A stretch of DNA of 64,000 bases from Gordius albopunctatus. Its lineage: Eukaryota. Under the pieces are notes generated by a model. That model had not been told where the DNA came from. It saw nothing but the letters and a program-made list of their open reading frames with translations, and made no database searches. Numbering within the stretch: the stretch's first letter is position 1; each line of letters starts with the position of its first letter. This document shows, piece by piece, positions 1-64,000 of this stretch. A program made the translations under genes and the position numbers. The stretch lies in the NCBI GenBank assembly GCA_964276515.1, contig OZ193909.1, positions 6,014,001 to 6,078,000 on the forward strand. The letters are read 5' to 3'.

Positions 1-3000
1 TTATATACAGTAATTTTTTTATAATAAAATTCTAAATTTCGGGTAAGAACATTGTTAGTAGAATTAATTTGACAAAATTAAAAGTTAAATATAATTTTAT
101 ACAAACGTTAAACTAATATACAAAAATAAAGGAGGAGAAAGACGCAATAATAAATTTAAGGCAACATAGCTATTATAATCCTCTCATTTTAGGGCCGACG
201 CGTCAAAAAGGTCAAGACAATTTTACAGCTTCATTTTAACATGTATGCGTTAACTTTAACGACATCTATATCATAGCAATTATATTGGAATTAACATGCT
301 AATGTTCAAAACAAGGTATATATTTAAACGATTTCAATTTAAAAATCCTTCCAGTCTATTTAAAAATTGGATTTTAAATTTGATTTTTATAATTTAGTGG
401 AGTAGTTAAATACTAGACGCAACTGGTACACTTATGTCAGACTGAAGGTTTTTTTCTTCAAGCCACAAAAACGTTTAAATTCTATTAAATGATAAAAATT
501 AAAATGCTTTTTTGAGAATTTTAGAGTAAAATCGCTTGGAACAAACCGATGATAAATGAAATTATTACATTAACCCTATATGCTTTGAAAAAAATTGATT
601 TATGCCCCAAAAAACAAGGTAAAAAATTTCAACAAGGGCAATACCTCATAATTTACTTTCAAACATTTGCCAATTTTTTATATAAGTTACATATTAAATT
701 TACTAAAAAATTTATTTAGATTGTTAAGAAAAAAATTGTAATAAAACCTTTGCAAAATTATAGCAGAATTTATTTGACTGCTTAATTAAAAATCCGAATT
801 ATACAATTGATTTATTTAGAGTCTTTATGATATAATTGGATATTTTAAGTGATGGAATAAATTTTTGTTTCTTTAATATATATTATGTCAAACCGTTTGT
901 TAAAGTATGAATGGAGGGCCAGGGAGGGAATGCTAAACTCCAGTAAATATTTTTTTGGAATAAAAGAAGATTGATCAAAGAGATTGTGAATGGAAGATAT
1001 TTAAAACTCGAAACCAAAAACAAGTTAGGGACGTCTATGACCTCTCTTAAAATTATATTGTAAAAATGTCAATCAATTGATTAGGCAATTTATAAACTTA
1101 CAAATATTAAATAATAATTAAAATTCGGGTAAAATAGAATAATACTACTTTATACCTTATTTAAAAAGATTATTTATTCACTAATATTCAGGCGGGTAGC
1201 AAGGATTTTCTCCCGAGGGGGGGGGGGGGGATTTCCCAAAAAAATTTGTAACATTTTTATTTAAACACCAAAATTATACTATCTGGTATAAAACATAAAG
1301 AAAGTCATTATAAATAATTAACATGGTCAGTTACGTTGCACAACTATAAAATATAAACTTTAGATCTAAAATAATTTTTTTTTCATAAAAAATCGGTTAG
1401 ACGGCTATTATTACACAATGTAACTTATGAGATTAAATAGGTCGTTTGTGTAAATTATTTGATATAAATTTTGAAAAATTGTCTAAAATACAATGTGAAC
1501 ATGAATGATTTAATTACCACCACATGCCCGAACATCCCCCGCCTTGTTTTAGGTCTAGAATCAATGTCACCAAAAATAATAGGGGTAGAATAATTTTCTG
1601 AAACGCTCCTTCTCCACTCATTTTGATATGAATGTCCTCAAGTATTTCATGTTCAATATCTCGATTTATAATATTCACTCATTGCCGGTAATAACACCTA
1701 AATAAGGCGCAAAAATGAATAATATGCGAGAGGTTGGGGATCAAAAAATTTCCAATAACTGGAGCGATCGGTAAAATTGATTTATAATTCACAAATTTAT
1801 GTGATGGTCTCCCCCCTTTGAGAGGCAATTAATTGCGTGGAATTTGAGTTAGATTAAATCTAGCCCTCTTTCTATATCACTGTATGTAGAGATATAGTTA
1901 AAAAATAAACTAAGAAGACTCTTTAATTGCTATACAATATATACGGTAGTTATAGTAAGTGTAAGGGAAGAAGCGGGAAAAAAGCACTTCTTTTTGGTAA
2001 ACATGGAATTAAGGCGCTCCTCCATCTATCTCTCCGCTAACAAAAGAGCTCCTCACTTAAAAATTATCGGTGCAAGGATTCGAATTTTTAAATATTTACC
2101 ACAAATTATTCGTTGCGTGTGTGTGTTAATAAATATAATTTTGGCGAGCAGAGTTCAAGTTTGATTTGATTTAGGAAGTGGGGGGGGGGAGGCAAGTGGG
2201 ACATGAATATTTATCGAAAGCTGGTTGGATGTGACAATTGACGCCAGACGCGCTTGACAATAAACATAGGGGGACCGTGTATGACGAATGTGTGGAATGT
2301 CAAAGGAGGGAAAGGTAGACTAGCGTAATTCATTTTTATGTTACCTGTTCAATTTTGGTGATCGATTATTTAAAATTTCCAATCATCTTTAAACCCATAT
2401 CGATGGATGAATTTGAAATGGATGAATCGCTGCTAGTATGTAAGATCGAATTGGATTGGGTAAGTCATAAATTTTATGGTAAATGAACTAATTCAATGTT
2501 TATTTGCCCTACCCTACCGCTGCCACATTTTTTCGCACTGACGTTATAACTTGCTGTTCGCTGGGCCGTGCAAAATTCAATTTCCCATTATAAAATGAAC
2601 GCAAACGATTTTTCTCGATTTTCCTAACCTTTTGGTGCACTGAAACGCGATTAAACTTTCTAAAATCACAAAATTTTTGATAAGATGATAATATTAAAAT
2701 CTTTGGGTGCGAGATCGGATAACTCTTCAAATCTTTTCACAAACCCCGAAACAAAGTGTTGAATGTACATTTAGGGGAGTATTTGTGTAGATTGTATCTC
2801 CTTATAGGTAAAAATAAGAGTTAATTAATTATATTTTCATGTTAATTTACAAAAGACCTCCTTTTTTAAAGTAACGTAAATTCAAGGTTTATCGCTTTAC
2901 ATAAATCGTCTCCCTTCCTCCTATCGCGAAGTAGAGGGATAAATTATTTTACATTTTTAGACTTTTATTTGGTAACGATAGGAATTTTCTTACAACTTTT

Positions 3001-5942
3001 CAAACAAATAAATAAATAGAAATACTGTAAATATCTCAAAAATCCATGTCTAAAATAGTTTTTAATTTCAAGAAATGAACGTTTAAATAATGTATTTTTA
3101 GTTGGCCAAATAAAATTATCTACTTAAAAACCAATTGGAAAAAGAAAAACAAAACAAAATCCTAAAAAAATCGTAATCAAATATAGTAAAAATGACAATC
3201 TAAATATCCAATTTATATTCGGAAATAAAGTGCTAACACAGTGTTATTCATTACAACGCAAAAAATAAGTTTTTATTATTAAGGTCAGGAATTTTCTAAT
3301 AAAACATCTAAAACAGCAATAATTTCATATGTTCAAAAATAAATATATTTAAAATAAAATGCTCAAATAAATTAGAAACAAAATTTTCGCTATAAAAATC
3401 ATAGGCATCGCCAAAATTTGGACTAGCGAATAAGTTAGTAAATAGGGCAAATTGATAATTTTTCAAATAAAAAAATCGAATTTAGCAGGCGGTTAGTGAA
3501 AACTAACAACTTTATGCAGAGTCGTGTGTGAAACTAAGTAGCAACTTTTGCTATACAAAAGGTGCCCGTTAAATGGCCATTAAAAATAGATTAAATTTGT
3601 TTATTGTAACTTTATAGCTCTTTATTAATTTTAAAGGTAAGTCTATAATACTGGTAGCTACTAAAACTTTTTATGGCATTTTATTTTTCCGGCTGGATTC
3701 AAAAGTTAAATGACCCGTTTCCGGGTAAACCATCGACAACAACTAAATTTGTAAACAAACGTCTTAAACTAAAAAATTATTTACTAACATATATTAAATA
3801 TATAAAATTGCATAGCAATTAATAATCAGTTTGTAAAGTTTATATCAAACGCATGCAGAAAGTGGACCTTTTAATTCTTAGTGATCTTAGCTACTACTTA
3901 TTAGTGCTCAGAGATATTTTATGAAATTAATATTAATTGAGATTAATAGGCATCACATCCTTGACATACTAGAACGTCTGAAGACAATTTTAATTTTGAT
4001 TTATATGTTAAAGTAATTTAAGTTGGTATTATTTCAAGCTGCACCCGTCAATTTGGACTTATCATTTAATAAAGAATGAATTTAATATTTTGCTGTTTGC
4101 GATCGGACAGATCTAACTAGTATTTTGTAAAAATTGTAATTTATCATTCCTGAAACCAGGAACTCATTTAAAGTTAATTTCACCGGTTGGAAATGAAAGA
4201 GAAAGACTTACTTTTAATAATTGAAACGCTTATTAATAGTGATGATAATGATAGTGACATTTTTTAATGTCGGAGATGACCTTTGGTATCGCGGTAAGGC
4301 GCAGAGGAAAATCTTTGTACTTTGTAAATGATTGATAACACTATTTCACCTGTCGCAATTTTTAAGAGCCGCCCTCAAATGAAGCACTTTGATTAATTTA
4401 TTATTTAAATTTTTATTGTGAACTATCAAAATTATTTTATTCGGTTCCAAGAGGTTTATTATTAAAACTTATCATTATCGTTTCACTTTTGAGCAATGAT
4501 TATCATCCTTTTTCATTGCTTAGTAATCCTTTTGTACCACAAACAATAAGCGAAACATTGTTGCAAAGTCCGATTTAATATGCATGAAATTTTTGGTTTT
4601 CCCTTTTGATTTATTAAATTTAACTTTTGTCTGATAAAAATAGGCCCCGTCCCTACAAAGGCAGTAATGATAATTTTTGTACTTTAACGTTAAATCTTTA
4701 CGGACGATCGGTGAAAGATCAAAAGTATTGGTTAGCGCGAGATGTTTTTAAAAAGTTCCTAGATATGTTGTATTACAATTTATTAAAATTTAAGTTAAAA
4801 AAAGTAAAATAAATTTATTCAAAAACGAAACGAAAAATTTGAAATGAGTAGAGAAAGCGCGACATTTTGCGTATTTTGATGTCGTCCTTTCGGACACCAC
4901 TTTACATTTTGACATCTTAATTACCGTGTAATGAGGATTGTCATTACAACGAAACCTACTTTTTGTAGGCCATAGACAAAAGCTAGGATAAACAATGGAC
5001 AGACATGAAATGCATTAATTGGGTCAGATGACATAAAATTTGTTATTTTAATAAAAAAAAACAAAAAATCGAACCGAATGATCTCCAAATTTATTTTTAA
5101 ATAGGTTGAGGGACAATTGCTAATTAGCGTCTCTGTAATTAATTAGCTGCCTTTGTTATGAGATTAATTTGATTTTTTCTTCATTAGTGAACATATCCTA
5201 TGCATTGAGAGCAGAATAATATAAAGGATTTCGATAATTTCCATTACTTTGCAGAGCTTTAATATTTTTACATTTTTGAATTGCTAATAACGCAATTTAT
5301 TTGTTAGGTATCGTATCGTTTCAATTGCTATTAAAGATGCCCTATATAAACATTTCTGACCAACACTGCATATTAGAGGGGCAATGATGGTCTATATAGA
5401 TCTTTGTATTTAACCAATATCTCTTTATTTTTGTATTTCGTCTATTTATATAACTTCGTTTCGTGAAAATAAACTTAAAAAAAACAATTATTTTTTCTAA
5501 AATTTTAAGATTGTATTTAATATTGTTAATTTTGGGATTTAGGGGAGGGGGACAACTTCACTTCACAACTTCTTCTTCGTAAAGATTTATAAAATTGTGC
5601 TTTATATTATCAGAATTTGAAAAAAAATTTAATAGGTTGTTTTGTATGAATGACATTTAAATAATTAATTTTGGATCATATGTTTGGTAAAATTAATTTG
5701 GCATTGCTATTTTGCTCACAAAAATTTAAGGTCAACATTTAATTTCATACAGAGAGCTTGATCCAAAATCCCACTATTTAGAAAAAGTTGGCTTAATAGT
5801 ATGTTAAAAATTCAAAGTGACAAAATATGGGTAATCATTATTCACAGATGACACAACTGCCGTAGCTAAAAGCTCTATCGTTTTATTAATCTCTATTCAA
5901 ATAGACAAATCGCAATTATCATTGAACACTCGTAATAATTGT

Positions 5943-8657
5943 TTAAAATTTATGTGGCTTCTTATATTTTAAACCTTTGCCCGTACGTCGTTTAGAAGTT
6001 GTAAGAGGTAGGCATCGGTTCCTGCACCAAAGTCCCACCTTTTCTCTGTATATCGGGTTGGCGTAGAATATGAGGTAGGGGAAAGTGTAATATTTCAAGT
6101 ATAAAAATAGGTAGGTCAGACCTTGGTAAACCGATTTGCAGGCGTGCTTGCTTTGCTGATTGTAAAATCCTCCTCGAAACAAGAAGACGATCCAAGGAAC
6201 TGTGAAAAGTAACGTTATGGTTCCTAGGAAAAGAGTTATAGGGAACATGGTATTGCTACGTTCCCTGTAAACTACATACGATTTTCTGTGAAAGGCGTGA
6301 GGTTTTTTGGGAGCCTTGCTTTCTTCGATGTTTGGAAGCCCAAATTCTGGAGAAACCTGTACAATATATTTTTATTTGAAAAATTTAAACTGTTTTCGAA
6401 TTCAATTTAGACTTTTAAATATCAAACCATTTGACATCAAGTAACATCGAGAGCATTATTAATTTTTTTATTTAATTTTAATGCTTAATTTTGTAATTCA
6501 ATCAAATATTTAATGCTATAATATAAAAAGCCAACAATCTTGGCTTTGCTTTTATATTTTCAAAATGTTTGAAAATTTGTGCTGTTAGTATTGTGATATA
6601 TGATGAATAAATGTTTAAGATTGAATACATATTTTTTGCGTAAGAAATTTGCTTGTAATCTCGATTAAATACCGTAAAAATGGCTTAATTATATAAATTT
6701 AATATATTATATAAATATAGGCAAGTTTATTTGTTATAGAAAAATTACATATTATTAACAACTTACTCAAATTCTTAAAAATTTTAAAATATATTCTAAA
6801 AGTCTCCTATGAAATAATAACAAAGTTTAAAGTATAAAAATTAATTCTCAAAGTTGTCCAATATTCATCTCAACTAAAATTATAACTTTTCTTTTCGATT
6901 CATTTTACACGTAAATTAATATCACACAAAGGAACTAACATGTATAGCAAGGTAATTTATTTATTTAAATTGTTATCTATCTGTTGCCAAAAAAACAATG
7001 TTTTCTATTCATAATACTAAAATCAATTATTTTATTAAATAAGTTTTTGATATTAAGAATAGAATAATCTAATAATGGTTAAGCTGCGTTATTAAGTTAG
7101 AGCGCTACATATGTCATTTTGTTTTTATATATTAACCTACGATTTTAAATAGCGAAATTATGGACCCTTATTTAAATTTGTTTAAAGTAGTGATAATAAA
7201 TAGTTAACGAATTTTTTCTTCCAATTTATCAATAACAAAATGTAGAATTTTGGGCCTAGTTGGGCTTAATAATTTTAAATGAGATATAATTTGCCATAAA
7301 CAATAAATATACCACTCAAAATTTCAAAAAAAGAACGATAAGGAGCCGTTCAACCAGCGCACCGGAATTCATAAGTGTATTAAATTTAAAAATTTTAAGG
7401 ACTCAATTAATATAATTTAAATTATTTCATATAGAATGCGTTAAATATCAAATTTAAACATTGGCGCGTTACATCGCCGCTACTTAATAGGGAAGAGTAA
7501 AGCGTTACAGACTTTGCTATTTATTTTTCAGAGCAGCATTTTATTAGAGTTTAAAATAAGCTTAAAACGTCGTAGATATGCTATTAAATGCAAATTACCA
7601 GGAGGGATAAAATTGATTAATCAGCCTATTTATATATGGTTATTTTTCTGATTTAATACATGAGCACTCGTAATCCTAAATTCTAATAAATATTTCATAT
7701 AATAATTTTCCCCTCCCCTCCCTAATCGATTGATACATTTTTCGCCCCTTTAATGCAAATCGTAGGTACACCCATTATTCGGCACTTCCAATTTTACATA
7801 ATAGTCTTATATTGAATGAGAATATTTTAAAAACTAACCCTATTGTGTGGTCCGATGGTTGAATGAATGCTCACATTCGAAGCACTATTAGATTGGTGGC
7901 TGGTCGATTTGCCGATCTTTAACTTAAGCAATGAGTACAAGAGAGCCCCATTAAAGATGGCTATCAGGGCGCAGGGTAGGCTATAAAGTAAATTGATTTG
8001 CACCCTTTCATATAAGCGAATGAAATATTTGCGATTTTGTGCTGTGGAAAAACTAGTCACTCTAAGCCCGTAATATCCGCCCAAGTTATTATCGTTCAAC
8101 CAATGGATGTACACGAGATAAGGTAGATTAGTAGCTAGGCAAGCCGCCAAAATGCATAGGACCAAGTAATCTACACTCAATGAATTCACAAATTTTTCTC
8201 GGTAAAAGGCGGCGCAAGTTATAGACAGGAGCGAATCCAAGGCCATAAAAGCGACCACGTAATTCACGTAGCCTATTAAAGTTTCATCGAGGACCCACCA
8301 CAATTTCATGGTCCAAGGCGAGATATCGTCTAATCTCGTAAAGGTGTCGGAGCCTTTGGGACATCGGGAGCCGTTTAAAAAGTAGTAGGGCCAGGAGATG
8401 AAGAGGATGCAAAGTGTTAAGCAAGTCAGAGTTACTAAGCGAAGCAGGGTTTTTTTATGGGCTCTAAATTTAAAGGCGGAACCGAATGATCCAGAACAGG
8501 GGGCGAGGGTGAAGAGCAACGCTAAATTGCCCACGATCCCGATAGGGGTCAAGGCTACGATCGCGACCGAAAGTATAAAATCACCACTCCCCACGGGAAT
8601 TCCGAGCACGTCGACCGTGTAATTATTAGAAGACTTTTGGAAAGAGGTTGTCGACAT
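5943..8657 (-). CDS. Divergent rhodopsin-like (class A) 7TM receptor, paralog A; exons 8657-7839 and 6356-5943, about 410 aa
   Basis: ORF 7827-8657 gives TM1-5 (GIVGNLAL, AFMALDSLLSI, NLPYL, YSLPCALIAIFN). A phase-0 intron (AGG|GTTAGT ... TACAG|GTT) joins in frame to VSPEFG...MFPITLFLGTITLLFTVPW...LYLKYYTFPYLIFYAN (TM6-7). Confidence 0.85.
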
Positions 8658-9489
8658 ATTTACACCTTTGGGGCTAAATGGGAAGGAAAAACTTCATAAG
8701 TGTAGCACAAATTAGTGTTTTGGTAGTAGGGTAAATTTTGGCTTGGTAGGTTCGATCGATAGTTAGTTAATTCGCGCTATGGCTATTAGCTTAATTAAAA
8801 TATACGCGTTCGTTTAATTAGGGCTTTTTACCCTGAATCCCAATTGAATAGACCGAGCTGGTTGTATTGATAATAATAGCCTTGAACTCGAGATCAAAAA
8901 AGGATCTAAGGAGCATTAAATCCAAAAATCACAATAGCTTTTGCTTGGCTTTGTGATTTAAACAAACCCTGAGTTCTTTGATAATCGAGAGGTACATTGA
9001 CGCGTTTAACCATCTTTTGGGCGTAGTCAGGTTTTTGAATATAGTGATATTGACAAAATATTATATAATTTTGCGAAATGATGTATTTTATAAAAATTTT
9101 AATTTATTTAGCTTGAAAAAAATATTTTTTGTGTTCAAAACTAAATTGTTTTATTTACTCTTACCATATTCGAGCTAATTTGGTGAATCTCACAGTTACC
9201 ACACCTTGGCAACTTTATACTTCTTGGTATCACATTTTGAGACAGGAAGTGGAGATTAAGTTAAATAACTGACCCTCCCCGTTCGATTTATAAAAAAGGG
9301 CAAGCCGAGCTTTTTTCTGATTTTAAAAGGGACTAATTTTTTCCTAAGTTTAAATGGAATTTTAAATGATTAAAATTTATTATAATTAGTTTATAACTTA
9401 ATAAACTGTAGGCCAAATTATATGTTTGTCATTAATTCAAAATGTTAGATTTAAAAATGACCTCTCAGTGACAAAAAAACTTCTAAAAC

Positions 9490-10328
9490 CAGTGGCGGAC
9501 GCAAAGGGTCCCATTGGAAAAAATATTTTAATATTTTTTAGAATTATATGGAAACCCTCAATGATATTAATAGGACTCTTGTTAGTGTTACGCTTATATT
9601 GTTAACTTTAATTAATTTGAGGTTTAGCTTTAGATGAAAATCTACTAATTCTACCTATTTGTTTACACAAAACATTTTCCTCTCTAGTGCTCGATTTAAA
9701 ATGAAAAGAAAATTAATTCTTAACTATTTCTTAAAAATATTATCTTGCCCTCTGAAATAGATGAGGAAGATAATTTCCGTAATATTCTAAGCGCTAAACA
9801 AGCCTATCGTAACATAATTTAGTTCCTTTTTTTAGACATTGCGAGTGTTAAATCTACTAGACTTAGAACATAGACGCAATTGAGTCACACAATTTAAATA
9901 ATTTAACTGATAATACTTTTTATCAAAAACCTAATGTGGATATTGAATGTATATAACATTAATTAATTTTTGTTGAATCAAAATTTTATGACACAAAATC
10001 AACTCTCCCCCCCCCCACACCATAGAGCAATCCTACCCACCCCACTTAGAGTTGTTAAATTGGTAACTTTCTTCAACTCCAGCTACCATCCGCTCGAGTT
10101 TCTGCTCGGCCCTCGAGCATTTTTATATGCTACTGTTCTGCCTAGTGCACCAAACAACGAGCACATATTGTGCTAACGCGCATATTGCGCAACTCAGTGT
10201 ACGTAGTCGCGTATGGAGTTTGAAGCAAGTTAGCAATTTAACAACTCTAACCCCACTGATGTATATAATTTTAATAAAATTATGATCTATTGAAACCCCC
10301 CTTCGAGGTAATCCTGCCTAGGCCACTG
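9490..10328. mobile_element. Degenerate non-autonomous TIR element (CAGTGGC...GCCACTG) containing a nested MITE
   Basis: 7-bp terminal inverted repeats; flanking 8-mers match only 5/8. Confidence 0.4.
10047..10249. mobile_element. hAT-type MITE, TAGAGTTGTTAAATTG family
   Basis: TIR TAGAGTTGTTAAATTG / CAATTTAACAACTCTA; perfect 8-bp TSD ACCCCACT (10039-10046, 10250-10257); close copy at 22160-22359. Confidence 0.9.
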
Positions 10329-10478
10329 TCACAGACACACGTAGTAGGCCTTCTTATTTAGGAGATATAAATTTAAAGGGAAAAATAATAAATATTTAAT
10401 ACAGAAAATACTGACACCCGTGAAAATTTTAATATTAAACAAAGTCATCACAATAGGATAAATATATATTATAGTAAA

Positions 10479-11837
10479 TTAATTAATTTCATCTAGATCC
10501 TGGGTGTCGGGCTTTGGGTAACATGCGTAACAACAAATAGTTTTAATGAAAAGGGCTGATTTTTCCCTGAAAATAACATTTTCTAAAAATATTAAATATG
10601 GGAACAGATAATATTTCAAGTACAACAAGAAATATATTGCGGCCTGATAATTGGTTTTGCAAGAATTTATGATATTTCCGTTGAATCGTCCTCCTTTCAA
10701 CAAAAAAATTATCCAAGGAACTGTAAATAACAATGTTAAAACGCCCAAACAAAATGTGCTGTAAATCATATTGTTGTAATTTTTTTCTGTAAACAGAGTT
10801 GGCGTCGAACTTTTAAAGGACAACTGGGATATGGTGTAAACCTTGGCGGTTCGCATTTTTTTTACTGAAATATGACTCAGTTCCCCAACCACCTGGCTTA
10901 CCTGAGTTAAAGTAAACATTTTATTTGATATATACGAAAAATAATTATAAATCATGTTTATCACGTTTAAAAAACTAAGGTTAGACTCTAAACTATGCCA
11001 TGCAAAAATCTATGTGAGCTCGCACGTTACTTTAATCCTTCTTTGCGAAAAAGTTTTCGTGCCTATCTTAAGGGTCGACAACGACCGGAAAGATCGACCG
11101 GCGGCCATCTTTAATTTGCAGAGGTAGTAGTAGAGGTAAAAGTTGATAGCCGCTATAAGGAAACAGGGTACGCTGTATAAGGCTGAAACTTGAACTCGGT
11201 TATAATTGTGGGCGAAACGGAGCAAAACAGTTTTCATGGGGGTCGTGGTGGGTTTTAGTCCATAATATTTGGCGAGTGTAGAATCTAGCGCAAGATTAAC
11301 GTATATCACGTAGGGGATGTTGAATGCTAGACAAGCGGCGAAAGTGAGTACAACCAGGTGAGTGAGGGCATTGGAATTAGCGAATCGACGTCTGTAATAT
11401 GCGGGCCAACGAATAGAAATCAGGGCATCTAGGGATATGTAGGCTACCACGTAATTCACGAAGCCCATCAATGTTTCCCCGGAGACCCAATAAAATTTAA
11501 CGAACGTAGCCGATAAATTGACGATTAAATCCGGTTTATACAGAGCGGCTGAACATTTGGAGCCGTGTAGAAAGTAGTGTGGCCAGGAGATCATGAGCAA
11601 ACAAAATATAAGGCAGGAATAATTGACGAATCTTATGAGCCATTTTTTGTGGCTCCTGAATTTGAAAGGGGCTCCGGCTCCTTTAGAGTACTTGTTCATG
11701 GCAAAAATTAGAGCCAAATTTCCAATTAACCCGAACGGGGTCAACACTACTATGGCGAGGGATAGAATGTGATCTCCGCTCGAAATGCCTTTTTTAACCA
11801 AGATTTTATTAGCGTTAGCTAAGGTGAATTCACTCAT
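10479..11837 (-). CDS. Divergent class A 7TM receptor, paralog B; exons 11837-11031 and 10901-10479, about 409 aa
   Basis: Aligns motif by motif with paralog A (GLIGNLAL, FKFRSHKK, GFVNYVVAYISLDALISI, LFTVPWI, LYLKYYLFPYLIF). Phase-0 129-bp intron at the same position (AAA|GTAACG ... CTCAG|GTA). Start at MSEFT chosen by homology; the ORF is open to 11933. Confidence 0.85.
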
Positions 11838-13247
11838 TTTCGTTTTTTTTCTTTGAATATTTATTTGTAAATTATTAGCCGTTAAAATTGGTGTTTGAAT
11901 CAATTTACGCAAAAGGCGAGAGCGCCATGCCACCTAATATTTTTAATTAACTCACATCGTTGGGCTGCAATTGAATAGCTCTTTTGAATAGCGACACTTG
12001 GTGACTAAAGCATCGCGGTCGCTAATTAAAATTTATATAATTGTCCACGATTTGTCAATTGCTACATTATAGAGGCCCTAGTATTAATCATCTCAAAATT
12101 TCTCACCAATTAATGGAAAATCAACATTTTTGCGATATGTATTTATTTATGAGCCCGACGATAAAGGTGACTATTGTACAAAGTAATATTAGTGAATATA
12201 ATGTGATGATGAGTCTATCGAAATTAAAATTTTTGAACGGCGCTTAGCTCATTCTTTTTTCCGAGTGGTTTATAACGGCCAAAACGGTTTTCGTTTAGAG
12301 CAGGACCCCAACTTTCTCGCGGTTGACTTAGAATGATCAAATTCTATATGTATTACGAAAAAATATATTAAATTAATTGTTCAAATAAATTATATAAAAA
12401 ACTCAGTTGGTATCAACAAGAGGCTTTTCCACCCTAACATGTGTAGTCTTGACATTTAAACCTGTGAGCTGCTTTGCCCTAGCCATAAAATTTGTTGATT
12501 AATCAGGGTAAGGAACGGTTTTTACAATTTAAGTATTAGGCTCCAATAATCTATTTATTTCGCAATTTTACCAAAATTAGAAGGGGGGGGGTTTTATTTG
12601 ATGACTAAGCCTTAGACATTGCCATATTATGGTTTAGGGACAAAGTGTCGACTTCAAATAGTAATTTTTCTGGATTAAGATAGGAATCCCTCCTGGCCTA
12701 CATTCCCTGGCGCTATTTCCATGCTGAAGCGATGGAAAACTAAGCCTATTGTAACACTACGCTCTTAATTTAAACGGGCAATTACAAAACACCAATTATA
12801 TTTATCAATTTTGAAAGCCAACTTTGAATCGTTAAATATTGATCTAATTGAGGCCATTATTTGTGTAATTCTTGGTAGGTATAAAATTATCGATCCCTAA
12901 TTAATTGTTAAAAAAATAATTAATAAAATGTGTGAGTAAAAAGTCGAATAGACTCGGTTTATGTGCAAAATTCAAACGTCGGCAAATTCCAAATTAACAC
13001 TTCGTTGGTCCGGCTACTGAGGGTGAGGTTAAATAGTTGTAACTTGATTTTTTGAAAATATTAACTTTATACACTTTATGAACAAAATATTTTAGCTTTA
13101 ATACGTAACTTGCTTCAGATTTAAAAATATCCCCTATTATAAACCCCTGGAGGTTACACAATCCATTAATATTACTGGACTGGATGTACTATAAATTAAT
13201 TAGACATATATTTTAGAAGATATTTCAATCGGAATTGAACTAATAAC

Positions 13248-16200
13248 CTGGTAAAAAGTTCTTTCTTTGCGATTTGTCAAAGCACGATAATTTAGGATAA
13301 AAATCAAAGGGAGTAGGAGTAAAGGGATAGCAGCAATGAGCCATCCCAATGTATTGGCCCAACGTGGGTAAACGTAGGTTGCGTACATCATCGGTTTCAG
13401 ATTGAACCAGGATAAAACGAACAAAAGCTGGAAAAAAGTATGCATATAATTTCAACTTTATTATTCGGTAAAAACATTTGCCTATCTAAACTTCATCAAA
13501 ATGCTTTCTACTTTAAAGCTTCAGCAAGTGGCTCAGGGACTACGTTGTAAAATAATAAAAGTGGCAAAGATCATTCGAAAAAGGGAATTAAAAATACTTA
13601 ATCATTTGCCTCATTCTTGAATCATCACTAAATTTTATGCCCCCCCCCCTATCTCATTTAAATCTTGATTTCGCCCATGGGTTAATGTGTGAAGTGAATT
13701 AGTTGATATGCATTTGCTTCACTTCAATTAATTTAGGTCAAAGAAAGTTTAAAGGCAGAGTGGGGGTGGGTGGCCTACACCTCGGATTGTCTAAAGACCC
13801 GTATTTAAAGAAAAAATCGAATGATACCAATTTCTGATAACCTTCTCCATTGTCATCAAACAATTCCAACTCTCTTTAGTGCGAAAAATTGTAATAACAA
13901 TATGCCAAACCAACAGTTTTGCTTAGAAACAAGATAGAGCATAACTCCAACCCAACTTGCCTGACGATAACTATCTTCTGTTTAGAATGTAAAATTAGTT
14001 ATAAAACAAACAAGTTTAAAAAGCTAAACATTTTATACAAATCTCTTATTTAGAAGTTAAATTATAACGCTGATTTAATTTCGTTGTCTTATTGAACAAG
14101 ATGCATTAAATTCAATACTTATTTATCAAATTTATTTTTGTTGTAAATTTATATTAAACAGAAATCAATTTCTTTATTTATTGAAATGGTAAATTAACTT
14201 TTAATGTTTAGATCGATTTGAAAAAGATATCGGGTCAAAAATGAAAAAATTTTAACCTCGGGTCGGGCTCGGACAAATAAAAAAAAAGAAATTTAAATGC
14301 CTCGATTGCTATTTTACAATCCTGATCAAAATATGACTCTCGACAGAACTGGGGGCTGGAGTCGAAAAAGGTATATAATGTACACTGTACGAAAGTTCTA
14401 TTTATTTTAAATAGAGTCAGATTAATTTAGAAAATATTTCTAATTTTTTTTATCTCTGGTTTGCTTCTGGTGGAGCTTGAGCCTCAGATAGGGCTGGTCC
14501 ATCAGACCATACCCGAGCCCCCCGAGGCCCTATGAATAAATTCTTTTTGTCATACAAGTGGTCAATCCAGAACTATAAGGTTTCGTAACCCGAGGAGGCT
14601 CTACTATCTCCCGTAATATTGAAGAATATACTTGATCAAACCCTGGAAACTGTCACTTAGTATTTATGTGTCTCAAATGTAAGTAATTTAGAAATAAAAT
14701 TTCAAATTTTTGCACACGCTTGGCAATTTGTAGTCCACATGTTAATCCTTATTAAAATTATGATAATTTCTTTAACGAAGCTTACTTATATAAAGTTATT
14801 GTTTGCAAATGCATTAATTTAATCAATCGAATTGATAATAATTTTTACCCCCATCATTAGTGGTAAAATAAACCATAAAGTCATCCAATAATACCAAACG
14901 CGTTTTGACCTTGTGCCAATCATCATCTCTATATCTTGGACGAATGGTTTGACGCCTTAACATAGAAAATTTCATGAATATGCCCGCGATTCTATCATAT
15001 AGTGTAGTATAGCAATTAATAAAATATAATAAATTCATCAATTGATATATAACCATAAATGTATGAGATCGCTATGCCCTCCATCAAGGCTATAAATATT
15101 AGGCCCCAATTTGTGGCAAAACTACTCAGCAGTTCGACCCAATATATTCCAGACTAATGATATAAATATATTAAATAAATTGCTTAATTATATAAAATAT
15201 ACGATTAATTCTGCTTCTTAGCTTACCCTAGAAACGAGCGGGATAGTTATAACGAAATGGATTAGGCATACCAGCCCCGTGATCCCAGACTTTTTCCATT
15301 TACCCAAATTATGAAGATTAAATTTGTCAGCCAACACAGTACAAACAGTTTCGACTCCCGCAAACTAAAAAAAAGATTTTTTAAATAATGATATCAGATG
15401 GGCAAACTTGAAGTATATAGAGAAGTGGAATCTTGTCCCAATTGTTAAAAAAAATAAAATAAGTTAAGGGGGAAAAATAAATAAATAAATAAATAAAGGT
15501 ATTAATTATACCTGACTATCAATCCCTAACAGAATGAGCATGAAAAAGAAAATTATGGACCACAACGGAGGAAATGGCAAATAAAGAAGCGCTTCGGGGT
15601 ATGCGACAAATGCTAGGCCCGTTCCTTTGTTAAACATTCAAATTTTCAGCAATATATTAAACTTTTAACTTATTAATACTAATTTTAAATTATATATAAA
15701 AATAAAAAAGAATATTATTAAATTATTTATATGATAAATTTGCAAAATAAATAGCTTTTAATATATTTTTATTATCCTTTCGTTCAATTTTGTAAATAAC
15801 AATTTACCAGAAGCGGCTATTGAAGCCACTGGAATGTTTTTTACCAAGGACATGTGGCCTATAATGCAAAAAATGGCGAAACCCGCAAAAAGGCTAGTAA
15901 AGGTATTGATCAACGTTACGATCCAAGTGTCGCTAAAACGCCAAAATAAATTTTTATGAACGGAAGTTATTTATTTTAGCTTTAAATGTGTAAAAATTCT
16001 TTTCAAACCGACTTACCGTATGATGTTATTATGAAATTCGTTGTAACTTGATAATGCTATGAGACCTCCTAATGCACAAGAAAGTGAAAAAAAGATTTGC
16101 CCGGCAGCATCTGTCCAAACCTTCAATGAATGAACCGTGTAAAAATTATTATTTAATAATAATATTTAATTTAAATTATAATGCTTTGGTGGAGCCCATT

Positions 16201-19200
16201 AGATTTCAATTTTAAAATCATCTATCTTAATTTTAACCTTTTAAATGATAAAAAGTACGTCAAAAAGTTTGCATCATTATATAAGAACAAAAAAAACAGT
16301 GTAGTAGACGTTATACTGATTATAAGCCAAATTTTTACGAGAACACCTTTGAATTCTAAATCTAAAATGCATTCGCTCAGTAAAAATTAAAATGTGTTAA
16401 AACATTAAACTTGTAAATCGTATAGACGGTTCCAATCTGGATATAAATAAAATTTGATACCATCGATTGCACCCTCCAACATGGAACCTTTGATGACCAG
16501 AATGAGCAAAACGACATAAGGAAAAGTGGCGGTAAAATAAACAACCTGCGCTCATAAAACAGGTCAATTTCATTAAAAATATAATTATTTTTTAAGGTTA
16601 AAATGCTTTTATTAGGTAAAATTGATAAATGAAATATAAAATAAACGAGCATAAAATAATATAAATATATAATTGAGCTTATGAAAGCGCCTTTTGTTAG
16701 TAGGGAAATGGGTTTATATAAAGATCTTTTTGAATCAAACAGAAATAATAATTTCTAAACAAAAACTCAAAACTTCTAATTTATTAAGATGGCTCAAGCC
16801 CATGGGCGGAGTCAGGATTGGAACTAGAGGGGGACAATAATGCTTTAGGGAGAGGTAAAAGGATATTTTTCGAGATTTGAGCCAAAATAAATATTAGATT
16901 TTTAGGTATTTCTGGATTTATAGGGGGCAGCTGCCCCCCCCCTAGCTACGCCCATTAAGCCACGTGTAATCAATAAGTATTTTAAATGTTATCAAATAAT
17001 AATTAATTAAGCAAAATAAATGTGGTTCAAATTCGCTGATTTTAACATTATGATGACACAATCGTTTGCAACTTAAAATCGAATCACCGTGGGTGTTTAT
17101 ATGATTTAGATCAAGGGAGGTGGGAGGGGGGAAATTTTTGACATTTTTAAAATAATTTTTTGATATTTTTAAGAGGGGGGTTAGACAATTGTTCCTGCCC
17201 CCCCCCCCCCTCGGTACGCCCCTGTCATTCGGACATTTTTGAGATATGTGATACTGAAAACTAGTGCTGTAAATGAACTCGTTAAAATTTTATGAACGCG
17301 TTCATGAACGGCGTTCTTTTATTTTTTGGTGAACTTTGAACGTGAACGCGTTCCTTTTTTGATGAACGCGTTCGAATCTAACGTTCGTTCTATTTTAAAA
17401 ACCCTTTTTTCTTTTTATTTATTTGAAAATTAATGTCAATCCGAATTTTTAACAAAAAAGTATTATATTTTTTAATCAGCTATTTTTCTTGTTTCCTTTT
17501 ACCAATTCCGAAATACTTTTAACATACTATAACGTGCAAAAGAAGATAAGATATAAGTTAATTAATTTGATATTATTAATTATAGTTTAATTTATAGGTT
17601 AATATGGACAATCATAATATTATATCGTCGTCATCTTCAGATTCTGAATATTCAAAATCAGCAGATGAATTGAAATTGCCATGGCCAAAATATGAAAAAT
17701 ATTTTTCACTCGTTTCATATAAAAGATCAAATTCAATAATTAAAATGAACCTATAAAGAATAAACTTTTAGTGTTATTGAAAAAAGGGATTGAAACCCCT
17801 AGAATTGATAATGAAAGAGCTGTCAATTCCGAGATATCATTTTTTGGCGAGGAAGTAGAGGGCGCGTTGGAGGATGATATCTTATCGCAATTTTTTGAAG
17901 CGTGGGACAAAAAATTAAAAGTTTTTAATAAATTTCCTCCTTTAAAAAATTTGTTTATTAAGTATAATACTCCAATCCCCTCATCTGCCCCTGTGGAGCA
18001 GGTTTTTAGTATAGCTAATGCTATATTAACTGCCAAGCGTTCCTGCTTATCAGAAGACAATTTTGAAAAACAATTATTATTAAAAATAAATAAGAAAATA
18101 GATTATATTGATTTATAATTATATTGTCGAAATAAAACTATTATTTTTTATAATGGCTATTTATTGTATTAAAAATATAAGTCATTTATTTATATTAAAT
18201 TAAACTTTAAAAAAAGCATCATAAAATTTTGAAAGAACGTCTTTTCTTTTTAAACGAACGTGAACGTGAACGCGTTCGATTTTTTTACAAATGTTTACAG
18301 CACTACTAAAAACTAATGGTGCTAGTTTGTTTTCAAAATAAATTGCAGCGATATTTTGAGGGTTGGCTAAATAATGGAACTTAATAAGGGGATAAAGTTT
18401 TTTGAAAATGATTTGTTTTTAACCTTTCCAGATGATTTGATCCCGCGAATAAGAATCAAATAAACAATGATCCAAGCTAGTAATAGGAGCAGCACAAGAT
18501 GCCAATTTATGCCACCAAATAATTCGATCGAACCCGTCGGTTGGAGCATTTTATTACTAAAAAATGTGTTTTTTCTTGATTAGAAATTTTTAGATACATT
18601 TTGAATTAAGGTTTTTTTTAAAGTTAAAAATTATTTCGTTTTAATTAATAGTCACTTGAAAAATTCTTCCGAGGGTGACACTCTCTGAGTATTATTAATT
18701 AAGGCGTCATAATATGATATGTTGGAAAGTCGGCACTCGTGTTTGAAATAGACCCCTCCTTTGAACTTGCAATCCAAACTTCTGGAATAGTCTTTGATTG
18801 AGAAACAATCTATAAAATATAATTAACCAATCAGAATAATATAAATAAAGGAATCTAGGGAGATGTGACCATCCCGCGAACGAATTTTTGTATATTATTG
18901 CATAGGCTCGTCGCTTTTATTTATGTTTTGAAGCGGTTTTAATTTCAATATATTATTTTATAAGTCAATAATAATCTTCAAAGGCGTAGCCAAGGGGGGA
19001 AGGAAGGGAGGGGTGGCTGCCCCCTTCTAAATCCAAAAAATTGGTGAAATCTATTAAAATTATGGCTAAAATTTCCAAAAATGTTCATTTTGCCCTTCCC
19101 TAAATCATTATTGCCCCCCCCCCATCTAGTGTTGTAAAAAGGGCTGGATTTTGTTTGGTCCACCTTTGGATTGGATCGACAAAACAATAACAACCCAAAG

Positions 19201-20469
19201 ATTATTTCGGCTTTTTTTCTTAATCGCATAAATAGACCAAAAAAAACCAGTCTTTATGATGGCTAAGCCCATTATAATCTTTGAAAAGTTAGTTAAGTAA
19301 GCTATATGGGCGTAAGCCAGGTTTTGGATTATGCAAAACGTAAAAAAATTTTTTCGCCATATATGGTAAGCTATACATCTAATTTTAATCTTCGTTTAAA
19401 ACCTTTTTCAAAGAGTTGTATTAAAGCAATATAATATATGAAAATAATTAACATTTTTAGACACTGCCGTCATACAAAATGGAATCCACGAATATTCATT
19501 AAGTATGCGCAAAAAGATAACACATTTTTATAAAAGCTTAGTTTTACGTTAAAAAAATAAACATTGTGGAAATTGCTGAAAGCTAAACATGCAAAATATG
19601 ATTGCAAAAAGCCTGGGCCCTTTTCAATTCTAAATAATAACTAACACAACAACTATCAATTTTTTTAAGTTGATACTTTATTATTATATATTTATATTAT
19701 TTCTAAAAATTTAGGTAATCTACTGTCCGAATTCCAAGGTTTATTGCAATCTGTCCAAGGTAGCACCCTTTGCATGGAGGCGAATAGGTAATAAAGCACC
19801 CAAGTCAAAATGACATTGTAATACAGATTGACGATTATTGTTATAAAAATCATACCGTAACCGATACCTAATTTTAGTGCAAAAACAACATTTATACTTC
19901 AAACAGTTTTAAATATTATAAGGATTATTTAGTATTTCTTGCTATAATATAAATTAATTAATATACCTTGAGCAAGAGGGACAGCTCTCCATACTTTTAT
20001 AGGTCCTAGGCTTGAAAATTGGCCAAGCGAAATTTCAATTAAAAACAAAGGAATACCCACCAAGAAGAACATGATGAAAAAGGGAATCAAGAATGCACCT
20101 TTAAAACAACAATATTTTGTATTAAAAAAAGTATATGCTAAAGTAATCTGAGAATGAAATAAATTGATTTTAAGGAATTAATGTCAAATTTAAAAGGCTT
20201 AAACAATTTTCGAACAATTTTTTTAGTTGTTGTTATATAACTTGTTTTCCGTGTAAAATCATAACTAAATTAATACTATGCTTACCGCCTCCATTTCTGC
20301 CTGCCATAGCGGGGAATCTCCACACATTGCCCAAGCCAGCGGCGTAGCCTATGCAAGACATCAAAAAATCCAATTTTCCGCTCCATGTTCCTCTTTTATT
20401 CTGTTCCACGCTCTTAATCATAACTGGAATCGCCACGATATCGGGTTTTGAATCCGTTTTCAATTCCAT
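13248..20469 (-). CDS. SLC6 (neurotransmitter:sodium symporter) family transporter, amino-acid/glycine-transporter-like; terminal exon unresolved
   Basis: 13 phase-compatible GT-AG exons: 20469-20286, 20098-19967, 19867-19724, 18809-18656, 18556-18424, 16545-16411, 16120-16017, 15932-15808, 15624-15512, 15364-15227, 15153-15054, 14955-14849, 13427-13248. Motifs [75 protein letters not shown]. Confidence 0.93.
16801..16956. mobile_element. CATGGGCG/CGCCCATG-family MITE, degenerate copy in an SLC6 intron
   Basis: Same termini and internal G-run/C-run layout as the copies at 41803, 42398, 47122, 50437 and 54915; a partial copy also lies at about 18980-19125. Confidence 0.7.
17262..18305 (+). 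mobile_element. Internally deleted hAT DNA transposon in an SLC6 intron
   Basis: TIR TAGTGCTGTAAA / TTTACAGCACTA; 8-bp TSD CTGAAAAC / CTAAAAAC; GAACG subterminal repeats; ORF 17771-18118 holds a hAT C-terminal dimerization motif ([26 protein letters not shown]...[11 protein letters not shown]); probable N-terminal remnant from about 17603. Confidence 0.92.
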
Positions 20470-21160
20470 TGGCACAAAAACAATTGTCAAATCTAATTTT
20501 TACCTGTGCCGTGCAATTTGTCAGTTGTGTTAAATGTACATATCCTTGAATTAAAATGTTAAAATTTTCATAATTTCCGCATTTTTCGCCAAAAACAGTT
20601 TGTTACTCGAACGTAAACACGATCCCAAAATAGAGTGGAATCGCTAATTTATTGTTGGGAAGAATCGAAAAGTGCAGGTATTCGGGCCAAAAATGCGTTC
20701 TATTGCTTTAACACATAATTATCATTTAAAGCTAGCTAGTTTTATTGTGCCTTTTGCCAAATTGTAAAAATAGATATGTCAGGTATTTGCTGTAAATAAA
20801 AATCTAAAATAGTCATAAAAAGCGTGCTGAAAGACTAATTTCTTTTTAATTCTTATTGAACTAAATTTTCAAGGTTTATTACAAAAAAGAAAATATTTTT
20901 AACATGTATAAAATTATCATATATTTTTAAAGTCGGGGAGAATGAGAATAGAGCAACCTTTAAGTTTTATTATTTAAAATTGCCACGTAGAAAATTAAAT
21001 CGCGTTCTAAAAAAACTAAAAATTATTTTTCCAATTTTTTTGTTGGAATATATTTTTAAGGCCTATTTTTACTATAGGAAAAATATTTGGAGGGAAATAA
21101 ATTATAGTTTTCTCACAGATTTAGTTTAAAATAAACAAAAATCCAAAAAATTTCAAAAAT

Positions 21161-21898
21161 GCCCGGGGCTAGTCATAGCCGATAGATTAAATCTGACGTT
21201 TTCACTTCTTATTAGCGTATGCTAACTCAAATCAATAAAAAGATTGCTTCATTATAAAAAAATGTAGAAATTGCAAATGTAATATGATTGTATTTTATAT
21301 AAAACAAATCGAAAGGGTCAAGATAACAATTTGACTTAAGAACACTTAAAAGATGGATTTAGCAATGGAAAAAAACTTTTAGGCGTTTTATAATGTATAA
21401 TCATAGTCTATTTCTATTCCAAATAACACTAAGTTAGATTATTAAACAAAATTTTTTGTTTTTTTAAATCTTGTCATTTATAAAACATAATGAAAAATGG
21501 CTAACAATAGCCCCTCTCCGACTAGCCCCGACCCCTATTTTCATAAACAATTAATAATTTAAGATGTTATATTGCATATAAAAATTTAATCATTAGACGG
21601 TTTTTATATAAAAAATCTCCCTTTATAAGATAAAATTTAAATTAATCCAAAATATTCAGCCAAAAAAATTTATGCGCAAAATAAAATTTTTTGTAAAGGC
21701 TACTAATAGCCCCAAAAAATCGTTTTTTCTCAATAAAAGTTTTTAATTTCATTTTTTATAAACAAAAAATGTTTTACTTATACCTTATGGAAAAATACAC
21801 ATATGGTTTAAATTTTAATTATATATCATTATTATTTTAAAAAATAATTAGAAAGATAATAGTAACCCCGGGTTACGACTAGCCCCGGTCTCCCCTAC
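21161..21898. mobile_element. Degenerate TIR element remnant with CCGGGGCTAGTC motifs, ending ...GGTCTCCCC-TA
   Basis: CCGGGGCTAGTC at about 21163 and inverted GACTAGCCCCG at about 21520 and 21878; left end not defined. Confidence 0.4.
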
Positions 21899-22159
21899 AA
21901 TCAAAAAAATGATTACTATTAATATTCAGAATACAACAGATTATAAACATACAATAAAAATAATTGGCATAACCTCTATCCGACCATTATTTTTGTACGT
22001 ATAATGGTATATCAAATTATATAGCAAAGTAGAAAAGCATCATTTGACCTAATTTATAGAATAATAAATATCCCTTCATAAGATAAACAAACTTAAATTA
22101 TTCTAACATATATAACGGAAAAATAAACGTCCAAATACAAAATGAATACTTTAAAATGT

Positions 22160-22359
22160 TAGAGTTGTTATATTGCTAACTTTCAACTCCAGCTACCATC
22201 TGCTCGAGTTTCTGCTCGGCCCTCGAGCATTTTTTTATGCTACTGCTCTGCCTAGTGCACCAAACAGCGAGCACATATTGTGCTAACGCGCATATTAAGT
22301 AACTCATTGTGCGTGCTCGCGTCTGGAGTTTGAAGAAAGTTAGCAATTTAACAACTCTA
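22160..22359. mobile_element. MITE, TAGAGTTG family (second copy)
   Basis: Closely matches 10047-10249 end to end; TIRs intact; no clear TSD. Confidence 0.85.
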
Positions 22360-23505
22360 CTAATAATATTAATAAATGTATGTTTACACAATAGACCAGA
22401 CCATCTTTTTGATTGTTAAGTGTAAAAAATTGTTTGCGTTGCTTTGAAATTATTTCATTTGAGATGCCAAAAGAGACTGAAAAACAACAAATTTGCAATC
22501 TCATCTTTCATAATCTTAGTTATTCCCTAAATTTTATTAGTTCACTTATCAAAACTTTATTTACTATAGCGTGGAGAAACTATATTATAGAAGGCGTTAA
22601 TAATACTCTTAGGCAAAATAAATAATCTATCAAAAATGTGGATATTTTACATAATCTTATACCGTCGTAGTTTTAATATTTTCAAATACCTTGTTAAGTG
22701 ATTAGGCTTCATTTATAATTTCCAAAATAAATATTAAAATTCGACAAAATGATTAAGGCTTAATTTGCTAATACCATCATAGACTGTAAAATTAATTAGT
22801 TTAGATACAAGTGATGGTGTTGCAAGTTGTAATCGCTCTCACATTCTCTAATTAGCAGGGTATAATTTAATAGTCCTTGTAAAAATTGTAAGTTATTCTT
22901 ACTATCTTGAATTCTCGTTTGTATACATTTAAGGAAAAACTAATTTAACGATTTAAAATTTAAATATTTCATCAGAAACACTGACTTATGATGATTAAAC
23001 TGCCTCATCTTTCATCATAAAATCGTAGGAAATTAATTTTCGAAAAATTTAAATCATCTTCCAAAATTTTGATGATGTAAGATTGGATTTTGAAGGACTC
23101 CACTTAGTAATTGAATTGCCTAAGGGTTAACCCTTTTTTCAGTTGAAACGATATTGATGTCTTTAAATATAAGGCCTTATTTTAATGTTACTTTTGTTTG
23201 TTTAAATAGCTAAAATTTAGATGCTTACTTTTAATATCAAAAAGTAAAATTTGATTTAAATTTACACAGGTGGTCATTTTAAATTCCCAACTTAATGCAA
23301 TATTAGTTTTTAACCCATAATGCACCCAATCAACACAGATATGGGCTAAAATCTACTTTCTAAATCTTAATATTGTTATAGTCGAGTTGCTGCCAAACCT
23401 TTTTACTCGGTAACGGTATGTAGCAATGCGTGACAGTATTTAAAGAAGAGACAATGCTTCAGATTTATATTAACTAATTAATTAAATTACTATATCGGAT
23501 ATAAT

Positions 23506-23558
23506 TAACACTACCAACGACGGTCCCAAGTCCGTGTGAAAAAAAGTGGAGGGTTGGC
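23506..23558 (+). ncRNA. Twister self-cleaving ribozyme at the RTE 5' end
   Basis: U|AACACUACCAACGACGGUCCCAAGUCCGUGUGAAAAAAAGUGGAGGG fits the twister core: P2 CACU/AGUG, P4 ACGG/CCGU, T1 CCC/GGG, T2 AC/GU, conserved UAA, CCCAAG and GAGGG. P1 is weak because its 5' strand is flanking DNA. Confidence 0.88.
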
Positions 23559-26500
23559 GTCAGGTCGGAAGCCGGCTGTAAAAAGCAACTCCAAACACCA
23601 TGGCAGCTACAAATACGAACTTATACCAGAATGCTAGGGCGTCCACCCCAAACGACGCGCATTGCATCATCCGCCCGTGCAATGCGAAAAGTATACAAGG
23701 GTCACCGCCTCACTCACAACGAAGGCGGTTAAGGAACCTAGTTGTCGAACGGACAAGAGTGGCTAGCTGGAATGTGGGCACGCTGACGGGGAAGAGCATC
23801 GAGGTTGCGCAGATGCTAAAAAGGCGAAGGATACACATAGCGTGTCTACAAGAAACGCGGTGGCATGGAACAAAAGCCAGGGAGCTAGGAGATGGTTACA
23901 AGCTATACTCCTCGGGTTCACCATCACGGAAGAACGGGGTCGGTATAGTGCTTAGCGATTCCTTTAAGGACAAAGTAGTCGAAGTCAAACGATGCTCAGA
24001 TAGATTGATGTGCATAAAGCTGGCGGATCAAGGCGGCCTTGTCAATGTTATTTGTGCGTATTCGCCCCAGGTTGGATGTTCCGAAAATGAGAAGGACGAA
24101 TTCTATGAGAAGCTCGAAAAAGAAATACGCTACGTGAAGTCTGACGAGAATCTCATCATCAGAGCAGACTTTAATGGGCACGTTGGGAAAGAAAGGGGCG
24201 TGTACGAACGAAATCACGGCGGGCATGGCTATGGGGTGAAAAATAAAGAGGGAGAGAAGTTACTACAGATGGCGCAAGCTTACGATATGGCCATTGTGAA
24301 TACCTTCTTTCAGAAGCGTACCGAACATTTAGCGACGTACAGTAGTGGGGATCACCTTACACAGGTCGACTACATATTAGTGAAGCGCAAAAATTTGTGG
24401 CAAGTTAAAGATTGCAAGGGCATACCGGGGGAAGAAATCGCCAAACAACATCGGCCAGTTGTCCTCGATATAGAAAGAAAGATTTTTCCCGTAAGGAGAA
24501 AAGTCTAACCAAGGACAAAGTACGAAAAGCTTAAGGATGATCGTGCAAATGAAATGTTTCACGCTCGAGCAACTCCGCTCTTGAAGGTTGCAGGCTTGGA
24601 GGGCGACATTAACAAAAGGTGGGGCACTGTTGCAAATGTTCTAAAGGAAACGGCCTTTCAAATATTGGGACGAACTAAGGGCGGCAGAGCTCACAAGCGT
24701 GAACTATGGTGGTGGAATGACTCGGTCAAAGAGGTTATAGAAGAAAAGAAGGCGTTGTACCTACGATGGTACAAAACGAAGAAAGGAGAAGACTACGAGG
24801 CATATCGTGAAGCGAAACGCAAAGCTAAGATAGCGGTTGCGATAGCGAAGAACGAGGCTTACACCCAGATGGCAAACAAGCTCGATACCAAGGGCGGCGA
24901 CATAGTCATGTATAAACTCGCAAAAATCAGGGAGAAAAAAAGTTGAGATGTCGGGACACTTAAAGTCATTAAAAGCGAAGAGGGACGAACGTTGTGCAAA
25001 CCGAAGGAAGTCATCGAAAGATGGAAAGATTATTTCCAAAATATGATGAACAAAACGAATAATAGAAGACCGCTAGAGAGGGTGGAACCGAACTCGAATT
25101 TGGTTTTACCATTGCAGCCTTATGAAGTAGGAGCGCAACTAACGAAGATGCGGAAAGGTAAAGCGCTAGGTCCCGATGATTTACCGATCGAAGCTTGGCT
25201 TGGGTGCAAAGGAGAAGGAATCGCCATAATGATAGGCCTATTTAACGCTATGCTGTATGAGAGTCGTATCCCTGACCAATGGAGGGAAAGTACGATCATA
25301 CCCATATACAAAGGTAAAGGTGACGCGCAGGAATGTGGCAAATTTAGAGGTATCAAGTTGACGTGCCACTCACTAAAACTACTAGAAAGGGTGCTAGTGA
25401 AAAGGCTCAATGACGAAGTTTGTCTCTCGCCCAATCAGTTTGGATTTGTGGCCGGTAAATCAACGATGGACCCAATCTTTGCGTTGAAGCAGACGATGGA
25501 AAAATATGGCTACATAAGAAAGAACTTACACATGGTCTTCATCGATTTAGAAAAGACCTACGATACGGTTCCGAGAGACTTAATATGGTGGTCCCTTAGA
25601 GCCAGAAATATACCCGAAGGATATGTTCGACTTATCAAGGAAATGTATAATGGCGCGGTTGCATCTGTTAGGACTACCGTAGGAGTAACGAAACCCTTCC
25701 GAATAATGATCGGACTACATCAAGGATCAGCGTTAAGCCCATTCTTGTTTAATCTAATTATGGATACAATAACAAAGGACTTGCACAAGCCAGCCCCTTG
25801 GACTATGCTATATGCCGACGATATTGTCCTATGCAATGAAACAAGAGAAGGGGTTTTTCATCAGGCAAAAAAATGGTCAGAACGTTTTTCGGAATTCGGG
25901 TTAAAGGTCAGCGAGAAGAAAACGGTTTACATGCAAACGATGGGCGGTAGTCCGCAAATGCACAAAAATGACGGTCCAATGTACACGGAGGTTGATAAGT
26001 TCACATATCTTGGCTCGCTATTACATCAAGAGGGAGGATGTACCGCCGAAGTCCATTCTCGGATCAAGAAAGCATGGCTCAAGTGGCGCAGCATCTCCGG
26101 TGTCATGTGTGACAAAAAGATACCAATTTGGTTGAAAAGCAAGGCGTACAAAACCATCGTGAGACCGGTCTTGCTTTACGGGAGCGAAACATGGGCTGTA
26201 ACCACCGCGGAGGAGAAACTCTTGCAAGTCACGGAAATGAGAATGGTGCGATGGAGCTTAGGCTACACCAAGCTGGATCGCATGACGAACGAATCCTTGA
26301 TGGCAAAGATGGGTATACAAGCGACGAAGGACTTCTTGAGAGAAAATCGACTGCGGTGGTATGGCCATGTATTACGAAGAGACGAAGACGATGTCACACG
26401 CCGAACGCTGGAGATGGACGTGCCTGGAAGAAGAGGAAGGGGCAGACCACGTGCCACCTGGAAACGACTGGTCGAAAAGGATATGGACGTCAAACAGATG

Positions 26501-26592
26501 GAAATTGGCATGGCATTTACGCGATTCAGATGGAAGAGGCTGCTGAAAACGTACCCCACGTCTGTGGGATTTTCAACAAGATAAAGAAGAAG
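23507..26592 (+). mobile_element. Full-length RTE-clade non-LTR retrotransposon (LINE)
   Basis: 18-bp TSD ACTATATCGGATATAATT at 23489-23506 and 26593-26610; very short (AAG)n 3' tail; one APE+RT reading frame; much higher GC than the flanks. Confidence 0.96.
23600..26584 (+). pseudogene. RTE ORF (AP endonuclease + reverse transcriptase) with two in-frame stops
   Basis: ORFs 23600-24508, 24554-24946 and 24992-26584 share one frame, broken by TAA (24506-8) and TGA (24944-6; CGA in the second copy). Motifs SWNV, LQET, DFNGHVG, QVDYILV, QFGF, HQGSALSP, YADD, RLRWYGHV, RGRGRP. Confidence 0.93.
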
Positions 26593-28667
26593 ACTATATC
26601 GGATATAATTGATTTGCATACATTGTTGTTCACACTTATTCACGCCGATAAAAGATATGTAATATTTATATATAATATATTTTACAAATATCAAATAAAA
26701 TTATCACTATCGTCACAAACGATAAAAATTGTTACAAAGCGGTCGTTTGCGTTTAAAAGTCAAATTTAGAGGTGTATTGTTTTGTGTATAAATAAATTAC
26801 AATAATATGGTAAAAATTTGTCGATTCAAATAATGGGCATTGAAACATAGATGGAACGCCTGCCTACTCATCTATATTTACAAAACATTCCGACCACCCA
26901 AAAAGTTGAGAATCTTTAAAATTAGGATAAACGCATCTGATCGATTCCTTGGATTTCATTCCATTCCCTGTGCAATAAATTTTTTGAAACAAACATTGCT
27001 ATAATTTATGAAATAAATTTGAATCACCAGCAGCATTAATAAACTCAAAATTCAACAATTTCCAAATGTATATGATGAAGCAACAAAGTTAAATGAGGGT
27101 TTCGCCAGATATGATTGTGTCTTATAAGTTATAATTTCATGATAATTTTACCATACGCAATATATTTCACTTATAAGTGCACTGATTAAAAACGCCCAAC
27201 TTTTCGGTCACTGACATTAATTTAAAAAATCAAATTTAACCACAACAGAGAAATAATATTGAGTAAAAAATTTTAAATGGGCCAATCAATCCCAATATAT
27301 TGAAATCAGAAAAAACACGGAAAACGTCAAAATAAATTAAAAACCCGACTTTTTGAGTGATTTTTGAAGGGGTTCTCTGAAAGAGATAAGACCGGCCTCG
27401 ATCATTTTCATGTGCAAATTTTGGATGCCTACGAAGCAGATGACGGAATGTGTGTTATATTCCATTTTGCGAAATTGGAAACCCAACTGCTTATTCGTGT
27501 ACTTCGAGAGGTATTGTTTAGCCTAGACAAATACAATGATGAACATATATGTATCACGAAAAAGGTGAGAGATTTCACAAAGTCCTTTACAAACTTGGAC
27601 GCAGAATATTGGAATTGACTCAGCAGGACTTTGAGCAAACTTCGAAGGTTTAAATCATTGTATAAGTAGAGCCTTGCAAAAATAAATTTCGTCGGTCAGA
27701 ACCCAACGTCCAACTTTTTAATTTGCCCGAGCTCAACCCGATCCCGAAATCTTTTTTTTCTTTCATTTTTAGCTTACCAGAAATTCACCCAAGCCTGGCC
27801 CGGCCTTTGGCCTGATATTCGTATCCGTAATAAGGCGAACCCCTTCCCATTATTAAAATTTTTCCCAGTTTGTCTGGAAAAAGGGAGAATTAAAGAATTA
27901 TACACATTATTATTAAAAATGGTGTGGTAAAGCTTCTGAAAGGGCGAGAGGGCCATTTTTGCGCCTCCTTTAACCTAATTTACCTCAAATTATGGACCAC
28001 CCGAGGAAAAACTAAAAACGTACAAATGTCCAGTGTAAATTTCTCCATTAGAATTAGTGGTGAGATAACGGGATAGAATCACAAAGCCATGATTTATAGA
28101 CCTGTGTAATTGGAGGCCTAAGCTTAAATCGATCAAAAAGAGCACAAATTCTATCAACAATTTTTAATTTTTAAATTCGCATATGGTTTTACAATAAAAG
28201 TTTGAGATGTGTCGGGAGGATTAGTTTTATGGCTAACATAAACTTAATTTCTTAGGTTAACTCTTTCGGCAAAGCAAAGTTTTGTTTTGCGGCATCGGCC
28301 AACCTTGTGTTTTAATTCACCCATTTTGTAATTAAATCCTGAGTTTTGGTTTTATTTGCTAGTATGAACTAAACCCAGCGAAATAAGTTTAAATTAAGAC
28401 GACATCATAGATCGCTGTAAAACTAAAGAACTGGGCCTGGGTACTGTCGTAAGAGTTACATAGAGGGGGGAGCGCTAGTTTGATAGTTTTATAGAGGCCT
28501 ACATTCAGTTATACGTTTAATAGATTGAAAACCCAAATGTTAAAATTAAACCGAGTTGTTCTATTCTATTAAACCATTTATATTTTTTAATCAATAGTTA
28601 AATACAAGTTAAATACAATTTTTTCCAAATTTAAAAGATGGATCAAGTTAGATACAAATAGACAATG

Positions 28668-31600
28668 TTAAATATTTTTAAAGTAATTTATAATTAGATA
28701 TCGGTTTGAAACAATTACCGACATGTCTTTGGATTCATTTACGCTAACTTTATCCAGAATAAAAATGAGCGAGAGAGCAGGAACACCCATACACATTTCG
28801 GACAGCTTCTCTATTTGGTAATATTCGAAGTTTTGATTCATCCCCATATCAACCAAGTACATCTGATACTACAAATTAATGAAAATGCGTAAACATAAAC
28901 ATTGTGAATTAATCTTTTTTTGGCAGCGCTAAAGTTAAAACAAATAAAATTTTATATGAAATATATGATATAGCATTTCAAAAACGGGTCCGGTCGGGCA
29001 AGATTCATGCATTCGGCTAAACATTTTTAAAGCAATTATTGCTTATAACTAATCCAATTTTCTTAATAACCATACCCAGCCAAAAAAATTTTTATTTTGT
29101 CCAAAGTTACATGGTTCATTCAATTCTGTATATGCTTAAGTTCTAATATATTGTAAAATTGGTAGAAAACTCCTTAGATGTGAATGTCATAGAATCAATT
29201 AAAAACGACTCTCGACATATTTTGAAATTAATCTCCATATATTTTATAAACATTGAGACGAATTCGTATTTACCACACATGTAATATAGTATTTATTCGC
29301 GAAAACTAAACTTAGCTTAGAATGCTAATGTGTATTCTTTCCTACTCTTTGTGAAACTTTTTTATGAGGAAAAAACGAAAAAATAGAATATTAGTTGATT
29401 TAATAACCATGTCAATCGGTCTCTATTTGGGCAATAATTTTGTAGCTTCTAAAGTCTAAATGCGATATCGAGACACGAATTATTTAAAAAAATATTTCTC
29501 ACTCTTTCCTTGTCAATCCTAGAAGCATATTGGCCTCGGTAGTATCTCCTGTGCTGAGCGTCATAACACGCGTAAAACTGATAGTATAAATAGAAATAGA
29601 ATTTGTTTAAAATATAAAATATGATCAGTGAAAACTCATAAAGATTTTGCACCAACATTCCACTAACCTCTAGCCCTTGACGCGGTAGGATAACTTATGG
29701 AAGATTATTAATTTTTTGATAAAATTAAAAGAAAAAAATTGGGAGACCTAAGACATAATATTTTTAAAAAATTTCATGAATCAATATTATTAATTAATAT
29801 TTTATATCAATTAAAGCTACCTAATAGCATCCAGCATTCACAAACATTTATAATTAACAAAGATAACTATTTTAAAAGGTTTAAAATTTAAAATGATGAC
29901 AAATTAAAGTGATCCAATAATTTTATCAAAAACCTCATTTGCACCTTATAATAATCAAAAATACCAAAGAGCAGAAGCTACCTAATCAATTAGAACACAT
30001 ATAAAGTATTTGAATCAGGCAGAATGAATACTAAGAAAGTGTCATCAACCCTTTATACATCCTAAAACTCTAACTATATTAAAAAATACCAAGTCAAAAC
30101 TATCTTTCTTACATAGTAGCAACATGGAAAAAGATTTATTTTTGAAGATTTTGCGTCAAAATTTGCTTACAAAGCTATTTAAAAAAAATATGCTTTGATA
30201 AATGTACTTCTCCAATCATAATCTTATTGCATTCTTTAATCCTGGCGGAGCGCATGTCTTGTTCCACCAACTTCAGCCTTGTCAATTCACTGTTCAAAAT
30301 ACCACAAAACGAGATAGGGCCCGTGACATGCGTAACCAGAACTTTTGTCTAAGCAAATGATTATACCAACATTTTTAAATTGTATGTAGATTGGAGTTTA
30401 GGCAGAATATAAGTTTTTACCATCTTTAAAAATGATAAGTCTTAACAAATTGCAATGTCTAAAATAAAAAATTTTGAAGGCATATATTTTATTCTTGAAA
30501 AAATGTTGAATATCCCAAATTCAAATTGATATAAAATAGAATTTAATTAATAAGCATATTAATAGAACCAAAGTCATAGATTTTGCCAATTTTATTAAGG
30601 CTTGCATTAAATTACCCACAAAAATACAAACTTCACGTCAGTATATATCAAGTTAATTGAAATATTATATTAATGCATACTAATAAAAACTTTACTATTA
30701 GATATGTATAAATATGTTATTTAGTGTATAAAAAATTAAGAAAGATTAAAATAGCTCAGTTAGTTTCATAAATCATCTAAATCAATTAGTAATCAATTAA
30801 AATAGTATTTCAAAATTATTTTATTTTTATGTGTTTAATAAGTTTATGGCAATAACTTTATGTGTGCAAATTTGAAGGTTACCCAAAGATTTACAAATTA
30901 TAGTTGCAAAATAAGAATAATTTTAAAAATCTTAAATATAGGAGTTAAGCTTTAAAGAAAGATAAAAAACCATTTATAGCCTTAATATTTGATAATTGAG
31001 CAAACATTAATGCAAAATGTAATATATAATAAGTAGAAAATTTTTACAAATTTTTGCTTATTCATTGATTCAATTTAGTAATTAGACCGCCAATCAAACC
31101 TCATGATATAATTTGAAATTAATGGTAGATGATGGTTGATATATGCTTTTCCATAACTCTGATTTTTGTAAATTGTTTAAATTAGCTTTGTCTTGTATTT
31201 TAGAGTGTGGGCTTAAATTAGATGAATGCAGGAATTCTGGGGAAATATTTTTTCTTTCATTTGAGTATTTTAAAGGAGAAACACCATATATTCTATAAAA
31301 AATGTATGTTTTATGAAATTAAATTCAAATAAAAAACCAATATAATGCTATTTATATACTCAGAATGTCCATTTTCGAGAATTTGGGTCCACAATATATT
31401 TGTTTCAGTAAATCCCTTAGAATCTAGGCCTTCAATTAGCATTTTTAACCCTGATCTTAGATTAACATATAACTAAAAGATATATTATATTTACTTGCCA
31501 TCAGCTTTAAAAATCTGCAAATATCGTCTCGTAACAACACGCCCATTAAAATGATTATAAAAGTCCTTTCTTTCATTCTCAGAATCAAAGTTACACAATC

Positions 31601-31787
31601 TAAACATCATTTATAGTATATTTATCAAAAAAATTTACATCCATGGTGACAATATTTTAAAGTCAACTTTAGACTTCCAATTAGTATTCTTCAACCACAA
31701 GTCAAACTCCTAAAAACATTAGAAAAAAAGATAAAATATTACATTTGGTTGAGGAAAATCTTGAATCAGGGCATAGTAAACACTCAT
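28668..31787 (-). CDS. RRM-like plus extended Tudor domain protein (TDRD-like); 3' end uncertain
   Basis: Phase-consistent exons 31787-31743, 31709-31639, 31599-31495 (or 31499 with a GC donor), 31455 (or 31450)-31360, 31292-31100, 30348-30208, 29577-29503, 28862-(about 28668). Tudor signature KVLVTHVTGPISFCG...IGE|FYACYDAQHRRYYRG...|MYLVDMG...VPALS; N-terminus YALIQDFP...ILCNFDSENERKDFYNHFNG resembles an RRM. Confidence 0.75.
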
Positions 31788-32162
31788 AGCCCGTTTCGTT
31801 TGAAAAGGCAAAGTTTTTAAAGGCAAATGGTGATCAACCGATCACCAAATTGGTCAACATCATGTTAACGCTTGTTATAATAATTATCATTACACCAAAT
31901 ACAAAGCAGGCAAAAATTCTCTAATATTCCAAGTGAATATGCTAATAGTTCAATCTTAGCATTCCATTCCACCTCATATATCTCATCCATTCCAAGTAAA
32001 TATTATGTAAATTTGTTTGAAATTTTATAGTTGTAAATACAACTTAGTTTAATCTTCAACCACAAATATTCAAAGTAATTTTTTGTCAATTTAATCACAT
32101 TTTGAAAATTTTAGATCAATGCTCAAAAATAGAATGTTGCTAAGTAATTTTATGTCATGAGT

Positions 32163-32370
32163 ATATTGATTGCTGTATTAGGTGATGTTTGTACCTCTAA
32201 TATAACTGTGCCATCCCAGATATATACTACCTTAAGTGACTTTATATTAGATTTATATTGATTGTATTAGGTGATGTTTGTACCTCTAATTCTGTGCAAT
32301 CCCATATATATACTCCCTTAAGTAAATTTATATTAGATTTATATTGATTGTATTAGGTGATGTTTGTACC
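32163..32370. repeat. Tandem repeat, about 85-90-bp unit, about 2.4 copies
   Basis: TGTATTAGGTGATGTTTGTACCT recurs at about 32174, 32263 and 32349; the third copy is cut by a TAGAGTTG element. Confidence 0.85.
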
Positions 32371-32570
32371 TAGAGTTGTTAAATTGCCAACTTTAGCAAT
32401 GCTAACTATGTGCTATGCTCGAGCACGAACAGTAGCTATGTAATATGCTAGTTTAGCACAATGAGTGCTAACTGTTCGGTGCAATAGATTTAATAGTAGC
32501 ACATAAAAATGCTCGAGAGGTTAGTCGAAGCAGCCAAATCTGTTAAAAAATTTAGCAGATATAAATATGC
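32371..32570. mobile_element. TAGAGTTG-type TIR element end (second subfamily)
   Basis: Starts TAGAGTTGTTAAATTG; about 170 bp shared with 44007-44180; right boundary approximate. Confidence 0.7.
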
Positions 32571-32857
32571 CTACAAATTATGCATAATCTTACCAAATGA
32601 TTTTCATTATCTAGAGAATTTGAATCATTAAAAGAGGTAGATTGAGAATCCATTTTATAATAAATATTTATGCGTGTTTGTTTATAAAAACTCATATAAA
32701 AAATTAAGCGTGAGATTGAGAGTAAGGGTGCGTCTTAAAATAAGATTTTGCATAGATGCAAAAAAAACGAATACACGTTAAAATATAGTTCTGTCTTAAT
32801 ACGCGCTTCATTTCAATTTTGTATCTTGGCTGTTTGCTTTCGATTGTGATACACCAG

Positions 32858-33160
32858 ATGCAAGCTATTGAGTAAGCTATTACTTTGTCCTAATATGTAT
32901 ACATATTTAGACAAGAACAAACCAAAAAGTTTATTAGAAGCTTTGAAACGCAAATAATAATTTGGGATGATGCCCAAAAACATCACATGAATAAAATACA
33001 AGTAGCAAAAGCCTGGCAAGTAGTGGCCAATGATTGCAACTTGTCAGGTAATTAATAACAATAAATATTAAAGTTTTAATAGTGTATCAATGCAAATCCA
33101 AATGGAAAACTTTGAGGAATAGTTTTAGAACAGAGAAAAATAAGAGGACTGAGCCAAGTG
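32858..33160 (+). pseudogene. MADF (Myb/SANT-like) domain gene, 3' part lost at an RTE insertion
   Basis: Exons 32858-32871, 32911-33047, 33083-33160 (39- and 35-bp GT-AG introns) read MQAIEQEQTKKFIRSFETQIIIWDDAQKHHMNKIQVAKAWQVVANDCNLSVYQCKSKWKTLRNSFRTEKNKRTEPSG, with the MADF WD...AW...C..KW..LR pattern. Confidence 0.85.
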
Positions 33161-35022
33161 GTGGAATGACTCGGTCAAAGAGGTTATCTACGATGGTACA
33201 AAACGAAGAAAGGAGAAGACTACGAGGCATATCGTGAAGCGAAACGCAAAGCTAAGATAGCGGTCGCGATAGCGAAGAACGAGGCTTACACCGAGATGGC
33301 AAACAAGCTCGATACCAAGGGCGGCGACATAGTCATGTATAAACTCGCAAAGATCAGGGAGAAAAAAAGTCGAGATGTCGGGACACTTAAAGTCATTAAA
33401 AGCGAAGAGGGACGAAAGTTGTGCAAACCGAAGGAAGTCATCAAAAGATGGAAAGATTATTTCCAAAATATGATGAACAAAACGAATGATAGAAGACCGC
33501 TAGAGAGGGTGGAACCGAACTCGAACTTGGTTTTACCATTTCAGGCTTATGAAATAGGAGCGCAACTAACGAAGATGCGGAAAGGGAAAGCGCTAGGTCC
33601 CGATGATCTACCGATCGAAGCTTGGCTTGGGTGCAAAGGAGAAGGAATCGACATAATGACAGGTCTATTTAACGCTATGCTGTATGAGAGTCGTATCCCT
33701 GACCAATGGAGGGAAAGTACGATCATACCCATATACAAAGGTAAAGGAGACGCGCAGGAATGTGGCAACTTTAGAGGTATCAAGTTGACCTGCCACTCAC
33801 TAAAACTACTAGAAAGGGTGCTAGTGAAAAGGCTCAATGACGAAGTTTGTCTCTGGCCCAATCAGTTTGGATTTGTGGCCGGTAAATCAACGATTGACCC
33901 AATATTTGCGTTGAAGCAGACGATGGAAAAATATGGCGAAATAAGAAAGAAATTACACATGGTCTTCATCGATTTAGAAAAGGCCTACGATACGGTTCCG
34001 AGAGACTTAATATGGTGGTCCCTTAGAGCCAGAAATATACCCGAAGGTTATGTTCGACTTATCAAGGAAATGTATAATGGCGCGGTTGCATCTGTTAGGA
34101 CTATCTTAGGAGTAACGAAACCCTTCCGAATAATGATCGGACTACATCAAGGATCAGCGTTAAGCCCATTCTTGTTTAATCTAATTATGGATACAATAAC
34201 AAAGGACTTGTACAAGCCAGCCCCTTGGACTATGCTATATCCCGACGATATTGTCCTATGCGATGAAACAAGAGAAGGGGTTTTTCATCAGGCGAAAAAA
34301 TGGTCAGAACGTTTCTCGGAATTCGGGTTAAAGGTCAGCGAAAAGAAAACGGTTTACATGCAAACGATGGGCGGTAGTCCGCAAATGCACAAAATTGACG
34401 GTCCAAGGTACACGGAGGTTGATAAGTTCACATATCTTGGCTCGCTATTACATCAAGAGGGAGGATGTACCGCCGAAGTTCCTTCTCGGATCAAGAAAGC
34501 ATGGCTCAAGTGGCGCGGCATCTCCGGTGTCATGTGTGACAAAAAGATACCAATTTGGTTGAAAAGCAAGGCGTACAAAACCATCATGCGACCGGTCTTG
34601 CTTTACGGGAGCGAAACATGGGCTGTAACCACCGCGGAGGAGAAACTTTTGCAAGTCACGGAAATGAGAATGGTGCGATGGAGCTTAGGCTACACCAAGC
34701 TGGATCGCATGACGAACGAATCCTTGATGACAAAGATGGGTATACAAGCGACGAAGGACTTCTTAAGAGAAAATCGACTGCGGTGGTACGGCCATGTATT
34801 ACGAAGAGACGAAGACGATGTCACACGCCGAACGCTGGAGATGGACGTGCCTGGAAGAAGAGGAAGGGGCAGACCACGTGCCACCTGGAAACGACTGGTC
34901 GAAAAGGATATGGACGTCAAACAGATGGAAATTGGCATGGCATTCACACGACTCAGATGGAAGAGGCTGCTGAAAACGTACCCCACGTCTGTGGGACTTT
35001 CAACACGATAAAGAAGAAGAAG
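33158..35022 (+). mobile_element. 5'-truncated copy of the same RTE family (RT ORF 33296-35011)
   Basis: Near-identical to about 24709-26592; 22-bp deletion near its 5' end; YADD changed to YPDD; (AAG)n tail; no recognisable TSD. Confidence 0.95.
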
Positions 35023-35649
35023 AGAGAAAGAGAGAAGTAAATGAAATGAGTCATCTCATGGCATGTATGTGCATGTGGAAGTGAAGTGGATGAGGGAGGA
35101 GAGGAGGGAGCCGACGCCGAGTCATTGAAAACAATAGAATTAAATATCTACTACCAAACCAACTTAACTTAAACTTTACACCCTCTCCTCTCTCCTCTCC
35201 AGTCAAGTCATATCATAAGCCAGCCCATCAACTAGTGGGACTGGGAGTTTGCCAACTCCTGCGAGCGAGACGTAATTAATAATAGGTTATCACCTACTAC
35301 AAACTTAGTTACATATGGCGGTTTTTAGGGACTGTATATAAAATTAAGGAGTGATGAAAGGACCTCATACTTATTGCGTCACCTCCACTAACATTTGTTA
35401 ATTTCATAATTTAAGTCATCAATATTTGAACAAGTTATTTTTAGATGAAATCTTTAGAAATTCAAATTTTTTAAATAATATTTATTAAACGAGAGCCAAA
35501 AATTCTTAAAAAAGTAAGAGCTTAGTATCCATGCATATTTTATAAGAATAAACATATATTTAAACTTTATCTTAAATGTAATCGCCTAAAATAGAATATT
35601 TTGATATCCTTTTTAATTTAAATTACTATAAATGTTTCCCCAATGTTCC

Positions 35650-35895
35650 TACAAAAATTTAAGGAAATCGATGGGCTGAACATCCCTCTGGATGTTTCCA
35701 CACGTTGGAATAGCACCTACAATATGCTATCCATTATAAATAAAGTAATATAAAATATTTTGAAATTTATAAACAAATTAGAATATTATGACAATAAATT
35801 CTACTGATCCCTTCGAGGGAATTACATTATCCAATGAAGAAATTGATATTATGAACCAAATAGAAAAATTTTTATTTCCCTTTTATAGCGTAACC
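35650..35895 (+). pseudogene. hAT transposase fragment
   Basis: KFKEIDGLNIPLDVSTRWNSTYNML (hAT D..TRWNS motif), a probable 37-bp intron at 35745-35781, then ITLSNEEIDIMNQIEKFLFPFYSVT. Confidence 0.8.
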
Positions 35896-38800
35896 AATTT
35901 AATTTTATTTTATAAATATATAAAGTTTATTAATATATGGCTAATTATAATACGGTAAAATGTGATACAAATTTAGTATATTAAAAAGAAAAAAATTAAA
36001 TAAGAGCGTTAAATAGCTAATATATCTTCATCTTCCTCTTTGAACGAAGGACAAGAATCCAAAAAGGATTTAAAGTTGAATTTTGAGATTAATATCGCAA
36101 TTGATTGTTTTAGTAGAAATGGGAGAGAATATTTAGAAGGAGGAGATCGTCTGCCTATTTCTTTAAAAAAGGCTAATGCCATTTTCCCATAAGAGCCGGA
36201 ACAGGATGAAACTATGGGGATAAAAATACTTGAGTTTAGAAGGGCCTTGTATTTTGTTAATTTGCGCCCCTCGGCGAGGGCCATTGGATCATAATTGAGA
36301 TTTGAAGGGGTAAACAAATCGATGCATGTGAAGTCCAATTTTAAGAATAGACCGTTTTCTCAGGGCACAATTAAACAAAATCTCGTCTCGGGAGCGATTA
36401 TGAAAATGTCGTCTCGTCTCGGTCTAGAAAAATCTCGATCTCGTCTCAACGAGAATTCTCGTCTTGACTTTAAAAAAAAATATGTACTGAATAAAAATTT
36501 CTCCTGTTTTATTAAAAATATTAAATAAGTGTTAAAAATTAAAATGGCAAATATTTATATTTTTTTATAAACTTTAAAACACAAACTTTTTACATTGTCA
36601 ATGTAAAGATATATATTCATTCAAAAAAATAACATTTTCTATGGAAAGTGCAGACTAAAAAACTATAAATAAATTTGAAGTATATAAAAATCAATTTTAT
36701 TGTTCTAGCAAATTATAACATTTGTATCAAATCACTGTGTTTGTCAACTATATAGTTATAGATAGACTTAGATAATAATAAATAGGTTATAGTTGACTTA
36801 GTGGCACAATTTAGCAAATTGAGACCCTTTATTAACCCTGGCTAAAGCCTCAAAGTTGACTTTAACATATTTAAGGCAAACATTTAAGTCCATTAGTACC
36901 ATCATCAATTATAGCCCATAGTGTTTATTGCATGTTTACTATAGCGCTATAAACCACAAAGTGCGAGTGACTTTTAATGATAATATTATGAATTACAGAA
37001 TTGATAACTAGATGCCCCTATAAAAACGGGTAGTAGAAACAACAATAAAAGCATCATTATTATAGGAATAAGAATATGAAGTTTTAAACTTTAAATTGCA
37101 CGTATTTAAATTTATGACAAAAATAATTAAAATCAAATTTATATTCCAAATAATTATCTTCCAATTCTAACTAACTTTGACATTAAATAGTTATTTATCG
37201 AATATAGTTGAAGCATAAAAACTTCTAGAAAACTTATGCTTTAGATTTAATCTATTACGGTGTCATTAAATACTCTATTGTACTTTTGAAATCGTTAAAC
37301 GGGTGCTCAAAAATCTCGAGCCACCTTAGCTTAACTAGTTTAATTATTCAAACTGATTGACCACCAATTTATAATTACCGCATTATGCACGATGAGTAAC
37401 TGCGAAATATAAATATGCTTTGTTTATATTTACTATTCAATCAGATCTCATTCTAAGCCTATAATTTTGTAATATTTAATAATGTTATGGATTCAAATAT
37501 GTGATAAAGATATTATAAAATTATTCACATACCCTAAGGGTCAACCATACTTAGGTATATGTTGCAAAAAATATAATATTTACAGGAATTTTTTTATTGT
37601 CAAATATATTCCATACATATTGATTTACACTTAATACCTTAAATGTAAATCATGCAAATTAAAATACACAATAATTTACTAAAATCTAACGATAAAAAAA
37701 GTCGAGATCTCGCCGAAAAAATCTCGTATCGTCTCGTCTCGACATCGAAATTCTCGACCGAGATTTTTCTCGGTTTTTCCGCATCAATAGTCAGGGCGCC
37801 TTCGACCCTCAAGAGAGGGGTCTGACGGCTCAAGAATGGACGGGATTTTAGCCTTTTTAAGCGCTGACTGGATGATGGAGTTTATTTTAGAGTGTCGTAT
37901 GTGTCTGAATTTGTTTAACCTGCAATGTAATGGATGACGGGCTTCTTCGTCAACTGGCAAGTTGGAATTCCTACATGCATATGGTTTGGTGTATTTGATA
38001 CCAAGGCGTAGAGCTATACTGTAGGATAGCTCGGAGTCATCCAACATCATGTTTGAATATTTACTGGGATAAGCCTCAAGCCATTTGTGGCCAGATTTAT
38101 CAAACACCAATGACCGAAGGTTGTAATGTTGTTTGGTATCGCTTCTCGGAGCGCGAAACCAAACAAGCCTCCCAATCTTTTTGAATGGATGTTTGTGGAT
38201 AGGAGGTTTCTGGAATAACATTAAGGTTCCAGAGGGATAGGACCTTGACGAATGTTTCATCGGAGGGGTATGGGATTAATTTTTCTACAATGGATTTTGA
38301 AGAAAGGTGGGAGGATATGAATGAGGCCAATGATAAGGAGCTTGGTAAACGAATTCCCAGGCCTCCAGATTTTGTTGGTAATGTGGCTTGTAGCCAGGTG
38401 TTTGTATCGAATGATAAGTTGAGGGTGGATTCCATGACGGATTGCGCTTGTAGATCGGAAGCAAAATAATATTTTGGCAATATTAAAGTAGTTTTTTAAT
38501 ATATAAAATCCGTGATGGGCGGGCAGAAACTTAAAAATTTTATTTTTACATTTTAAGTTCTTAAGGTTATTGTCGAGATATTTTTTTAAAGATTCTGGAC
38601 CGCCCATTGGACAACCTAGTAAAATACCTCGTCCTTCTCAAGGCGTAGAAAAGATGCAAAGGATGGGTGGATGTCAGTTGTGCTGTTGGAATAAATTTCG
38701 CATTTTGTCGCATTTAATGATAGATTAAGTTTTATGTAGTATTCATTAATGGTGTCAAGAGCTTTGATTATCTCTTCCGTGGTGCCTGATAGGGTGGCAT

Positions 38801-41052
38801 CGTCGAGATACCATAAGTCCAACCTTAAATTGCATTTTTCGTTGATTTCATCTATTAATGGTTGGATGGCCATACAAAATAAGGGGGGAGCCAAGGGAGT
38901 CCCCCTGTTGAATGCCCTCAGCTGAATCAATAAAAAATTGTCCAAATTTTAAAATAGACGGAGTGCCATAACTTAAAAGAATATAGTTGGCATATTGGGA
39001 AAAGCATCGATGAAAGTGTTAATAAAGGAATTTCTATTTTTAGGTTGTTAAAGGCATTTTGAAAGTCTAATTTTATAAAAGACTCGCTGGGCGGTAGATT
39101 TTCAAGGGTCAATCTAGCAGCATGCGTAGATATTTCACATCCCCCTTTAACACCGAATCCTAGCTGATGAGGCATTAGAGATGGGGATAAATTATGCTTA
39201 ATTGCTTTGCATATTATTTTAGAGGTGATTCTTCTAAAAACTCCACCGATAGTGATCGGTCTCAATGATTTGTTTGGTTTTTCGATAGCAAGTAACTTTG
39301 CCCCAAAAACTATCGGTCGTACTTCCTGGGGAATGTTGCCATTAATGATTAGATTGCAAACATTTGTTAGGGCAGTTAGTAAAACTGGAGAGTTGATGTT
39401 TTCGACTTTTATAAGATCTTGAAGATAGATTGGTTTAATGCCATCCAAACCTGCAGCAGAATCCATGGGAAAAGAATGGATAGCTTCACTTATATCTGAG
39501 GACTCTAGAGTTATGCTGGATGGCGTAAGAGGGAAGGTATATTGTGAATAATGTTTGGGGTGTTTTGCTAGGAGTTGTTGATATGATTCCTGACTAGGGG
39601 TTACAATCGGATTGTTTTCCTCTAAAAGTCTCATGGTTACTTTTATATTAAATGAGTGAATTTTCCTGGATATCCTAGTTGCTGTTTGTTTTGGAGTTGA
39701 AGATATTAATTTTCCTTCATCAGGTGTATAATTTGCAAGTGTATTATTAATGTCAAAATTCAAAATTTAATTTTTTGTGATAGGTTTGTTCTCTTAGATT
39801 TGGGTGGGGCCAAAATGTGATAAGAGAATTTGATTAATTTTTCCAATGCAACAATGTTGTGTGGATCACTTATGATAGTATTTAGCAAGCTTATTAGAAA
39901 TTGTTGCAAGCAAGGACGTGCTCCTCTTGGAATTCTTGAAATTGTGGGGGTGAAGCCATGTGCAAAAAGGACTTTACTCCACGTTGAATCCAGAGGCTAA
40001 TCACTGTAATAAACATTATTAGGGGTAGCTGGGAATGTATTTAGGTATAATGTCAATATTATTATTAGATTCAAATTCTAGTGCTGTAGGAAGACATATT
40101 ATGTTTGGGGGAGCCAGCTTACCAGATGAAGGGCATTTAGCTGATAATAGGCCATGGGGGACAAAACAATTTTTTTTGTTTAAACAAATGTTTCTCTCAC
40201 ATGTAGGGCATAGAGATTTAAGTGCTACCATGGGTGTAAGATGATAAATAAAGATTAATAAGAATTTCAAACGTGGGAGATTGAGATTTACAGGGTATGT
40301 GTTATATTGGTTGGTATTATGCCTTTATGTTATAACATAAGTTTGTTTATTCTCAGATTTAAGTGGTATACAGCTATACAGCAAAGGTAAAAGGTTGTTA
40401 TGCAATATAAATTTAGCCCCTTAAGGTGAAATCAGGGAGTTAATAAATGAGCACAGTAAAATTTTATATTGTATAAATAAAAGATATTATGAAATATAAA
40501 ATTATTGTATAATATTGGAGAGAAAAAAGGCTCAAAGAATTCAACAAAGGTCATATTAAAACTTGTAAGGTATACATTGCTTACCTTTTGTGATGTGGAA
40601 ACATTATAAAGTGTTTGTAAACATGGAGCTTCTTCTGATAATAGTTAAGACATATAAAAATATATTTCAAAGTAGAATTTTGATAATAAATAAATATTGT
40701 GGAAATTTGAGGTATATCTGAGATAACTAGCTTTGATTAATGCATCCACATGACATATGATTGTTGCTGCTGATGATAATTGAATAAATCCTTTTTATTT
40801 TATTTTGGAAATAAAAGTTGTGATGGACTACTATACCATCAATAAACAAAATAAAATGTAGTGTAATGGATTCGATAACGAAGAAGATAATGTTGGAGCA
40901 CTCCCGACAGAATCCATAATCTTAATTGCCATGCTTAATCAAATCCCTCGTCCTTCTCCTGCGTGTTATTTGCGTCAAAGATCAGAAATGCCAGGCCGGG
41001 TGCCCGACCTGGCGAATCCAGTCGAAAAGACAAAAATGTAAAAGGCAAATTA
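35896..41052 (-). mobile_element. Decayed CRE-clade non-LTR retrotransposon (N-terminal zinc finger, RT, restriction-like endonuclease)
   Basis: Frameshifted ORF pieces from 40270 to 36009: CPTC..H..C, SAAGLDG, RPITIGGVFRR, PHQLGFGVKGGCE, KLDFQNAFN, PLAPPLFC, WYLDD, QATLPTKSGGLG, IALRLG, HPLHC..RH, EP..RRPD, DFTC, AEGRKLTKY, FIPIV. AATAAA and an A-rich tail at about 35930-35896 (minus). 5' boundary approximate. Confidence 0.88.
36376..37789. mobile_element. Non-autonomous DNA element with TCTCG/CGAGA subterminal repeats inserted in the CRE endonuclease
   Basis: Separates RRPD (ends 37790) from LIVP*ENG...DFTC (resumes about 36374); TCTCG clusters at both ends around an AT-rich core; one terminus appears lost. 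Confidence 0.75.
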
Positions 41053-41802
41053 AATGAAAGTAAATTGATATTATGAACCTAATAGAAAATTTTTTAATAA
41101 TATCAGAGAATAGAAAAATACGCGCTTCGGGCGCAGCTGTGGGCTTCGCCCCCAGACCCTCATCTCCTGGGGGCTCCGCCTTATTAATAATTTATTGAAA
41201 TAAAAATGTTTTTGAAAAATTTGAAATTTTCTACCCCCTTGGGAAAATCCCGGCTACGCGCCTGTCATAATATTTTATACAATAGTATAGTTAGAAAATT
41301 AAATCAAAAGATTATCGCAAAAATCACTTTAATTTTCAATCCTTATAAAATCTCATTTTATTGTTAGTGCGGAATATTTTATTCTATCATAATTCAATCA
41401 AATATCTATTTTTGTAATTAATATACATCTAACGACACGAATATGATTATTTTTAGGTTAGAATAGTGCAATTTTTTAAGACAACTTCACATTTCATAAT
41501 GTCGTATACAAATCTCAATTTTGTATTTTATTAACTGAGTTAATTAAAAAGCTAAATATGTTATTAAATTTAATTTAATTAAAGAATGAAATTAGACAAT
41601 CCTGTATTTATTTGTCTTCTAATAAGATATCGTCCATTTTCTTCAGGTTATGAGTTCGAATGTAAAGTATATCAAAGACCGTGCTATCCTTGTACCCTAC
41701 AAAATATTGTAAAAGTTATTTACACATTAAAATTTCGTCAAAATATTTTATAATAAAACAAATCATTATTTATTATACTGTTAATCAAAACTTAGCCCAA
41801 GA

Positions 41803-41983
41803 CATGGGCGTAGCGAACCTTGAAATTTAAAGGGGGGGCAATAATGATTTAGGGAGGGGAAAAAAGAACATTTTTTGAAATTTTAGCCGTAATTTTAATA
41901 AATTTCACAAATTTTTGGATTTATGGGGGGGGGGCAGCCGCCCCTCTTTGCCCCGCCCCTTTGGCCCCTTGGCCACGCCCATG
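41803..41983. mobile_element. CATGGGCG-family MITE
   Basis: TIR CATGGGCGTAGC / GCCACGCCCATG; TSD degenerate. Confidence 0.8.
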
Positions 41984-42397
41984 GCTCAAATGCTAGACTT
42001 ACAGCGATAATACCTAATAATTATTTTCACATAAATATCACAAACATGTATTTTATTTATTACAACAAATGGAAATTTGAAAGTGGTTCCACGGGGAGAA
42101 TTTCTAAATTGAAAAATGTATTCGTAATAACCAGGGACTTGATCATAGGTTCTACTCTGCAAAGTGACGTAATAAAATCGTCCCAAAATACTGAAAGGTG
42201 TGCTCCTACGATATTCTGTGAATAAGGGTGGGCCCGTCGGGAACGTGAGAGCTTGAAAATGCACAAAAAAATTTATTTTTTTAATAAATATTATCAGTAT
42301 ATTTTAATTTTTCGAATAATTAATTTAATTATATATGTAAGCTACTCAATGAATTTAGAAATCTCCTGAAAGTTTTTCAATCAAAAATAATGATTAT

Positions 42398-42571
42398 CAT
42401 GGGCTTAGCCAAGGGGAGAGGGGGGGACAGGGGAACCGGCTGCCCCCTCTGGATCCAAAAATTGGTTAAAAATTATTAAAATATGGCTGAAATTTCAAAA
42501 AATGATAATTTTACCCCTCCCTAAATCATTAGTGCCCCCCTCTAATCCCAATACTGGCGGCTACGCCCATG
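42398..42571. mobile_element. CATGGGCG-family MITE
   Basis: TIRs plus 8-bp TSD ATGATTAT / ATGATAAT. Confidence 0.85.
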
Positions 42572-44006
42572 ATGATAATAACGACAAATATATTACTGAC
42601 GCGTTTTCCCTTGGTCAAAGCAAACTTGATGTCAATGTTGCATTGTTCGATAGATTGATTTTTGCGGACGTAAAAGAGGATTTCGTCATTATTTACATAT
42701 CCTAGTAGAAATCAACAAAAACTTATTTTCAAGCAATAAAATAATAATATAGTTGCTTCATTGTATTTAATCTAATTTTTATTTTAAAAGTTATTTATTG
42801 GCAATTTATATACTGTATACTGCTGTTTCTGGTTCTCCCAATTTTATATTCCCATTTTGCTGGGACAGTTCACCTTTAAATAATTTTGAACTTCCTATTA
42901 TGCAATCCTGCAGCGGCTTACGTCCAAACGTACTAGCGCAACAATCTATCATCAAGTAAAATCAAAAATTAAGTCGCCTATTTTTGAATATGCGTTTACG
43001 AAAACTTACTCCTATTCTCGGTTCAATTCCAACAAATGAACTATAGATTATTTTTATAACTTAATATTCCCTCATTAATTTTTGCCTAAACAATCAAATA
43101 TTCAAAAGTGGACATTAAATATAGGCAGGGGAATGAGGGGCAGATGTCCCCCCGCCCTCACCTTAATTCTTAATTTTTACATTAAATTATAATTAATTTT
43201 TTACAAATAATATTTTTGACCCTATCTAACTTACTCTACAAGCTTCCTCTCCCCATAAGTTAATTCCTGGTTAACCTCATCTAGGTGAACATTCAAGATA
43301 ACATTAGCTGGGTGTTTTTTTTAATAAATTTTGGGCCCAAACGATTGGGGCTATTTAATTATAATAATAATAATAATTTTAATTGAATTTTATCTTTATT
43401 TAAAGAATATTATAGAAAAGCAAATTTTAATACTTTAATAATTTATAGGTAACTAATTGATTACTTGTTATGGATAAAATTATTAACCAGGCCATATATA
43501 ATTTCATATTTAGAAATAGGAAAATGATAATTTTACCATAACCTTGAAATTAATGTAATAGTTTGTTTGATTTTATTGTAAATTGACATGAAACAAGACG
43601 CCGTTTGGCAGTTGCAATTGCTACCGTTGCCAGAAAATTCAAATAAACCGCCAATACCATAAGGCCATCATTAGCAAAAATTGGTAAAATAAAATCGCTT
43701 AAGTGCTAAATTATATGGTATAAATTTAACAGTAAAAATTATCTTTCCCAAGAAATTTCATCCGGGCTCAATATATTTACCAAATCATAATTGCAGCCCA
43801 TCCCAAATTCTATTTTTAATTGATAATTTAGATTTTCAATATAAGGTTAAAAAAGATAGAGTAATACAATAATTTGGTCGCAATGTGTAATTTAAATGGA
43901 CAACGAGCTTAAATACGTTTAAATCGTGGGGTCTCAAAGATCCTTATTTATACCTTTGCTCAGTCACAAAATTTTCAATAAAATCTTAATTTTATTAACT
44001 ATTAAA

Positions 44007-44250
44007 TAGAGTTGTTAGGTTGCTAACTATGTGCTATGCTCGAGCACGAACACTCTGTGTAATATGCTAGTTTAATTTAATGAGTGCTAGCTGTTCGTTC
44101 GGTGCAATAGTTTTAACAGTAGCACGTAAAAATGCTCGAGAGGTTAGTCGAAGCGAAGCAGCCCAATCTGTTAAAAAATTTAGGAGGAGCTCGAGCAGTA
44201 AATTCGAGCAGATAGTAGATTGAATTGCTATTTGTTAAAATTTAGTAACT
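44007..44250. mobile_element. TAGAGTTG-type element, copy related to 32371
   Basis: Shares GCTAACTATGTGCTATGCTCGAGCACGAAC...GCTCGAGAGGTTAGTCGAAGC with 32400-32532; right end degenerate. Confidence 0.7.
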
Positions 44251-44267
44251 TACAATATTTGCTCATA

Positions 44268-45400
44268 TTAATTGCTATGCAATTTATGGGCTCGCTTTTT
44301 GGTGTCCGTCCGTCCGTTGTCCGTCCGTCCGTTGTCCGTCCGTTACCCACCAATTTATTTACACCAGCTTCCCGACCTGGAGGTTCGTGTTCAATCCCGG
44401 GAGAGGACAAATTTATTTTAATTTTTTAAATTAAATTTATATTTTGTTCTTGTTAATACCATTGATAATATGATTTTTTGACCGTCCGCTGGTTGCTGAC
44501 CAATGAAAAAAATGACCATTGGCCAAATAAATCGAATTTTTTTTTCGTTTTCGAATTGGGTAATAACATTGATAATTACCCTATGCCCTCCACTACAAGG
44601 GCCTATGCCTCTACTGATATTATGGGTTAGTGTGCCCCTACAAAATACTGATGTTGGTTCGAATCCCGGAGAGGACAAAATTTCTATTTTTTTAAATTAA
44701 ATTAATATTTTGTTCTTGTTAATATCATTGATAATATGAATTTTTGACCGTGCCCTGGCTACTGACCAATGATAAAAATGACCATTGGCCAAAATGTAAA
44801 TTGAAATTTTTTTTTCGTTTTTTTTGACTCGTATGTATTTATAGACCGTCTCTGGGTACTGACCAATTAAAAAAAATGACCATTGGCCAAAACGTGATTC
44901 GAAATTTTTTTTCCTTTTTTTGACTCGTATGTATTTATAGACGGTCTCTTGGTGCGGAACAATAAAAAAATGACCATTGGCCAAATTGTGAATCGAATTT
45001 TTTTTTTCGTTTTTGAATTAGTTAACATTGATAATTACGCTATGCCCTCCACTTCAATGGCCTACGCCTCTACTGATATGGGTCCTTGTGCCCCTACAAA
45101 AGCTTATGCCTCTACTGATATGGGTTCAAATCCCGGAGAGGGCAAATTTTTTTTATTTTATTATTTAATTAATATATTCTCCTTGTTAATACCATTAATA
45201 ATATGACTTTTTGGCCGTCCGCTGGCTACTGAACATTGAAAAAAATGACCATTGGCCAAATAAATCTAATTTTTTTTTCGTTTTTGAATTGGTTAACATT
45301 AATAATTACCCTATGTCCTCCTCTACAAGGGCCTATGCCTCTACTGATATGGGTCCCTGTGCCCCTACAAAAGCCTATGACTCTATTAATATGGGTGGGG
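44268..45400 (+). mobile_element. Helentron-associated/DINE-1-like element, 5' part, with tandem units carrying tRNA B-box-like motifs
   Basis: Terminus TTAATTGCTATGCAATTTATGGGC followed by a (GTCC)n microsatellite (about 44304-44343), then repeated TTTTGACCGT..CTGACCAAT..AAAATGACCATTGGCCAAA units and GGTTCRAATCCCGGAGAGG. Confidence 0.6.
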
Positions 45401-45464
45401 GGGGGGCAGATTAAAAAAAAAATTTTCTCGACTATCCAAAAACTTTCAACGGGCTTTGTATCAT

Positions 45465-46448
45465 AATTCATAAACTTTCCAACGGGCCCGGACGGGCTTA
45501 ACAATTAATGGAAGGGGCTTGAACGGGCCATAGATTATATAAACGGTCATGGATTACAAAGGTTCTCAAAAGTCAGACATTTATATAAATATATGATTTT
45601 TATTAAATATATAGATTATTAATTCTTCTATTCCTTTAACCTGTAATTTTTGTATATCCTGTAGCATTCATTTCTTTTTCAAGCGCTAAATTTGACTCTA
45701 AAGCATTTTTATTCTATTTGCTATAGATTTTCGTTGATATAATTTAAGATTATAGCTTCCTATATTCTTTTATAATTATGTTCAATTACTTAGGTACAAT
45801 GAACCAAAATTTAAATTTCTGTTTTTAATTTTATCACAAATTTTACTGGTATAATTAATAGGGCCATATAAATAAATAAATATTTTTGTCTAATCTAAAA
45901 TTTAGGTGTATTAACGGATATAAATTAATCAAATCAATGTAAACTACTTATTGAAAGTTGAATATTTTCATGTAATTTTATCAAAGTATTTTAATTCAAT
46001 GGTAATATTCTAACTTCTTAGGTGTATTAACTTAAATTAATCAAATAAAAGTAAATTTTTTAAAGTGGAATATTGTCATGTAATTTATTAAAGTAATTTA
46101 ATGGTAGTACTATATCAAATTGTAGGTGTAAACTGCAGAAATAATTGATGATTTATTATTTTTACATGATAATTATTAATTTTTTTTTATGAATATGTCA
46201 AAAAATAAAATAAAATTGTGAAATTTTAGATAGGGCCGGGCGCGGAGTTCTTTACAAAAATTTGAACGGGTTTTGGCGGGCCTGACGTTTTTCTAAACGG
46301 GTACGAACGGGCCTAAAAAATTTACGGACGGGCTCGGACGGGACTGAAGTGTTGAAAAAAAATTACGGGCGGACTCGGACGGGCCTTGAAGTTTTGAAAA
46401 CGGGTACGGGCGGGCCGAGCTTCTAAAAACAGCCCGTTGCAGATCTCT
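45465..46448. mobile_element. TIR element with ACGGGC subterminal repeats ending ...TTGCAGATCTCTA
   Basis: Its right end is reverse-complementary to the sequence starting TAGAGATCTGCAA at 51148; internal ~118-bp tandem duplication at about 45900-46130; left end not defined. Confidence 0.6.
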
Positions 46449-46743
46449 ATTATATATCATAAATAAATTAAGAACTTTGCCCCCTCCCCTTTATTTTTTA
46501 CCCTCTTTCTTATCAAAGGGGAGGAGGGTGTTTTGCCCCCCCCCCACCTATTTTTTACCCTCCTTCCCACCAGGGAGAGGGAGGGGGGGGGGAGTGATTT
46601 GTCCCACCCCCCCCTTTTTTTACCCCTTTTCCCACAAAAAGTTGGGGTGGGTCAAATCACCCCCCCCCCTCTCTGGTGAGAAAGTGGGTAAAAAATAAGG
46701 GGGGGGGGAAAGTTCTTTAGACCTTATTATTTTATATTTTTTG

Positions 46744-47002
46744 AATACTCAGCATTTTGATTAAAATTCATAATTTAGATTTTTTAAATAAAATACTTAG
46801 CATTTTAATAAAAGACTTAGCATATCAAAATAAAAACTTAGCAATTTAATAATAAAAACTTAGCATTTAAAAATAAAATACTTAGCATTTAGATTAAAAT
46901 ACTTAGCATAAAATACTTAGCGTTTTTTAATAAAATACTTATCACTTTAATTAAAATACTTAGCATAAATTACTTAGCAATTTGTAATTATTTACTTAGC
47001 AG
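46744..47002. repeat. AT-rich minisatellite with AAATACTTAGCA core, more than 10 degenerate copies
   Basis: ACTTAGCA recurs at 13-22-bp spacing. Confidence 0.85.
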
Positions 47003-47121
47003 TTAAATAACACCCATTCATTAATTGATTTATATTATCCTATCATCATTAGAATAATAGCAGAGTTAAACATAAGATTTTCGGAAATTAATTGTAATCT
47101 ATATAGCTCCTTAGAAGGTTT

Positions 47122-47290
47122 CATTGGCGTAGCCAGCATTTGAATTAGAGGGCGGCAATAATGATTTAGGGAGGGTCAAAATAATTATTTTTTCTAATTT
47201 CAGCCATAATTTTATAAATTTCAACAAAATTTTGGATTTAGAGGGGGGCGGCCGCCCCTCCTTGCCCCCCCCCCCTTGACTACACCCATG
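47122..47290. mobile_element. CATGGGCG-family MITE
   Basis: Perfect 8-bp TSD GAAGGTTT on both sides. Confidence 0.9.
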
Positions 47291-48676
47291 GAAGGTTTAA
47301 ACCCTTCATCCCCTTTTTGCGACAAATCTCTTTTATCAGAAGTAATTAACCATTATGAATCAAAACTGCAAGATGCAGAAACAATAATGGCGAAAAATCA
47401 TGTAATATATTATAATTCTTTACTTCAAATAAAATAAAATGCAATGATATTTTTCACTTATTAAAATTTTACAACAAAGTATCTATGAATCATATAAATT
47501 CGTAGAAACAAATTGAATATTTAAAGCGAATATATGATGAACTCGAGTTCATTTTAGACAGGTTCCTTGTTTTTCGCAAAACTTGTTATCTATAAATCAT
47601 ATAATTTAGTAAAAACAAATTAAACATTAATAAAGATTATATATTGAACTCAAGTTCTTTGTACCTAGGTACCTTGTTATTCACAAAATTTGTTATTTAT
47701 GTATTATATAAATTAATAGAAACGAATTAATGAATAGAGAATAGAAAATGAACTCAGGTTCAACGTTGTAGTTAGCTTGTTATTACAAAACATGGCTTTG
47801 ATATTAATCGAATTCTGAGAAATAAGGTAGTAAATATAACATACATGTTCACCATCGTATGGCTCTTGTTATTATTTTTCAAACACGAAAACGCTCACCT
47901 TTATAAAATAAAATGTTATAAGATGGTTTTACAAAGTATTTACATCATGTACCTTTCGCCTTATTTAGTTTTAATACTAACACATTCATTAATAACCTTT
48001 CGTATTTGAGGTTCAGTTCTTTATAAATATCCTTGTGTATATGATTACATATGGCAAACAAAAAATTGCATAGCAATTAATTAAGCCCATGAATAAATAA
48101 ATTAGTTAATGAAATTTAAAAATTTGGGTAGAGTGTAAAAATACTGGCCGCCGGATAGTTATATCTAAGCGGCTAAAGTGACTATAATAATAAAGGCAGC
48201 GATGGCTTAACTGGGGCGAGGGTCAATGTAGGTAGAACCCTGCACGGTTCGCTCAAGGCCCGAAAAATAATCGGGCCTCGGTTCGGGCCTAATGGGCCAA
48301 CCCGACTTGCGGTTTTAGCCCGGCCGAAACCAACTCGAGTAAGCAACCAATGTAACTTTTATGCTTCAAAAAGTGTTCATAGAAAATTAAATTTTTAAAT
48401 TTGTATTTACAAAAAGGCTTGTCAAATAAGCTCACATAACGTATGTCTTTTCTGGATAGAGATGGTACAATAGGGTAATTTTCCGAACCTTGGTTCAATT
48501 TTCTTGTAATTTCCCTTTAACTTATTATAATAATATTTCAAATATTTAATTTTTTAAAGAATGTTTCACTATATTTTGAAGCTAATTAATATTCAATTCA
48601 TATTGGCGCTTAAATCATTTGTTTTTTATTCGATTTCATAATAAATAATTAAGTTAATTAGCTTATCATGTCTAAT

Positions 48677-49307
48677 TAGAGCCCTGCACGGGCCGCTCAT
48701 AGCCCGACCCGGCCAGAATTTGATAAAATTCGGGTCTCGGGCTCGGATGGAGCCTGATGAGGGGGCCCGACCCGAGGCCGGCCCGAATCGAACGAAAGCA
48801 AATTAATCTTTATAAAACACGATTTAAATAAACTCAACTCGATATTAAATAATTATCTTCTCACATAATATAGCTTCCAAACCAGCTCTTCCCCCTGACT
48901 ATTATAATTTAACTGACCTGAATTGCAAATTTTATTCTAGTATTTAAATAGATTCATAGTAGCTGTTAGAACTTTGGAAATAAGATAGGTATATATTTCA
49001 TATGGTTTTTTATTTGAAACTGTTAAAAATATATTTTATAAAGTTAGATTTTTAGTTCAAAATTATCAGCTGAATAAATTTAGTGAAAATGGATTTCTTA
49101 CAAGCTTATCCTTGTAATTTGAGATTAATAACAATCCAATTTTATATTTAGATGGTGAAATAGCTATCGAAAATATAATTTTTTTAAAATTTCATTTGAA
49201 AATTCGGGTCGGGTCAAAAAATAAAAAGTCTTCCGGGCTCGGGCAAAATAAAATTTGAGAAGTCGGGCCGGGATCGGGCAGAAGAAATTTCATTTTGCAG
49301 GGCTCTA
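48677..49307. mobile_element. TAGAGCCCTGCA-family MITE
   Basis: TIR TAGAGCCCTGCA / TGCAGGGCTCTA with CCCGA/TCGGG subterminal repeats; no clear TSD. Confidence 0.85.
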
Positions 49308-49736
49308 GTAGTATTGCAATTGGTAAATCACCTCAACCCATTGTAACATTCAATCGTGTTCTAATTACAATACAATTTATACAACCTACCACCAAATGTA
49401 ACAATTTCGTAATGCTAATGCGCATGCTATGCCGTAGCATAATAATAAATGAACGCAAAGATAGAAAGCGCTATTCTCATAATCTTATAAATTCATGTTT
49501 TACTCTCTATTTCCCCAAAATCAATATCTCAATACAATACAATAATATTGAACACTGTGTACAATTTTGAATATTTGCGATTAATATTGTTGTTATTTTT
49601 GTTGAATAAATTTTCAAGGTTATAATGAGCTTGCGTAAAATTTCATGTTATTGCTTGCAGTAATACTGAATATAAGTTAGCCTAAAGTAGATGGTATGGC
49701 TCAAGGGTCTTTTTGACTTTGTTAGACCCTTATATG

Positions 49737-50432
49737 TAGAGCCCTGCAAAATTAAATTTCTTCTGCCCGAGCCCGGCCCGAGCCCGACTTCTCAATTTTT
49801 ATTTTGCCCGAGTCCGGCCCGAAAGATTTTTTTATCTTTGGCCCGACCCGATTTTTTAAATAAAATTTTTGAGAAATATATTTTTGAAAATTAATTCACT
49901 ATCTTAATATAAAATGCATTCGATTGTTATTACACGTATTTCCAACTAGGATAAGTTTGAAATAAAAATTTTTCACTCGTTATAATTTATTCGGTTAATC
50001 ATTTAAAGTTAAAAATTTAACTTTATAATATATATTTTTAACAGTTCAAACAAACAAAAACCTTTTGAAATATTTACTTATCTTATTTCTAAAGTTGTAA
50101 CAGCTACTATAAATCTATTTAAATACTAGAATAAGATTTGCAATTCAGGTCAGTTATATTATAATAGACAAGGGAAAAAGCTAAAGTTTGGAAGCTATAT
50201 AATGTAATGTGTACGAAAAATAATTATTTAATATCGAATTTTATTTAAATCCTATTTTATAAGAGATTAATATGTTTTAGTTCAATTCGGGCCGGACTCG
50301 GGCCTCAGGTCGGGCCGCCACATCAGGCCCAACCCGAGCCCGAGGCCCGATTTTATTATAAAACTTTGCCCGAGCCTGGCCCGAATCCCGATCGGGCCGG
50401 GTCGGGCTTCGGGCGGCCTGTGCAGGGCTCTA
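49737..50432. mobile_element. TAGAGCCCTGCA-family MITE, inverted relative to 48677-49307
   Basis: Same TIRs; TSD CTTATATG / ATTATATG; interior is a diverged reverse complement of the neighbouring copy. Confidence 0.88.
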
Positions 50433-50436
50433 ATTA

Positions 50437-50587
50437 TATGGGCGTAGCCAACACTGGGATTAGAGGGGGGCAATAATGATTTGGGTAGGGGCAAAATAAT
50501 CATTTTGTAAAAATTTAGCTATAATTTTCATGAATTTTTGGATTTAGAAGGGGCAGACCCCCCCCCCCCCACATGGCTACGCCCATG
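50437..50587. mobile_element. CATGGGCG-family MITE
   Basis: TATGGGCGTAGCC...GGCTACGCCCATG termini. Confidence 0.8.
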
Positions 50588-52199
50588 CATACTTATGTTT
50601 ATTATGACGAATTTTATTTTAAAATTAACAGTCTTTCGATTTTTGACGATAAATATTGGACCCATATTTAAGTTTTTACTAATTTATTTTGAAAAAGCTT
50701 AAATGAGATAGTTTCATCTATATTAAAACTTCTAGTATAGATTCGAAGGGGTTGGAATTTATGCAACGGGCTAGATTGGTTCATGTATAAAATTTAAAAT
50801 GCCATATTCAATTTTAATTCATTAGTGTTATTTTTTGATGATTAATTTCCCTATATTTACGCTGCTTATTATATATAAATTGAGTGCTTAAAAGTGTGTC
50901 CTATTATAAGTTCGCATTTTTTCAAGAAACCAAAAATCTCGAAAAAAAGCGTAGTTATGAGAGGATTGATAAATATCTAGTATTGGCAAAACGGTGTTTT
51001 TTAAACTAAAACCATCAAAAATTAATCTACCCCTATCAGCCATCGCCTTGACTCGCCTATGAATTTTTGTAGTCTACTATGTAAGGTATAAATAGCATTG
51101 CCTATTTCGATTTCATCTAAATAACTATCTTACTAGGAATTAAGTACTAGAGATCTGCAATAGGCCGTTTTTAGGAGTTGAGCCCGCCCGTACCCGTTTT
51201 GAAAACTTTAAGGCCCCCCCCCCCGAACCCGTCCGTTAATTTTTTAAGTGCACTTCAAGCCAGGCCCACAACCAACATTGATAGACCTAGACCCGGTTAA
51301 CGAAAATTTTGCATTATTTATCGCTATTTCAATAATATTTATGTTTATTAAATCGGTAGATTTTTTAAGGCTTTTACTATCCGCATCTTAATCCGTAAAA
51401 AGATTAAGATAATTTCTTAATATCTCCAAATATTGTGATTTGTTCAACGTCACTTTTTTAATATAATAACCTGATTGCTTTACACAAAAATCGGGATGTA
51501 AAAAAGTTTGGGCAACGTTGGCACTTATAAAATCAAGAATGCAAAGCGTTAAAGATCTTTGTGTAATTAAATATCCTCATATTCATAGTTGCGCACAAAG
51601 TCCTTTCTAAGTGTAATTTTAATTTTTGAAAATTGTTGGCAGAAGTCAATTAAGATTCAATAAACCCCTAAAATACTAAATTTAATTAATTAGCATCTTA
51701 TATTAGTAAATTTTGAATTTTGTTGTTATAAAATAGGCATCGAATCCCTTTCCTCCCACTTTCTTTATCCAACCGATTAGATATAATGGTTAAAATGTTC
51801 TGAGTATATCAAATGCTATTAATTTGTTTTAAATAGAGAAGCGATTTAAATAAGTTAGATAAAAGGGTAGTCATAATATTAGGAAATAAAAGATGAGCGA
51901 ATTGTTCAATATACCACGAAATGGAAAAAAAGAAATTTCCGAAATATAAATGAATTAATCGAATAAATATAAACACCATTTACACGTCTTTATATAATAC
52001 GTATTATTGACATAATTTGAACTTTTGTTTGAATAAAATTTTAAGTACAACAGATACATTCCCTTCAAAAATTAGTGAGAAAAAATGGGATTAAATGAAC
52101 GGTTTCGACAAATTAAGTTTTTTGTAACTAGCAAAAATACATTACAAGATAATTTGATGGTTAGATTTTAAATCAAATAATAGTTTCAATAGCAATTGG

Positions 52200-52484
52200 A
52201 AAAATACAAATATCTCAGCAATATTATTTTTGTACCAGTAGTAGCCACGACCCTCGGTAATTTAGGTCCCGAAGCCAGCCGATTCCTCAAACAGCAAAAT
52301 TTATAACCTCCATCTCACACGATCCCAAAGAATTTTTCTACATCAAGCAGAAAATCAGCATGGAAATCGTGAAATCTAATACAATCTCAATCCATGCCTC
52401 GATGCCAGCTTATTAATTTTATATATTTTAGCATATAACATACATAATTATTTGGAAATAAACTTTGATTGAATAAAAAAAAAA
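52200..52484 (+). mobile_element. 3' fragment of a second CRE-like element
   Basis: KYKYLSNIIFVPVVATTLGNLGPEASRFLK...YIKQKISMEIVKSNTISIHASMPAY* (with a frameshift) parallels the C-terminus at 36009-36260; followed by AATAAA and an A10 tail. Confidence 0.7.
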
Positions 52485-52715
52485 TTTAAAATAGAATATA
52501 AATTTTTAGGCACGATTTAGTGACCGACCTAAGTTTCCTTTAGTTATGATGATCTAAGCGTTCATTTAAAAGAAATTATATTAGCATTTTGCGTTATCTT
52601 TTAACCGGGCACGAAATAAAAAACATGGAACAAAGAGGTTTAGGCTTTTATTTTTTTTATAAATGTTATTCTCATTGAGATATAAAAATAATTATCAAGA
52701 TTGATATTTTTTAAT

Positions 52716-53500
52716 CAGGCGCGTAGCCAAGGGGGCAGAATGTGGGAGGTTTCTGGCCCCTTGACCAAAATTTGAATTTTTTTTGTTTAATAAAATTAGA
52801 TTAAATGGGTTAAAATATTATAGTTTAGTTGCATAAAAGATTTTAAGACACTTATAAAAGTCTGGAAACATAATATTTACATTCAATTTTTAGAATTATA
52901 ATTTTCCACCATTGATTGTAAATTATGAAGAGAGTTTGTATACAAGATTTTTTCCCCTTTAAAATACCAAATCCTGGTATTTCTAGCAAGTGAATTAGGC
53001 TTTTATTTTATGTTTATATAGTATAGTTATTTTGAATAAAATTGGGCTAGGGAATTCCTTTCTGTTTCAAGTAAAATTGAATTTTGTATAAAGAGTATTT
53101 GGAAATTAGCTAAAACTTGTTTTTTTTTCTAAACACCGTCCATTTAGCTGTAATCCAAAAAATGTCAAATAAACAGATTGAGTGAATGTATTGCTTATTA
53201 ACAACTTGAGCATTTTTTCAGATAAAACTCATATAATTTTGCTTTGGTTTCCGCCATTATTTAATTTTACCTAAATGATAATATTTTTTGCCTGTTGAAT
53301 AAATGCATAAGGTCGATATCCTTTTAAAGGTATAAAAGCGATAGTAAATGGTCTGATTTTAAGAAAAAAATTTTCCAAAGAGCGCCTTGAAGTTTCGCAT
53401 ATATTGTACGCGAAGTTTATTTTTGTTACATTAAAAATAAAAGTGTCGCAATTTTTTTGAATTTTTCTTCCCCCTTGAGAAAATCCTGGCTACGCGCCTG
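52716..53500. mobile_element. Non-autonomous hAT-type element, CAGGCGCGTAGCC family
   Basis: TIR CAGGCGCGTAGCCA / TGGCTACGCGCCTG; perfect 8-bp TSD TTTTTAAT; related single ends at about 1189, 17224 and 41264. Confidence 0.92.
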
Positions 53501-54914
53501 TTTTTAATAGACAAAATGCTTTTGTTAACGAACTCTGACCGAAAACAAAAACATTTTTATGGCTATCTTCACAATAGCATATTAGGGGACGGCTAGCCAG
53601 CTTCTATATTTGTTTACAATAAGATAGGCGGTTTATTCTTCATTTAGGATTCTCAGGGATATTGGCTAAGTATGGATTTTAAAGTTCTTCTGCCTGCAAA
53701 AAGATCACCTTTCTCAAAATAAATGCGTTATAATTTAAAAAAATAAATTAAATATCAAAATAAATTTAGGGAAATATCTTTATTGAAAAAATGGAATTAG
53801 CAAAAAGGACGAAACGAATTAAAGTACATAATTCGTACAATGAATTTTAGTGTGTACACAGTTTTAACTTGATATTATGCTTTTATTATAGTATTTAATA
53901 ATATTTGTGCTATTTTAAATTTTGCCTGAATTAATTTTATCAATTATTTTATGCTTATATTTATTTATGAAGTTAGCTAGATTATAAACATTAGTTCCGA
54001 TTTTAAATATAATTCAAAACACGAAAATATTAGTACAATCTACTCAAAATTATAGTTTGAATGTTTACCGAAAAAAACAACATGTAATGCTTTGAACGTG
54101 TTTATTTGAAATGTATGAAAATTTCGAACTATAACCCTCATTCTCTTTTATTTAATGAATTTGTTAATAATTTTGACGCAAACTATGCTTTTATACGCCA
54201 CATTTGGTACAAATTTAAGTAAATTTTGTTTATGTTGTTCACTTAACTATTAATTTATCAAACAAAATTATATACAGATATTATTCCAAAGTATTTTAAA
54301 TTTTTATATGAGGATGGCTTAATTGCAAGTGGCTACAAGCATTTAAAAACAAAGAATATTACGAAACTTGTGGGCTTGCTTTCACACGAAGGTATCATTT
54401 GTATTTGATAACTTTTTCCTTATTTTCGCAGGAGAATATCTAAATGACTCTTTGATTATTTCATTCAATACTAAAACTTTGCCGAAAAGAAAAGGTTTCA
54501 CCGAACTTGTACTTTTAAATCCAATATCATGTCAATCCATACACGGTAACGACTCTTATGTTGAGGCTAAATTAGGTCTGCCCTATGCTAGAAAGGTAAT
54601 TTCTAGCTAATAATTTTGCCTTAATTTAATCAGATATTAGATAAATTTATTCTCTTTCTTAAAAACTACAAGTTGTGGTATTTATAGTTAGTTCTTCTTA
54701 TTATATCAACTTCTAAAATGATAAATTTTTTAAATAAATAAACTCATCGGTTGGAAAGCTTTTAAAGAAGTAGTTTTGATATAGTTAACCCATTTCGAGA
54801 ATTTTCATTCCTCTGCGATGTTTTAAATTTATCGGTTTTTGAAATATAGTCTCCATTTTAAGCATTGCTTAAGTAAAAACTTGAATTGGGAAAACGAAAA
54901 TTTGTGTTTAGCAC

Positions 54915-55084
54915 CATGGGGGTATCCAAGCCGGGGGGGGCAGGGGGGGGCGGCTGCTCCCCTCGAAAACCAATAATTTGTTGAAATTTATCAAAATTAT
55001 GGCTGAAATTTCAAAAAATGACCATTTTGCCCCTCCCTAAATCATTATTGCCCCTCTCTAATCCCAATGCTGACTACGCCCATG
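54915..55084. mobile_element. CATGGGCG-family MITE
   Basis: TIRs plus TSD TTTAGCAC / TTTAGTAC. Confidence 0.85.
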
Positions 55085-55300
55085 TTTAGTACAAAGAACT
55101 GCATAAAAAATTTGTGACCCTTTCCCGGTAGATTTTTTTATACATTAGGGCTCATGAATGACCTGATACTTGAGGCCTGCAGGGGTGACCCGAAATTCGA
55201 CTCAAAAGGTCGGGTCGGGTTCGGGTGGAAATTTTTAAAATGCTTTCGGGTCGGGTCGGATTGAGATTAAAAATTTTAAATGCCTTTGAGTAATATAACT

Positions 55301-56428
55301 TTTTGACCGTGTCCTGGCTACTGACCAATGAAAAAAGGACCATTGGCCAAATTGTTAATCGAAATTTTTTCTCTCGTTTTTTGAATGGCTATATTAGGTT
55401 AACATTGATAATTACCCTATGCCCCCCCCTACAAGGGCCTATGCATCTACTGTCCCTGTGCCCCTACAAAAGCCTATGCCTCTATTAATGTGGGTTCGAA
55501 TCCCGGAGAGGGTATATTGTTCTTGTTAATACCATTGATAATATGACTTTTTGACCGTGTCCTGGCTACTGTCCAATGAATAAAATGACCAGTGGCCAAA
55601 TTGTGAATCGAAATCTTTTTTTTTGTTTTTTTCGTCTCTTATGTATTTACATCCTTTTGACCGTGTCATGGCTACTGACCAATGGAAAAAATGACCATTG
55701 GCCAAAGTGTATCAATTTTTTTCCATATTTTAAATATAGGCTATTTGGCCGTTTGCTGGCTACTGACCAATAAAAAAAATGACCACTGGCCAAAGTGAGA
55801 TAAAAATCAAATTTTTTCTCTCGCTTATAATTATTGGCCAGTATTTGGGAGTCTGCTGGTTACTGACCAATGGAAAAAATCACCTTTGTCCAAAGTGAGA
55901 TTAAAATCGATTTTTTTTCTAAATTGGAATTATAGGCTAGTTATTTGGCTGTCTGCTAACCATTAGAAAAAATGACCACTGGCCAAAGAGATGGAAAAAA
56001 TGACCAATGGCCAAGGTCTGATTGGAAAATTTGTTCGTTTTTTTAATATCTTGTTTATACTATACATATGCGCATGATTTGAATAGAGTCTATAGTCATA
56101 ATTCAAATTATGGGTCGTCTACACTAAATTGTTTAAATTTATACAGTATCAAAAAAAACCTCTAAATTGAAAGTTATATGTTTTGGAAGGATGACTATTG
56201 GCTTTTCTAAAGTCATATCCTCTATTTGCGTTCCTTTTGTCCTTTTGATTAATTTAGAAGTTGATAATTAAGAAGTAAGAACGAATTAAAGAAAACCTAT
56301 TTCTCAATAATAGCAGGTTTTACAAAAATTTAACTTTTTAAATATTTGTATAAATAATTAATTAATCATTTTGCATTTTATACCCCGCTATTCTCGCCCA
56401 TAAATTGCATAGCAAATATGCTACGTTT
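55301..56428 (+). mobile_element. Helentron/DINE-1-like element, 3' part
   Basis: Same tandem units as 44470-45400, ending in the inverted subterminal repeat GCCCATAAATTGCATAGCAA (56396-56415) overlapping a TAGCA-AATA-TGCTA hairpin. Confidence 0.6.
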
Positions 56429-57812
56429 ATACGGACGGAGTATAGATGAGTTTCGTTCCCCCTTCCCTTCCCCCTTCCGGGTTATCTTAAGCTTTCAATA
56501 TTCCGTTAATGTCTATACAAAATTATATTAAATTTTATCTACGTAAAAATTCTTAATGAGCGTGGAAAGAATTATATATTGTACTCTCAATTTACCTAAA
56601 ACAGATCAAAACTATTGACCTGAAAATGACTTTGAGTGCCTTGAATTGCTCGAGCAAAAGATTTCTCAACTTTGCCATCGATTCGAGGTTACTGGAAAAA
56701 AGTTATGGAATTAAACACAAGAATAGAAGCTCGATTTGGGGTGCCATTATAAGGTTACTAACGTGGGATACAAGCCAAAATAAATATGCTGTAGTACCGA
56801 ACCCTTTCAAAGGCACTGGTGATATATCAACGAACTATGAGCCGCTAATCGTCGACTACACCATTGGAAATATAAACAGGTCATAATAGTTTCTATTTTT
56901 CATATATTAAAATTTAAAAATACTCCTGTTTTACTGCCTAAATAACTTGGTGATATTAAGGGATCGACCCATTAACTTGTAATTTAATTGTTTTCAAGAG
57001 CCTTGGATTATGAAAGATTAAATAAGACCTTTGTTCCAAAATGTGTGGTGAAAGATTTTTTAAACAAATTGAATAATAGAAATGTAAGTAGAAGGGAAAG
57101 AATTTTGTTGCCAAAAATACAGATCAACTCACGTGTTCGTAAGAGACATAAATTATATTATATAATTCAATATTAGCACATAATTGTTTCACCTAATAAT
57201 TGTAAAGAGTTTGATTTTTACAATATTCTTTTAAATATAGGTAAATGTAAAAAGTCAAAAGTAAAGAAGACAGAATATACACCCAAAACACTTCAACGTC
57301 AACATGCAGATCCTACAATTTCTCAAACACAATGTATCTTTAATGGCAGGCAACCCATTTTAACATTTAGCCAACGCGACAAAATGTTTCGATTGTACAT
57401 TGTGACAATCGAGGGAAAAAAGAGAAATGTCCCAAATTAAAGAATATAAATTTTAAACATCTCCTATTTCACTTATCTTAGTAATAACTATTTCCTTTTG
57501 AATAAAATCTAATTATAATCTTTCAAGCGCCGTGTGATATTTAAAACTAAAGAACATCTTCTACCAATATATTTATCAAAATGATTACGAGCACAGGTTT
57601 AAATAATGTACCTAAAATTATGTAAAAGAACATACCTTAATTTATATTAATTAATTAAATTTTAAATTTAAGGATATTAATGATAGAAAGTTCCTACCAA
57701 TTCAAAATTAATTTGTGTGCAATTAAAAATATAAAATTTGATTTATAACTACTAAAAAGAGATTGAGGAGCGAGTTGTTTATACACTACCTATTTCGCAA
57801 TATCCTATTTAA

Positions 57813-58425
57813 CCCTCGAGAGCATTCGTGGAGTACCACGGACCCCACGATAGTTAGAAACTTAAATATAAAACGCATTTAAAAGCGAATTGATCTGGCC
57901 TTTTCAGTAACCTCTATACTTTACGAAGAACTAAGTTTGAGAAAAATTTTATAACTTTTAGCCCACTACTTTTTAAAATATAGCATCTTTTTGGCCACAG
58001 GTGTCCTGTGTACCTCACGAATGCTCTCACGTAAGTTTTCTTCTGTTGGGAAAAATGTGTATTTTTTTGTTTGATAATATCTTTTACAATTTGTGTTTTT
58101 AATACATTTTGAACATTATTTTAATAAAAAATCACGTTTATTTTGATTTATTTTAAGGTATATGATGTCAAGAGGTAAAATAAGGGAAGGCTCTAAAATT
58201 ACCAAAATAAAAATGGGGGACCAGAAAATCGTTAATAAGTTTTGTAATGTTGATTAGATTCATATCAAAATTTATACCATCAATCTTAAGACCTTTATAA
58301 ACACATGTTTAAAATTTGAAAGTTCTAAAAAGAATACTTTAAAAGTTTTAAGAAGTTAAAAAATGGGGTCAAATATACACCACGCATGCTCTTGCGTTTG
58401 GGATTTTCAGGAATGCTCTCGAGGG
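57813..58425. mobile_element. Non-autonomous piggyBac-type element
   Basis: TTAA on both sides; perfect 15-bp TIR CCCTCGAGAGCATTC / GAATGCTCTCGAGGG. Confidence 0.92.
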
Positions 58426-58635
58426 TTAAATAATTTTTCCTAAGTATATTCTTAAAATATATCATCTAATTATGCAGTCATGGGTGGCAATAATGATATC
58501 GCCTGGTAACTTTTTTTAATAATTATATAAAATCTTGAAAAATTTTTGGATTTAGGGGGGGGGGGCAGCGGCCCATCCCTGTCGCCACCTGACTACGTCT
58601 ATGGATGCAGTGATTGTACGAATGATTGTGCTAAC

Positions 58636-58812
58636 TAGTGTTGTAAAAACGGCTGGGATTTTAACTAAGGCTCTGGTCTGTTTATCAAATTTCGACTAAG
58701 CCAAGTGATCGACTAAGAAAAGCAGAACCAAAAATCTTTCGTCTGCCTATGTTTAATCGACTAATACCAAAAGTCGACCATACAAAACCCCTTAGCCGTT
58801 TGTACAACGCTA
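58636..58812. mobile_element. MITE, TAGTGTTGTAAAAACGGC family
   Basis: Imperfect TIR ...GCCGTTTGTACAACGCTA; TSD GTGCTAAC / CTGTTAAC; related start at about 19127. Confidence 0.7.
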
Positions 58813-58874
58813 CTGTTAACTACATGAATGAGAGATCTTCACCAAAGAACCTCACATGCTGTCCACTTTAAAAA

Positions 58875-60045
58875 GAAATTTCGCCCTCACCGAGATTCGA
58901 ACTCACATTAGTAGAGGCGTAGTCCCTTGTAGGGGGGGGGGCTGTTGCCACTGGGAAGGCGGAGAAATGTCATTGTAGGTTAAATTGAGGTAAATGCAAC
59001 AGGCGTTCAAATAGGCGTCAAAAAAACGGAAAAAAATTTCGGTTTACACTTTGGCCAATGGTCATTTTTTCCTTTGGTCAATAGCCAGCGGAGGGCAAAA
59101 AAGCCTATTTTATCAATGTTATTAACAAGAATTATTATCAATGTTAGGTTAATAAAAAAAACTCATATCAGCCTTGTAGGGGGCGGCACAGGATATGGTA
59201 CTCAGGATCAGAGACCAGATTGCCTGGCCCGGGCAACTGTCTTAAATATTTATTTTCGGGCGGGCGGCACGAAGATAGGATTCGAGCAATTCGGGCTTAA
59301 TAAGATTTTTTAAATAGTGTATTATTTTGTTACTTTTTATTTTATTGCATATGAAAATGCTAAAAAAGTTAAGAAACTTGATTTCGCCATCACAAGTCGC
59401 TTTCGCTAAGTTACTACTTATTTTCATGATAAAAAATTTCTATACCTTTCTTTTTTGCTTCAAGTTAAAAAAATTATCCATAAATTGCATTTAAATTCTA
59501 TTGATAAATTATTGTCTTTTTATCAAAAAAGTAAGTTTTAACAGAGCACAGATTGACTAATTGAACTAATTTTATTCATTAAGAAGTTTATTTATGGTTA
59601 GGGCAAAGGGGTTAACTCAAAAGGAGAGTATAATTTTTTTATTGTAATATTATTTATTAAATATGTAAACTTTAAACTTAATTAAAAAATTGCTACATAA
59701 ATATTTTCATGAACTTGTTTTATTAAATATGCCATTAATTTAATGCTTATTTTTTAATTGTGGTTAAAAGAATTTGAGATCGCAAAATTTGGGGCCTAAC
59801 AGGCAATTTTAATATTTCGGGCCGGGCAGCTTTAATGTTTCGGGCGGGCACCTAGAAGGTTCGGGAGGGCAATCAAGTTAAAAAATTGAACCGGGCCGGG
59901 TTCGGGCATAAAATTCCTAACAAATCGGACCTCTGCTCAGGATCATAATCGGATTCCAAGCAAAAAAAACGTGACGGTGCGTCACACGTTCGGTGCGTGA
60001 CAGTAAACAAATGGAAAGTCAGCCCATAAATTGCATAGCAATTAA
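58875..60045 (-). mobile_element. Helentron/DINE-1-like element in reverse orientation, interrupted by a hAT-type MITE
   Basis: 60022-60045 is the exact reverse complement of 44268-44291; 58880-59190 carries the tandem unit and B-box-like motif reversed. Confidence 0.6.
59209..59935. mobile_element. Non-autonomous hAT-type element (CAGAG...CTCTG)
   Basis: Perfect 8-bp TSD CTCAGGAT (59201-59208, 59936-59943); imperfect TIR; CGGGC subterminal repeats. Confidence 0.85.
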
Positions 60046-61795
60046 TAAAAGCATCAAACATTGATTCAATCGACTGTCCCTTTCTTGAGCATCTGTTTCC
60101 CATAGCTTATTCTCTCTTAAAAAACACTATGCTAATTTGCATTAAGCCTAGTCTGTTTCACGCCATAGAAAAGAAGTTAAAAAATGGGGGCAAAATTAAG
60201 CAACTAAAATGCGCAACGACACAATGCATTTAAAGCATCGGACGACTTGGAACTTGAGTCATTTACTCGCACCGGGAACCACACAAAAGATTTATTAGAT
60301 AGCACGTTCTGCCACTCTTCAAACAACCTACTTTTAAATCTATGGCAGGAGGCCGTACCAAGCATAAACCTTGGTTTACAATTTCTTTAGCATGAAACTA
60401 GTGACGCAAGCAGGATTGCCTCGGAGAGGGGGTTTTAAAAATGTTTATAAATAATAGTATTAAACATTATTTCACTATGATTATATACATGGGTGCCGTA
60501 CGTAGGATTAATCAAGGGGAGGTGGTGTTATTTGTGTCAAAAACGGGCTCAGCAGTTCTTACAATTAATGCTTCACTTAATTGCTGCATTTATTTCAGAC
60601 TTTCTTTTCAATTCATCTGATATAAAGATTAATTTTAAAGTTCTTATTAAAAGACTACAAATTAATTTAATGGCTCCCTTAATTGTCCACATTAACACTA
60701 AAAAATATTTAAATTTGCCATTTCTTATGCAATTACCTCCTTTAGTAAAATGAGAATTTATAAAGCATACAAAACAATAAGACTTGGAATCTAGTTACAT
60801 TCATTTCCACCCGCCTCCTTCCATGATTATTGGATTGGATTTCTTAGACTAAATATTAGTAGTGTCATAACCGTTGCACCATTGTATTTAATCTAAAATT
60901 AAACGAAAGGCTTAACTCTAAAACAACTTTCGCAACTGTATTTAATATTATTTACCTGGAATACAAATATGAAAAAACATGTAATGTAAGATAAATATGT
61001 AGTTACGCATGTATGTATATATTTATAAGTACGTATTATATGCTGAAAAATATGAAATGGTAAACGGTGAATGAATGTAAAGCAGATCTTCAGCGAAAAA
61101 TGGGGTTGGGGGCCTGGTAGAGGTGCCTATGATAGTTTGGTGGTAAAAGCAATTATTTCATAAGTTGCAAAGAAGAAAACATGAAATAACGAAACGTTTA
61201 ATTATTATATGTTTCATGAATGCGTGTGTATAAAAATGTATAATTCAAGTGCTTTGTAGGCAAGGGGAGTTGGTAATTAGTGAAGGTGAGTCGTCCGAAG
61301 CGTGAGGAAAACGATGAAGGTGTCAATTAGGGAGGAGCGAAAATAAGATTGGATTTGCCCACCTCCACGGGTATAAATAAGGGTAAGTCAATATAGAATG
61401 GGTGGGCAAAACGAATAGACCGACGAGTACTGCAATAAACAAACAAACAGGGGGACAAATGGTTTCTCACTCTCCCTCACGTTACTGCTAAATAAAGATT
61501 TAAACGGGCTAAAACTACCCCAAACAATGTAAATCATTAATTTTTACTAATGCTAGGCTTGGAAGCAACGACATAACAGCGTACATTTTAGACGTGTGTA
61601 AAGGCCGCCGAAGGATTAATGAGATAAGTTAAGAAATTCATTGTAAGAATGTGTGTACATATTTTAAGAGTGCACGCGTGTGAAAGATGGGTGAAAGGGG
61701 GACAAAATGCAAAAAAACATTTTTATTTCTATGTAGGTTAATGATTTGTGAAGAATGTCTCTTTATCAATCATCTGCCTTCTAAATCCACTATTT

Positions 61796-63959
61796 TCAAA
61801 CGTTCGAATTCCAGGTGTTCCAATTCAGCTAAGCATAGTAAAAAAGGTGTTAATTTTATAAGACTATGAAGGAAACAAAATTTGAACCTTACTTCCTTAA
61901 TTTCATGGCTTTAAAAAACACATGACACCTATATTCAGAAAAAGGACATTTACAGATCGCCAAAACCCTAAAAACATCCCTACAATTTATTTATGAAACT
62001 TTTATAAAATTATGAAAGCTTTGTTTGTTCCCTATATCCATTGGCATCATCCTACAAAATGACCTATCGATAAAAAGTATACCGCGAGACATTTACTAAT
62101 TTAGGATCGAAGGGTGAGTTAGCGGCTGGGGCCCCGGGCATGTTTCCAAAAGAGGGCAAGACTCCGGGTGGGAAGGGAGGTGGTAAGTTTTGTAGGGAAG
62201 AAAAATCGTTCCCACCACTACCCCCACCACCAGCGTTGTTATTACAGGCTGCGTTAGAGGCGAGAGCGGCAACCGCCGCGACCATCTTGAATTGTTCATT
62301 CCACAAGTTGTTGACGTTTAGGGCGGCTGGTGGAGGGTTAGAGCCGTTGAATGCTTGATTGAAGAAGTTGGCGTAATTGGCTGCGTTGTTTGGTATAGAC
62401 ACGTTGCCAGTATCTAAGCCACCTGCATTAAATTAATAATTGAATATTTGTCAAAATTATAATGGGAAAAATATAAAAGAAAGGTGTTAAGGTAGAATAA
62501 AGACTAAGTCTATACAATGAAGAGAACACTGACCAAAATTGAAACCGTTCATAAGACCTGCACCGAGGTTGAGCTGAGATTGAAGCTTGCTGCTTTGGTT
62601 GATGGTAGTGCCATTGTTACCGCCACTACCTAAAGGAGCGCCTACGTTGTTATTCGCGCTGGCGGCGTTGCCGTATCGCAAACCCTGAGCCGGATTAGAT
62701 CCTACCAACTGCTTACTAGCACCTCCCAAGTTTTTTTTGAAACCGGGCGCACTAGTTGCCGTATCATCGAGTCCCAACCCGTTTTCCAAAATGCCGAGTC
62801 CAGCGCCATTGAAATCAGAAGGTCCACCCAAGTTAACTAGACTGTGAGGGTTATTGGATTTGAACGAGGGTGGATATAGCTGGGCGGCTGCAGCTGCAGG
62901 ATTGTTGAGGAAAAAAGCGGCTGCGGCCGCGACGGCGCCCTGGTTATTGTTGTTCTGGTTCTGTTGGTGTTGTTGAAAGAGGGAATTTAAGTTGTTCAAG
63001 AGGTTGTGAGGCGGTGCCCCGAGCGGAGGCGGACCAGAACCGCCTTGAGGAGGAGGAGGAGCCAGAAAAGGTGGTGGCAGGGAATTGAAGAAGGGATGAG
63101 GAGAGTACATGGAAAAATTAGTTGGAGGCATATGAGAATGTTGTTGCGGCTGCTGCTCATGTCCCGTCGGATTATTGAGGGTATGGGGGGGCGGTGGTGG
63201 GGCGAAGAGAGGTGGCAGGGGATGGTTTTGGTTAGGTTTAATATCTTTGAAAGCGGACGCAGCCCCGCCGGGTGTAAGGTTGAGGGGCGCGAAGGAGGAG
63301 TTGAAAGAGGGTAGACCAGTGGCATTATTGGTGTTGTTATTAAATGCGTTGTTGTGGGCTTGTAAATTGGATAGGTTATTATTGATATTGTTTAGGTCGC
63401 TGTTCCCGAGACTGTCGGAGGCAGTCGTGGAGTTATTATCCTTGCCGAACTTCCCGCCCGTCTTTTGAGTGGAGCCAATTTCACCGATTTCATTGTTGTT
63501 GTAGGAGGGAAAGGTGTTGGTACTAGCGTTGTTGAAGAAACCCTGGGAGTTTTGCAAGAAAAATGTTTCAGGGTTGAAGTTGAGGTCGAAATAAACGCCG
63601 CCCCCACTACTAGTCGTGGTAAGGGGGTGAGGGTTCGAGTTTGCGGAGGAAGTGGTAGAACGTCCCAGGGAAAGTAGGGATTGATTGTACCAATCGTTGA
63701 GAGCTGGAGCGTCTGTGAAAATGAATGGTATGATGTGAAAATGAATGGTATGATTAAGAGTCTAATTGCAATATACAATATTAAGGTTTTAGACTCTATT
63801 GCCGCTTACCGGAACCTAAAGACCAGGGGGTGTACTTGTTACCGCCGCCGCCCACACCATTATTATCCATACTATTGGTGTTTTTGTGAGATACACGTTC
63901 GTTGCCGATGGGTGCGGGGTGCTTTTTGGAGGAGGAAACTTTGGCTGACAGCATTAAGT
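61796..63959 (-). CDS. 3' exons of a large gene with an N/P/G/A/Q-rich low-complexity C-terminus; continues beyond the window
   Basis: Phase-consistent exons 63959-63810, 63712-62534, 62422-62097 and a probable terminal exon 61828-61796 (LNWNTWNSNV*). Contains HPAPIGNER. Confidence 0.8.
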
Positions 63960-64000
63960 CTGATCATAAATAAATATACATTTGTATAGATTGAGTAAAA

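Follow-up and report, generated by a model that had tools for sequence, protein, structure and literature searches.

The closest described system is Perere-3, an RTE-clade LINE of Schistosoma mansoni headed by a T-variant twister, for which the available text reports cleavage in vitro and in yeast as well as translation after cleavage (Liu 2021, PMC8501958). Truncated twisters have also been announced to be conserved at the 5' ends of RTE-superfamily elements, with a role in 5' processing, in work then 'in preparation' (de la Pena 2020, PMC7761336); the announcement concerns the same general association as the one described here and, in the accessible part of the article, gives no data or lineages. 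The full paper announced there on RTE twisters was not found in our literature search. Ribozymes of the HDV-like type were reportedly described in R2, RTE, Baggins and L1Tc by Ruminski in 2011. According to the available account of these ribozymes in the same four groups of elements, they self-process the 5' end of LINE RNA from a co-transcript, which is the same 5' self-processing with a different fold (PMC6765202). Segments of RTE 5' UTRs are also conserved in bipartite SINEs, as illustrated by the Ceph domain (Kojima 2018, PMC5786205), and the LP head is a conserved piece of RTE 5' UTR that sits at the very 5' end of its element (Matetovici 2016, PMC4758252).

Within the window, by which we mean the whole stretch of 64,000 nucleotides that was analyzed, we describe an element that we read, with a probability of about 85%, as a coding-dead RTE LINE headed by a twister cut site, whose RNA is likely freed from a host transcript by a P1-less ribozyme and carries a pseudoknot downstream of it (Table 1). 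The element resembles Perere-3 in being an APE-RT LINE with a twister at its 5' end, in a target-site duplication (TSD) that lies against the AA of the cut site, in having host DNA as the 5' side of P1, in the UUGG after GAGGG and in its short repeat tail. It differs from Perere-3 in lacking P3, in its T2 pairs (A-U/C-G), in an outer P4 pair of A-U, in an L2 that is 4 nt longer, and in the distance from cut site to AUG, which is about 93 nt here and roughly 112-147 nt in Perere-3; furthermore, the host lineage is another one, and no downstream pseudoknot is described in the available text on Perere-3 (PMC8501958).

Table 1. The LINE, its predicted ribozyme and the downstream module (window coordinates)
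Feature	Position	Strand	Basis or remark
5' TSD	23489..23506	+	18 bp; last base is U-1 of the ribozyme; exact copy at 26593-26610
Twister core without P3	23507..23553	+	RF03160, 41.6 bits; descriptor; 37/43 identical to Osa-1-4
General acid A+1; general base G	A23507; G23549	+	conserved positions of the twister core
Twister P2	23509-12/23545-48	+	pairing transferred from rice twister
Twister T2	23513-14 (AC)/23530-31 (GU)	+	pairing transferred from rice twister
Twister P4	23520-23/23532-35	+	pairing transferred from rice twister
Twister T1	23525-27/23551-53	+	pairing transferred from rice twister
Second conserved module, likely an H-type pseudoknot	23555..23592	+	covariation, loop-partner test, model search
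Module stem	23555-58/23575-78	+	then 2-nt bulge, C23561-G23574, bulged A
Module inner pairs, GG/CC	23563-64/23572-73	+	loop 23565-71, then A-rich linker
Module pseudoknot strand	23590-92	+	complementary to loop (23567-69); only 3 bp in this copy
Single APE-RT ORF	23600..26584	+	994 codons; nonsense codons 24506-08, 24944-46; stop 26582-84
3' UTR	26585..26592	+	8 nt, AAG/GAA repeat
3' TSD	26593..26610	+	exact match to 23489-23506
Second copy, same family	33158..35019	+	5'-truncated, 96% identical, without ribozyme (blastn and repeat search)

By similarity to named RTE elements, with a tree that holds no outgroup clades, the element is an RTE-clade LINE. Its single ORF, broken by two stops, carries the expected APE and RT domains, with Pfam matches to PF03372 (apurinic endonuclease) and PF00078 (reverse transcriptase); a flanking TSD and a very short simple-repeat 3' UTR, the latter an RTE feature (Tay 2010, PMC2887409), are both present. 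Identity to full-length homologs (at least 120, those listed) is 39-45%, and one of them, P0055, which is 42% identical over 94% of the query, has a close match among the RTE/Rex3 proteins compiled by Tay 2010 (PMC2887409). Among the endonuclease matches listed, the closest named one is a protein of the horsehair worm Gordionus (70%; the next listed reach at most 54%), and the two are grouped with a support of 99 in a quick tree. Judged from this mobile gene, the host is probably a nematomorph. Viral contigs, scanned with the one protein, yielded no relative, and no homologs were found for a host GPCR-like ORF.

The initial annotation placed the end of the TSD at 23506 and the start of the element at 23507. 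This junction is unambiguous, because the 18-bp duplication ACTATATCGGATATAATT has only two exact occurrences in the window (23489-23506 and 26593-26610) and neither copy can be extended by one base on either side. The LINE between them spans 23507-26592 (3,086 bp), has a GC content of 47%, against 27-31% in the flanks, and opens with AACACTACC, its first base being A23507. The element had also been called full-length, which is true of its extent and not of its coding capacity: the copy is complete from end to end, yet it is unable to encode its protein, the two in-frame stops (24506 and 24944) leaving it coding-dead. No TSD was found around the second copy.

The same annotation took A23507 for the cleavage position of a twister that retains its core. 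Rfam's twister-P1 model (RF03160) agrees: in a scan of the whole window it matches 23502-23557 and sets its consensus U-A-A on 23506-23508. The score of this match, 41.6 bits (E 9.4e-6), lies below the gathering cut-off of 67.2. Twisters are cut between this U and A (Liu 2021, PMC8501958). A descriptor search found one twister on the + strand of the 64 kb, at 23507, with P2, P4 and T2 fully paired and the T1 strands CCC/GGG present, and the conserved A+1, A+2, general-base G, L4 UCCCAAG and GAGGG are all in place. Only two of the four P1 pairs can form in this copy. Published assays, including those in the accessible part of McKinley 2024 (PMC11662667), report the P1 helix to be dispensable in twisters, and the putative ribozyme is best filed as T-variant-like, the absence of P1 being what defines T-variants. 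As a prediction from sequence, a twister-type fold with its cut site at the first base of the LINE is supported. Minimum-energy folding, with a program that cannot form pseudoknots, gave no twister fold.

We compared the core with the rice twister Osa-1-4, whose sequence we read off the column labels of the supplementary mutation matrix in Kobori and Yokobayashi (2016, PMC5113685). Thirty-seven of 43 positions (A7-G49) are identical, and the P3-less topology of Osa-1-4 and RF03160 is shared. The differences are G13A, U18C, C20A, C31U, G35U, A36G and a 4-nt insertion in L2. Two compensatory exchanges had been noted from the start, and they are real: G13A/C31U turns a G-C pair of T2 into A-U, and C20A/G35U turns a C-G pair of P4 into A-U; U18C, A36G and the insertion had been missed. 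Relative activities were read from the supplementary matrix by counting columns. In rice, G13A alone gives 0.17 and G13A/C31U 0.89, C20A/G35U gives 0.94, and the single changes U18C and A36G give 0.96 and 1.03, all tested apart from one another, whereas here six substitutions and the L2 insertion are combined (PMC5113685). By analogy, the T2 and P4 swaps, each assayed separately in the rice twister, appear compatible with activity, and natural twisters tolerate both an imperfect P1 and a variable L2 length (McKinley 2024, PMC11662667). When the first G of GAGGG is changed to A, 0.52 of relative activity remains in an end-point assay (PMC5113685); such a mutant is leaky, so the catalytic-G mutant that had been put forward as a control needs changing. 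Set against Osa-1-4, the LINE twister has two compensatory pairs, two neutral single changes and four additional nucleotides in L2, and its P1 is not encoded by the element.

Other copies of the family were sampled as contigs from public sequencing runs (X1-X4, X15 and X16); X1 and X2 belong to one study and both contain the present insertion, and X4 comes from another organism and another study. Summed depth in X1 is 430 over the flank and reaches about 10^6 once the junction is crossed. Unrelated AT-rich DNA (agreement 0.47-0.49) precedes 23507 in at least 29, 29 and 24 contigs of X1, X2 and X4, respectively. No loose end at 23507 was seen among the rows listed for X3, and no contigs of X15 or X16 aligned. 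The other large classes of 5' loose ends listed correspond to an alignment break in an A-run (23541) and to the point (23766) where a sister subfamily joins again; six contigs in X4 form a small class at 23628. For a 71-base stretch, all eight listed rows of 5' loose ends fall at 23503-23507 (7, 10, 15 and 11 contigs in X1; 6, 8, 7 and 11 in X4). A start at 23507 together with chance matches to the AT-rich flank would give this spread; a preference for T as its cause was rejected, since the minimum match length biases the spread leftward. Depth increases by about 13% from bin 23509-11 to 23515, and a minority of copies may start a few bases inside 23507. That copies of the family mostly start at or next to A23507 is supported by these ends. 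The loose-end consensus lines of the sister subfamily retain the same AC/GU (T2) and A-U changes.

Ninety-one related RTE loci were fetched by endonuclease alignment alone, with RNA features playing no part in the selection; 80 come from the 557 confirmed metagenome matches, one is viral and 10 are from prokaryote assemblies. A twister core lies upstream in sense orientation in 36 of them, and in 35 of the 66 whose upstream sequence measures 250 bases or more. Control sequence of 524,990 bases gave no match; no core was seen in the other 55 loci, many of which have short upstream sequence. Rfam confirmed the twister in 15 of 20 chosen loci and in 4 of 12 further loci, all 19 matches staying below the 67.2 cut-off (best 65.9), and P3-less RTE relatives score 40-49 bits with RF03160. 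The T2 3' strand of the 36 related twisters is GC in 33, AC in three and GU in none, and the sequences of P2 and P3 vary with pairing kept. Both catalytic residues, A and G, are present in 23 of 23 complete cores, which were selected by a descriptor requiring both. Position -1 is a T in 16 of the 23 loci (p 0.0015 in a binomial test with T at 37%); we did not take this for a real preference, because assemblers favour the majority base. Among 33 parsed loci, a TSD is convincing only at L097, where 11 bp end at the cut site (L040 has 7 bp); metagenome loci mostly yielded none, which is to be expected where assembly collapses repeats. Twister-headed and other loci interleave in a quick tree. The twister pattern also occurs at 23 loci in viral contigs, and the twister matches among the 20 scanned are of type P5.

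The four bases that follow GAGGG correspond to the 3' strand of P1. In the 23 complete-core loci, 40 of 92 of these bases pair with host DNA (40.9 expected), which puts P1 pairing with host DNA at chance level in daughter copies. Three of the four covary with a strand about 20 bases downstream. The ribozyme can likely do without a true P1 helix, since what Rfam models as the 3' strand of P1 covaries with this downstream partner; restoring P1 for a cleavage assay is probably unnecessary, and the restored-P1 control needs changing for the same reason. The strand forms part of the second module (Table 1), the 3' end of which lies 7 nt before the AUG.

Covariation was assessed in 32 loci, namely the locus in the window, three loci without an intact twister, and the 28 twister loci that remained of 36 once near-duplicates were removed. 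For a structure drawn by eye from the same related sequences that were later tested, 88.8% of 224 stem cells are paired and 39 cells are changed on both sides; neither value is reached in 500 shuffles, and slid controls are 18-55% paired. Another pair-count measure of covariation was not significant (92 of 500 shuffles), and RNAalifold recovered 3 of 7 module pairs unaided. The loop scores 217 with its own partner, against 181.9+/-7.1 with the partners of other loci (0 of 2000 permutations). In 28 of the 32 loci, an ATG in frame is found at a distance of 44-63 bases from GAGGG; the other two frames have one in 9 and 3 loci. In the present copy, the proposed stem has a marginal predicted stability of +0.5 kcal/mol.

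A stem-only model matched 59 of the 91 RTE loci, once each and always on the + strand, 31 of them being training loci; the 23 viral-contig loci with a twister pattern gave no match. From the 28 matches beyond training, 15 that were not near-duplicates were taken and 12 were parsed. In these held-out loci, which have no detected twister, the loop partner lies at offset 9-11 in 10 of 12, and an in-frame ATG is present in 8 of 12, against 1 and 1 for the other frames. Their loop-partner score is 73, against 69.2+/-1.5 (20 of 2000 permutations), with most loops being one shared sequence. Since it occurs in loci without a detected twister, the module is wider than the ribozyme, and on this alignment evidence we consider it conserved across RTE elements, twister-headed or not. 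Some twister-less relatives bear a motif that we take to be HDV-like, and the module is still present there; Rfam gave no HDV match in these relatives.

Rfam has no family for the module, nor did it appear in the titles or opening abstract lines of the few papers retrieved that combine pseudoknots, RTE or non-LTR retrotransposons, translation initiation and ribozymes. The Ceph domain and the LP head are, like the module, short and widely conserved pieces of RTE 5' UTRs, described as sequence and not as structure in the available texts (PMC5786205, PMC4758252). Identity of the module with the Ceph domain was rejected, as the Ceph-domain sequences in the accessible supplement of Kojima 2018 (PMC5786205) differ from it. 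As a separate observation, the RTE-derived 5' part of SINE2-2_ACar shows, by eye, a similar layout of stem and loop partner (PMC5786205). The module is, in our view, a candidate element for translation or for protection of the RNA. Because its distance to the AUG is fixed, a role in translation is favoured, and the odds seem roughly even that it helps the uncapped RNA to start translation; that it blocks nucleases or offers the element's protein a place to bind appears less likely.

In the mechanism that we propose, the ribozyme would cut the element RNA out of a longer host transcript and so give it the terminus 5'-OH-AAC, and with reverse transcription running up to this terminus, each complete copy would have its TSD directly next to A23507; the pseudoknot downstream of the twister would then aid translation start of the uncapped RNA. 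In this scheme we infer cleavage, 5'-OH ends, read-through, P1-independent activity and the role of the pseudoknot. Of the host genes that could be recognised, an SLC6 transporter on the - strand (exons 20236-20499, 19932-20177 and 13203-13451) lies closest; the LINE is antisense to it and 3 kb upstream. No sense-strand host gene was found upstream of the LINE in the 64-kb window, and the source copies must be elsewhere.

The RNA might instead be left uncut, with reverse transcription stalling or jumping at the boundary of a compactly folded region. Reverse transcription can be blocked by structure, and 5' truncation is common, as in the second copy (33158-35019). However, stalling from the 3' side predicts ends at about 23553-23592 and not at A+1, and the catalytic A and G are kept in every complete core, though the descriptor demanded them; we find this explanation barely plausible. 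Fixed 5' ends would also result if Pol II started at 23507 from a promoter inside the element, in the manner of L1, the twister-like and downstream sequences then being promoter elements or an inactive relic. RTE 5' UTRs have been treated as promoters in tobacco, in the part of that work available, as has the LP head of RTE-9_CPB (Matetovici 2016, PMC4758252), and no read-through source is evident for the present copy. A DNA promoter is nevertheless very unlikely in our view, for it leaves unexplained the compensatory changes in T2, P4 and P2, the persistence of pairing among relatives whose P2 and P3 sequences vary, and the coincidence of the junction with a chemically mapped cut site (Liu 2021, PMC8501958).

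It may also be that the ribozyme is active in the family and needs a P1 supplied by the host, in which case the present copy, with two of four pairs, would cleave poorly and the downstream fold would form only after cleavage. The available text of Liu 2021 (PMC8501958) proposes that P1 stems made by the TSD tune activity and describes P1-less cleavage as inefficient, and chance-level pairing in daughter copies does not test selection on source copies. Against such a need, large-scale assays found P1 imperfections to be without effect on the fraction cleaved (McKinley 2024, PMC11662667, in its accessible part), and covariation ties three of the four bases on the 3' side of P1 to the downstream strand. 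We consider a requirement for host P1 unlikely and retain the reading of a LINE headed by a ribozyme that would act without P1.

The mechanism itself is already published, as the Perere-3 model (Liu 2021) and as an RTE-wide announcement in 2020; the initial annotation was right that twisters are known at the 5' end of RTE elements in Schistosoma, Perere-3 being the case in point (PMC8501958). It had added that the instance in this lineage may be unreported, and term searches point the same way. Twister, ribozyme and Nematomorpha were not found together in the literature, the accessible supplement of Liu 2021 (PMC8501958) contains neither 'Gordi' nor the GU-type L4 string (which line breaks could hide), and a term search of the main text of the Gordionus genome preprint found no mention of RTE or ribozymes. 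The nematomorph-lineage instance does look unreported.

Data on the 5'-twister mechanism have so far come from one parasite genus. The present analysis extends these to a family that is probably nematomorph and to another 36 RTE loci across the tree, and it documents a naturally occurring compensatory change in the twister pseudoknot that is most sensitive to mutation. It bears on the protection and translation of a LINE RNA whose cap is cut off. The downstream module is the part worth following: a covarying module before the AUG offers a target of 40 nt in which pairs can be disrupted and then rebuilt. More tentatively, we may hypothesize that RTE 5' UTRs have two parts, an exchangeable head (a twister, an HDV-like ribozyme or even a tRNA-like promoter) and a hitherto undescribed, clade-wide pseudoknot located a few bases ahead of the AUG, which would replace P1 and let the uncapped 5'-OH RNA be translated. 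This reading is a doubtful one; if true, it would explain the 5' UTR piece that is kept in RTE-mobilised bipartite SINEs.

The ribozyme and UTR are common to the focal RTE-clade LINE and a sister subfamily of related copies in public-run contigs; past position 23595 of the window the two diverge, as seen from contig joints and loose ends. Some of these joints may represent non-autonomous copies with an internal deletion. The table also lists host genes and other repeats. Pfam gave no match for the tandem membrane-protein ORFs, and a homolog search with one of the two found none.

Features of the window and joints of the sister subfamily
Feature	Position	Strand	Remark
Tandem pair of membrane-protein ORFs	5943-11933	minus	GPCR-like by eye
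SLC6 sodium:neurotransmitter symporter exons	13203-20499	minus	
hAT dimerisation remnant	17744-18115		inside SLC6 exon span
Contig joints/loose ends, sister subfamily	23544-23595 to 23663-23783		
Degenerate reverse transcriptase, different non-LTR family	37784-39766	minus	weak RVT_1 match
Dispersed repeat family	44416-45396 and 55285-56044		spacing about 90-270 bp
1.3-kb element	48884-50182		127-bp terminal inverted repeats

Relatives of the RTE endonuclease are also present in ten prokaryote assemblies (L105-L114), four of them with twister heads; these loci are probably eukaryotic contamination. Separately, two phage contigs (L013 and L019) each hold at least five twisters of type P5 in a span of at most about 4 kb.

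In its first 200 positions, the closest metagenome relative, L024 (54%), opens with a tRNA-like A/B-box head, followed by a twister remnant devoid of P4/L4, then by an intact downstream module (the second conserved structure) and an in-frame ATG. Possibly, a Pol III promoter has taken the place of the ribozyme in this RTE.
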